A stretch of 64,000 nucleotides of DNA from Phoronis australis. Lineage: Eukaryota; Animalia; Phoronida. A program made the position numbers and the translations under genes. Shown here one piece after another: positions 1-64,000 of this stretch. Position 1 is the first letter of the stretch. Every line of letters begins with the position of its first letter. The stretch is from contig NMRA01000197.1 of assembly GCA_002633005.1 (NCBI GenBank), positions 68,055 to 132,054 on the forward strand, written 5' to 3'. The notes beneath the pieces were generated by a model. It ran no database searches and was not told the DNA's origin. It saw only the letters and a program-made list of their open reading frames with translations.

Positions 1-536
1 CCGTTTCATTTTATTTTTCAGCCAACTTTCATTTACGAAATGGTGCTGTTTTATGGAGAATTAATTGGCTTGCGGACTGCACCCCGAGGGGTCTCTCAGC
101 GTCATGTGGGCTTATGGTCAATTACCGCTACTTTTTGGACGAGACTGAGACCAACAGTTGCAGATACATGGAGTCAAAATGCATTCCACTCTCCTTAGCT
201 GTGCTGGACATTGTAAAGACATTACCAGAAAGTTCCGTTTCATGTCTGGAAAATTCACTCTCAAGTTCTGACTCAAGCAGCTGAGCAGTTGACTGAAGTT
301 AGCTGGCTGTGACACTCAGAATATAAAAAAGACCTATTTTTGGGCATCCACAAAAATTGTTGTTGTATCAAGTCAGAAACCTATCCATCGTCCATTTGTC
401 GTCTGACTGAGCATGACGAAGTTTGTAAAACATTATGTGGCAGGGAGGCAATTGTAGCATCAGTTAAGTATTACAGCTCTTTCATACTGAATTAACTCCG
501 GTCTGAGTGAAGGTTCGACGTAAACTGCGAAGTTAA

Positions 537-1205
537 AGGAGTATGCCACCCAAAAAAACAAAATATTTTGTATCAATTTAGATCGAGTAGCTCCACTCGG
601 TAACAACAAGTTCAGTTGTTTTACCTGACACCTGATGGCAGATGGAGGTGTTGAAATTAACCAATGACGTAATCAGTTGGAACGCAGTCTGTGTTCAGCC
701 GTTCACACCACGCTTACTGGTGTCAACTTATCGCTTGAATGCATCGTTTTTCACCAATAAATCATCAAATTTCGATGTAAAACCCTTACAAGTACATCGA
801 GTTCTTGAACTAACATGTTGTTTTATTTCACTGTTACGGAGGTATGAACGTACGATATCCTACATAGTTGGGTCAAGGAGTGTAGACTCCTATGTTCGGT
901 AGGCCAATTTATCATGGTCGATCGCAGGAGTTAGGGTCTGTTTGGTGATAAATTCGAATCATTCTTCCGTGAAATATAGACATATAAGATAACTGTGTTT
1001 TGCTTCCAAACTTGCGATTTTTTCAGTTCTAAACAGACAAAACGCTTGTTATCCCAGCCAGTGTCTGGGACCCTGATCAGGCCCGTTGCGGCCGCCGGGA
1101 CTGGACATCACGAACATAAACCAGCTTAAATTGGAAACTAAACCTCCAGTCACGAAAAGACTATACTAGTGAGTCAAAGAAATAATGTACACTTAATTAT
1201 TTCGG
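537..1205 (-). mobile_element. Kolobok-like non-autonomous DNA transposon, truncated (one end only)
   Basis: TTAA (533-536) followed by AGGAGTATGCCACCC terminus; colinear but diverged match to 24688-25360 and to the reverse complement of 7120-7785. Confidence 0.7.
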
Positions 1206-1877
1206 TGACAATCGGTCCATTTTCGTAGATACATAAACATGTGAGTCAGAAACCAACAATCAAATTCATGAGCAATGCATTTACCTTGATTTAATGACTT
1301 AATTCCTTTTTGATCCCCTGTCAGTAAGTTTAAACGACAAAACTTGTACCGAAGTCAAAAAGCAATGCATTTATTGTCATATGAATTGTGAGTAAATTTT
1401 TCGGAACTGTCCGAATTTCATCAATGTCTTTGAGAGTAATATACTTAAAAGCGTCACACTTTACTATTTGGGGATCGGATTATAGTGTATATTCTAAATT
1501 CAGGCTGCAACTAAACTCACTGATCTCATTTCTTAAAATATTGGCTTCTAATTGTCAAAAATCATCTAATATTAACCTGTGGGTTTTCGTAGATACATAA
1601 ACATGTAAATCAGAAACCAACGAATTTGCTTATCAAAATGGAATGTTATAAGCAATTTTTTGAGGCATGCTTGCAGATTTTTGACGGGGATCATGGGAGA
1701 TGGGGCATTCATGTTAAGGTGTACTTTTGCTCATTTTAGAAGTACATATATCGGTTCACGAGTTTAACTTGAACTCCAAAAAAGGCTGAAATATATGTTT
1801 ATTGCGAGTATTTTGAGTACCCAGGTTCGACATGTACACATTCATCACAAATAGTAGCCGCTAGTCTTTTCGACATT

Positions 1878-2232
1878 GTAACCTTCCTCGGCATGAAAGC
1901 CGGTTGTACGATTTCACAAAAGAAAAACAAGAAAATAGATGTAATCGATTCCAACATTGGGCCCTCTCTTCGTGAGCGACCCCTTAAGAATTTGTCAGTA
2001 AAACAAGAAAAGAATGGCCACTCGAATGTCATCAGTGGGCCTCTTAAATAGCTGGGCCCCTAAATAAGAAAAGATCTTTATTTTCAAAAATCAGGAAATA
2101 CGCAGCAATTGACGTTATAATACGATGAATGTTTTCAGTCATCCAGTTGGGTCATAGTAAAAGAATCAATAAAATATTACTGGACTTACCGTACTTCATC
2201 AGGCCACTGAGTTGTTACGTGACTTGTCATGT
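1878..2232. repeat. Interspersed repeat, copy 1 of ~360-400 bp direct repeat
   Basis: Near-identical to 4856-5256 (GTAACCTTCCTCG.CATGAAAGCCGGTTGTACGATTT... to ...GTGACTTGTC). Confidence 0.85.
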
Positions 2233-4855
2233 CACATGACAAGTCACGCAAAGTTGTCGTGAGGACTCGATTGGGACCTCAGGGGTCTCACGCTCCACCG
2301 GCTAATTTGAAAAGGCTTTGTCCAGTCACGCGTTGTGGGTAATGAATCGAGATAATGATACCAACAGCCGACGCGACAAGCAGAACTACTTTCTTTTACT
2401 TCATTTGTGCACTAACTGGAGAAATTTAGAATTAGACTTTTAAACACTATCCGATCTTCAACTTTTTTCGGGAGACTTAAACCTCAGTGTAGTTTGCGCA
2501 AAGACGATGTGCAATTTTGGAGGTGTATTGACGATGATCAACGTTAAAACGGAGAGCAAATAAGTGCGTAATTGATCATCCAATCGGTAGTTTTGCGAGA
2601 AAGCGACGACCTTGCCGAAATTGAATGACGGAAACCCTTGAAAATCATTATAAGCAAGAAAGAGAAAACAAATATTTTCTGACGTTTAGGCTCATTAACT
2701 TTGAGTAACCGAAACGTCGCAAATATGTTCCGTCTTCTCTTGCGCGCTCATAATCAGATTCCTATAACTAGTGTTATGGCCAAAAACCGAGTTAGGAAAC
2801 ATCTAGACTAAAATCTTGATGGTATCTTATTTTGCCAGCGACCATACACGGTATAAAAATGAATGAAAAGCTGAATTAGGCGAAACTTGACTTGCTGGAA
2901 TTCTCGTCAAGGAACGCATAAATATTGTTTGAAAGAGCCAAAATCCATCCAAGTCGAAGTGGCCATAACGGAGCGATATGGAGATTTAAAATGACGTGAT
3001 TTATCCATTTTTTCAGTTGCTGTGTACCTAAATTAACTGGCACAGAAAAAATGACTTAGGCCTACAGTACGATTTTCTGAAACGTACCTCAGCGAAATCG
3101 TCAAAGAAAAAAGCGCCACTTGCCACCTAAAACGGACAAAAACAACCAAAGCGCGCAACGCGTCGCTTACCTGAAAAAGTAACTCTTTCACTTGTTGTTT
3201 GTGGTTAAACATGTGATGTGTNGTAACAGACAATAATATGAGTGGATATGATCATGTGGTTTTTATTAGCCAATCGCTAAATAAGTAGAATGTTATATTA
3301 TGGGCTGAAATCAACAAGATAATTAGATGCGCTATAACAGTTGAAGCATCAGACTTGCTACGGTGTACAGAAGCAGTTGTACGACAGAGCCATCTCGTGG
3401 AAGATTCTAGAAGGGATCTTGGCAAGGGCAAGGGTTAACGAACAGGAAGTTAACTAAGAGCTTATCACTTGCATCGTGGGTAGTAAGGTACTACCTGAAG
3501 TGTTGCGTCATCAGCCAGAGACTGTGACCAGCAAGAAGAGTCGCGGGTTGAAGAAATTGCCTGCAAGTGTTGCATCACCAGAGACGGTGACCAGTGGGTA
3601 CACTGTCGCTATACAGTGTATGTAGTTCGAAGATTCACCAACAGGACAGACATCCAACAAGTGGAGAGTCCTAGCTTGGATAGCAGATAAGGTGGCACTG
3701 AATAGTTAGGCTGCGGCCGCGGCCAATTTGCACTGCCAAAATATAGAAATTTTGGGGTAGGCCAAGTTTGGGGGCATTTTGTAGGTGGGCATTGCACGTA
3801 GGCTCAGTGAATGTGGTTTGTCTGTATTTGTGAACATGCTGTGAATAAAAAAAGGCCACTTTCTTGGCTGTAGCTGCACCCTTCTTCAAGATGGCGGCCC
3901 CCGGCTGCAATTGTGCATTGTTGGGTAGCGACCGAGAAATTGGCTGTGATTTTAGGTAGCCCTCAAACAAGCAAGAATTGCCAAAAAACTAGTCGGTTGA
4001 CAGTACTTTTGGACCACATTTTCGGAATCGGTAGGAAATTTGCTTTCAGACTCTAATGTTGGTTTTAGTCGTGCATCGGCAGGGAAGTGGTGTTTTTCGG
4101 GTGAAAAGTGCCGATTTTGCATTTTTTTGCCCTTATTTTTCTTAGTCTAGCTTGGTTTTCAGTGGGAATGAAATGGTCAAAAATACAAGAAAGAATAAAG
4201 TTTCTGTGCTCATCTGCTGGGCTTTTTATGTGAAATAATTGAAAACATGCCATTCTTTGCATCCTGTTTTTGACAGAGTGAAGAAAAGGTTACAAATCAA
4301 GTGATGTGTGTTTTGCTAGGCAAAACCCAGTGAGAACTGTTCTGTGCCTCCTAAGACATTTGATCGTTTTGGTTGTTTGATTAAAGTAATCTTTAAAGAG
4401 GGCGCTAGCGTAGTTACTCTTTGTAGTTGATTACTTAATTAACAATAGGTTTCATTTGTCTAATTAGGGGTTATCATATAATAGTTTAATTACTGGATTT
4501 GATTATTCACTCTTCGTCTACGCACGCACAATCTCTAAGCATAGCTACCTTTTAAACAAACCCACAGTCAATCATCTGACACTGTTTCTGTTTCTGTTGA
4601 TAAAGGAAGTTATTAAATCCGAAAATTTCAAATTTCAGTTGATCAATTCTATTGTTGTTTTATTTACCGATTTGAATTCCTTACAAACAGTTTCTAGTAA
4701 CGACCTTCAACAGATGTACTATTCTTGTGATACTATGGGAAAAAGTAAAATTATCATTATTTTATAACTAACCATCGGAAATGATGAAAGGCTAAACATC
4801 ATTAAGGTTGAAAAGGAGTTGCAGTTCATTCCATCGTCGGGTGTCCCTGCAAGAA

Positions 4856-5256
4856 GTAACCTTCCTCGCCATGAAAGCCGGTTGTACGATTTTCACAAAA
4901 GAAAAACAGGAAAATAGATGTAATCGATTCCAACATTGGACCCTTTCTTCGTGAGCGGCCCCTTAAGAATTTGTCAGTAAAACAAGAAAAGAATGGTCAC
5001 TCGAATGTCATCATTGGGCTTCTTAAATAGTTGGGCCCCTAAATAATGAAGAAAAGATCTTTATTTTCAAAAGTCAGGAAATACGCACCAATTGATGTTA
5101 TATGAATACGATGAATGTTTTCAGTCATCCAGTTGGGTCATAGTATGAGAATCAATAAATCTATTACTGGACTTACAGTACGTGGAGATGGCTACGTTGC
5201 GTCCTCCTCTCGAGGACTTCATCAGGCCACTGAGTTGTCACGTGACTTGTCTTGTG
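4856..5256. repeat. Interspersed repeat, copy 2 (with ~35 bp extra segment near 5181-5215)
   Basis: Direct repeat of 1878-2232. Confidence 0.85.
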
Positions 5257-5389
5257 ATCTGTCGTACAGTTTCCGCGGGATTCTCTTCAGCGCCCTATCC
5301 CATGTCCTAGGTAAGTGGGGGACGCCCCGCCCCCCCCCCCCACTTCCTACGGCCGTGTGTTATGATGTCAACTTTACGTAGATCAACAC

Positions 5390-6045
5390 CAAAACAGGAA
5401 AACACAAGGAAAGCTATACGTTGTTACCATTCCAGCAGAGACATGCCACATTTGTCTCGTCTTCAATCTCCGAAAAAGATTCGCGCTGCGTTTTCTTCAT
5501 GTCCTCGTCGGCACTGGGCAGTTCACATGCAGACTCACGATTCATTCGCACTGTACCAACATACGGAGGGGTTCTTCAGTTTCTCAATCAGCGGTATTGA
5601 AGAGAAAAAGTTGTCAGCAAATAAGTTGAAATTTCGAGCACCGTCATCCTGCTCAATCGCTCCAACAGAGCGCCCTAACTATGAGTGTCTGACACTTTCT
5701 CCTCTTCACGCAGTGGCTTGTAAAGATCAAAATCATAGATAACCCTATCTGGGTGTGCTCTCTGCCACAGTTTCAGTCCCATTTATGAGGATTATTCGGC
5801 ATGTACACTCTGAGACCTTTAAAAGGAATGATTATCTCATCAATACTCTGCTTGATGCTCTTTAGGGGAAATTTTCATGAACTTTGGTTGCACGGAATCG
5901 ATTAACCAGTTTCCAAAGTTTTTCAGACATTTGTGCCTGAGTTACGGTGTTATATACAAAGTGAATGACCGACAAAAATCGAGCCAAAGGTCATGTTACC
6001 AGTATGATTTCATATTGGGCGTTTTCAATAATCCCATATAGAAAA
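5390..6045 (-). pseudogene. piggyBac-type transposase remnant (frameshifted)
   Basis: Minus-strand translation across frameshifts gives MGLLKTPNMKSYW, SIDEIIIPFKGLRVYMPNNPHKW (first catalytic Asp motif), YDFDLY, FNLFADNFFSSIPLIEKLKN (second Asp motif), YVGTVRMNR, and CLCWNGNNV. The adjacent Kolobok copy sits in the TTAA at 6116. Confidence 0.8.
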
Positions 6046-6119
6046 ACATGTCAAGTACTCTAATTGTTCACATGATATACTGTCCTACGGGCCATAATTA
6101 TTTTCCTCAATGACATTAA

Positions 6120-7785
6120 AGGAGAATGCCACCCGATTTAATTAGTCTTTTTTACCGTCTTAATCGGTCTATATCCACATCGCCTCGCACACGGTCGACC
6201 TTACCTTGCCAAGAGGTGTCGCGTTAACCTGTGAGGAAGGTGAGAAACGACGCTAGCGACGTCAGTGGTTCATATGCAAAGTGAATGCCGCTATGTTGCG
6301 GTGCATCGTTCCCGCTTTCCCAAACTAAGAAGCTGCGAGGAAAGCGGGTATATCGTTTTTTTACTTCCTCGAGAGTCCGAAATGCTTAGGAAGTGGCTCA
6401 TGGTAGTGAAGAATGAAATGTACGCTGTAAATAGCAAGTATGATGCCGTGAAACATCTCCGTGTCTGTGGCCTGAGGACGTCGACAGTGCCTGACGAATG
6501 CCGGCTTACCAAATAACCCCATACGTTCCGTTGTCTGAGATTGTTCACGGCGCCTCTCTAGTATTTCTTCATCATTGTATTCCTGTTCGAACATTGATAG
6601 CCTGTAAAACTTAACGATCCATCTGCGAAGTCGGGACTGATGAGCTCTAGCTCGTCTCCTAAGTCGGGATTGCGAGTTGCTATGTTGGCGTTTATTACTG
6701 AGCGTTCTGTTTCAAAATGAATTATTCTCACCCTAACCAATACTTATATAAAACTGAAACAAAGCCTGTCTCATTAAATGCAATTTGTAATGCCTTTGGA
6801 GTGTTCGTGAGTGCTAATGATTTGAGAAGCCAGCAATGAATAAATCACTGCGTTACCGGCTTTAGGTGCAATAAAACTAATTGACGGGACACCGAGGCCG
6901 TGTGAGCTCATGCTAATTTAGTGTCTGCTGGCAGAAACTATTGTGAAACAACTCGATTTCCATCCCACGACCAGGTGTTAGGGGAATCTTTATTTACATT
7001 TACATTACTCAAATAATGATTGTCAATGTACAACTTCTGCCCTGACGGCCTGCTGTCGGTGAAAGCGGAACTTGAATTCGCGGCCCCCGACGAGTAAATA
7101 GATTTGCAGTTTCGTGGCTAACTCACCAACATAATCACGTGCACATTACTTTGGCTCACTAGTATAGTATTTTCTTGACTGGAAGTTTAGTTTCCACTGA
7201 GCTTTGGCTGGTTTATGTTCGTGATCAGTTTCCGAGCCATTGGCCGGGATAACGAGTCAATCCGGCCGGCCGTGACGGGCCTGATCGGGCTCCGAGCCAC
7301 TGGCCAGGATAACAAGCGTTTTGTGTTTAGAACTCAAAAAATCACAAGTCTAAACAACACAGATCTAGGTTCTCCTGTCTGTATCTCACGGAAAATACTT
7401 CGAAATTATCTCCAAACACACCCCAAACACCTTATTGGCCTCCGAACTTTTATTGGCTACGGTGGGTCCAAATAGCAATAAATCCGTAAGAGCGAAATAA
7501 AACAACACGTTTTTACAAGAGCTCGGTGTATTCTTAAGGGTTTTACATCGAAGTTTTATGATTTATTGGTGTTAAACGATGACTAAAAGCGATAAGCTGA
7601 CACCAATAACCCGTGTTGTGAACTGCTGAACAGACTGCGTGTGAAACCGATGACGTAACTGGATAATTTCAACACCTCCGTCTGCCGTCAGGTGTCAGGT
7701 AACGCAACCGTACATGTCGTTATGGAGTAGAACTACTCGATCTAAATTGATACAAATTAGGTTGTTTTTTGGGTGGCATGCTCCT
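6120..7785 (+). mobile_element. Kolobok-like non-autonomous DNA transposon, full length, carrying THAP-domain remnant
   Basis: TTAA TSD at 6116-6119 and 7786-7789; 15 bp TIR AGGAGAATGCCACCC / GGGTGGCATGCTCCT (1 mismatch); ORF 6265-6516 has THAP-like FLLPRESEMLRKW...HLRVCGL. Confidence 0.8.
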
Positions 7786-8085
7786 TTAACGCCTTCGTGG
7801 TCAAATTCTGATGGTGGTTTGAACTCATTGTCTCGAGTCACTATCTAACCCATCGTATTCATTGCAATCTATCATATCAAGAACATTGTCACAAGTCAAA
7901 CGCATTCGGACATTTTGGCTGGCACAGAAACCTACAAGAAAACAAGGGAATAAAAAATGCAGTATGGTACACATACTTACCATCAGGGATAACATAAAGT
8001 ATCATTTTGAATAACATACTACATGACTGGAACAAATTGATGTTTTAAAAATAATGTAATATCGTGGATTCCTCAATATTGGAAA

Positions 8086-8260
8086 TTAGTGGACTTTGCT
8101 TCGAGAATGACTATCGACAGAGTATGAAAATTCGTTACACTTTGTTTCACACAGACTAATTAAATCAAAATCTTGTTTATACTTTCCAAAACTGCCATTG
8201 TTGTATTTAGCATGAAGACCACAAACATTCAAAATTAGAATTTTTAAATTAAAATTAACT
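8086..8260 (-). pseudogene. LINE ORF2 apurinic-like endonuclease N-terminal remnant
   Basis: LKILILNVCGLHAK...FDLISLCETK matches the NV.GL and D....L.ET motifs of APE-type endonucleases. Confidence 0.6.
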
Positions 8261-8351
8261 AGGTTTCTTTCTTGACATATATGGGAGGCCAAGCCCATGA
8301 ATGTAATGACCAACCATGACTTTGGTCAACGATCTAGCGTCACTCTGAAAA

Positions 8352-9712
8352 AAGTAATTCCAAATAAAAACCAGATGGTGGGCTATATATGCAAAATCAC
8401 CAATTTGTTTGAAACTTAGCACATCAGCTGGCCTTGTCAGAAGAAACCTGAGCTTGATTTTTAAGACTTTCTGAGTTTTTCAAAACCCTTTTTAAGACCA
8501 CTTTGTACTTTTTCTGAAAAATAGCAAATAAAAGTAATAGGAATTAGATGACTTATTGTCAGCAACAACATCATCGCTTCACGCTATTGAAAAAGTAACT
8601 ATATAGCAGAAAGAAGAAAGAATAGCATACAAGAAAAATTAGTTCGGATGGATTTATTGATTTTTCATGTCCTCCCATTTTAGCCTACAAAAATGTAATT
8701 TTCACTGCTTATTATTAATGACATTTTTATGCATTTTTATCGCTCTCCCAAATCTGTATCGGATTTTTTTGGAACATGAGTTTACATCCATCTGTTACTG
8801 CTGTCTTTGTTCAGCCCAACGCAAGAATGAATTTAAAAATCTTGTCTCTTTCATAGTTTTTATTCAGTCAGTTTTTTACACTTACACACTTTTATGGCAA
8901 TCTGTGACTGTCAGTTAGATTAAAAGACTCTAGGAGGCGCTACTCGATTGTGCAATTATCTATCGACCAAGATGCCAAACAGAACAAATATCATTCGTTT
9001 TGCTACATCAGTGACAAAGGAGATCATGTGAAGCTGTATGAGAGATTTTTTCTTCGCGGATTTTCAGTTTTGCTGGTGAAAAACAAAAATCTATTATAGG
9101 ATTACAGAACTTAATGTACTGATGAGTTAATAATACAACCCCCATCACCATCTCATACTTCAGAGAAGCAGGTTTTATTCTTATTAAGGGTGCCCATTCC
9201 CCATTGCTTGGTCAGTTTTTGAACACCGTAATGGACTAAAAATCCCAAGCACTGCCTGCAGTGCATGCTGGTCCATTTCCAGACCTCCTGGACAAGTCCC
9301 TGTATATGCGCTTGAAAAAGTCCTCTCAAACTATTAGCAAAGTTCATACTAAAACTAATCAAGATCTTCGAGATCACTACTGAAAAGACGACGGTGGATA
9401 GAAGTGTCGTGCTATTGGACACACAAAGCGTCACCCAATGCTTCTTGTACTACACAAAAGCGGCCGAGCATGGTGGCAGTGCGCCAATGGAATTTGCAAT
9501 TTCAGAAAAATAACAGGTACGGATATTTACGATTGAAAACATAATACTTTCAGTGATATCCAAGTTACCGGCTTTCCAAACCAGTATTTAAATAATTGGG
9601 TGTTGTTCATCACAATATGTAAATTCCGTTCATGCGGCGGACCACAATTTTTTGAAGGTATTCTAGGTTTAGTGTATGATGCATTTCCACACAACACTTC
9701 AAAAAACCCGCA
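8352..9712. mobile_element. Sola3-like transposon terminal segment, copy of 57658-59076
   Basis: ~1.35 kb direct repeat of 57658-59076 starting at the degenerate terminus AAGTAATTCCA (vs GAGCAATTCCA). Confidence 0.7.
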
Positions 9713-10790
9713 AAATACGTCGAATCCATCCCAAAACGGAAACTTGTCATTGTTTATTTAATAGAAAGCTATTTACCAAATCCAATAAAACCCGTCGAGG
9801 AACTTAGAAGCAAAAGAGGAAAACAAACAAAAAAAGAAATTGCCACTAGGGGACACAAATTTATTGGAAAGTCATCGTAGCCCGTTGTTAACTTCACACA
9901 AAAACACTTGCTAAAATTAATCAAGATCCTGCGGTGGGCTTAGGAGATACAGCTATGGGCACAAAAGCAAAACTGCAACTAGGAGGTGCCACAGTAGTCG
10001 ATGTCGTTCGAAAATCATCATTAACCGTCGTCTTCACACTAAGAACGTATATGCTAATTTTCAAAATTATGCTTAGAGTGGTTTGGTTGGCAGAGGGGCA
10101 GACGTCAAAAACAGACTAGGAAACAGTAAAAATGGCCATTAGATGGCGTAAAATATGTCAAATCATCCAAAAACGCCGTTTCTGTAATAGAAAGCTGTTT
10201 ACCAAATTTCATAAAAATACATCAAGGAACTTCATAGAAACAGGGGAAAACGTAAAAAATGAAATTGCCACTAGGGGGTACATAGTTTGTTGGATCCGTC
10301 TGAAAGTCGTCGTCGTCCGTAGTCAACTTCATATAAATACACTTGCTAAATTTAATATAGATCCTGCAATGGGTTTAGTAGAAACAGTCATGGGCGCTAC
10401 AAAAAAATCTGCCACTAGGAGGAGCCAAAGTAGTCAAAGTCATCGGAAGGCTATTATCAACCGTTCTCTTCACTCTGAAAGCGTATATGTCAATTTTCAT
10501 AATCATTCTATGGATAGTTTATTTGATAGAGGGGCAGACTCGAAAACAGTAAAAATGGCCACTGGGTGGAACAAAATATCTCAAATACATCCGAAAATTT
10601 GAGGATAACGCCATCTCCCTAATAGATGGTTATGTGCCAAATTTCATGAAAATCCGTTGAGACTGAGCTTTAAAGATACAGAGGTAAATGTATAAAACTA
10701 GGATTGCCACTAGGGGGCACATCAGTTGTTGGATCCATCCGAAATATGTCATAATCTGTCATATGGGCTCATAAAAACCCGTGTTCCATT
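9713..10790. repeat. Degenerate tandem repeat, ~430 bp period, ~2.5 units, with GCCACTAGGGGG cores
   Basis: AATAGAAAGCT.TTTACCAAAT-like motif at ~9760, ~10186 and ~10621; TGCCACTAGGGGG at 9841, 10266 and 10705. Confidence 0.65.
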
Positions 10791-12439
10791 CAGAAACTGA
10801 TGAGGTGCACATCCGAATACGGCTGACCGACAAGTCAGAGATGACTGCATAGCAAAATGGTACTGAATAAGTGAAAAATTATGATCAACTGCCATTACAG
10901 TTTTAAAGGGAAGTGAACTGTATTGTCAATTTTTGAGTCGAGGGGTATAATCATGATTGGAGCTTCTTTCCATACTTAGAAAATATTTTGACGTAAATAT
11001 TAGAATACAAATTACTGCAAGTAATCACCTTAGGGATGGTCGCCATCTTTGCTCTGACATATTCTACTAGCTTCAAATGCGACCCAAGCAGACTAGTGGA
11101 ATGGCAAATCTGTTGACGATTTCACCAGCTCTCACAAGTCATATGTACTAAAGATGTGTATAAAGATGGGACACCTTTTGTACAAGTATGGTACATACTT
11201 TTTCGTGGTCTTTCGGTGTAAACATGAGTCACACCTTTGAACCATTTGAATAAATATGGATCACAATTTTCAGACTTGCAAGGTGTAACATGGTTGCAAT
11301 TTTCAAAGTACAGCAGCCCATCCTAACCCGCTAACCGGATAGGCTTATCAGGTTTGTGCACCTGGGCAGTCAGTAAGTCGAAAGTTGTCAGCGAGAGGTA
11401 ATACAATATTCTGAACTGAAGTTATGACCTGTTGACCCAGGCCAACAATTGTGATAAATACGAAGTAAATTTTTAGCAATTGCTACTAATATCTTACTTG
11501 CACCAACAGGGACTAACAAATCAAACTGGNTCAAAAATAAAAAAAAAAGCAAAAACGTCTCCTACAAAACAAAAACGACACCGCCAGCGTGTGTAAACCT
11601 CAATAAAACCAACTTGGAAAAAATGAGGGAGGACGAGAGCGGGGGTTCACTCTGAAAATATAATGTTTTCCATTGCGAATTCTTGTTATGAAAATCAACG
11701 CATTTCGAGTCTTCGTGGCTCATCGGCAAAACGCGCGGGCGCTTCCGTCTACACTTCTGAAGTAGCCAAGCATTTCAGATGGATCCACCGCTGAAAGAGC
11801 AGCTCTGTAGCTGATTTCTTTAGGTAACTGGCTTCTTTACTCTAAGATATGTCTTGATTTAATCAGGGGAAATACTGCGGTACTACAACCCTGATATTCA
11901 GGCGAATTGACGTGCAACGTTTTTACCTCATCTGTCATGCCGTCTCATTCCCTTATACCCCAAACGTTTGTAACTCGAATTTGACTGGTGTATAGTAAAG
12001 TTGTCTTGCGCAATATCATACAGTTTACATGTACATGTAATATTTTTGAAAAGAACTCGTTTTCCGAAGAATTGCTATTGTCGCGGGCGCCGTGGTCTGG
12101 TCGCGAGTTCGTTTGAAGATGCACTCTAACAAGTTACGTCTATACAAGGAATGACCAAGGTGGCACTCACATTGACAAAGTGACCGCATTCGCGAACAGT
12201 GTACAGTACCAGAAGTTGAGGGGAGGCTGTGCTTTCACAGCAAAGTCTTGCGGGACTCGTGCGATGTTTAATAGGCCTCCTAAGGAGCCCTAGTTCCGAC
12301 CTCAACAACTACCGTCTTTCTACCTGCAATAAGCACCACTGCCGTCTTCTATACTGGGAATTTCCGCAGAAAGGCCAACCCGATGAAACGCCTATGCCCA
12401 TGGGCATTTATTTGATGTTAGTAGGCCTACTTGGGGTTT

Positions 12440-12816
12440 CAAGCGTTCAGACATTGGGACGTTTATTCCGAAAATGGCAAGAGATGCAAATAGGTCCTGG
12501 GATACATCGTCTAGGTTTGAAGTAGTTCATGATGAACGGATCAAATTTAGTTGCGCATGTAAGTGTTTTGAATGGACTTGGTAACCTCAAGAGGCTTAGT
12601 GCCAATTGAGCTGCGAAACGAGATGCTGACATTGTAGAGGCTTACAAGCTCATTGACACAGCAGTTGACGAAGTGTAAGCGTTGGGAACAAACATCGAAG
12701 ATGTCTGGGTAGAATGGTTCTAAGACGAGCAAACCATTGGATCCGAAATACAGATTCCTCGGCAGTCCAGACAACAGCAGGATAGGACTAACGTTCCTGG
12801 AGAAACACCCACGTAA
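12440..12816 (+). pseudogene. hAT transposase remnant (P52rIPK/THAP12-like)
   Basis: Translation with stops: KRDADIVEAYKLIDTAVDEV*ALGTNIEDVWVEWF*...IQIPRQSRQQQDRTNVPGETP, typical of the region preceding the hAT dimerisation domain. Confidence 0.65.
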
Positions 12817-14230
12817 TAAGTTATAATTCTACACAGTTTGTACATAATGTCGGTTTTTTATGCTTGTGTCCAATGAAAACGAAATAGAAATTATTTTTGG
12901 TCATGCCAAATTTACCCAGTACAGCAAAGGGTCTACGAGCGCACAGAAACTGATTCTGGTTTGTATTTCCACTTGGCTCTATCTGCTTCATATCCAAAAT
13001 CTATTTCACGTAGTGTGTAGTTAAATTTGTACTCAATACTTGTTACTTCCAGTGAATACAACAGAACAGTGCGAAAAACCTTCCTAGACAACCTCTCGCA
13101 GCAGTTGACGACCAGATGTATAAAATACACGTATGAGCAACCACTGGGCATCAAAAAGTGTCCAGAGAGAAGTTTTCAATTCAAAAATTTTTACATAGTA
13201 CGCTTTAGGTCTCGCGACGGACCAGGTCAGCTTTATTTGTGTAGATATTGAGTTTCAGTGTACTTGTGGTCTCTCGGCGAACTAGTCTTGTGATGTTTTT
13301 TACCAACGTGTGCTTTGTAAAACTATTTATCTCAGCCAGTACTGTTCGGTCCCGCGAACAGATCGACTATTTTTATAGGGATAATAAGCTCAGGTGTACT
13401 TTTAGTCTCGTGACGGACCAGACCAGCCTTTTTGTGTACTCTCAATTTAGATATGGTCGCTCTGCGAACTGGTCCTGCATATCTTTTCACCACGATGTAC
13501 AGAATGTTTTGGTTTCGTGAAACTGTTTTCAGATGATTTGTTTCCTGACACATTTGACGTTTTTCAATTGCTGTCAACGTGATTCAGCTTAATAAAGTGA
13601 TACTTAATTGTTTATTGTCGCTTTTAATAATGGACTATGATATGAGCTAAGAGCACCATCGTTCGCCAGTTTTTCTTGTAACGAGACAGAACACATGTTT
13701 ATTTCCGGACAAACAGTACAAGTCTTCGTTCTTAAACAACTCGAGGCTGCTGTTGCGCGATCATCTGATATTCATTTTTTTACGCCGCGTCGGTGCTCCT
13801 TATGCTCTTGAATATTTGGTAGTTGTCTAAACCTTACACACACACCACCACTTTTTCATATACGGCTTTTCGTATGCTAAACAGGTGTGCATAAGCAGAT
13901 GTTCCAACAAAAATTTTTTGCTGCTGGCGTGACTCATACCCAGATGTGCACAAATATGGTTTCACGAAACTTATGAGCCACGTTCATGTGACGAAATCCA
14001 CAAGGGTTTTGAATTATCTTAAGGAAAACTCAAGAGACATGTTAAGTGCCAGAAACTTAGCAGGATGCATTGAAATTTCAATATTTGGCTACAAAAACAA
14101 AAAAAATGCCATACACGGAAGGGGAAAACCCCCCTCCCGACATCCCCCCTCTCGGCGCCACGCGCCTCGGATTCGACCTTTGCGGGAAACCTAAGCCCCC
14201 CCTTTACTGAAAACGTAGATCCGCCACTGA

Positions 14231-14806
14231 GTAACGAAAATTGACCAAATGTACAAGAAGGAATTCCTCCCTATTCTTTGGAGTGACAGGAAGTGCTATT
14301 GATGAAGTTAAATAGAGTGTTTCAGAAAATTGGGGTCTCAAAACTGAAACTTAAATTTTTGTGATATTGCATTGTTGATATTAGATCATATATTTTAGGT
14401 GATATCTCTGAACTAAAAGAGTAGCCTCTTTTTCTCTTGTCAGTTAGAGTTATGCCACATCACAAAAATGCCCAAATTCGAGGGCCACTTTTAGCACTAA
14501 ATATATAAGAGATAAGCTTTTTTAAAAGCAATTATCAAAGATCAGTCTTAGAAGTGTCTACACAGCGAATTTCAACTTCAAATATATTCCGATATAGCAG
14601 GCAGGTTAAGCAACATCTTGCCACTTGTGACTGGCCTGAAAAGTGGTCTCGGAGTTTTCTCCCCTGCTGGAAATTTAAACGTACCTAAGAGTTTCAAATT
14701 TCATTTTCTTACTAACCTTACATGAGTCTTTATGACCATCAATGTCAAACTTTGTCACCAGTTTTCCAAGTTTGATATTTTGCCGTTCCAAAAGAGCAGT
14801 TTTACT
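14231..14806. repeat. Internal segment of the Sola3-like family, direct repeat of 61551-62140
   Basis: GTAACGAAAATT.ACCAAATGTACAAGAAGGAA... to ...GCAGTTTTAC is colinear with 61551-62140; runs up close to the N gap. Confidence 0.75.
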
Positions 14807-14856
14807 GACATGAAAAAAATGCAAAATATGCCTTTATAGCCAAATAGGTCATATCT

Positions 14857-15007
14857 NNNNNNNNNNNNNNNNNNNNNNNNNNNNNNNNNNNNNNNNNNNN
14901 NNNNNNNNNNNNNNNNNNNNNNNNNNNNNNNNNNNNNNNNNNNNNNNNNNNNNNNNNNNNNNNNNNNNNNNNNNNNNNNNNNNNNNNNNNNNNNNNNNNN
15001 NNNNNNN
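14857..15007. other. Assembly gap
   Basis: Run of N. Confidence 1.
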
Positions 15008-16226
15008 TCCATCTATAGCTTATCTTTAACGGATAGTCTGGGACTGGACCTTTTCGTCCGGGGGGACTATAACGTTATGTTGCTGTTAGCAGTGTGTTCC
15101 TAACAATTCGTTTTTGCTGAAGACTGAGTAGACCGTCAGCTCAGGGCACTTAGCAATGAACGAGATACCAACGTTTGACCACCCGGGCCCTTAAAGTGCA
15201 CACCAGTACTATAGAAATGAGTGTCTGCCGGAGTCTTCACTTTGGAACTATGTGGCCCCTGGGACACCATCCGAAGGGGGCATGACTGAGCTTGGTTAGA
15301 TACTCGAGGTACTGGCTAAAACTGATTTGTAATGAACAATCGTGCCACACTATGTTTGTTAATCACTTGCTTCCTTCATCACTTTCAATAACTTTATAAT
15401 TGTCTTTGTGGTTCAATGTCAAGTAAGAAAGATGTGTATTGCTAATTGCAGTTCAGATTTAATGGTTTTAATTTTTGATATTTTTGTATAATGTGTCATT
15501 GTTATTCGAAACAATACGTCATTTTGCATTTTACGGAACTATAAAAGGAAAAAACCCGGTTTCTGACACGACTACAAACAGTATTATTTTCTGATTTTCG
15601 TAGAAATAGTCACATATAGCCCAGGAACTGAACCGTGAAAACGGAGAATCGAGGATAAAAATGGAATTCAACTGAACCAAACAAAATTGGTGTTCAGTAC
15701 TGTGGAACAATCGCTCATATTAACCGGTTTTAAATCAGATTTTTGTGTTCAGTACTTCGACTGTTTAACCAAGCTCAGTTCCCCCCCCCCTATTAGGTCT
15801 CGATGTGCTCCATCTGGAGTTCAGACACCCACAGACATACGTTTCTGTATGTACTAGGGTACATTTTAAGTGTTCCTCTGGTTAGTTTCATCAGGTCGCT
15901 GAAAGAGTTACCAGTTTTGGAATTTGTGCCCTGCCGGACACAGTAGTGAAAGACTTCTTACCAAAATGTGATTTAAACAAGGTACAAAAGTCATCCTACC
16001 TGTCCGTCGGGAAAAGTGTCGAGACCATGCGTGAGCCCGAGTTGATGATGTGGCAGACAAAGAAATTTATATTAAAAAATACTTGAATTATTATTTGAAT
16101 TATCGCTTCAATGTAATTATTGTAGCTTTTGTGGGGTTTTGTGTGCTACAAATTAAAACCAAAACGAAACTACAGATACTCGAGGCAAAGCTTCTCATGA
16201 TATCCCATTCCAAGTACTGTGTCATA

Positions 16227-16461
16227 CAGAGGCGGATCTACCGGGGAGTACAGGGGTTCAACCCCCTCTCCCCCTTGGGACAGGATCAAAAATAAAAATA
16301 AAAAAATGTCGTCAGGAAAACGAAATTAGCTACTAAAAATCAAGAAAATCTTACATGGGAGGGGAGAAACCCCCTCCCGACATTGCCTGCACTCGGTGCT
16401 ACGCGCCTCAGATTCGCCCGAATCCTAACCCCTCTTCACTGAAAACGTAGATCTGCCACTG
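16227..16461. mobile_element. MITE with CAG(T/A)GGCGGATCT termini (hAT-like)
   Basis: CAGAGGCGGATCTAC ... GTAGATCTGCCACTG inverted termini; right part also present at ~14090-14229. Confidence 0.6.
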
Positions 16462-16964
16462 CTGTGTTCATGTACACGTGTTATGTATGCTACACTTGCC
16501 AGCAAACGAGATCACCTTGATCATTTTAGATGCAACTCTTGTTTTGATAGCTACATATTGGCTCAGAAGATACCCGCACAAAGCTATTTCGTTCTAAATG
16601 ATATTGCAAACTTTAAATTGGAATAAATTATTTTAGCGTAGACATTTTCAATATGTTGACAGAAAGAAACGGCAGACGTTCGCTTAGTGATGGATCTATA
16701 ACTTCTGCTGCCCGGAAGGTCAGAAGATAACGTTGTTCCCCAACCGCCCTCTACCCAACACCCAGCATCACGCCAGCTTGGATGCCATCTCTAAGCTGTA
16801 GCTATGTGAACACTGCTGCCGTACCCATCCAATTCCATCAGGGCACAATGGTCACAAATAGACTAGAGTTGTCAAACGTGATCCTAAAAATTGATAGACA
16901 CACAGAAATCTTAGGTTTGACTTGCTAACCTTAGCGCAGTGAGATACACATAATTCACAGCTAT

Positions 16965-18570
16965 CATGGACAAAAACAAATTTCATGTTCTTGGGGATTA
17001 ATTTCCAAGTCAGCTTACACGATATGGCAGATCACAATTACTTGGCGAAATTGAAAGATATTGAAATAAATTTGAAAAATTGGTCTAAAAGAATTTTGAC
17101 GCCTTTCGAGAGGATTACAGTAATCAAAGCGCTAGCGGTTTCAAAAATTGTACATCTTCTGGAATCCTTGCCACAACCTTCGAAATAGAATAGAAAAACT
17201 GAACTCAGTGTTTGTTAAAGTCCTCTGGCAAGGTCGCAATGACCAAATTAAGTGCTCCCGAGATGTTTGTAATTATAATGAAGAAGGTATCAGAATGATC
17301 AACATATTTTCATTCTGTAAGGCTTTAAAGATTAACATGTGAACAAAATTTGTAAACGGCCAGTCTAAGACTGCCGGTTTCTTTCATTTGATTTTTTTCT
17401 GAATTTAGAAATTTCGCTAAGTACGGAATTGACTTTCTCAAGATAAAGTTGCCTAATACTGACAATCACTTCTGGAAAGATTTTTTTGAATGTGTAATCT
17501 CCTTTGGAAATTGTTTGAAGATCAAAAATCAGATAGATTTTCTTAACCAACCTTAATGGTTTAGCAGTGATCTGCAGGCAGGAGGAAAATGTATTTTCTA
17601 CAGGAACTGGTGCAATAGAGGCATAGTCTTTATAAAGGACTTGTTTTCCCCAGACGGTAACATTTTGAACTATAGATTTATTGTGGTTATTTTAGGTATC
17701 AAAACGAGCTTTATGGAGTATAATAGTCTAATTTCAGTAATATCTTAGTACCAACAGGAATGTGGTATTGATATAGTTGTTAGTTTTGGTGCGTATTGTC
17801 CTGTTATGCCAACGATTCTAATGAAAGTGAAAAATGGCGAGAGAGGATGTCAACATATCTGTACACAATTAAATTATAGTTTCGACGTCTCAAAAGCGGA
17901 GTCAAAATGGGTCTACGAACTGAACGTAAACACAACTAATTTTTCATGGGAAGATGTTTATTCCCTTCTATATAACACAACAAGAGACCCAAGAATTAGG
18001 TGGCTTCAGTTCAGACTCTTGACGAGAATTTTGACTACTAACTCTTTTTTAAAAATAATTCAAGTTACGGATGACGGCTCTTGTTCCTTTTGTGGACAAT
18101 CGAAAGAGACTTTGAAACAATTATTTTGGGAATGTGAAACGGTAAATTCACTTTGGACAAGAGTTAATAATGAAATTCTAAACAAAGCAAATCCCCCGTG
18201 TGTCGGCACTCTCTCCTGCAACAACGTTATTTTTGGGTTTTTTGATAAAAAATAAAATTTTAAAAACATTGTTTTATTATTGGGTAAACAGTTTATTTAT
18301 ATCCAAAAGTTTGGATCAAAAAGATTACTTCTAAGTTGATTTTTTAACTTCATCAAAGAATATTATACGAGTGAAAAGTATAATGCTCGTAAGGATTTGA
18401 ATTTAGAATTCATACAAACAAGATGGTGTATTTTTGAAACGGTTTTTCTTAGCAGTCAAGAGGATTAGTTATGGGTATGCGTGTGTGTGCGTGCGTGTCT
18501 GTGGTGTTCTTTGTCTTTTTATGATATTTTAATGTTTTTCTTATTGCCAATAAATGCATATATAAAAAGA
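16965..18570 (+). mobile_element. 5'-truncated L1/Tx1-clade LINE (ORF2 C-terminal part, frameshifted)
   Basis: FLGINF...WSKRILTPFERITVIKALAVSKIVH; LWQGRNDQIK...GIRMINI; RWLQFRLLTRILTTN...CSFCGQSKETLKQLFWEC (zf-RVT); ends with AATAAA and an A-rich tail at ~18549-18570. Confidence 0.8.
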
Positions 18571-18906
18571 GATATACATAATTCGGGATAAAAACGTTTT
18601 CACTATGACACTTTTGTTCTCTATCGGTTCTGATAATAACGAAATTAGAATACGCAATTAGTGGACTAAAACAAAATTTCTTTGAAATACACTGAAATTC
18701 AAATAAACACCTCAACAAAAGTTTGGAAATTTTTGTTCACTCTTATTACTTTTGATTGAATTAAATCACATTGCATACCAATGGAAAGCCCAGCCATTCT
18801 CCTTTCCAACGATACCACATTTTGTCAATACGTGTACCCGCTTTCCTCGCAGCTTCATGTCTCACACAAGAGGGAACGACACACCACCCCATAGCGGCAA
18901 TCATTG

Positions 18907-19062
18907 TGAAGAAGAACCACTGACGTCGCAGCGTCTTTTCTCACCTACCTCACGCGTTAACGCTACACCTCTCGGCGAGGTAAGATCGACCGCATGCGAG
19001 GTGACGTGGATATAGTCCGATTAAGAAGGTAAAAAGTCTAATTAAATCAGGTGGCATTCTCC
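18907..19062 (-). mobile_element. Kolobok-like terminal fragment
   Basis: Matches 26235-26386, ending in GGTGGCATTCTCC; no TTAA preserved. Confidence 0.7.
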
Positions 19063-21151
19063 GGAGGCTGCTGATGTTATTGTTTTCTAGATAATGAGGC
19101 CCAGCATAAACAGATTGGGGGCTACAATAGTATTTTTATATTTTAATTTTCAAAGTTTGTAAATAGTGTATTTGGAAAGTTCGTAAAATCGACGTGATTA
19201 GGTTTTTAAAATTTTGAAATTTGGACAAGAAATGTGAATTTTGCTACCCAAAACGGTTGTAAAATGTTCCAATAATATCTTTCTCATGAACTGTGCGGAG
19301 TGTGCAACATAATTGGGCCAATTATCAAACCACTGGGCAGAAGTTGGATTTCGAGGTACAGTTCTTGGCATGAGAAGCATTAGATATATGTGGGGAGTGT
19401 CATTTATTGTCTTTTCCATGTGTCAAGAACCCCAGGGACAAGTTCTTAAACTTGAAATCTTGATTAAAATAATCCGTAATTTGTGCAGTTTCAAATTGTT
19501 TGACAGGATGTTCGGCTGAGCCTGGTGACGCCACCGACATAATAGTTTGGCTTTTACTGCTGTCAGTTGTCAGATGGCTCAGGTGTGTACAAACGTGGAC
19601 ATAGACATTTTGTTGGACACTATAACATCGACGTATTCCAATGATATTGCTGGTGCAGCAGCGTACGCCAATGACAACTCCCGCTCTCTTCCTGATAAAA
19701 TTCTACCTATGTTGTTTGACAGTTCAGCTAAAAATATTCTCGAAAGACTGTCCTAGAGGGTGTTCCAGCGATATTGTCACTCGGTTTTTCATTTTCTTAA
19801 TTCTAAACGGATTTGTTACATTGGGATATCGAGTCGTTCAGTGGTGCCTTGTAGTCGTCCAATGTTTCTCTACTTGAACCGGTGTCGCCGTGCATCTTTG
19901 ATATCACGAAAGGTAATTCATTGTTTACGTTATTGTATTCGTCCAGCGGGGTAGATAATTGGCGTTTGCGTCCTGACATCGAACAAACGACTGAGCCTGG
20001 CTCAAAAGAAATATTCACAGCAAGCCTTTAAAATCCTGAATGGTCTAGAATACGGGCTAACGGAGGCCGATTAGTTGCAACTCGAACTACTGGTTCGGGA
20101 TTGTGACAAATCTCAAATAGATGTTAAAATGTAAAATCACAGTTGATGTATTACAAAAAACATAACTGTTCAAAGGGTGACAGTTAAAAAAAATCATGAG
20201 AATGAGGAGTCAGGCACCAGGTGGTCAACTGGTTCGACCACGCGTCGGCTCACCAAGGTCTGCCAAACATCGTGTGGTAATCGGGCAAAGATTGATTCAA
20301 TTTACGAGCAAGGGAAGAGGACAAATGAAAGCCAGTTACCCCAAGCAGCAGTGTTCATTTAGCATTGTTTTTGATGCCCGATATTGTAAGACAATGTTGA
20401 ATTTTTACATCTGAAAATATTCCAAATTTGGTCAGTGTACGTGTGGGTGAAAAATGCGATTAGAATTGGGTCACCAGCGTCACTCTTACATTTACGTCAC
20501 TTATGTCCTTTCGACATCTGGTAACAAATTGTGTGTTAATGTGGTTTGTTTCCACTATCGATTTTGTAACGGTAGCATATGCTTACCAAACGTTTTTAAG
20601 AAGTGATGCTGGTGTTGCGCTAATGAATAAATAAGAGTTGTTCTAAACAAACAGTCGAGTGTGGATTGGTCAGTAACGTATGGGAGAGAGAAACATTTTG
20701 TCAAGTGTTTTGCTTGACACTGTGTAATCACTGATTCCTGCCTCCACCTCCAAACATCTTAGCCGACACTGTGTAGATCAGCAGCAGAAACTGGCGAACA
20801 GTAAGTATACGTTATTTCTTGCGCAACGGTCGTTTGTTATACATGTAAATTCTCGAGCAAAAAACCATCTGTTCGGAAACTACCGCATTATGTTTATGCA
20901 GTACAGATTCTTATATAACTGTTGTAGTGTTCTTCCTATAAACGACTTGATGCCACCAATTTACACAAAAATTAGTACATTTCGTTGTGTTGTTGTTTTA
21001 GATAATCGAAACAATTGAAATTTGTTATTCGTATGAATTAAAAAGTTAATGAAAACAACACCCCTAGCTTGGACGTCAAAAGAGACATGTTTTATTTTTG
21101 CGTGTATCTTAGATATAGAGATAGATAGATATAATATGTATCAATCCAAAA

Positions 21152-21275
21152 AGTTCCAATACGAAACAAAAATAATATTTTACACCAGAAAAAAGTACCA
21201 ATATAAAAACACAAATAATGTTTTACACCAGAAAAAAATTCCAATACAAAAACACAAATAATATTTTACACCAGA
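21152..21275. repeat. Minisatellite, ~42-43 bp unit x3
   Basis: CCAATA..AAAC.(A/C)AAATAAT.TTTTACACCAGAA repeated three times. Confidence 0.85.
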
Positions 21276-23803
21276 ACATCAGAGTTGACAGTTGTCTTCC
21301 ATCACAGTCCCACGAATGCTTCCATATAGTTTTTTCACGAATGCATTAAAGTATTAAAGTTCTCACGAACGCAACTCGTTCATCATGAAACTTTTGTTAA
21401 CGAGAAAGAAAATTTGTTTCGGTACACGAAATAATACAGTTCGAGAAAAGACTTGTGTTCGTGATAAAAGAACAATGAGAATGACTTGTACGATCCATGT
21501 GGGCCGAAGGTTGTCTACCACGATGTATCTGTTATAAATTTAGTGTAATGAATTAATGTAACAAAACATTTGCCCACTTATCTCGTTTAAAAGTATGATT
21601 TTCTTAAATTAGATTTCGAAGGTGCAATAAAATGTTTTTGATCCTTTTATGAAAAAAACACGAAAGTATAGAGCACTTAGGGCTACAAAAGTTGTCTCAA
21701 CGTGATTATTTGTGGGCTTATATAAGTCTAGCAGTTCGTTTTCTTGAGACCATGCTTAGGGCAAAGAATGACGGGACGAGTCTTCGAAGTATGTCTTGAA
21801 TCTCGCCTTCCGTTCACGAGTATCCATCAACAACTAAAACGCAACTTTTTAAACACGCTTTCTAGTTCAACTAAGAGTAAAAAATGTCAAAAACGACGAA
21901 AACGTAACTTTGGCACATAATCTTTGCATCCATAAGTTTTACCATGTTTGAGACAAATTTAAATCACAAAACTTAAGCCTTTCCTCTAAAAATTTTAAGC
22001 CAATAAACACTTTCAAAATTAGTTTTCAAAACTGTTAGCTTCAGGGTAAAAACGTGCAACCCAAAATAAGAATCGATGCGAATCGGAACCGTGGCCCTTT
22101 GAATACAGTATTGATATACTAACACAAAACAATTTGTTTTGATATGTATAATGCTTCATGTCAATTTTATTACATTTGTGCTTTATTTAACCGTTTTAAA
22201 TTTAGTCCAGAACCGCGATTTCACTGAAGTTAACTTTTTAACGCAATTTGTTTTTGTCACTGTAACTGATCCGTGAAATATTAAAACGACTTCTCACACA
22301 ACATATGCCGATAGAGAGTCGCTCTGAGACCATGAGCTGACCCCAGAAAGTAATTAATATTTACCTATTCATATATTTAACATACGATTAGAAGACTGAC
22401 ATAGTGGTATAAGTACTTCAATATGTAAATATTAAATAAATAAACCTGACACCTTAGAAAAATAATTAAATCGTTGCTACATGTCTTCAAAGATTAGAAC
22501 ATGATAAACAAATTGATAGTGTTTAAGAAATGACTACATGTATATGTGTAAGTGTGTGCGTATATGTTTGCAAAATTAGCAGTGTTTCTGTGTAATAGTA
22601 CAATATGTATATGGTTATTTACGGTAGACATAATTGTAAGTGAAACAGCTCCAGTCATTGCACGTTGAGAAAAAATCTGAAATCTTGTTCCTGTCCAGCA
22701 AAAGAGGGTGTGTTTATCTTATCTAGAACTAAGACGGTATTTTATTTTCAAAGATAACTTTAGAAACATGAAAACGTAAACAGTGACTTGCCACGATTGG
22801 TTTGTAAAATGGAGTTTTCAGTAATAGGGTTGTAGTCGCGACAAGTAACAATAAAGTATCGTAAGAGATCTGGCGAACGATAATTTCTTATCGGTCTGTT
22901 GTTTCGGTTGTGATAGCAATTCTAACTCACTGCTAACTTCACTCCGCGATTACGTGAAATGCGCGCACAGATCTGATGAATCATTACCGTGTGGCGTCTG
23001 AAGCTGTTTTGAAGTGCTTTTCTATCTCTTAGTTTTTGGATTTATTGATTGTATTGCGCGTTGTTTAGATGATTGAAGGAGACGGAAGCATGAGGCAACT
23101 CGTGCGCTAACATTTGGCCTTTTGTCACCCCAATGTTGTAAGCGCGCCTTAGCCAGACTGTGTGCAGAGTAACCCGTCTATTCACAAAACTTCATTAATG
23201 GGCGTCGCCCAGCAGCGCTGCTGAAAAAAAAAAACGTATTCGGTATAGTTTCTCTTGCAATGCACCGATTTTAAAAATTCAAAGACGGCTAATATTCATT
23301 TTGTGGCCATCCTTATTTATTGGTTTCGACTTTGAAACAGATACGCTAAACAAGTGCGTTGGTTACGACCGCAATCATCTCATCCGATAGACATTCGGCC
23401 AAGCCCATGAATAGCCATCAGTTTACTTTGATGTGTGGTGGCGCCGTAAAGTCTTTGAAAAGTCGATAAATTTGCTGGTGAGTGTGGGGTGTGGGATGCA
23501 CGCATTCTCGTCCACTTTCCTGCAAATAGTGCAAGCGTTCGAGTTACCATTTGTGGCAGAACATTTTTGCGGACAAAATCATAAGAATATATAATCGAAA
23601 CCACCCGTTTCAACATGAAATATTCTTTCATTGACACCCTCACCGGTTGAGATTGGGCAACTCGACCTTGGAATATGCCTGCAGTGATCAAAAACACCAT
23701 GCTATTGTAGTCAGTTACACAGGCACCAGAAATTTGTACACGGGGAAGGGTCCGTTTGTGCACATTCTCGGGACACCTCACCAGTGTCAGTAGGCACCGC
23801 TAC

Positions 23804-23807
<4 letters not shown>

Positions 23808-23892
<85 letters not shown>
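23808..23892. repeat. (TG)n microsatellite
   Basis: Pure GT dinucleotide run of ~85 bp. Confidence 0.99.
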
Positions 23893-23894
<2 letters not shown>

Positions 23895-24687
23895 AGGGAG
23901 TGAGAGGTAGACGCCAAAGTAGTCGTGACTCAGTGCATGTTCGTGACGTTTCACACCTTTTAAGGTGTAAAATTAAAATTGGTACACCACTTCATGAAGT
24001 TTGATTTGGAGTGTTTTTTAACTTTAATAAGGCTGAGAATAAAAGAAATGTTGATATTTAATCCCATACGCGTTGAATCTGTCGAGGGAAATACGTTAAT
24101 GTTTTCCGTATTCACCCCCGCACTACTTCAACAGCGACCTCTGACATGGAAAGTTCAAAAGGTAGGTCAATGTCGACTCGACGTCGATAGCTGGTTCGGT
24201 CATCAAACTTTCGAAAAATAGTTTAAAATAATGCAATTGCAACAGTGTGAGTAACACTTGACATTTATTCAGGTCTCAGTCGTAACATCCAGAACAGGAA
24301 TCTTAATTAGCTGGTATTATGAGTATATGACAGTTTTGTCTCTGTTTTCAATTGCTAAAGTTATGTCGTCTTCAACCCAGGCGCCGATTCCTCGGTAACG
24401 TCGGTCTCGTTGGGACATTCCCAGATGAAATGAATTCTCGATAGGATATGGCAATAGTATTTCTATGTATGTGGGATAACCTATATATATCCCACTCGAC
24501 ATGGCGGAATAATGTCTCGTGGGATATTACTTCGTCAACGCCACTCTCTGTACGTTTTGTGTATTTTTTCAACATGCACACAAGCAAAAATCCAGAATTA
24601 AATACAACAAAACGGTGTTCATATACGACAACTGTAGCTCTTCAGTTTGGTAAAAACACTTATTTGAAATATGACCACAAGTGTTAA

Positions 24688-26387
24688 AGGAGCATGCCAC
24701 CCAAAAAAAACCTAATTTGTATCAATTCAGATCGAGTAGTTCTACTCCATAATGACACGTACGGTTGCGTTACCTGACGCCTGACGGCAGACGGAGGTGT
24801 TGAAATTATCCAATGACGTCATCGGTTTCACACGCAGTCTGTTCAGCAGTTCACAACATGGGTTACTGGTGTCAGCTTATCGCTTGAAGTCATCGTTGAA
24901 CACCAATCAATCATCAAACTTCGATGTAAAACCCTTAAAAATACACCGAGTTCTTATAAAAACGTGTTGTTTTATTTCGCTCTTACGCATTTATTGGTAT
25001 TTGGACACACCGTAGCCTACAAAGTTCGACAGGCCAATAACTCGGGTCCGTAGCAGGAGTCTGGGGTCTGTTCGGAGATAATTTCGAAGTATTTTCAATG
25101 AGATACAGACGGGAGAACCTAGATCTGTGTTGTTTAGACTTGCGATTTTTTTGAGTTCTAAACACAAAACGCTTGTTAGCCTGGCCAGTGCCTCGGAGCC
25201 CGATCAGATCCGTCGCGGCCGGCCCGGGATTGACTCGTTATCCGCACCAGTGGCTCAGAAACTGATCAGACATCACGAACATAAACCAGCCAAAGTTCAG
25301 TGGAAACTAAACTTCCAGCCAAGAAAATACTATACTAGTGAGCCAAAGTAATGTGCACCTGATTATGTTGGTAAATTAGCCACGAAACTGCAAATCTACT
25401 TACTCGTCGGGGGCCGCGAATTCTGAGGTTCCGCTTTGGCCACAGCACCGTCAGGGCAGAAATTGTACATTGACAATCGTTATTTGAGTAATGTAAATGT
25501 AAATAAGGATTCCCCTAACACCTGGCCGTGGGATGGAAATCGACTTGTTTCACAACAGTTTCTGCAAGCAAACACGAAATTAGCATGAGCTCACTAGGCC
25601 TAGGTGTCCCGTCAAATTAGTTTTACTGCACCTAAAGCCGGGTAACGCAGTGTTTTATTCATTGTTGGCTTTTCAAATCCTTTGCACTCACGAACACTCC
25701 AAAGGCATTACAGATTGCATTTAATGAGACAGACTTCGTTTCAGTTTTATATAAGTTTTGGTTAGGGTGAGAATAATACATTTTGAAACAGAACGCTCAG
25801 TAATAAACGCCAACATGGCAACTCGCAATCCCGACTTAGGACGAGCTAGAGCTCATCATTTCCGACTTCGCAGGTGGATCGTTAAGTTTTACAGGCTATC
25901 AATTCGAACAGGAATACAGTGATGAAGAAATACTAGAGAGGCGCCGTGAACAAGCTCGGACAACGGAACGTACATGTATGGAGTTATTTGGTAAGCCGGC
26001 ATTCGTCAGGCACTGCGACGTCTGCAGGCCACAGACACGGAGATGTTTCACGGCCTCATACTTGCTAGTTACAGCGTACATTTCATTCTTCACTACCATG
26101 AGCCACTTCCTAAGCATCTCGGACTCTCGAGGAAGTAAAAAAAAAAACGATATACCTGCTTTCCTCGCAGCTGCTTAGTTCGGACACGCGGGAACGATGC
26201 ACCACAACTTAGCTGCATTCACTCTGCATATGAATCACTGACGTCGCTAGCGTCGTTTCTCACCTTCCTCACAGGTTAACGCGACACCTCTTGGCAAGGT
26301 AAGGTCGACCGTATGCGAGGCGATGTGGCCGGATATAGACCGACTAAGACGGCAAACAAGACTAATTAAATCGGGTGGCATTCTCCT
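24688..26387 (-). mobile_element. Kolobok-like non-autonomous DNA transposon, full length, inverted relative to 6120-7785
   Basis: TTAA TSD at 24684-24687 and 26388-26391; same 15 bp TIR; THAP-like ORF 25899-26117 (-) MLRKWLMVVKNEMYAVTSKYEAVKHLRVCGL. Confidence 0.85.
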
Positions 26388-29300
26388 TTAAGTCCATAAA
26401 ATCACTCGGATTACAGATGTCGCCAGTGAATTGCAATAAGCAAAAAGACTCCTAGTTGGACGTAGTATAATAAAACAGTGAGTCCAGCGCAAGCTATATC
26501 TTGCAAAACATCCAGGCCATACCTGCAAAGCAAGTCACTTCACCGAAATCAGCCTACGAGGCATTCTACCAATCAACCTGTGACAAATATTTCGCACAAC
26601 GAATTCTAAAGTGCCAAAGCAATTCTCCAACACGAGGAAACTCAATCGGCTTTCAGGAATCGTTGACCTCAACGTGTATTTATTCGACAAACTGCCGAAA
26701 ACGACCTCTCACGAGAGTGTTCTTTAGTCGTACTCAAGAGCTATTACACGATGGGCTTCGTAAGTCCGCTAAGAATCGCACTGACAGGCCACGGAAAAGC
26801 TATCCGTGCCCACTTGTTTGCCGTTGTAGGTTAAAACGTACTAGATATTCACTAAACCGACGATGACTAAAGCAGCATCAGTGAAGCCGGTGTTCCCAGT
26901 CATTCGAATCCACCACAGACATTCTTCGTGATTGTTGATAACGAGTTATCCAATAAAAACGAAAGAACCATTGAAGCAGATTTCCCAGCACGGCCCGTCT
27001 TACCATACTCGGTTTATTTTACAACTGACGCAAGGCAGCATGAACATTTTCCAAGAAAACGTCTACCCTGTGAATTTCAGGAATAAAATACCAAGCTCGT
27101 TCTCGAAACACTTCAGCATGGCAGTGTTCTCAAAGAACTGCACGCCAGTGCCCATTGGCAAAACAATTTTAACCGCCTTCTTTGTCAAGGCTTGTTACTG
27201 TTCGGCATTTGGTGCGAGCTACTGCGCTTAATTTCCACTATTAAGGGGCATGCGCTGTAGGCTTAGTACTGAGAATGGGTGCGACCTTTAGGACACTATA
27301 TGTTCAAACCAGGTTACAGGTTTTGTCTATCACTTGCAGACTCAGTAGCGTGAACATTATAGCAAGATCATCAAATTTCAGTAATAAGATATTGTAAGTA
27401 AATGTAGTGTGGTATGAAAAATGCACTGCGCCACAATCCAAAAATCGTTTCTTAAATGAGTGTTAAAGATTCTAGTGAAATTGTCCGAGTTTCTATGACT
27501 ATTCATTTTCCAAGCAATGTCAGCCGATGTTTTTTGTCGTTTATGTTATTTAGTTCTCCATTTTAATTCAAACCAAAGCCTATTTTGATTTCGGAACCAT
27601 CCAATCGAGCGCCACAAGCGAGTGTTTTTTCTGAAAATCGATGATGGAAATAAAGGCATTCTTTCGTAAAAAGTTATTTTTTCAACTCTAGGCATAACTG
27701 AACTACATATGCAAGACATTAGAACAATTTTCCATTTAGGGTGAGAATATGTTTGGTCACTCCACAGCAACTGGTATGAATAAAAACATTTTAAATGAAC
27801 ATAACATTTTCATCGTCGCAAACGCTAAAGTTAGATTTCATTCTAAAAGTTCAACTTGTTGGGTAAAACGCAGGAAGTTGAGTTCACAGTCTGACTTCAT
27901 CAGCGGCTTTTTCCTAACTGTCCCAAAACACTTTCTAAAACCCGGTTCATACAAATTTCTTGTTTTGAAGAGGGGTTCTTTCGAGGAAGCCCTTTTAGTG
28001 ACGTTGGCTTTGTAAATTTCCAAGACATTTTAACATAAGCCTACGATTTCCAACTGCGAAGCAAACGTAAGTTCTTAACTTATCTGGACGTAAACTAATG
28101 AGGATGCACACTGTAGGTCAGGCGCACTGAAGGAACATTGACAAAACTAGCCACTGCGTTCCGCGAGCCAAACAGTAGTGCGTATTTTTTAATGTTGGGG
28201 TACGTCAGAGCTTCGACTACAAGGATTGTTTTACTCGCGTATAAGCGCAATCCCTCAGCTGATTCCGAATATACATGTAGACGTAGCTTCGAATGTTGGG
28301 CCGATGCCTAAATACGGCATCGACAGTAAAAACAATAAAGTTGTGATGGAATTGTGTAAGACATTGTGGCATTTTAAACATCTTATAATGATTTACATTT
28401 TTGATACTTCAGTGACTTCCGCCTTTTATGAAAGACTAGTTAAATATCTTCATTCAGTTTTCAATTAGTTAGCCAGCTGGCATTCTGATGTCGGATATCG
28501 CAAGCTTCAATCCGTTGAAAATTGAAATTCACGAAGTTCTGAAAAGTTAATGTGGTCCGGAGAGTCGCCACTCTCCGAAATATCGGCCCTTTGGACTATC
28601 AAACCAAACTCCAAGAACATCAAATAAATATACGTGTACTGTACATGTAGGTCATCCAGTTACCCGTCGTCTGCCTGTATTCCCACAGTGAGGTCCAAAA
28701 CACTACCCATACTGCCTTGCGTGACCAGAAGCGCCGTCCTAGCGAATGATTTATGAACTGCTATCAACAAGAAGGTCTACTCCAACGAGGCCCTAGTTTC
28801 CATGAGTAGCAAGTCAACGTTAAGTACGTCGCCGTCACTTTCGTCACTCGGAGATACGGCACCATCAACTGCAATATTTGAAAAAAAAAAACATTTTAAA
28901 AAAATCAGTATCGTTCTACAACATTTTAGATGTCACTCACGTGTACTACTTGGGCTAATATTTTTTCCCACGGAGTACAACCAAGTGTGTAAATTCAGCT
29001 GTAGAGCATTTAGAACTCGAATTCAAAACATTAGAGATGTCAAGATACTGTACAAAAAATTAAGAATAACATTTTTGTCGTAAATAACAAAGATTAAGTT
29101 ACTACTGACAGAAATAAAGTTTAACATTCACTTTTATTATACCACAGACGTACTCAGCTTCTGATCGTCCCCAATACACTATATATAAATACTACAAGGT
29201 ATGACACTCGGGACTAAAAATTCCACGGGTGCTTCAGTTCAGCAGTGCATATCAAACATAAAACTTAATAACTTTACACAAAACAGGGGTTCAACAAACC

Positions 29301-30039
29301 ATTAGCAATTGTTCTTTCTTCTAATACCATTTAAGGTGTCCTGCTCTGGCGAGTTCATAACAAATTCGCGGTGAAAGCACAAAAATTTACTTTCTACTTT
29401 TTCACACGCGAATAGGGTTCAAGGTCAAGTACCGTACGGAATTATCTGATGAGTTACATACAGCCGGCAATTGCCGGTTCATCACGGAAGGTTACGAAAT
29501 GGTCTGCTAAGTGTGGAGTTATCGATGTCGTGACTTTCCGTGACAAATAGGCAATTTCCGTGTGAAAAAGAACTTAGTACGCATGAACTTCCTAACAACA
29601 ACAAAGACGACGCCCATTCCTTTCCTTCTTTTAAACATCTAACTAGCATCTTTTGTAATAAATATTCTCATACCGAGGGTGACATATATGGCTATTGTGT
29701 TCTCTACATTTATTGTTTAAGTCTATTATTGTATTTGTCATTTTTGCACTCATATTTTATTTGTATTTTGTTAATATTTCATATGCTAATGTTTTCAACC
29801 ATTTTTGTGTATCCATGTTCGCACCTTAATGGAAATAAGCTGTAATTCCTCCGCTATCCGAGTTTCCCACTTGTACTTTTATTGAATTTCATTGGTCTTG
29901 AACCTTTTCTAGGATTTCCTGTAGTTATTTGGGACAAATAAAACAACAATATTGGGAATTTCAGGGTCACAGCTCTACAAATGAATATTTCACATAAAGA
30001 ACCAGATGGGTTCCTTAATTACAAGAGACAACACACACA

Positions 30040-30235
30040 TTTACGATACCCAATGTGTAATTGAGTATCAGATACTAAGTGGCCCAGGTTAGCACAGTAC
30101 CAAATGGGTACATAATACCAAATGGGTATTGGCCAATTGCCTACCAAGTGGGTCGAGCAAAACGGCAAATTCAATAACAAGTACCAAATGGGTACAACTG
30201 CCAACTGCGCAAATATCATATAATAAAGTACCAAA
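30040..30235. repeat. Cluster of TACCAAATGGGTA motifs (probable MITE internal repeats)
   Basis: GTACCAAATGGGTA-like motif at ~30097, 30116, 30141, 30181 and 30228. Confidence 0.6.
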
Positions 30236-30349
30236 CATCAAACAGACAACTGAGCTATAACAACCTGCAAAGCAGGTTCCGGACAAGCTGAGTGAGCAGA
30301 CCAGCCGGAGTGATAAAAAGAGATATTGTAAGGAACGTGGTGTTGTGGC

Positions 30350-30720
30350 TCAGTATGTGCCACATGGGCAGGGTTGTTCATGGGTGAACAATCCTGTCCA
30401 CCGCCAAAACCCGCGTGGTGGCCGTGACCCTGGTAGAGGAGTTGCAGGAGTTGGGGGAAAAAGGTAGTCGGAAACAATGGGAAATCGACCGATGCCTTTC
30501 TCGGATTTTCCTCCATATTTGTTGAAGCTCAACCCCCCTCCAGAGTGCAGGCAAGACGTGTGGCTTGGGGCACATCACCCGAGGGACAGGTTGGATAGCT
30601 CACGATGGGCAGTACAGTACCGCTCCCAAAAAGGTCGCAACCCAGCCACACCCTGCGCGACCATAGAGCTGGAGTTGTGGTCGCTGTATATGACAGGCCC
30701 CTCCAATGTCGCCCTACCGC
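30350..30720 (-). pseudogene. Possible DIRS/Ngaro-type retrotransposon ORF1 remnant
   Basis: GC-richer block; minus-strand fragments YCTAHRELS..ATRLACTL..GLSFNKY..PRGFW..QPCPCG resemble the YD..FR and Cys-rich end of tyrosine-recombinase retroelement ORF1. Very degenerate. Confidence 0.3.
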
Positions 30721-30956
30721 ACCCACCTACTAGACGCAGCTATATCTTAAGTACAAGGGAAATTGCACTACATGGCAGTGCAGACACAAATATACCTGAA
30801 GGACCTGGGGTAGCTCCCACCCGAGCCTCGCATGTTACAGGGCCACCCAGCACTCCCCGCCGCGCGCCTAGCCAAGATGTTTTGAGATATGCTTGGAATT
30901 CTTGCGGCCATTTTCATAAAAGTGGTTAACAAAATCAAGTTTAAGACTTAAACCAG

Positions 30957-31107
30957 CCTCCCGTTCAGTAACGCTAGGACCTCACTAAAAAGCAAGACTT
31001 CGCGAAATTACGTGAGAATTTGCCGTGTATTTTTAATAAGAACACGTGACTTTGATTAGGTTTTAGCTAGGTCCTAGCGTAGGTCCTAGCGTCTACTGAA
31101 CGCACAC
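30957..31107. mobile_element. Small Harbinger-type MITE nested in the larger element
   Basis: TIR CGTTCAGTA.ACGCTAGGACCT / AGGTCCTAGCGTCTACTGAACG; 3 bp TSD CAG (30954-30956, 31108-31110). Confidence 0.65.
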
Positions 31108-31646
31108 CAGGTCTTCCTAACCCACGTCTAATTTTAGACCTAACATGCATTTAACCAACGTGGTTTAAAGTCTGAAAGCCAGGTTCTGTTAGACTGGAGA
31201 CTGTATTTAAGAAACAGGTTTAAAGTATCCAAGGTGTCCGGTTGTGTCAATCTGGATTAACTTAACGAAGAAAGTATTGAAGTTCTTCGATGGAACCTCA
31301 ATCATGTGAGACAAATAGCTCATGTGTACAGTAGCAGTATCAGTGTGGACATTTGCAGGTGTGTCTGTTACCAATAAAATGAGTCACAAATGTCTGAAAG
31401 ATTTTTTCATGATTAAAAGGTTTCCTCAAAGAACTAGATAGGGAATACATCAATGTTATAGAAAACGAGAAAACTGGCGGCAACTCAATGAGCGTAAGCA
31501 ACAGGCTTGGAGAGGTAATGGTCCAGACTAGCTGCACAGTTCCCACAGTTCTGAAATGAAGCAACAGGCAAGAAACACTTAAAAATGAAGGCCAGGAAGG
31601 AAATTACATTGGTGAAAAAGGTCGCGAAAAAAAACTTTGACGGACG

Positions 31647-31863
31647 CAGTGGCGGATCTAGGGTATCATGAGGGGGACCAACGTTTTTCGTTCTCTGGTA
31701 CCTGTGCCCAACAAACGTACACAAACTAAAGTACACGCCGACGATTAGGCGCAACATAATGAATACCCTAATTTAATTCCGTATAGTTTTTACTATTCAC
31801 TTTTTGCTGGCGGCCAAATGGGAGGGTAGAACCCCTGCCCGGTCGTCCTTAAATCCGCCACTG
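31647..31863. mobile_element. MITE with CAGTGGCGGAT termini (hAT-like)
   Basis: CAGTGGCGGATCTAGGG ... AAATCCGCCACTG; flanks GGACG / GGACC (imperfect 5 bp TSD). Confidence 0.65.
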
Positions 31864-32344
31864 GGACCAAAGGAGCTCAGGCAGAAGAATCAAAGATGAT
31901 GCCGTCTTTAGGCTCGCCCGTAACACTCACGACTGTGACGCCTTGCTCGATCAGTCTTATTCTGTGAAACCAGTCCGAATGACAATCTGCAACACGTTTC
32001 GGTCTACGTTTGAGTCCGTGTCGTAGTAAACATGAAAAATGAAAATAATACGTTCTCGTTCTAAATTAATTGAATCGGTGTCTTTCAGCTCCACGGTTGA
32101 GCACACTTTTATCGCGCAAGTCAGACATCAATTTAAGAGTGTCAAACCTGGGTCTGGACAGCTCTTTTAAGAGCTGGCTTAAAAGTTTAACCTGCTTTGA
32201 GATCTTAATACAGTTCTAAGGAATGTAATTCTCGTTGTTGAAATGAAAACCGGTGTAAACCAGGTCTCAAATTGGGTTAAACCAGGTTTTACAAGACCAC
32301 TGGTAATAACGCTAAGACACCTTTATTACGTGCAATCTGGTCTA

Positions 32345-33740
32345 AAGTTCCTTGCGGAAAAAGGCCTTCTATCGGAATCACAGTCTGGTTTCTGCATTCT
32401 ACTCTTATTTTAAACAATCACGCTACTGACATTATTTTTAACAATTTGGATCAGAGGAGGCTTACCGATGCTATTTTTGTTCACCTTAAGAAAGCCTTTG
32501 ACATTGTGGGCCATGTTATCCTATTACAGCAACTAGAGTCACATGGAGTTAACGATAACGAACTTCTTCGGTTTAAAACTGATACGACCTCAAACTGGCT
32601 ACCAAATACGGTAGCTTTCTTTCCAACTACTCAACCGTTGTCACTGGCGTATCTCAGGGTTCAATTCTGGGCCCTCTATTATTCACTTTTTTGCTAAAGA
32701 TCTCCCTACCGTCCTCCACAACAGTGTGTACTAGTTTTATACGCTGATGACATCGCAGTTATGTCCACAACTGGCTCAGTAAAAGAACTTGAAACTTCTC
32801 TCAATGATGAGATAGCCCTTATCTATGACTGGCTTTTTAAAAATAAACTCACTCTTAGCATTTTTGAAACCAAGTCTATGCTGTTGGAAACCCACCAGAA
32901 ATTAAAACAGCAGAAATTGTCTCTTTTTACCAACGGTTCCCCTAGTGAGTGTTCTTGGGCCTTATTTTAGGTTCCAAACTTATGTTTAATTTGTATGCAG
33001 ATCACATCACAAAAATTGTCGTGGTAAATCGGCGTACTTAACGTCTAGGTAAATTTCTTAATGTCAGCACTGTTAAGACACTTTACCTTTCTATTGTCCA
33101 CCCCCATATTGGTTACTGGTTTCCGGTTTGGGACATACGAGCGACAACCTCGTAAGCAAAGTCCAGGCAATCCATAACAGAGTCGTCAGGGCTACCCTGG
33201 GTACTAGAATTAGGGACACCCGGTTCAACGAATTGTATTCCAAGCTTGGATTTTTGAAAGTAAGACAAAGAAGTAAAAATCTCTCTGCCTGTTGCATGTA
33301 CAGACGTGTCAATGACTTGGCTCCAGCATATCTCAGCTGCAAATTCAGTAGCAGTCAAACTTTATATTCTACAAGTTCTTCCGTTGTTGGCAATGTTTGC
33401 TTAAAAATCAAAACCAAGACGGGCAAGGGATGTTTTATGTATGCTGCTACTGCAGTATGGAACTATCTTAGCCCAGATATTAAACGGCCCAATTCAGTTA
33501 ATGTCTTCAAATTTCATATTAAAAAGTGGCGGTAATTTATTTGCCAATTCTTACATCTGTATCTGTCTTAATTATGCCATTTTTCCAAACTGTAAATACA
33601 CTCAATACTTATTACCAACTTTGCATTTAATTTCCTGTCTAGTTTATTCATCCTTCGTCATTCAGTTATTTATAATCTAAATTCCCATCCTGTTTTGATT
33701 GACCTTATACTCCAGGCCATAGGCACACAGTACATATCTA

Positions 33741-33773
<33 letters not shown>

Positions 33774-33912
33774 CACTCATGCATTGTTTTACCACTTTAT
33801 TGTATCATATTGTACTGTATTGCATCCTGTTATTGAGGGCCCTCTTGGAAAGCAGTGCTGAGACTGAAGAGGCCACCCTCATTTTAACTATTATAATAAA
33901 TAAATAAATAAA
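32345..33912 (+). mobile_element. 5'-truncated L2/Crack/Daphne-type LINE (RT domain, frameshifted)
   Basis: LSESQSGF, AIFVHLKKAFDIVGH, GVSQGSILGPLLF, YADD, WLFKNKLTLS, APAYLS...FMYAATAVWNYL; 3' UTR with a (TA)n run at 33741-33773 and an (AATA)n tail ending at 33912. Confidence 0.85.
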
Positions 33913-34450
33913 ACAAGTCCACTTTAAATCAGGTTTAATTTTAAACCACCTGAATGAAATCGGCCGTTGCAGTCCAAATCAACGACCAACAGAGAAACAA
34001 ACAAGGAAAATCGCTGGCGAGTTACAAAAATATGCGGCACACCTCACAATGAAATGAAAATGCGCTCCAACGTACATTGTACGTAAAATAAACCCTAAGC
34101 AGAATAGAGCGAAAAAGAACCCAATTCACCTCCCTAGCGTGTTGTTAACATTTTCTTTTCTTTGTTAGGATCTGATGTGGAACATTAAACAGCCCATGAG
34201 ACTTATTCGGAAGCGCCTACCTTGACGACAAAACTCGTATAGTTTTATTCTTTTGCAAAAGACCTCCAGCAAAATCTTACACTGGCTAATCATGGAAAGA
34301 TTTCCTCATCGTCAGTTGTGGTATGAGTCAGACGACATTTAATTTACTGTATGAATATTTCACAATTTCATCCCTCTGTTTATTCAAACCCCAGTAGACC
34401 GAGCTAGGCGGCTCTGCAACATCAAGAATACTTCAGTGAGTTTTCAGAAG

Positions 34451-34517
34451 GTATGTGATTTCTAACTTTTGCATTTATTTTGAGAATATACTATAAAAGA
34501 CGTGTAATCTTTTTTAG
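34451..34517 (+). other. Candidate 67 nt spliceosomal GT-AG intron ending 2 nt before the NRPS ATG
   Basis: AAG|GTATGT donor at 34451; AT-rich body; TCTTTTTTAG|GT acceptor at 34517. Further candidate sites: acceptor TTTTCTTTTCTTTGTTAG ending 34168 and donor GTG|GTATGA at 34321. Confidence 0.6.
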
Positions 34518-34519
34518 GT

Positions 34520-37500
34520 ATGACCAGCGATGAAACAACAAAATCTAAAGATGCTACTATTGTTGGTGAGGACGACAATCATGGAGTCTTTACGATCAGC
34601 CAAAAACATTGCTCAGCAATATCTGACATTGTCTCACCTGCTGGCTACAACACAATAGAAGCGTTGGTATGTATTGCGTATGCTGTGCTCATCCGTTATG
34701 AAGGCGCCGATAAACCCCCCTCCATTGTCTTGGCGTTTGCTAGTCCTCTGCAGGATGAACAAGAATCTGACACCTCTTTGCATAATTACGACAAAAATAC
34801 TTCTGATGGCGAATATTCAACAGCTCTATTTCCTTGTGATGTCAATGGTCATATTTTGAACCTGCTTTTGTCTCAGCGTCTTGAGCTTGAAAAATGGCCT
34901 GTAGCGCTTTCTTATTTTAGGCGCAGCAGCCCAAACGTATACATGGCGTTCGATCTTCCGCGCGAGTTCAAGCGAAGCAGCCAAAGTAAGCAGTCTGCAA
35001 TTAAGATCAGCATGGTCCTTCAAATAAATGGGGATTATACATGTTCAGTGCATCAAAGCACAAGCTGCTGTAACAAACCGGTGACGAGATTTCAAGATCA
35101 TTTTCTATTGCTAGCTCAAGAAGTCATCGTCTCTAAAAATCTTAATCTATTCAGCGTCCCAATTCAAACGCAAGAAGAGAAGAAACTAATTTCTGAGTAC
35201 AACACGACCGATAAATATTACGAAAAGGGCGACTGGCTTATGCATGAACTTTTTGAAGAAAAAGTAAAACAACTTCCTGACGCAGTCGCTGTTTCTTGTG
35301 CTGATCAAATACTGACATACAAAGAACTAGATGAACAATCGAACAGGCTAAGTGCTAAAATACTGTCCAACATGGGAAGTGCATGTTCAAGTCGTTTGGT
35401 TGGAATAAGTGTTGATGCATCAATAGACATGGTGATAGGTATATACGCCATCATGAAAGCTGGTTTCGCCTACGTACCCCTTGATCCAAGCTACCCAGAA
35501 GACAGGCTGAGTTACATGATTGAAAATTCTAACGTTAGTCTTGTACTTGCCAAGAAATCAATTTCTGAAATATTGAGAAATTTTTGCAAAAATGTGCTTT
35601 GCCTTGAAGACGTATTGGTAGAATCTGCCAATGGAAAAGAACCTCAAAAACACATTGTCAATCCTGATGACCTGGCTTACGTTATATACACATCTGGCTC
35701 CACTGGGAAGCCAAAGGGTGTGATGGTGAGTCACCGAAATGCAGTTAACACTCTTCTGGACATCAACGATAGGTACTCTGTGACTGAAAAAGACAAAATT
35801 CTTTTGGTTGCATCACTAAGTTTTGATCTATCAGTTTATGACATCTTTGGCGTCTTAGCAGCAGGGGGTACAGTTGTCATTCCAGTTCCGGAAGTGCGGG
35901 GAGTTCCAGATCCCAGCTGTTGGATCGAAACTATGAAAAAGCATAATGTGACAATCTGGGACTCGGCACCAGCGGTCTTAAGTCTCCTAATGGAATTTCT
36001 TCTTTCCGAAGACGAAACGCTTCCTCTTTCCTTGCGATTATGTATACTGAGTGGTGACAGAATACCACTAAACCTCCCCACACATTTGCTGGAGATGGTT
36101 CCTAAAATTCAAGTTATGAGCCAGGGAGGAGCCACTGAGGGTTCAATATGGTCCATTTATTATCCAATCCAAACCGTTGACGACGATTGGACGACCATTC
36201 CATACGGCATGCCACTTTCCAATCAAAAGTACTACGTTTTGGATGAATTCCTTAATCCCGTACCAACTTTAGTTGTAGGAGAGTTGTTTATTGGGGGGAC
36301 AGGTGTTGCCATGGGATACATAAACAATGCTAAAATCACCGGCTATCGATTCTTGCCAAGTCCTTTTATCAAAGGAGAGCGAATCTATAAAACTGGTGAT
36401 CTAGGCAGACTGCATCCTGCAGGATACATTGAATTTTGTGGAAGAATTGACACTCAAGTTAAAATACGTGGTTTTCGAGTTGAGCTGTCTGAAATTGAAT
36501 CAGCTTTGGTTAACCAAGAAGGTGTTGCTGATGCGTTGGTCATGAAGGTCAAGGAAAAACTTGTCGCTTACGTCATTCCTGACCCAAATGTTCGTTTAAT
36601 GGAAGCGGACCTACAACAGAAAATTGCTGTTCAACTTCCATCATATATGGTTCCTGCGTTTTTTGTGTTCACGCATTCATTCCCCGTAACTGCTAATGGG
36701 AAAGTGGACCGCCAAGCGCTGTCTGAGGTAGACTTTGGTCAGAAAACCAACGACAACACAAACTCTCCTCTGCTTGAAAAGAGCTCAGGAACGAAAACAG
36801 CTTCGTTTACAGAAAGGGAATTCCTTCTTGCTGAAACATGGAGCAAAACGTTTAATGTAACTTTAGAAGAACTTTCACCTTCGTCATCTTTCTTTGAAAT
36901 TGGCGGTGATTCCATTTCTGCTATGACTGTAGTCGCTGAGTTTCGGAAGAAAGGCTTTAGGATATCGGTGCAGCAGGTTTTGGGTAACCCTAGGCTTTGT
37001 CAACTTGCCATGATAGCAAAACCAGTCCGGAGTGTTCAAAATGGCGAGGTGCAACATCACTCAACACCGTTTGTTCAACTTACTCCAGCCCAGATTTGGT
37101 TCTTTGCACATAAATTCAAAAACCCACATTTCTGGAACCAGTCGTTCCTTCTTCAACCAAAGAAACAAATTGAAGCATCCCAGCTGTCTTCAGCCTTAAC
37201 CAAACTGATAAGCCAACACGAAATGTTGAGGTGTACGTACTCTCAAACATCTGAAGGTAAATGGATACAGAAAATAAACGACATAACGACGCCATTTCTC
37301 AGAACTAAAACACTAGAGGACTTGGACATGCTAAACGAAGAATTAGACAAGTTAAAATCGTCTCTTAATATACACAAAGGCCCTCTATTGGCAGCTGGTC
37401 TATTTAATGTCGGCAATGTGCAAAGAATCTTTTTAACAGTTCATCATTTGGTTGTTGACCTTGTTTCATGGCGTATCATCCTAGAAGACCTGGAAAGAAT

Positions 37501-40500
37501 GTATGAAGGACACCAAACTGAAATGCCAAGCATGTCATTTCAAAAATGGTCATCACGTTTGCGACAAACTGCCGTGCCTATTACGAGTGATGCTTGGCCG
37601 AAAGAAACTGAAGCCTTCCCACTTCTGGTAGATTCTGGAACTAATTTATTTCCAACATCTGCCTACAGAAAGACAATTGTTTCTGAGCTCGATCACAAGG
37701 TAACAGCTGCTTTGGTATCCTCTGCACATTCTTCATTCAAAACTAACACTGCAGACTTTTTGCTAGCATCTCTGATTCTAGCATACAATGAATCATTTGG
37801 GTTGAAGGATCTGCAAATTGACGTTGAAGCTCATGGTCGAGAACCATGGTCTGACGCAGACGACATTTCAAGAACTGTTGGCTGGTTCATGACAATGTTT
37901 CCCCTGAAGCTAGAAATCTACCAGGGTTCTTCAAGCGACACAACGATGGAAAACACGCTGAAATTGGTAAAAGAAAAATTAAGAAATATACCGAAGCGCG
38001 GGATGCCATTTTGGCTTTTGAAGTTTTTGAAGAACTCCGATGAGACAAAAGTTCAAAAATCAGACGTACTTTTCAATTACTATGGTCGATTCGATCAGAT
38101 TCAAACCAAAAGCGCTTTGTGGGACGTTGCCGACGAGTATCCTTGTGGTGAGGATGAGTTCAGTGCAGAAGAAAAGCTAACACATAAAGTGGTTGTTGAA
38201 TGTAGTTTGAAAGAAGAAAAACTCCACATGAAGATGTTTTACTGCACTGATATCCACCGACAGAGGACTGTAGAGTCATGGATGGCGAAATGGAAAGAGA
38301 ATTTAACAAATCTTGTGTTACACTGCACAAGAGATGACGTCTTTGGATATACACCGTCAGACTTTCCGTTGCTGAAACTTTCACAGCACCATTTAGATGA
38401 GCTCTTGTCAACAAGACTTGCACAATTGGATCTTGAAGCTGAAAACGTTTCCGACATGTATCCGTGTACACCCATGCAGGAAGGATTTTTGTTTAGTCTT
38501 TTGAAAGATACTTCTGCTTATGTGATACAAAGGTCCTGTACTATCAAGGGCTTAGTCGACCAGAACAAGCTGCAAGCCAGCGTTTACAAAGTGATTTTAA
38601 GACACGACATCTTACGAACGCGCTTTATTGCGGACAGACTAAATGGCTGCATGCAGATAGTACGGAAAACTTTCGAACCGCAGTGGACGATTGAGGACTG
38701 GTCTGATTTTGAAGAAAACCAATATACTCAAAAAGAGAATGAATATCTACGATATGACCGCCATTCAGGTTTTAATTTCTCAGAGCCAATGCTAAGGTTT
38801 GCACTCTTCAGGATTTGCAAAGATACGTTCCGCTTCATCATTTCCTCTCACCACAGTTTAGTAGACGGGCAAACGAGTTCACTGATTCTTCAGGAAATAA
38901 TACTTGCCTACAATGACGCCGTTCTGCCAGACACACCGTCGTTCAAGGAATACGTCAGGGAAATGATTGATTATAACATGACTTGCTACAAAGCTGAAGG
39001 TTTTTGGAGAGACGAAATGTATCAACTACCTGATCGTGGCAACCTTCGTTTCTTGCCCCCAGAAAATCCACAAACGGGATATGCTGTTATTCACCGCTCA
39101 ACAATGTGTGGAAAGGTGGGAGAAATTCAGAAGTATGCAGAGCGGCATGCAATTTCAGTTGCGGCGATGATCTGTGCTTCTTGGGCATATATAATTAACA
39201 AATATTCTTGTGATCCAAACGACGTCATTTTTGGTTTTGTCGTGTCTGGTCGTGGGACCTCTGATATTGAAAACATTAATAGATTAGTTGGTGTAACCAC
39301 AAACACCTTGCCATTCAGAGTGAAGATTCACGACCAACACGTTCCGGAGTGGCTACACTACATCCACGAAAAGTTAACGGCTATTCTTGAACAAGAAAAG
39401 TCATACATGTCAGATATACAAAAATGGTGTGGACTTAATTCCGATGACAGACTTTTCGAAACACTTGTATCTTACAATACAACAAACAGAGAAACCGAGT
39501 CTTCCTTAAAATCAGCATCTTTTGATGTCTGCGATGTCTATGATCATGAATTCACGGAATATCCTCTAACACTAGATATTGTCAACACGGGTAATGCCAT
39601 TGAAATCAAAGCACTGTACGACAGAAATATTATGGATGAGTTAGCAGTTGTGCAGACACTCAACCAACTAGAAAGAGCCATGTGGTGGATAGCAACAGCG
39701 TCAAAAGAAACTCGCATAAGCGAGTTTGACATTGTGAGTCCTGAAGAACATCTTGAATTGAAAAATTTCAACCCAGTCGAAAACTATGATCGACAACTGG
39801 GGCATTTCAAAGGTGTGCATCAACTATTTGAAATGATGGTAGAACGCTGTTCCAAAGACCATAAGGCATTGGTCATGGACGATGCGTCTTTAACCTACAG
39901 AGAACTCAACTCAGCTGCCAACGCCGTAGCTTCACGACTTCGATCTCTTGGCATTCTCCGTGGCGAGAAGGTTGGACTTCTCATTGATCGAGGAATAACC
40001 ATGGTTGTCGGAATGCTGGGTATCTGGAAAGCTGGAGGAGCCTTTGTTCCTATTGATGCTGCCCAGCCGTTGGACCGCGTGCAGTTCATATTGGAGGATT
40101 GTGGCTGTCAAATTGTCTTAAACTGCAGCTCAATCGACACACAAACATTACCACAGAAACACACGTATATTAATTTAAATCGCCAGACGCTCCCTACGTA
40201 CAAAAACCAGAGTGGGTGTAATCTGGATTGTGTCAATGATGCACGAGACCTTTCGTATATGATTTACACTTCGGGTACAACTGGGCGACCAAAAGGCGCC
40301 ATGGTTGAACATCGTGGTCTAATTAATTTCTTGATGTATAAGCCTGGGGGAGTTCTCGACGTGACCCCTCAAACGAACGTTATGCAGTACTTTGCCGTCG
40401 GATTTGATGGCGCAGTCTTGGAAGTGTGGACAACACTTTGTCATGGTGGGTGCCTTTTCATTCCTTCTGGCGATTTTACAAAGATTATGAAGATAGTCGA

Positions 40501-43500
40501 TGCTGTTGGGAACACACCGTCTACTCTTGCTATTCTCGACCCCAATGACTATTCTAATTTGAAGCTTGTTTTTGCGGGTGGTGAACCGTGTTCGTCAGCA
40601 ATGGTGAAGATGTGGGGCAAAAGTAGAGTTCTATTAAATGGCTACGGACCAACGGAATGCAGCATTATGTCTCACAGTGGTCGACTGTTACCAAATAAGC
40701 GAATTTCTGTTGGCAAACCACTGCCGAATACCAAAAGCTATATTCTCGACAGCTATCATCGGCTTGTTCCACCTAATATGACAGGTGAGCTTTACATAGG
40801 CGGAGTTAACGTTGGGAGAGGTTACCATAATAGACCGGATTTGACCGAAAAGGCCTTTTTGGAAAACCCCTTTGATACTGGACGAATGTATAAAACTGGT
40901 GACTTGGCAAGGTGGTTGGAAAATGGGGAAATCCAAATCATTGGGCGAATTGATCATCAAATTAAACTACGAGGCAAACGTGTAGAACTCGAAGAAGTCA
41001 GGGCTACTATTGAACGTCTTCCTGGTGTAACACAAGCACACGTCCTTGTTCAAGACAAACAACACATTGTTGCATATGTCATGTCTTCCGGTTCACTGAG
41101 TCAAGACAATCTTCTTTCAGATTTGAAGAAGAAACTTCCAGGTTTTATGGTACCGACTGCAATATTTTGCATGGAAAATTTTCCACTTACAGCAAACAAA
41201 AAGATAGACCAAAAATCTTTGCCAAAGTTTGAGCCCCAAACAACGCATTGTAAGGGTGTAACTCCGTCTAATAATCTTGAAAAAATTATTCTCAACGGTT
41301 ACAGAGAGGTTGTGGACCCGGGTTTTAACATGGAGGATGATTTCTTTGACCTTGGAGGGCACTCGCTTTCAGCAATACGACTAAAATCGCTACTTGCAGA
41401 CAATACAGGATTAGATATTTCCATGGTTGATGTTATGCAGTTCACCACGCCTGCTGACCTCTCCGCAGAACTAAGCAACAGAATGCTGTTTCCAAAGAAG
41501 AAGCAGCAAACGGCATTTATCATTCCAAAAACTTGTCCCATCGACGGTGACAAGGTTATTACGGCCAGAGCATCCTGTCGACAAGAACAAATGTGTTTAT
41601 TGTATGAACTAATTCCAAGTAGTCCAGTGTACAATGTAACTGTTATTCTAGCATGTCACGGATTCCTAAACGTGGACATTCTGAAAAAATCTCTGAGACA
41701 CATAACGACAATGCAGGGTTCGTTCCGCACCTCGTTTATGAGGTCTGCTGACAATTCTTTTTATCAAACAATAACGCCCGAAAAAGACTACGATCTGGAC
41801 TTCAGCTACTATGACTACGCAGGACAATCGGATAGCAGTCAACAGAAAGCACGTGAACGTCTGTACAAAGAAGCTGCAAAACCATTCCTTCTTTATTCTG
41901 TTCCTCTGGCCCGATTTGTACTGGTCAAACTCTCAAACGAAGTTCATCATTTGGGAATATTTATGCATCACTCCGTCACTGACGGAGCCTCGTTTAAGAT
42001 AATTATTGAACAGTTGGGTGAATGCTATTCTTCGTTACTGAATAATCATCAGTTAAACATTTCGTCACAAAGATTAAACTACATCGATTACAGCAATTGG
42101 GAAAGGAAGCTACTAGATGATGGTGAAATGGAGAGACAACTAGAGTTTTGGAAAAACAATTTAGAAAATGTTGCCACTATTATGGATTTACCGCGGGATC
42201 GCTCACGCCCCGCCATTCCATCGTATCGTGGCGCTACTGTCTTCTTTGACATTCCAGAAGTTGTTTCAGAAAAAATGATGAAATGTGCCCTTGAATGCGG
42301 GGGAACACTTTTCACATCCCTGCTGTCTACGTTTGCATTGCTGATTCGAGTGTATTGTCAAGCTGATGACGTAGTTGTGGGTGCCTTCTTCTCTGGAAGG
42401 CACAACCCCGGTGTTGAAAGTCTAGTCGGCTACTTCGTAAACACTCTTCCTGTTAGAGTTCAATTCAAGCAAAATTCCACATTCAAATCCCTTTTGAAAG
42501 ATGTAAGGAATTTGATGCTTGATGTTCTTGATAACCAGGATGTTCCATTTCAGAAGATCCTAGAATGCTTGAATGTGCCACGTGATACGTCTTATCACCC
42601 CATCATTCAAGCAGCAACAGTTCTTCAAGAAGGTTTTGCAAACAGGCACTTTGCCGATGGACTTTCTGTCGATGTTCAGACCTTTGAACAATTCACTGCA
42701 AAGTTTGACTTGAACTTGGAGTTTGTGAGACAAGATAGTGGAAAGTTGAGTGGCCATTTCGTATACAACACTGATATATTCAACCGTTCTACCATACAAA
42801 GAATGAGCCAGACTTTGTTACACTTGTTTGAAGTGCTAACAACAAACCAAGACACACCTTTCAGCTCTTTAGACTTGCTACCACCATGTCAGTCAGCCCT
42901 TATTAAATCCTTTAACAGAACGGGAGATTTTTGCAAGCTTCGCATGCACCAGCAATTTGAACAACAANNNNNNNNNNNNNNNNNNNNNNNNNNNNNNNNN
43001 NNNNNNNNNNNNNNNNNNNNNNNNNNNNNNNNNNNNNNNNNNNNNNNNNNNNNNNNNNNNNNNNNNNNNNNNNNNNNNNNNNNNNNNNNNNNNNNNNNNN
43101 NNNNNNNNNNNNNNNNNNNNNNNNNNNNNNNNNNNNNNNNNNNNNNNNNNNNNNNNNNNNNNNNNNNNNNNNNNNNNNNNNNNNGCAGGTCGCAAAGATA
43201 GGCAAGTTAAATTAAGAGCTTTCCGTGTAGAACTCGATGAAGTCGAGCATGTTATGAGGATGCAGGATGGAATTTCAAACGCAGCATCTGTCGTGAAAAA
43301 TGACGTTCTTGTGGGATACGTAACACCAGACATAGGAAGTGCTGGCGTTTTTCAACTGAAGAAAAATCTTCAAGACAAACTCCCTCGCTATATGGTTCCA
43401 TCCGTGATAGTTCCTCTGTCAGAATTTCCTATGTCAAGCTCAGAAAAGATTGATTATAAAAGCTTGCCTGAACCCAGTGTTGGTGACATCGAGATACTGA

Positions 43501-46500
43501 CTAAAAAAGAAGAAATTTTGATCGAAATATGGAGTGAGGTTCTACAAATCGATCCATCAAAAATAAAGTCAAGCGACTCATTCTTTTTTCTGGGTGGTGA
43601 TTCTATTTCTGCCATGAGAGTATTTTCTCAGGGAAGAAAACGCGGACTTCGTTTTACAGTACAACAAGTATTCCAGTCCAGAAGCCTGTCTCAGCTTGCA
43701 CATTTTGCAAAGTTTGTCGGTGTTAAAAAATCTACTATCAAGAAGAACAACAAGCAGATATCGGGCAATGTGCCCTTCACCCCTATTCAAGAATGGTTTG
43801 TCAACTTAAACCTTCGTAATCGCAATTGCTTCAACCAGTCACTACTACTAAGACCATTGCTGAACGTTAACCCAACAATCCTACAAAATGCCATTCATGA
43901 ACTTATCTCCCATCACGATATTTTGCGCGCTTCATTCACTTTTAAAGAAGGTGGGAATGCAAATCAGGAAATCCAACCATGTGACAAAGCTCGAACGCCA
44001 AAGTTGATTCACAAGAAAATTGATGAAGACCAACTAGACGATGAGCTCGGGAAACTTCAAAATTCATTGGATTTAACATCTGGTCCCCTTCTGGCGATTG
44101 GTCTATTTGACATTGTTGGCCAGCGGCAGTTTCTGTTCATAACTATCCATCACTTGGCTGTGGACCTTGTTTCTTGGCAAATCATTCTGGAAGATCTCGA
44201 AACACTATGTCGCGGAAGCTCCCTGCAACCAAAAACTTCTTCATTCAAAGAATGGTCAGAGCTTCTGGTTTCCGACTATACTCCAAGCCTCAATGCAAAT
44301 GATTGGCCAGCATTGGAACAAAGCAGTCCTTTAAAAACAGATTTTTCGAAAAGCATGGAAAGCATCGAAAGCGCAAGTCGTGTGCTTGAATCAATAGAGC
44401 TAGACAAAAATACAACAAACAAATTACTGAGTCTTAGAGGGACTCATGGGAAAGATAGCCCTTCGATTAACGACGTTCTTTTGACTGCTTTAATTGTTGC
44501 TTACTATGAGTGGACCGGAGAAGCATCGTTGACTGTTGAACAAGAATGGCACGGAAGAGAACCTTGGACTGACACACTCGATCTTTCTCGAACTGTCGGT
44601 TGGTTCACTGCTATGTTTCCTGTCACATTGGCTTTGAAAAATCATACAGACAACTTACTGGAACACCTTGAAGAAATAAAACGACGACTTCAAAGAATTC
44701 CTAATAACGGTATGCCGTACGGCGCTATGAGGTACTTGAAAAAGGACAATGATCCAAGGTTTAACCAACACAGTGACGTTGTGTTCAATTACCACGGGAG
44801 TGCCACGATGTTCTCTAAGGAGAATAGCCTGTGGGATGTTTGCACAAACGGCAATTACACTTACAACAACCAGTGTAAGTACGAAAAGATCACTCACATG
44901 TTGGCTATTGAGTGTTATATTTCTCAGGGACGCCTTCAAGCCGTCTTCATTTTTAGCAAAGACCTTCACAAGACTAAAACCATTCAATCATTGGCACAAT
45001 CCTGGAAGAAAGTAACAGAAAATATCTTAGAGTCACTTCAGCTTAGCTGCACAATTTCTGATATGCCTTCAAAAACTGATGATAACAAAGTGAAGACAAT
45101 GGAAGATGCATTGAAAGTAGCGCATATCAGTTTGGACGAGGTGGAAGATATTTACGCGTGTACACCTCTTCAAGAAGGGTTAATATTTTCTTTACTTCAA
45201 GACAAGTCGTCCTATTTAGTGCAGTTATGTTTAAACATAACAGGAAAGCTTGATGTTGAAAGATTCAAATATGCCTGGAGTATAGTTATTAAACGTCACA
45301 CAGCTTTGCGAACGAGCTTTATTATTGATTCCGGAAGCCATTCTTTGATTCAAATAGTAAGACGCCAGTCTGATCCTCAATGGGAAGTGGGATCCTGGAT
45401 TGATTCTGAAGAAACGGAGAGTAGTTTTGTAAACTTAGACAGGGCGAAGGGATTCAGTGCAAACGGAATTCTAATTAGATTTGCTTTAATGAAAACAAGC
45501 GAGTGCAGCCACAAGTTTATTTGGACCTTCCATCATTCGGTTGTTGACGGATGGTCTTCTCCGCTCGTCCTCAGAGACGTTTTGAAAGTTTATCATGCTC
45601 ACGATCTTCCACCCGCCCCTTTGTTTCGTCTGTTTGTGGAAAATTGCAAATCTCGGGACATGCTCGCTGCACAAACTTTCTGGTCACAATATTTGTCAAA
45701 TCTGAAACCAAAACGTATCTTGACATTGTCGACAAATCAGGGATCCTCTGAATGTGACACGAAGCAGGTGTTGCGTACATTTTCTACAAAGCTGGAAGAT
45801 TTGAAGAAATTTGCAAGGGAAAACAGTTTAACGACAACCTCTGTCATGTATGGCGCGTGGGCATTAGTTTTGGATCGGTATTGCAGTAGCCACAGGAAAG
45901 ACGTAGTCGTGGCCGTTGTCGTCGCGTCGCGAAGTGCCGACATTGAAGGAGTCGAAGACGTAGTTGGTCTACTGCTCAACACCTTGCCACTTCGCATAAC
46001 TTTGCCTTCTGACGAAAAAGTAACTTTTATAGAATGGCTGAAGACCATCCACGAAAATCAAGCTGCAATAATGGCTTATGATTATTGCAATTTAGCTGAC
46101 ATACGGAAATGGAGCGGTCTTCCAAGAGATCAGAATCTGCTTGATACTCTGGTTACATACGAAAATTACCCAGCGTTTGAAAACTTTAAAGACCAAGAAA
46201 TCGAATTTTGTGCAATCCATGGATATGAAGATATCGATTTGCCTTTGGGAGTTCTTTTTGGTGACGACGGCGAATATCTCATGGCTAAGTTCATGTACGA
46301 CGCAAATAGGGTCAGCAATGAATTAGCCCACCAGATGTTGGCTCACTTGAACAATCTTTTAGATGAGATACTCCTTTCTGATAGCTCAAAACCAGTGATT
46401 CATGCCGAGATTGACACTAAACATGCCAGTGTCGAAAGTCCACTAACTGACGACGTGACGTACTCGCTCTGCATTAAAGATCAACATGGTCGATCTTGTC

Positions 46501-47539
46501 CAAACGGTGTTATCGGGAACTTGTATATACAATTCAACAAGGATGATGACGTGCTTTACACTGGTGTTCTTGCAGCATCACAGATTAACGGTGACATAAC
46601 AGTCGTTTTGGACAACGAAGTAAACTCAATACCAAAGGAACTCGATGGGATTGAAGGTTTGCGAGGCTGTTTTATTTCAGAAACTAATGAAGGTGTATTT
46701 GCCTTCATTACCTCCGAGTATCCCATGCCCTCTGCGACATTGCAGAATCTCAAATCGATACTTGGAAGGGCACATGCACCATTGTTTGTTCTACCAGTTC
46801 ACTTCACCGTTGTCAGTAAAAACGTTCTTAAAGAAGTAACCGAAGTACCGTCGGAAGTCCGGCAAACGGAATCCAAACAATCGTGGCAAGGTAACAGTGA
46901 CGTCATGGAAATGTTGACCGACAAGGAATTGATGCTTNTCTGCTTGGAAGTACTCCATTCGAGTCAATTCCTCAACTTGCCTCGCTGTATGTAGAGCGAA
47001 TGAAGCAGTTGGACTTCTTTTACACTGAAACCCCGTATGTTCTAGTTGGATATTCGTCAGGCGGGGCTATAGCTTTTGAAATTGCGCTGCAGCTTCAAAA
47101 GATTGCCCGCAGACCGGAGACGCTAGTTATTCTTGACGGAAGCCCGGATTTAATCGCAAAAGCATACACGAGAATCTTGAAGAGCTCCGAAAAGCAGATG
47201 GAGGCTCACGAGAAATGGCTTCAAAACACTTGGAATGAAAAAGGCTTGAACGAAGACGATTTGAAGGTTGGACTGTCACTGTTTCGAGAAACTCTGAATA
47301 TTTACGCCTCCTACGTTCCTTCCACCATTTACGACGGAGACGTCAAGCTGGTACTTGCAACTGATATACTAAAACAAGGACCGCTATCTGAAACTCTTGC
47401 TGAGCTTCAAAAACAAGAGCGCGACTATGGCACCCAACGTTTGTGCTCTAAACCAGTGCGAGTTGTTGACGTTGATGGCGACCATTACACCATGATGAGA
47501 GACGAAAAACAGATTATAGCGAAGACTGTTGTCGAATAG
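34520..47539 (+). CDS. Multimodular non-ribosomal peptide synthetase: C*-A-T-E-C-A-T-C-A-T-E-C-A(vestigial)-[T]-TE
   Basis: Open frames 34520-42967, 43185-46937 and 46940-47539 are separated only by N. A1 35240-36725 (YTSGSTGKPKG, FDLS, NGKVDR); T1 GGDS 36902; E1 HHLVVDLVSW 37442, EAHGRE, RTVGWF; C2 HHSLVDG 38849; A2 39815-41225 (YTSGTTGRPKG, NGYGPTE, YKTGDL); T2 GGHS 41354; C3 HHSVTDG 41966; A3 42944-43470 (mostly in gap, GRKDRQVK, LPRYMVP); T3 GGDS 43593; E2 HHLAVDLVSW 44148; C4 HHSVVDG 45531; TE GYSSG 47048, LDG, GDHY. Confidence 0.96.
42968..43184. other. Assembly gap inside adenylation domain A3
   Basis: 217 N between the A-domain start (MHQQFEQQ) and motif A8 (GRKD). Confidence 1.
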
Positions 47540-47593
47540 TCCGTGTAAAAAGCTATATTTCTGTTTCACTGGACCTACTATTGGTACTAGGTA

Positions 47594-47599
47594 AATAAA
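47594..47599 (+). terminator. Candidate polyadenylation signal of the NRPS gene
   Basis: AATAAA about 55 nt downstream of the TAG stop (47537-47539). Confidence 0.5.
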
Positions 47600-50500
47600 T
47601 ATTTACAACGTAAAATAATAGAACTGATTATATATAATTTAATCTAGGAAATGGACTGTCAAACAATGTCGCGTAAGAATGTTTTGCACGGGCACGATTA
47701 TGCGCTTTTGCCGAGGACAATGCATGAGGTCCACCTGTGCCTACAACCGAAACTTTGGTGCGTGCGCATGTAGGCAAAACACCTGAATAAACAACTTTCT
47801 TTGAAAAATACACTATTTCAGGCCTAGGGAAACTAGTGAGTACAAACATTGTCTAGCTTATATGCATACTGTTTCTGAAGTCGGCGAACTTCGTGCTGAC
47901 AATGACGAATTAGTATCTGCATAGAGCAACCTAACATATCGCATCTCTTATATATGTACCAAATAGGGTCTATGGAAACAACCCGTACCTAAAGCCTAGA
48001 AAACAATCGGGCATTACTGTTGATCTGTTATGGACTGTGTATTTAAGTTCACATTATTTATCATTTCGAGTTAGGTTTAGGGTGTTGATTACATTTGGTT
48101 TAGGTGCTTGATGTGTTCACATTCGCAGCGATGACGTCGTTTGCAAAGGAGGCTTAGTTTGGGCAATGACAAAGCTAAACGACTGAAATATATGCGATGA
48201 AGTATTTCTGTTGCTTTTTATCATGGCGTTGGTTGTGTTGAATCCCGGGTGATGAGTACACTAAGAGGCTGTTTGATGAATCTGTAGATCACCGCGTTTT
48301 GAACCAATCTGTACACATAGGCATAAACTAGTTTGAGACTGCTTAACACACTAAAGATGTCATTTAAATGCGTTAACCAACAATCTGCGAATACATGTAC
48401 ATTTACTGGATTAACCAAAAATAGAGAAAAATGAATACTGAGAACAACGGATAAATAAAGATGACAGGTAAGGGAGGGTTGAGGACATAGTAAAACAGGT
48501 AAAAACAGGTAAACATAGTAAAAATTAGTCGCAAAGCCCCATCCATCATTCCAGAACGATACTTGCTGCGCGTCTCAACATAATACACTTCTTGCGAGCC
48601 CGCAGTATGCACGTAAAATCTTACGACACGTCGCACAACATATACCCGCACATCCTGCTTGTTTATGCGTTAAAGCATAGACTGGATGGGCATAGTACCG
48701 GGACCGCCAAATCTGTATGTTCTAAATGGACAAAATCTGTGATCGTACACACAAAGCGCGACAAACAGTATCCAGGCCGAGAAGAGACAATTCGCTAACG
48801 GCGCCTTGTTTGAGTCCCGGTTTTACTTCCGACAAATATGTCGTCTGCTCATTAACTGGAAAGTGGTGCCTCTTTTGACAATTCCCCTCAAATGAAAATA
48901 TCGGAGTTGCGAATCTGTTGTCTATGAACTATGGTATTAGTGACGTAATCGACGACATATGAAGCATTAATAAAATGAATAAAATTACAGCACACATCAC
49001 GAATTTTTGTCTGACAGGTCGGAAATTGGTCGTCGACCGGCCGTCGACCGGTCGTCTAGCCAACAAGCAGCCGACCAACAACGGTCGGCAAGGAGGCGCC
49101 TACTGAGTCGCCTCTTGGGTCTAGCGTAGACGACCAATTCGTATTAAGCGTGTCCTTGTTCGGCAATTACCATTTTATGACTTAGCGGGTGAAGTTTGGA
49201 CAAACAAACATTTAACTGTTCCCTGTTCGTTTACCAGTGACAACTCAGGTCTTGACATCGGTTTATGAACTTTTGTTCAACCATTGAAAGGAGTTAAAAT
49301 CGAATCAACCTACAAATACGAAGTGCGTGACATTACACCAGCCTAAAACTACATCTTGAATTAATGACGGTGTGGTAAAATCAAACGTTAAGTGATATCG
49401 CGGAAAATTAATTTCTAACTTTAGATATGAGACTTTTAATACAGCACATTATGCATAAAAACAAGCACAAAATTTGAAATTTACAGTAAAACTGCATAAA
49501 AATCAGAATACAACACTGGATATTTTACGACCTCAAATGTTTTCATGCCGCGGAATACTCAACAAGCAGCACGCATTTGCGCTCATCCGTTATTGCTCTT
49601 GATCATCACTTCATCACGCTGTATATTAGGCTTTACCACAGATAATTATTGCTTATTTCTGTATAATTTCTTAATGTGTTGATACAGCAATAGAACCCAA
49701 GTTCATTTTAGGAACAACATAAACAATGGATTGAACATAGCGCCGATATTAAATCATGGGCGCATGAAAACGGAAGACTGTGATCGGTTTATAGTGTCAT
49801 CCATCATCCATCATCATTCTGAAATTATTGTCACTTTCGCAGTAAAAAAATCTTTTCGAAGCTACAGCCTTCCTATCTAGCCAGCTAGTTGTATGAAGAC
49901 TATTTTCAAAATACAGCAAGGTGCCACTGCGTATTGAGATCAAACAGACCTCAAAACTTCACACAGCCCGGATAGTTACGCTTGTCACCTCGTCGAGAAG
50001 CTTGTATCAACGTTAGCTTAAGACCGGCGGATGTGCATGCAAAATCTGGAAGTCAATTGGCATTCAAGTTGCCCGTTGCGGCCGTTTAAACGAAAAACAT
50101 CCTACGTCATCTTCTTGCGTAATTCTCTGCCATTTTAACGAAAAAACGTATGTCGTCGTTTTGAAAAAAGTTCATTCGTGACACGCGCCACTTCCAAAAT
50201 GGTTTCAATATCTCCCATTAGATGATGACAATATCTCAGCAAAATTTGTTCTAAAATTCGGTTCACTGATATCAAAATTCCAAAAACATATAATGAAGTA
50301 AAACCAATTCTGATCATTTGTTGTGACGTTTACGCAACCTCGAGGGAGAACGTTTGATTGAAGAATCTGGGAAAAGAAAATGGCTAATAGGTGAGGCAAT
50401 ATTTCATTGGGTCGAAAGTCGACGCATAAGATCACACCATAACTTTAGTAGAAAATTAATTGTAGAAAATCAATTTTTGCAAAGCTGGTAAATAATTTAG

Positions 50501-51573
50501 ATTAATCTAGGAAGATTTCATTCGGTCAGTTTTTACCCACAACGGCGCAAATTTGAATATTTAATTTAGTAAACAGCTTCGCACCAAGGCTAGAGCCTTC
50601 CAAGCCCTTTGGCGTAAGAACACAATACTTGGCGTTTCGCGTATAGTCCAAGGGGTAAAACTTTGAAAATAATATTTTCGGGGTAACCTGGTACATGTAA
50701 TCCTAAAAAGTAGTCTGTGTTTTCATGTAGAGCGTAAAAATGATTAACCCAGTGATTCAAAAAGAACTTTTTCGCAAACGAAAACGCACACAATTTTCAG
50801 CTCTATTAAACTGGTTAAAAAACAACTTCTATAAGTTTCTTGCATCGGATTTTAGTGATCACCAGGCCAAGTCAAAACTCTTAAGGGGGCGCAATTTCAA
50901 ACCTTTGGCATGAATCATTGATATAAAAATGGAAATAGACCGACTTTAATTCATCAGCAATGTAGACACAACAATTACAGACACTGACTGCGTTTGTTAA
51001 CGTCTTGTGGCAATGATAAAAATAATTGTTTCTACTACGATTGATAACAAGTTTTACTCTGATTAGGTATGATGCAATATGCATGTCTAATATGCAGATC
51101 GGCAGTTGCAAAAACATTTATCGGGTTTAATGAATCCGTTTGTAAAGAACCACTGCAAAAGTATGATTACTAATTGTACATTCGGATCACGCCTCATTAG
51201 AATAAAAAAAAACACATGCTTGATGATCCTGGGTGTTCCTTTGTTACAGGCATGAATGAAGATATATAGTTGTTAAGCCATAGAGGATAATAAGGCATAC
51301 AAAATATCACACTGGGCCATCTACACCAGGCATATACAAAGGATACAGTATTTCAAAAGAAGCCCCAACTACTCATTTTTAATAGTCATAACTACTCATT
51401 TTTTATAGTATCACTGAATCACGAACACCTAGATTTATATAAGAAGTTACATAGTACGATGCTACCCTACCTGCTCTCCCACATTCATGGAAGGCCCAAG
51501 TGGAAACATTTAACGGCGTATATTTTCTATGCAACATTAAAACCAAGCAAAACATGCTAACTCTCCTGGACCA

Positions 51574-51722
51574 ATGTGTGTACTTACAGTGATGTTATCT
51601 GCCTCAATAGTTGTCAGGCTTCTATGTAGTCTGACGTCTTGTCGCCCCTTCTTCGTAACAGCTAAACCAGGATTCTCTTCTACCCGCCGTACACTAACTA
51701 GTTGGAGGCGTAGCTTGATGTC
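51574..51722. repeat. 149 bp direct repeat flanking HERO (other copy 54246-54394)
   Basis: Ungapped alignment with 4 mismatches counted by eye. Confidence 0.9.
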
Positions 51723-51723
51723 N

Positions 51724-54245
51724 TGATCTTGTCATGACGCCAGCATCCCTCACCTTTGGATCTCTAGAGTCACGTAATGTGAGAACCAGCCTGCACTTTC
51801 CTACTTTAAACTCCTCCGTGATTGATGCTAGAGGCAGCTGAAGCTCTGCTGTTCTGCTATAAAGGCCAACCTGTGTGAAGCTTCTTGGGACTCCCAACCA
51901 CTTCCTCAGCCACTTGCTTACAGTTCTCTCCAGGCACTCCACCGCCGATATCGGGATGTCGTACAGCATTAGACCCCACGTTGCTCGAGGTAACAGCCCG
52001 TGCTGGTAAATCCATGCCTTGTACTTGCCAGGAAGACCGCTTTTCTCTATTCTCTTCAACCACTCCGTCACCTGGGTCTCCATCAGCTTGATGTTGTTCT
52101 TGTCGCACAGGAGATCATCGTACCATTTACCTAGGCACTTGATGGGGTTATTAACAATTGATGGAATTTGTTCGCCTTGAATGGTCAAGGTAAATCTGTT
52201 GACTACTTTCCCACCTCTCATTATCAGAAGTCTCGACTTCCTGGGTTTAAACTTCATACGAGCCCACGTTGCTACTTCATCTAGAGCTGCCAAAACCCAC
52301 CGAGCTTGCACATGCGTCACCGTAGTTACTGTCAAGTCATCCATAAATGCTCTAATTACAGGCACCACGATACCGGACTGTAGCCTCGGACCCCTACATT
52401 CCCTTTCTCCGGCCTTTATCAGAAAATTCATCCCCATGATGAACAGAGTAGGAGAGATGGTACATCCAGTTATTATACCTCTTTCCAGCTTGATCCAGTC
52501 TGTAGTGATGGCGCCTACAGTAAACCTCAACTGGATACCTCGAAAATAATCTGTTAACATGCGACTGATATGCTCCGGAACATGATAGTACTCTAATGCT
52601 ATGTTGATCAGCTGGTGGGGTATGGAACCGTAGGCATTAGCTAAGTCCAGCCACACACACGTCAGGTCTTTCCTCTTCGACTTGGCCTCCCTAATCAGCT
52701 GGCTCAAGACGCTCGTATGTTCAACACAGCCTGAAAAACCAGGAATTCCTCCTTTCTGGACAGATGTGTCTATGTACTTGTTGTCTAAGAGATAGGATGT
52801 CAACCTCCTAGCAAGGATCCCAAAGAACATCTTCCCTTCTACACTCAGCAGTGATATTGTTCTAAACTGGTCAACCGCAGCAGCATCCTTCTCCTTGGGC
52901 ACAAAGCACCCCTCTGCGACCTTCCAGCCAGTAGGTATCTTGCCCTTTCTCCATACTGTCTTTAGAATCAGCCACAGCTGCCTTAGCAGCAAGGGACACT
53001 TCTTGTAGGTCTTGTACGGGATGCCACTTGGACCTGGGGCTGAACCCGACCGCGCTTTCTTAACCACCTGCAGCAGTTCCTTCCACGTAGGTTCTTTCGT
53101 GTCTAATTCACTCTCTGGCCTATTCACAGCCTCCACTCTCGAACACACTCCGAGGGGCACATCTCGTCTGTCGTCTCCATGAGCTGCGTTAAGATGTTGC
53201 TCTATTGCCTCTTTGCTTGACTGCAACTCGCCTGATCTCTCTTCCCCCAGTAAGGTCTTTGTAAATCTGAAGGGGTCCTTGACAAACTGAGACCTTCGCT
53301 TAGCCCTTTCCTTCTTGGCTCGACGTAACCTCTCTGCATTTCGCAGGCGTCTGGGCTCATACCGTAAGTCATCTCTAAGCCACTGCAGCCCGACCTTCTC
53401 GTGCTCCTGGGCTTTGCGGAAAGCCTTCCCAAGTGATCTTAGTTCAGTTCGTATCTCCTTGATGCGCCGTTTCCGTCTGTTGCCTTTTGGAACTTCCTGC
53501 CGTGGTGCTCTCGTACGCTCTTCCTGTGTACCAAACCGCTCTAAAGCCACGTTGTACATGATTGCGGTGAAACTCTCCATCTTCTGATCTACGCTGCCCA
53601 TCAAAGTTGTCTTCATGATGTTGTGCACATCCCCATCAAAAGCCTTCCATGCTGCTTCTTCCGTCATCTTTGGCCATTTCACTCTCTTCCTTCTTGGGCG
53701 TGGTGGAGGTCTGCCTTGTCCTGACGTGTCCTCTCCCAGGAACACAGTGTCGTTATCTGAAGGCTCATCGGCTTGGAGACTCCCAGCCCTGTGGGGTTCA
53801 TCCTGTCTGGGTACCTCCAACGTCTCACCAGAGGGATCCTGTGCGCGTTGCTCTTGGTTCTCCTGATAACCACACCGCGATCTTGATCGGTGGACACGTA
53901 AGCCACGGATGTTCTTGCACACATTTCCACAACTACATACTGCTCCTTCCACAACACCTCCTGTCAGTGTCAACTGTTTCAAAGTCCTTGGTCGTTGCAA
54001 AGTCGTTTCCGTGTTATCCGCCGTTGTGAGTCTCTCATTCTCCCCCCCTCTCGGGAGACTCCGGGGGTATGCATCATTTTGGTTCGACGTAGCGTGAGAA
54101 TGGGTGCTCCTATAACCGGAGCTGCAGGCCGAGGTGCTGGCCCTGCCTGCCCCAATCCAGTCTTTCCTGGGGGTCATCTGTCTCTCCAGCGTCACTGGTC
54201 TTCCCCAGTTGCCATCCAGCCTTTCTTGGAAGTCTTGAAATGTCG
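51724..54245 (-). mobile_element. HERO/NeSL-group non-LTR retrotransposon; ORF (51694-54195) open up to the single N at 51723, which hides the 3' end and endonuclease
   Basis: N-terminal zinc finger CSCGNVCKNIRGLRVH; RT motifs SAPGPSGIPY, QFRTISLL, QKGGIPGFSGCVEH, WLDLANAYGSIPH, GIITGCTISP, AFMDD; LQLPLASITEEFKV..LRDSRD typical of HERO. Confidence 0.85.
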
Positions 54246-55060
54246 ATGTGTGTACTTACAATGTTGTTATCTGCCTCAATAGTTGTCAGGCTTCTATGTA
54301 GTCTGACGTCTTGTCGCCCCTTCTTCGTAACAGCTAAACGAGGATTCTCTTCTACCCGCCGTACACTAATTAGTTGGAGGCGTAGCTTGATGTCGTCAGA
54401 TGGCAAGTATCTCAAAACCAGAAATTTTACTTAAGCAGGAATTAAAACAATCCAATACATTGAGATTGTTTTCACACAGAAGACCAAAGAACAAATAAAG
54501 ACCAAAATTTAACCACGTCAAGACTGAAAATTTATCACATCAGCACCTATAATTTATCAAGTAAGGACCAAAAATTATTCACTTCAGGATCTTAATAAAA
54601 TACAACCAAACTGAAAATTTAATAAGTCAGGTTCAAAAACTTACCATGTCAGTAACTTTCACGCCAGAACACCACGTCACCATCCCCAAGCATTGATCTT
54701 TCAAAGTGATAATGTCCGTACTATACGTATAAACAAGGGCGAAATGTTCAACCTCTCGCCGACGACAGACATATTATCTCGGAAATGCAGTTGAATTTCG
54801 TTCGTCTAATCCACGTTTTACAATAGATGCCAATGTATAGGTACACACTGGATTGTCATCATTGCATAATGGGTGATCACATAGTCTCCGGGCATGGAAA
54901 CAATTCTCTCCTGGCGTGATAAGTTTTCTGACGCAATAAATCCTGGTTGCCAATTGTTTTTGATTCTACAGAGATTTCAATTCCTGAATAGAAAATGTGT
55001 GTTCTGGATTTTTCCGCTTCAGCTTTCCATTCAGCTAACTGGTGTAAAACAGTGTTTTTA

Positions 55061-55237
55061 CTATCCCGTGGAGACTCCACTGCAACGAATCACTTCTAGT
55101 ACAATCTTCCGTAAATGACAATCGTATTTTGCATATTTCTTCGGGGTAACAGTTTTCCAAGAGCTATATATTCATTGGACAAGCTTCTGTTTGGTATTCG
55201 GTTTTATTTTCTTTCTCAGGTAGTCCTTGAGCTCATG
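55061..55237 (-). pseudogene. Tc1-like DDE transposase C-terminal remnant
   Basis: HELKDYLRKKIKPNTKQKLVQ*IYSSWKTVTPKKYAKYDCHLRKIVLEVIRCSGVSTG* matches the segment after the catalytic Glu (WHELK...G..T.Y) of Tc1-like transposases. Confidence 0.75.
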
Positions 55238-57316
55238 CTCTGAATGTTTTGAAAACGCAACTCTTTATTTACGCAGATACGTTTTCCTGCCCGTGCGCGC
55301 AGACTTGCTGAATTCATCAACCATACATTTATTTTTGAAAATGCCCTCAAAAGTGTACTTTTTAAAACACCGTGTTGACCATAGTCGTCCGTTTAGAAAA
55401 GCGGAATGAACAAATTTGTACACATTGCTCAAAGCACTTTTGTGGACATACGGAAACGACAACGTCTCTGTCTTACAACTCTGCGTGGGCTTGGCATTTC
55501 TGATAAAGCTTTCTCATGCTGGAAACTTTATTAAGTCTGGGCACCGTTTCAAAAATTGTATTTTTTCGTACAGCTGAGCACAGAAGAATTATTCTGCGAT
55601 TTTAGGACTGAAACGGAATCAAATCTCGAGTGGTGACTCATTAGAATGTGCAAAATTCGTGGAGGGAGGGAGGGATGGCGATACAAGCATGATTTTTTAT
55701 TTTCGCGCCAAGCATGTAGTTGGCACTTCTCATTCAGCGTCATTTACTACCTAAGGTGACCAGATCATACGCTATAAATATCACCAGACGCTTTGCTTCT
55801 CAAAAGTGCACCTTGATGTATTTACTATCATTTTTTTGCCATCGCAATCGCTTTACCAAAGGTTCATGCACATATGCCGCGTAGAGACAAATATCTCTTC
55901 ACATCTTCCCATTCACAATTGTTTTATTTTACATAATTTGTCAATATGTTGTTGACAGAAAATATTTATTTTTGGAACAACGTGAACGACCAACTGATAG
56001 GGGACTACGTGTATACATGTACATGTAACTAGCCCAGATTTTAACGTCACCGATGCATGAAAACGGAATGCGCAAAGCTACAATTGGCTGTAGCCTCAAC
56101 AGTGGTGATGACAGTCTTAGTTCGTGGAAGTCGTAACCATAATATGATTTCGAAGTTAGAGCCATCGAAGTCCGTGGGTTTAGGGCATACTGGACCGTGA
56201 ATTTCGCATCTGTACTGCAAGGGTCAATACTATGAAAATAAAATCCCCGGAGTGAGAGCTCATCGCGGTGTAACAACTCACTCACAAATCCATCATCATG
56301 GGCACGTGATAGGAGACCGGTAAATAACTTAAAAAAACGCAAAAAGATGCAGTTTGGCGTTACACAAACAAAATCAATTGTGGGCCGGCGAAAACTGCTA
56401 GTCGTCGACCGGGCCGACAAAAATTCGTGATGTGTGCTGTACACACATTTATATCCCAAAATGCAGCCGTTATGCTGCTCCAGAATAATATCCCGCCATT
56501 TTTTGTCATGTCCTAAGCCGAAAAATGATGTTGAAAAGCGTAAACTATGGATCAAATTGTACGGCCACACGAGCAGCTGAAGTTAGCGATGTTGCTAGAT
56601 AACTCGAAGGCTATTATAAACACAAATATATTAGTTCCAAGATATACACTTTTCAGCTTGGTGGCTATGGTGCAGGGCTATCTCACATTTTGGCTCACGA
56701 GTTGACTACGTCTGGGTGCCTTTGTCTCGGCACCTGCTGGATGTCAGCACTCTAACGGAAGTCCCCGGAAATTGTTGTTTTCAAGGACCATTTTTTAAAG
56801 TTTTTTTATTTATTTCAACCTAATGGACATTATTTTGTTTCGTATCAGAGGTATTTTTGTTATTCATAAACCGTAAGCTGGCGTTCAACTGAACTTCTCT
56901 CCCGGTCAAAATTCAGAGATTCGATCGGCACAGGGAAGGGCACTGGATTACTGAAGGAACTCAAAGCCTTGGTCGAGCTGTTGTCACTAAAAATAAACTG
57001 TTCAATTACTTTTTGACGTGTACCTCTAGTATACACTATGTCTGTAGAGTTAGAGAGAGCTCATTTTGGAGTTGCTCAAACATGATATTTAGATTTATGA
57101 AGCTTTAAAAAAGAATTTGAGTTATTTTTGTAAATAGACTATTTCTGCAACTACCACACCAGACTAGTAATCTTTTGTAACCATACCACGACTTAGTGAT
57201 CATGCTACCTTCAAATTAAAATGAAAGCTACCTTTATGAATGAAACTACAAAAAATGCCAAGTTCATAAGAAAGTAAACCTAATTTAAATATCTTAATGG
57301 TGCAAACGGACAATTC

Positions 57317-57642
57317 CATAGGCGGATTTAGGGGGGGGGCAGGGGCCCCAGCCCCCCTCCTTGGCTGCCACCAGCAAAATGAAACAGCTAGAGCGTGAGG
57401 AAATATTGAGTTCAGTAACTAGGACCGGTAGCGGAAGAGGGGGCTCAGACCCCGGCAGATCGCGGCGGAATTGTGTTCCTGTTTTTTTAGTCCACCTATA
57501 GATTTTCTGAACTGAGGTCCAAAGGTCTACATCTCTGGCCCCTGCAACTTTCGGGCCGCCTGTGCACACACAATCGTACTTTGCCCAATTCCACGAGGCA
57601 ACATATGTTGGGCCCCCCTGTGGTATCATAGATCCGCCACTG
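57317..57642. mobile_element. MITE with CA(TA/GT)GGCGGAT termini (hAT-like)
   Basis: CATAGGCGGATTTAGGGGG ... TAGATCCGCCACTG; flanked by AATTC on both sides (5 bp TSD). Confidence 0.65.
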
Positions 57643-58467
57643 AATTCCAGACATTAAGAGCAATTCCATATAAAAACCAGATGATGGGCTTTATATGCAA
57701 AATCACCCATTTTTTTGAAACTTAGCACATCAGCTGGTCTTGTCAAAAGAAACCTGAGCCTGAATTTTTAAGAGTTTCCGAGTTTTTTTAACCCTTTTTA
57801 CGACCACTTTGTACTTTTTCTGAAAAATAGCAAATAATAGTACTTGGAAGTAGGTGACTTTTTGTCAGCAACAGCACATCATCGCATTGCGCTATTGAAA
57901 AAATAACTATATAGCAGAAAGAAGAAAGAATAACATACGTCAAGAAAAACTAGTTTGGATGGTTTTATTGATTTTTTATGTCCTCCCATTTTAGCCTACA
58001 AAAATATCATTTTCACTACTTATTATTAAGGCCATTTTCACGCATTTTTATCACTCTCCCAAATCTATATCGGAATCTTTTGGAACATGAGTTAACTTCC
58101 ATCTGTTACTGCTGTCTTTGTGCAGCTCAAAGCAAGAATAAAATATCTTGTCTCTTTCATAGTTTTTGTGCAGTCAGTTTTTTGCATAACTCACTTACAC
58201 ACTTTGCTGCCAATCTGTGACTGTCAGTTTGATTAAAAGACTCTAGGAGGCGCTACTCGATTGTGCAATTATCTATCGACCAAGATGCCAAATAGAACAC
58301 AAATATAATTCGTTTTGCTACATCCGTGACGAAGGAGATCATGGGAAGCTGTATGAGAGATTTTTTCTTCGCGGATTTTCAGTTTTGCTGGTGCAAAAAT
58401 AAAAGATTGTTATAGGATTACAGAAATCAAAAAAGTCACTTTTAATGTATTTATGAGTTAATTATAC

Positions 58468-58538
58468 AAAAGTGCTTCTCTGAAGTATGAGATGGTGATG
58501 GAGCCCATCACCATCTCATACTTCAGAGAAGCACTTTT
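58468..58538. repeat. Perfect 34 bp inverted repeat with 3 nt loop
   Basis: AAAAGTGCTTCTCTGAAGTATGAGATGGTGATGG-AGC-CCATCACCATCTCATACTTCAGAGAAGCACTTTT. Confidence 0.97.
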
Positions 58539-59494
58539 TATTCTTATTAAGGGTGCCCATTTCCCATTGCTTTTTCAGTTTTTAAACACCGTAATTGACT
58601 AAGAATCCCACACACTGCCTGCAGTGCATGCTGGTCCATTTTCAGACCTCCTCAGTGAACAAATCCTTGTATATGCGATTGAAAAAGTCCTCTCAAACTA
58701 TTACCAGAGTTCATACTAGAACTAATCAAGATCTTCGAGAAGTGTGGTGTTATTGGACATACAAAGTGTCACGCAATGCTTCTTGTACTACACAAAGCAG
58801 CCGAGCATGGTGGCAGTGCGCCCAATGGAATTTGCAATTTCAGAAAAATAACAGGTATGGATGTTTACGATTGAAAACATAATACTTTCAGTGATATCCA
58901 AGATCCCGGCTTTCCAAACCAGTATTTAAGCAATTGGGTGTTGTTGCGACTTACCAGCTAAAAGTTTCACAATATGTAAATTCCGTTCATGCAGCGGACT
59001 CAAAACCCTAGTATCTTGAAGGTATGCTAGGTTTAGTGTATGATGCATTTCTACACAACACTTCAAAAAAACTGCATTTTGTTTGAAGAAAACAAGAGGT
59101 ACTGAAACAGTAAATCCTTTTATTTTGCTCAGTACACATGTCTAAGATAGACGTTTCTCAAGACTAGATAATCACTCCTATAAAAATCTCAGTAGTTTCA
59201 ATAGAATCAATCATGTAAAAAGTATGATTTACGAGTCTCAAACTGAACATAAAAGAAAAAACCCAAGTAAAAAGTGACAGAAGATTTCAATGTTGACCAT
59301 CAATGGCTTGGATTATTTTCCCCAACCGGCCACCACTCAAATTTCTCCCTCGTGGAAGCCACGAATTTGTGTCATCTTCCATGTTTCCCAATTTCGCCCA
59401 GGGTGGACCCCAGACCCCTAGCTATGATAATGATGACCACAACAATGTCATAAGAATAGAAAACAACTAAAACATGTTCATAATTTCCTACAGT

Positions 59495-61500
59495 TTATGA
59501 TGATAATTCATTCATGACTTCAAGCTCCAAGTCATTCTTTGAGGCAAACTCGTGGACAGAAGCAGCATCAGCATCTTCAATATTCTGAATATTTCGTATT
59601 CGAGACGCGGCAACCATACGGGAGAAAAATCCAGCAACCTGCTGCTCCGACAGCCACTCTTCAGAGGTGAAAACTTTTCCTTGCTTATTCCTGGCTTCTT
59701 GCATCATCTTTACAACCTCAGCTGGCTGTTGTTTTCTGCCTGAATGTTCACCTTCCGGAAATATATCACTCGATTAAGTCTTTACCTTCTCAGAGAAGCG
59801 GACCGTATTTCTAATACTTTTCAGAGCCCAATCCTGCGACGACTTCATCAGCAACGTAAACGGCATACAACTCAGGTGATGATACAGCTGTGGTAGCAGA
59901 TAACATATCAGATTGTCTTGAAATAGTGTCGAACTGAGTCTCGTTCTGGAGGGATGATGAATGAGCACCAACATCCAAGTGCTCATTTAGCACAGCATCT
60001 GTAGGAAAATATTTCGAGCACCCATAGTGTGTGCATGTGTATGACGTTCAATGGAAACCAGCCCCGACTCAACCCTTGGAGTTGTAAAACACTCGAGTGT
60101 TGCAAGGTCAAGACTTTTCAGAGGCAACAGTTATGATTTGTTGATGACAAGTTTTCCCTCCCCTACTCTATAGGCCTTCCATGCTCGAATGCCATCGGCG
60201 GAATACTTAAAGTTTGTCAGCAAACTTATCCCTGGGATACTGTGCATGGGGCATTCACACTACAGGCCGACACATAACAGCCTTTGACACCTCCTCTAGA
60301 CTCTAGCGCATGTTTCAGGTCGACTGCATTTTGTTGCCTTCATTGACGAAGTACTTGGCATGGGACTTCAAGGGTGCGATTTTCCTGTCACAGATGTCTT
60401 TTCCCTTCTGACTTTCACTGAAGTCGTAGCGCAGAATGGAGATGCTGGTGTTACCAGATACGTAGAACAAATGAATCAGAAGGGCGGCTGAATGGTTACA
60501 ATTGGCATTGTCGGAGCTTCCGTTATTTGTGGATCCCTAGGTTTCACCTGCCTTAGCACATCTAGCGTTAAACAGCAAACAGTGAAAAAGTCTTGCTTGC
60601 AGGCATCTAGAGTATGGATGCAAGTATGTACCTGAAGTACAACAATTATGTAACTCAAATAGGTCAACTAGTTTAAAGAACTACCTTATTATATCTGATC
60701 ACCACCTAAACCGCAATCACACCACTCAACTTCAAGCATGGTTCGTCTCAACACCGTTATTATATCAGTAGCTCCTTCAAAACATTTCTAGGGAGGGGGA
60801 AATTTCCCCTTAACAAAGATAATTATGAAAATCATCCATAAGTGGCTTCAGTTAAAATGAAGGTTTGTGTGCAAAATCTACTAAGGGACAAAGAATGCAT
60901 CACTGTCAAGCTTTTGTTGGGAAATGGCAAGATAAAGACTAGATATTAAGTGCACACTCCCTGTATCTTGTACTGTTACAGTAAATCAATATACTAAAAA
61001 GAGGTAAAGGCAACAACATTGTTCATCACTGGCTCTCTGTTTAATATTGAACACATCTGAGAATTACTTTGTAACACCTTGAATACTAATTGAGGATTTA
61101 TTTTTACCTGGTGGCTCTCACCTTTCTTTGTGATACAAGCCGCCTCGTGCCATGAGATCCCCTTTTCCAAACCAGTCGGGCTGTGCCTCACGGAAACTGA
61201 TGGGTATGAACTTCATTGCAAAATCCATTACAACCAAAACTTGGTGTGGGGTGAGAGATGACATCAGATCCTGTGTTGCTTGTTCCTGGTTTATCTCTCT
61301 GACAACATGCTGTGTGTTCTGGATAACAGCACGTCAATTTTTGTCTAAAGTCAAGTCCAAACTCATGTCGATGTGTAGAATATATCACGGCGCATTTCCA
61401 TTGGTTTGCCAGACCAGCCTCCTATCTCCAGATTTGGCAAGAATCAGCTGTAATTCCGATATACTTTCAAATTTCTGTGGCACTTTGCACGACCTCTGAC
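59495..61500 (-). pseudogene. Sola3-type transposase pseudogene, probably intron-containing
   Basis: VVMDFAMKFIPISFREAQPDWFGK/GISWH (~61145-61240), RYDFSESQKGKDICDRKIAPLKSHAKYFVNEG (~60337-60432), FTSEEWLSEQQVAGFFSR (~59620-59675); frameshifts and stops. Confidence 0.7.
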
Positions 61501-62410
61501 GTCTTTAACACAGCTAATGAAGGTCACATTTCCTCCGCTACTACAATTATGTAACGAAAATTAACCAAATGTACAAGAAGGAAATTCCTCCACATTCTTT
61601 GCAGAGACAGGAAGTGCATGTAATTTCGAACCCTAAAGTTCTATTGGTAAAGTTAATAAAAGAATGGAGTGTTTTAGAAAATTTGGGTCTCAAAAGTGAA
61701 ATTTAAATTTTTGTGATATTGCATTGTTGATATTAGATCTTATATTTTAGGTGATATCTCTAAACTAAAAGAGTAGCCTCAATTCTCTTGTCAGTCAGAG
61801 TTAGGTCACATCACAAAAATGCTCACGTTTAGCACTAAAAATATGAGACAAGTTTTTTTAAAAGCAATCATCAAAATTCAATCTTAGAAGTGTCTACACA
61901 GAGAATTTCAACTTCAAATATATTCCGATATAGCAGGCAGGTTACGCAACATCTTGCCACTTGTGACTGGCCTGAAAAGTAGTCTCGGAGTTTTCTCCCC
62001 AGCTGAAAATTTAATAGTATCTATGAGTTGCAAATTTCATTTTCTTACTAACCTTACATGAGTCTTTATGACCATCAATTTTAAACTTATTCACCAGTTT
62101 TCCAAGTCTGATTTTTTGCCGTTCAAAAATGCAGTTTTACCCTATACTTGTAGCAAACTTCCGGACCATCTACTGTACCGATTCTTAGCCTTTACGTAAA
62201 AAATTGTAGCCTCCAGAAGCATTTAAATCTTTAAACGAAAACAAAATGGCCGCCACAGCCGCCATCTTGGATCCGATTTTGACGAAAAAACAAATAGGCT
62301 TCCAGTACTTCCAAAAGTACGTGTTATGTCTAAATTTCGTGACGATCGCACGAAAATTGAGACCTGTATCGTGCGAACAACCAAAAAATGAAAGCGCTCC
62401 GAAGAGCGAA

Positions 62411-62731
62411 ACTTGGCGAAATTAACCAAAAAGCTGACCATAAAGATGATGACGAAGATGACGATTATGACAACGATGGTGGCGAGGATGAACAAAAGAA
62501 GTAATAATAACATACACATGACGAACGTAGAAGTCCGAAATCAGTAAGAAAATGGCTACAGTCTTGAGCGACACTTGGCGAAATTAACGGAAAAGACAAC
62601 GACGGAGATGATGACGAAGATGATGACGATGATGACCAATATGATGATTGTGGTGGCGATGATTAACAACATCACAACATTCATATGACGAACTTAGATG
62701 TCATCAATCAATAAGAAATAGGCTACAGTCT
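62411..62731. repeat. Diverged tandem duplication, ~160 bp x2, GAT/GAC-rich
   Basis: ACTTGGCGAAATTAAC...GATGATGACGAAGATGA...ATGACGAAC...GGCTACAGTCT occurs twice. Confidence 0.8.
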
Positions 62732-64000
62732 AGTTCAATAGAAGATAAACCAACATGAATGCAGCAAGAGCGCTCAACAAAGGAACAGCGTTATCAGAAA
62801 ATCTCAAATAACTCGAAAAGTAGACGTTCTAGCGAAAAATGGAAAACATCTTCTGAAAGCCCGTGCAAAATTTTATCTAAACTGATGGTATCGCCTACAT
62901 GTAATTCTGTAAATTATTCGAAAAGAATGAAATTTTGTGTTTTTTTAAGAAATTCAAAGTCAAAAACGGTAAGTCTGAGAAAAAATTGTTACAGGCCATT
63001 TGAAAGAATATACTTCAAAGAATCCACATGCAAAAAATCACGTCTTTTTCTCTTCCCGTTTAAAATCGCACTCCAGCACGACTGAAATTGGGTTAACATG
63101 CGCCAGATCCGCCATCTTGAAAGCATTTTCCGGTTGTTTGGCTTTGTATAATAGCATGTTATAAGAAACTTGTTACTGCAGACTGCAATGTTACGTTATG
63201 TTACGTTATGTTATTCCGATTGGGCGTACGAATACACTTTTTTCCCNCATGTAAGAGGACTTTCTACACTGTAGTTCTTGCGCCAGATGTCGCTCTCTCT
63301 CTGACTATTTATTCTGGTACCGCTCTATTTCAACGCCATTCCACAAACGTTTTATGGTGGATAAACGTCAATGTACATAATTAGTTTCTTCGGAATTTTG
63401 GTTGGACTTGGGGCGATATTGGCGTAAAAACTCATGTTTCTTACAATACAGTTTATTTGCATTCATTAGTATGTTTTTCATGTTCTCTCAGGTGTACTTA
63501 ATGTTTTGAATGCTTGTCATTAATGTATACACTTTGCCAGTTATCATTTTACTTGGGCGTTGTCCTCCTAAATGTTACTGTATATACATGGTAGAGCCCT
63601 ATGCAACATGTTAGCTTGAACATGGTTTTTTTTTTGGTTCTTTCAGTTTACCTACTACTACTGCTATCACGCCTCCTACTACCGCAACATATTATGTCAA
63701 TAACGAGTAAAGCCCCCCGAACCTGTTTGTTTTGCTCCAACATTTGTAAAGCCAATAGCCTGCTGTTCCACTGAATGGACTGCGACATGAATGGACTCGA
63801 TGCGTATGAGTGCTACAGTGAGTCATTTCTATAGTGTCTTGTGAAGTTAAAGTAAACTGGCAGTGTTCAACGGTTATCATGACGTCAGTTGCTGAGGGAC
63901 CAGCTATCAATGACAAGTTGCCGTTAGGTAGCGATGTTAGTATAGTGACAACATCTTCATGTAAACAAGCGAAGACACGCCAGGCTACGACACAGGCCTC

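What the first reader, a model, noticed from the sequence alone, without database searches (positions are those of the whole stretch)
34520..47539. Giant multimodular NRPS with two epimerase domains in an animal-like, transposon-saturated genome
Seen: a ~13 kb intronless coding region encoding C*-A1-T-E-C-A2-T-C-A3-T-E-C-A(vestigial)-[T]-TE. The visible catalytic motifs are intact (HHxxxDG in three C domains, HHxxxD plus ExHGRE in both E domains, PCP serines, TE Ser/Asp/His), with no stops over >12 kb, while almost everything around it is decayed eukaryotic TE (Kolobok, Sola3, Harbinger, Tc1, L2, Tx1, HERO). Known: multimodular NRPSs are typical of bacteria and fungi; animal cases are rare (ebony-type single modules, nematode nemamide PKS-NRPS, springtail ACV synthetase, bdelloid rotifer NRPSs). 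This layout differs from ACV synthetase, which has a single terminal E. Inference: a horizontally acquired gene kept by selection that makes an undescribed short peptide with D-L-D configuration.
Basis: partly seen in the sequence, partly recalled or inferred. Interest (0 to 1): 0.93.

Follow-up and report, generated by a model that had tools for sequence, protein, structure and literature searches.

The report
Giant peptide synthetase in an animal
A 13-kb gene for a microbe-type peptide assembly line is transcribed and spliced across a 13.7-kb repeat-filled intron in what is likely an invertebrate animal, and it is predicted to build an unknown four-residue peptide with two mirror-image (D) amino acids, chemistry that animals rarely encode themselves.

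Summary
The NRPS is real and host-encoded. Its order is C*-A1-T-E-C-A2-T-C-A3-T-E-C-dA-T-TE, with intact visible catalytic motifs. It is not one readable frame: two assembly gaps hide the A3 core (bridged in frame by 1,119 nt in an RNA contig) and most of T4. It is not intronless: three runs show a GT..AG splice from a 5' exon ending at 20800 to 34518, across 13.7 kb of repeats. Two raw RNA runs read the + strand along the whole gene; a third has no reads on the part laid. C2 and C4 group with post-epimerase (DCL) domains. The degenerate A4 resembles the dA of fungal SidD, whose carrier is loaded by an upstream A. The likely product is therefore a D-L-D-L tetrapeptide starting with a Cys-like residue, not the D-L-D tripeptide. 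No relative above about 45% identity was found. A2, C3 and TE lean to Basidiobolus/Dimargaris NRPSs, so a direct bacterial donor is not shown. Against: frameshift variants in two runs, and unknown A2 and A3 substrates. Animal multimodular NRPSs are known and this locus may already be listed, undescribed, in a 2023 survey table. New variant of a known kind; interest 0.74.

The parts
20700..20800 (+). 5' UTR exon (start approximate), no ATG in 20690-20800; donor GTAAGT follows
   Evidence: (X2 contig has 99 letters on this side)
20801..34517 (+). 13,717-nt GT..AG spliceosomal intron filled with repeats and decayed retroelement pieces
   Evidence: joint in X1, X2 and 4 raw reads of X7; polypyrimidine+AG acceptor
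34520..35190 (+). ATG and C*: eroded C-terminal half of a condensation domain, no HHxxxD, likely structural
   Evidence: 0.96, Condensation; not significant; model uninformative
35192..36769 (+). A1, Cys-type clade; pocket DLYDISQIW(K)
36800..37039 (+). T1 (GGDS)
37070..38389 (+). E1 epimerase
38450..39769 (+). C2, groups with post-E (DCL) domains
39770..41245 (+). A2, short type shared with Basidiobolus, Dimargaris, Mesostigma; pocket DGLGFGGIM(K), substrate unknown
41255..41494 (+). T2 (GGHS)
41555..42919 (+). C3, in the clade of ordinary internal (LCL-type) C domains; sister to the Basidiobolus C domain
42944..43469 (+). A3; core hidden by the 217-N gap (42968-43184), bridged by 1,119 nt in frame; pocket not read
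43485..43724 (+). T3 (GGDS)
43755..45074 (+). E2 epimerase, sister of E1
45135..46394 (+). C4, DCL-type, intact HHxxxDG, sister of C2
46380..46890 (+). dA4: remnant of the last third of an A domain, no P-loop or substrate pocket
46914..46938 (+). start of T4; the rest of T4 and the TE start lie in the gap collapsed to one N at 46938
   Evidence: loose ends (255 or more letters behind 46937 in X1, X2; 19 and 38 reads in X6, X7)
46940..47539 (+). TE (GYSSG, Asp, His) and stop
47540..48375 (+). 3' UTR, AATAAA at 47594 and 47786; RNA depth falls after about 47800

Best explanation
This is a transcribed, spliced gene for a four-module nonribosomal peptide synthetase in a eukaryote that is likely an invertebrate animal, predicted to build a tetrapeptide of alternating D-L-D-L configuration that likely starts with cysteine or a close analogue. 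Shown: gene structure, + strand transcription, domain order, intact visible catalytic motifs, domain clades. Inferred: A1 loads a Cys-like residue on T1 and E1 turns it to D; C2 (DCL) joins it to the A2 residue; C3 adds the A3 residue, which E2 turns to D; T4 has no working A of its own and is loaded by an upstream A (most simply A3, as A1 loads T2 in fungal SidD); C4 (DCL) adds that L residue; the TE releases the chain, by ring closure or hydrolysis. The gene is of old, non-animal-type stock shared with zoopagomycete fungal NRPSs, likely gained by horizontal transfer; the T-E-C unit was duplicated within the lineage; the gene gained a host promoter and 5' UTR intron and is expressed in some samples only. 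A defensive small molecule is the likeliest role, untested.
For: Splice joint 20800->34518, GT..AG, in X1, X2 and 4 reads with 4 starts of X7; the 26-letter loose end matched the window once, exactly, 0 expected. Stranded RNA of X6 and X7 covers all bins from 34201 to 48375, depth 0.9-34 on the sense side, at most 1.6 on the other. X8 has 0 depth on 34342-36999 while the intronic repeats are read. Gap 1 bridged in frame. E1+E2 SH-aLRT 99; C2+C4 99, inside a 99 clade with 3 of the 4 post-E domains. A1 inside the Cys-type clade (98-100); best single-A solved structures include bacillamide BmdB; pocket matches the Cys code DLYNLSLIWK (PMC12283262) at 7 of 10. dA4 lacks about 320 profile positions; SidD and Nps6 dA domains lack nearly 290 residues, and A1-to-T2 loading was shown (PMC8162485). 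A2 groups with Basidiobolus and Dimargaris (97) and shares a short A3-A5 span found in only 3 of 645 A domains, all eukaryotic; C3 groups with the same Basidiobolus protein (93), which is also the best full-length TE match (29%). GC3 0.40 equals flank GC 0.40. MLYCD exon 84 bits to human, at most 41 to bacteria.
Against: The T4 serine and the A3 pocket were not read. A1 differs from the Cys code at 278, 299 and 322; A2's code fits nothing I found (no hit). Contigs of X1 and X2 lack one base at 43458 (whole depth, including the contig that bridges gap 1) and about 30% carry an extra base after 42206; each would stop the frame about 13 codons on; raw reads of X6 and X7 show the first in 0 of 8 and 1 of 14, the second in 0 of 5 and 0 of 7. 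A threefold depth step near 42800-43300 in X6 and X7 may mean a paralogue or an internal start. The fungal grouping joins long branches (0.8-1.0), bacterial A domains score nearly as well (343 vs 349 bits), atlas neighbours of A2 are bacterial, and few eukaryotic and no animal NRPSs were in my trees. No true DNA run was laid. No product is known.
Confidence: 0.52

Rival explanations
1. Same gene, but module 4 adds no amino acid: C4-T4 only hands the D-L-D tripeptide to the TE, closes it into a ring, or joins it to a free amine.
For: dA4 cannot adenylate. C-T ends that cyclise are known in fungal NRPSs (GliP; recalled). T4 serine unseen.
Against: C4 keeps HHxxxDG and a shorter branch than C2 (0.79 vs 1.18) in the DCL clade; a TE with its triad is present, so release needs no terminal C; A-less modules loaded from upstream are documented (PMC8162485; PMC12400406, listing).
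Confidence: 0.2
2. The gene is under relaxed selection or is one of several copies, some broken; transcription persists but full-length enzyme is rare.
For: Two frameshift variants in X1 and X2; many read differences (870 of 1279 X6 reads at 95-99% likeness); 14 of 22 best-supported coding differences change the residue; eroded C* and dA4.
Against: About 4,270 visible codons without a stop at 55-70% divergence from all relatives, with all visible catalytic motifs kept; X6 and X7 reads are nearly all intact at both sites; their common indel (45084) is in frame.
Confidence: 0.12
3. A non-collinear, iterative synthetase of SidD type that makes a metal chelator or an oligomer of the short chain.
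For: dA module like SidD/Nps6; Cys-type A1 is common in siderophore lines (PchE, BmdB hits); Basidiobolus NRPSs are rich in siderophore types (PMC7466969).
Against: No cyclisation (Cy) domain: C2 has HHxxxDG; two epimerases and a TE are not SidD features; no tailoring gene among 103 frames scanned.
Confidence: 0.1
4. The whole scaffold belongs to a non-animal eukaryote (fungus, protist, symbiont) in which this NRPS is ordinary.
For: A2, C3 and TE lean to fungi. The MLYCD comparison had no fungal, plant or protist structure to compete. Host name is coded.
Against: 13.7-kb intron and a 64-kb window with one other gene piece; the intronic repeats are heavily read in X8, which has no NRPS reads on the part laid; holders in 2 studies plus raw reads from a third carry the same species label; fungal likeness is only 29-39%.
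Confidence: 0.05
5. Bacterial contaminant misjoined to host DNA.
For: A1 best hits are bacterial, 41-46%; coding region has no intron.
Against: Spliceosomal joint to an exon 13.7 kb upstream in three runs; no close relative in GTDB genomes or JGI metagenomes (29-33%).
Confidence: 0.01

Closest known systems
Animal NRPS clusters surveyed by Suring et al. 2023 (PMC10531068)
   Same: Condensation-domain NRPS in an animal genome. One phoronid row of Table S4 spans 52,475 nt, which equals window 34520-46994 (12,475 nt) plus 2 x 20 kb (antiSMASH flank, recalled), so this locus may be in that list (1 of 21 rows seen of 772).
   Different: The parts I read give no architecture, substrate, splicing, expression or origin for the phoronid genes and call them a riddle.
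ACV synthetase of springtails, Plectus, fungi and bacteria
   Same: Multimodular, uses Cys, has E and TE, occurs in animals.
   Different: ACVS is A-T-C-A-T-C-A-T-E-TE making LLD-ACV. Here the Cys-type A is first, there are two internal E domains each followed by a DCL domain, and a C-dA-T module before the TE.
Basidiobolus meristosporus gene model 338397 (ORX93212.1) and a Dimargaris cristalligena NRPS
   Same: Nearest A2 (39%), C3 (31%) and TE (29%); shared short A3-A5 span.
   Different: 338397 is a single C-A-T-TE module with another pocket (DGWFVGAVC); listed as a transfer candidate from bacteria (PMC7466969); product not established in what I read.
Fungal siderophore synthetases SidD and Nps6
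   Same: Last module with a degenerate A cut at its N-terminus, carrier loaded from upstream (PMC8162485).
   Different: They are bimodular, use acyl-hydroxyornithine, end in a C domain and have no E; no sequence kinship was tested.
Bdelloid rotifer NRP/PKS genes; nematode nemamide PKS-NRPS; ebony, Sm-NRPS and bursatellin-type enzymes
   Same: Animal-encoded nonribosomal chemistry.
   Different: Rotifer genes hit mostly bacteria and form their own clade (PMC11258130); nemamide is a PKS hybrid; ebony-type enzymes lack C domains. No sequence of these was in my trees.
D-L-D-L cyclic tetrapeptide synthetases such as HC-toxin HTS1 (recalled, no call)
   Same: Four residues with alternating chirality, first module A-T-E.
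   Different: Fungal C-terminal release, four working A domains, no Cys.

Membership tests
Multimodular NRPS | A domains with P-loop, A7, A8 and A10 lysine | tested here: met
   A1 and A2 complete; A3 only A8 and A10 visible, core length normal
Multimodular NRPS | Carrier domains with the phosphopantetheine serine | tested here: inconclusive
   T1-T3 met; T4 serine lies in the gap at 46938
Multimodular NRPS | C domains with HHxxxDG and a release domain with its triad | tested here: met
Multimodular NRPS | Makes a peptide after activation by a PPTase | not testable with these tools
   no genome held; no assay
Collinear (type A) NRPS | Every module has its own working A domain | tested here: not met
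   module 4 has a remnant without P-loop or pocket
D-residue-forming NRPS | E domains with His and Glu, each followed by a DCL-type C | tested here: met
   DCL label rests on grouping with post-E domains that I labelled by context
ACV synthetase | A(Aad)-T-C-A(Cys)-T-C-A(Val)-T-E-TE, single terminal E | tested here: not met
ACV synthetase | Isopenicillin N synthase nearby | tested here: inconclusive
   none among 103 frames of 75 aa or more in the window; short exons would be missed
Ebony / Sm-NRPS type | Single module without condensation domain | tested here: not met
   definition
SidD/Nps6-type siderophore synthetase | Degenerate A truncated by about 290 residues in the last module | tested here: met
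SidD/Nps6-type siderophore synthetase | Bimodular, terminal C domain, acyl-hydroxyornithine substrate | tested here: not met
   four modules, two E, TE; A1 is Cys-type
Cys-activating A domain | Clade and pocket code DLYNLSLIWK or near | tested here: inconclusive
   clade met; 7 of 10 code positions; no assay
Horizontally acquired animal gene | Integrated: spliceosomal intron, host neighbours, host-like composition, transcribed | tested here: met
Horizontally acquired animal gene | Nested within a named donor clade, absent from related animals | tested here: inconclusive
   mosaic placement on long branches; no animal orthologue found but animal genomes could not be searched

The most novel reading that the evidence does not exclude
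An invertebrate animal makes, with its own spliced gene, a cysteine-bearing cyclic tetrapeptide of alternating D-L-D-L chirality, by a synthetase line it shares with zoopagomycete fungi (fungus-to-animal transfer or an old opisthokont lineage). If the host is a phoronid, this air-sensitive thiol peptide is a candidate for the predator deterrent that has resisted isolation because of volatility or reactivity with air.
Probability: 0.15. Interest if true: 0.92.

Novelty: new variant of a known kind. Interest (0 to 1): 0.74.

Why it matters
Peptides with D residues found in invertebrates are usually credited to symbionts or to ribosomal peptides modified later (own knowledge). Here a host gene has the full machinery for two epimerisations in a four-module line, with splicing and expression shown. 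It gives a concrete target for finding an animal-made nonribosomal peptide, a test of how animal NRPSs arose (the 2023 survey left this open), and a second setting for SidD-like loading across a dead A domain. If the host is a phoronid it offers a testable source for an unidentified chemical defence (PMC13232333).

Tried and rejected
No whole genome held, so paralogues, PPTase and neighbours could not be searched. Whole-length homologue search timed out; the A1 search was ranked by module number and gave only 36-46% hits, mostly bacterial. TE against longer proteins: none of 1661 candidates (weak test). TE against 1.84 billion representatives: best E 2.7e-14, no orthologue. GTDB genomes: 0 of 40 pattern matches confirmed; JGI metagenomes: 2 of 35, 29-33%; both find close relatives only. 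Single-sequence AlphaFold of C* (pLDDT 31) and dA4 (38.5) uninformative; no fold search run. dA4 against PDB sequences gave chance hits. No earlier scan findings. The 'DNA?' label of X1 and X2 was rejected: they hold the spliced form and show little or no depth on unique intron parts; their depths were not used as copy number. The idea that 217 N means a second vestigial A was rejected. The synonymous count (8 of 22) uses only the best-supported rows shown, of about 400, and was not used as evidence of selection.
Full report
Observation. Between 34520 and 47539 the + strand holds three long frames, not one. They are separated by a run of 217 N (42968-43184) and a single N at 46938. The motifs are there: HHxxxDG in three C domains, HHxxxD plus ExHGRE in two E domains, serine motifs in T1-T3, GxSxG in the TE. 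The A3 core and the T4 serine are hidden in the gaps.

Gaps. One contig of run X1 crosses the first gap with 1,119 letters, which keeps the frame. That is 373 codons; the same span is 367 in A2, 391 in A1 and 361-441 over 354 spans in the fetched proteins, so A3 is full length. Loose ends at the second gap, in all four runs laid, continue the T4 helix on one side and lead into the TE on the other (read by eye); the homologous stretch in the Basidiobolus protein is 131 residues. The whole protein would be about 4,570 residues.

Host gene, not contaminant. A loose end before 34518 matched the window once, exactly, at 20775-20800 (0 expected in 100 shuffles). GTAAGT follows it and a pyrimidine run plus AG precedes 34518. 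Laying reads on 17000-36999 gave the joint 20800->34518, GT..AG, 13,717 nt, in contigs of X1 and X2 and in 4 raw reads with 4 starts of X7. So the coding exon is spliced to an exon 13.7 kb upstream, across repeats that the same runs read in bulk. X1 and X2, guessed as DNA by the tool, are therefore RNA-derived; no true DNA run was laid. Raw stranded reads of X6 and X7 cover every bin from 34201 to 48375 in the sense direction, and no splice joint was listed inside the coding region (depth on the 5' half is only 1-11, so rare joints could be missed). X8, from the same study, has no reads on 34342-36999, the only part of the gene laid for it, while intronic repeats are read: expression differs among samples. 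GC3 (0.40) equals flank GC. The window begins with a last exon of MLYCD closer to human than to bacterial enzymes; no fungal or protist MLYCD was in that comparison, so 'animal' is likely and not proven.

Domain classes. Trees used domains cut from the 393 proteins fetched, thinned by similarity (124 A rows from 641; 55 of them; 87 C/E rows from 444; 65 of them). E1 and E2 are sisters (SH-aLRT 99) in the E clade; C2 and C4 are sisters (99) within a clade (99) holding 3 of the 4 post-E domains; C3 sits with ordinary C domains. E1-E2 score 268 bits against at most 218 for outside hits. This reads as a duplicated T-E-C unit and predicts D at positions 1 and 3. A1 lies in the Cys-type clade; its pocket is DLYDISQIW(K) (anchor positions recalled), 7 of 10 with the Cys code of PMC12283262; some bacterial neighbours share the Asp at 278. 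A2's pocket, DGLGFGGIM(K), is glycine-rich and unassigned. C2 is not a cyclisation domain, so a free thiol rather than a thiazoline is expected (inference).

Module 4. The 170 residues after C4 match only the last third of an A profile (7.2 bits; 200 shuffles, best 2.7): no P-loop, no pocket. SidD and Nps6 have the same kind of remnant, cut by nearly 290 residues, and direct loading of T2 by A1 was shown for SidD (PMC8162485). With an intact DCL-type C4 and a TE, the simplest reading is that an upstream A loads T4 and C4 adds a fourth, L residue: D-Cys-like, L-X, D-Y, L-Z. If A3 is the loader, Z is the L form of Y; if A1, a second Cys would allow a disulphide (yersiniabactin HMWP2 precedent, recalled). 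Alternating chirality suits ring closure of a tetrapeptide (own knowledge), but TE mode cannot be read from sequence.

Origin. No domain has a relative above about 45%. The best A2 match and best full-length TE match is one Basidiobolus meristosporus protein, ORX93212.1; A2 groups with it and a Dimargaris domain (97), C3 with its C domain (93; 0.96 by FastTree). A short A3-A5 span (126 in A2) occurs at 125-127 in 3 of 645 A domains, all eukaryotic. Tabima et al. list that gene model among transfer candidates from bacteria (PMC7466969). Against: long branches, near-equal bacterial scores, bacterial atlas neighbours, thin eukaryotic sampling, no animal NRPS in the trees, and no test of one clade. 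A1, E and DCL domains have only bacterial neighbours here, apart from two Linnemannia C domains in the DCL clade. I take old horizontal gain from a stock shared with zoopagomycete fungi as most likely; fungus-to-animal transfer, parallel gain from an unsampled bacterium, and old vertical descent with wide loss are not separated.

Results against a simple functional reading. Contigs of X1 and X2 lack one base at 43458 at their whole depth, and about 30% of their depth has an extra base after 42206; either would end the frame about 13 codons later. X6 and X7 raw reads show them in 0 of 8 and 1 of 14, and 0 of 5 and 0 of 7. RNA depth triples near the start of A3 in X6 and X7. Null alleles, an expressed broken paralogue or an internal start could explain these; I could not tell them apart. 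Of the 22 coding differences among the rows shown, 8 are synonymous, which says little.

What is in print. Suring et al. 2023 (PMC10531068; read: parts 1-3 of 5, passages, supplement part 1 of 15 and a row search) list antiSMASH NRPS clusters in seven phyla. One phoronid row of Table S4 spans 52,475 nt, equal to 34520-46994 plus 20 kb each side (flank size recalled); 1 of 21 rows seen, of 772. This is circumstantial, but the locus may be catalogued there and the host may be a phoronid. The text I read gives no architecture or function for those genes. Searches for a description of such an enzyme (open-licence main texts only) found none. Other papers seen as passages: PMC11869996, PMC11258130, PMC7466969, PMC12283262 (supplement search 78), PMC8162485, PMC12833800, PMC13232333; PMC12400406 as a listing only. 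Unread supplement parts of Suring, its Figure 2, and the rotifer and Basidiobolus supplements may bear on novelty and origin. PMC13232333 states that the deterrent of one phoronid has not been isolated, likely because of volatility or reactivity with air; a thiol peptide would fit, which is speculation resting on an unproven host identity.

Verdict. A real, spliced, expressed four-module NRPS with two epimerases in a likely animal host (host-encoded about 0.95; functional in most copies about 0.8; tetrapeptide model overall 0.52). It works like a fungal or bacterial NRPS with a SidD-like dead A domain, and it is not a member of the ACV synthetase, ebony or SidD families. New variant of a known kind; interest 0.74.

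Noticed in passing
window 22-284 (+): Last exon of malonyl-CoA decarboxylase (MLYCD) after a polypyrimidine-AG acceptor; 84 bits to human, at most 41 to bacterial structures. The only other host gene piece found.
   Followed up: partly
window 51574-54394 (-): 853-aa non-LTR reverse transcriptase frame (RVT_1) between two 149-nt direct repeats of 97% identity (51574-51722, 54246-54394), with a single N at 51723; odd for a non-LTR element, perhaps an assembly effect.
   Followed up: no
window 6116-7807 and 24668-26391: 1.7-kb repeat in two inverted copies, 91% alike, with an older partial copy at 532-1208; very heavily read in RNA runs.
   Followed up: no
window 8350-9712 and 57656-59076: 1.4-kb repeat, 84% alike; a short palindrome at 58468-58538.
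   Followed up: no
window 29954-31100: Repeats in the intron with strand-biased RNA and a sharp start at 29954 in X7 (23 molecules) and X8 (5); reads likely come from other copies.
   Followed up: no
window 42800-43300: Threefold rise in RNA depth in X6 and X7, 5 molecules ending at 42822, just before the ATG at 42944 that opens A3: paralogue or internal start of a half-length A3-to-TE protein.
   Followed up: partly
window 42206 and 43458: One-base indels in contigs of X1 and X2, nearly absent from X6 and X7 reads.
   Followed up: partly
window 45948: X1 contig leaves the gene here for 255 or more unrelated letters; unexplained.
   Followed up: no
P0133, P0391: Green algae turned up among hits: a Mesostigma NRPS with the same short A span and a Picocystis PKS-like protein with several TE-like stretches.
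   Followed up: no
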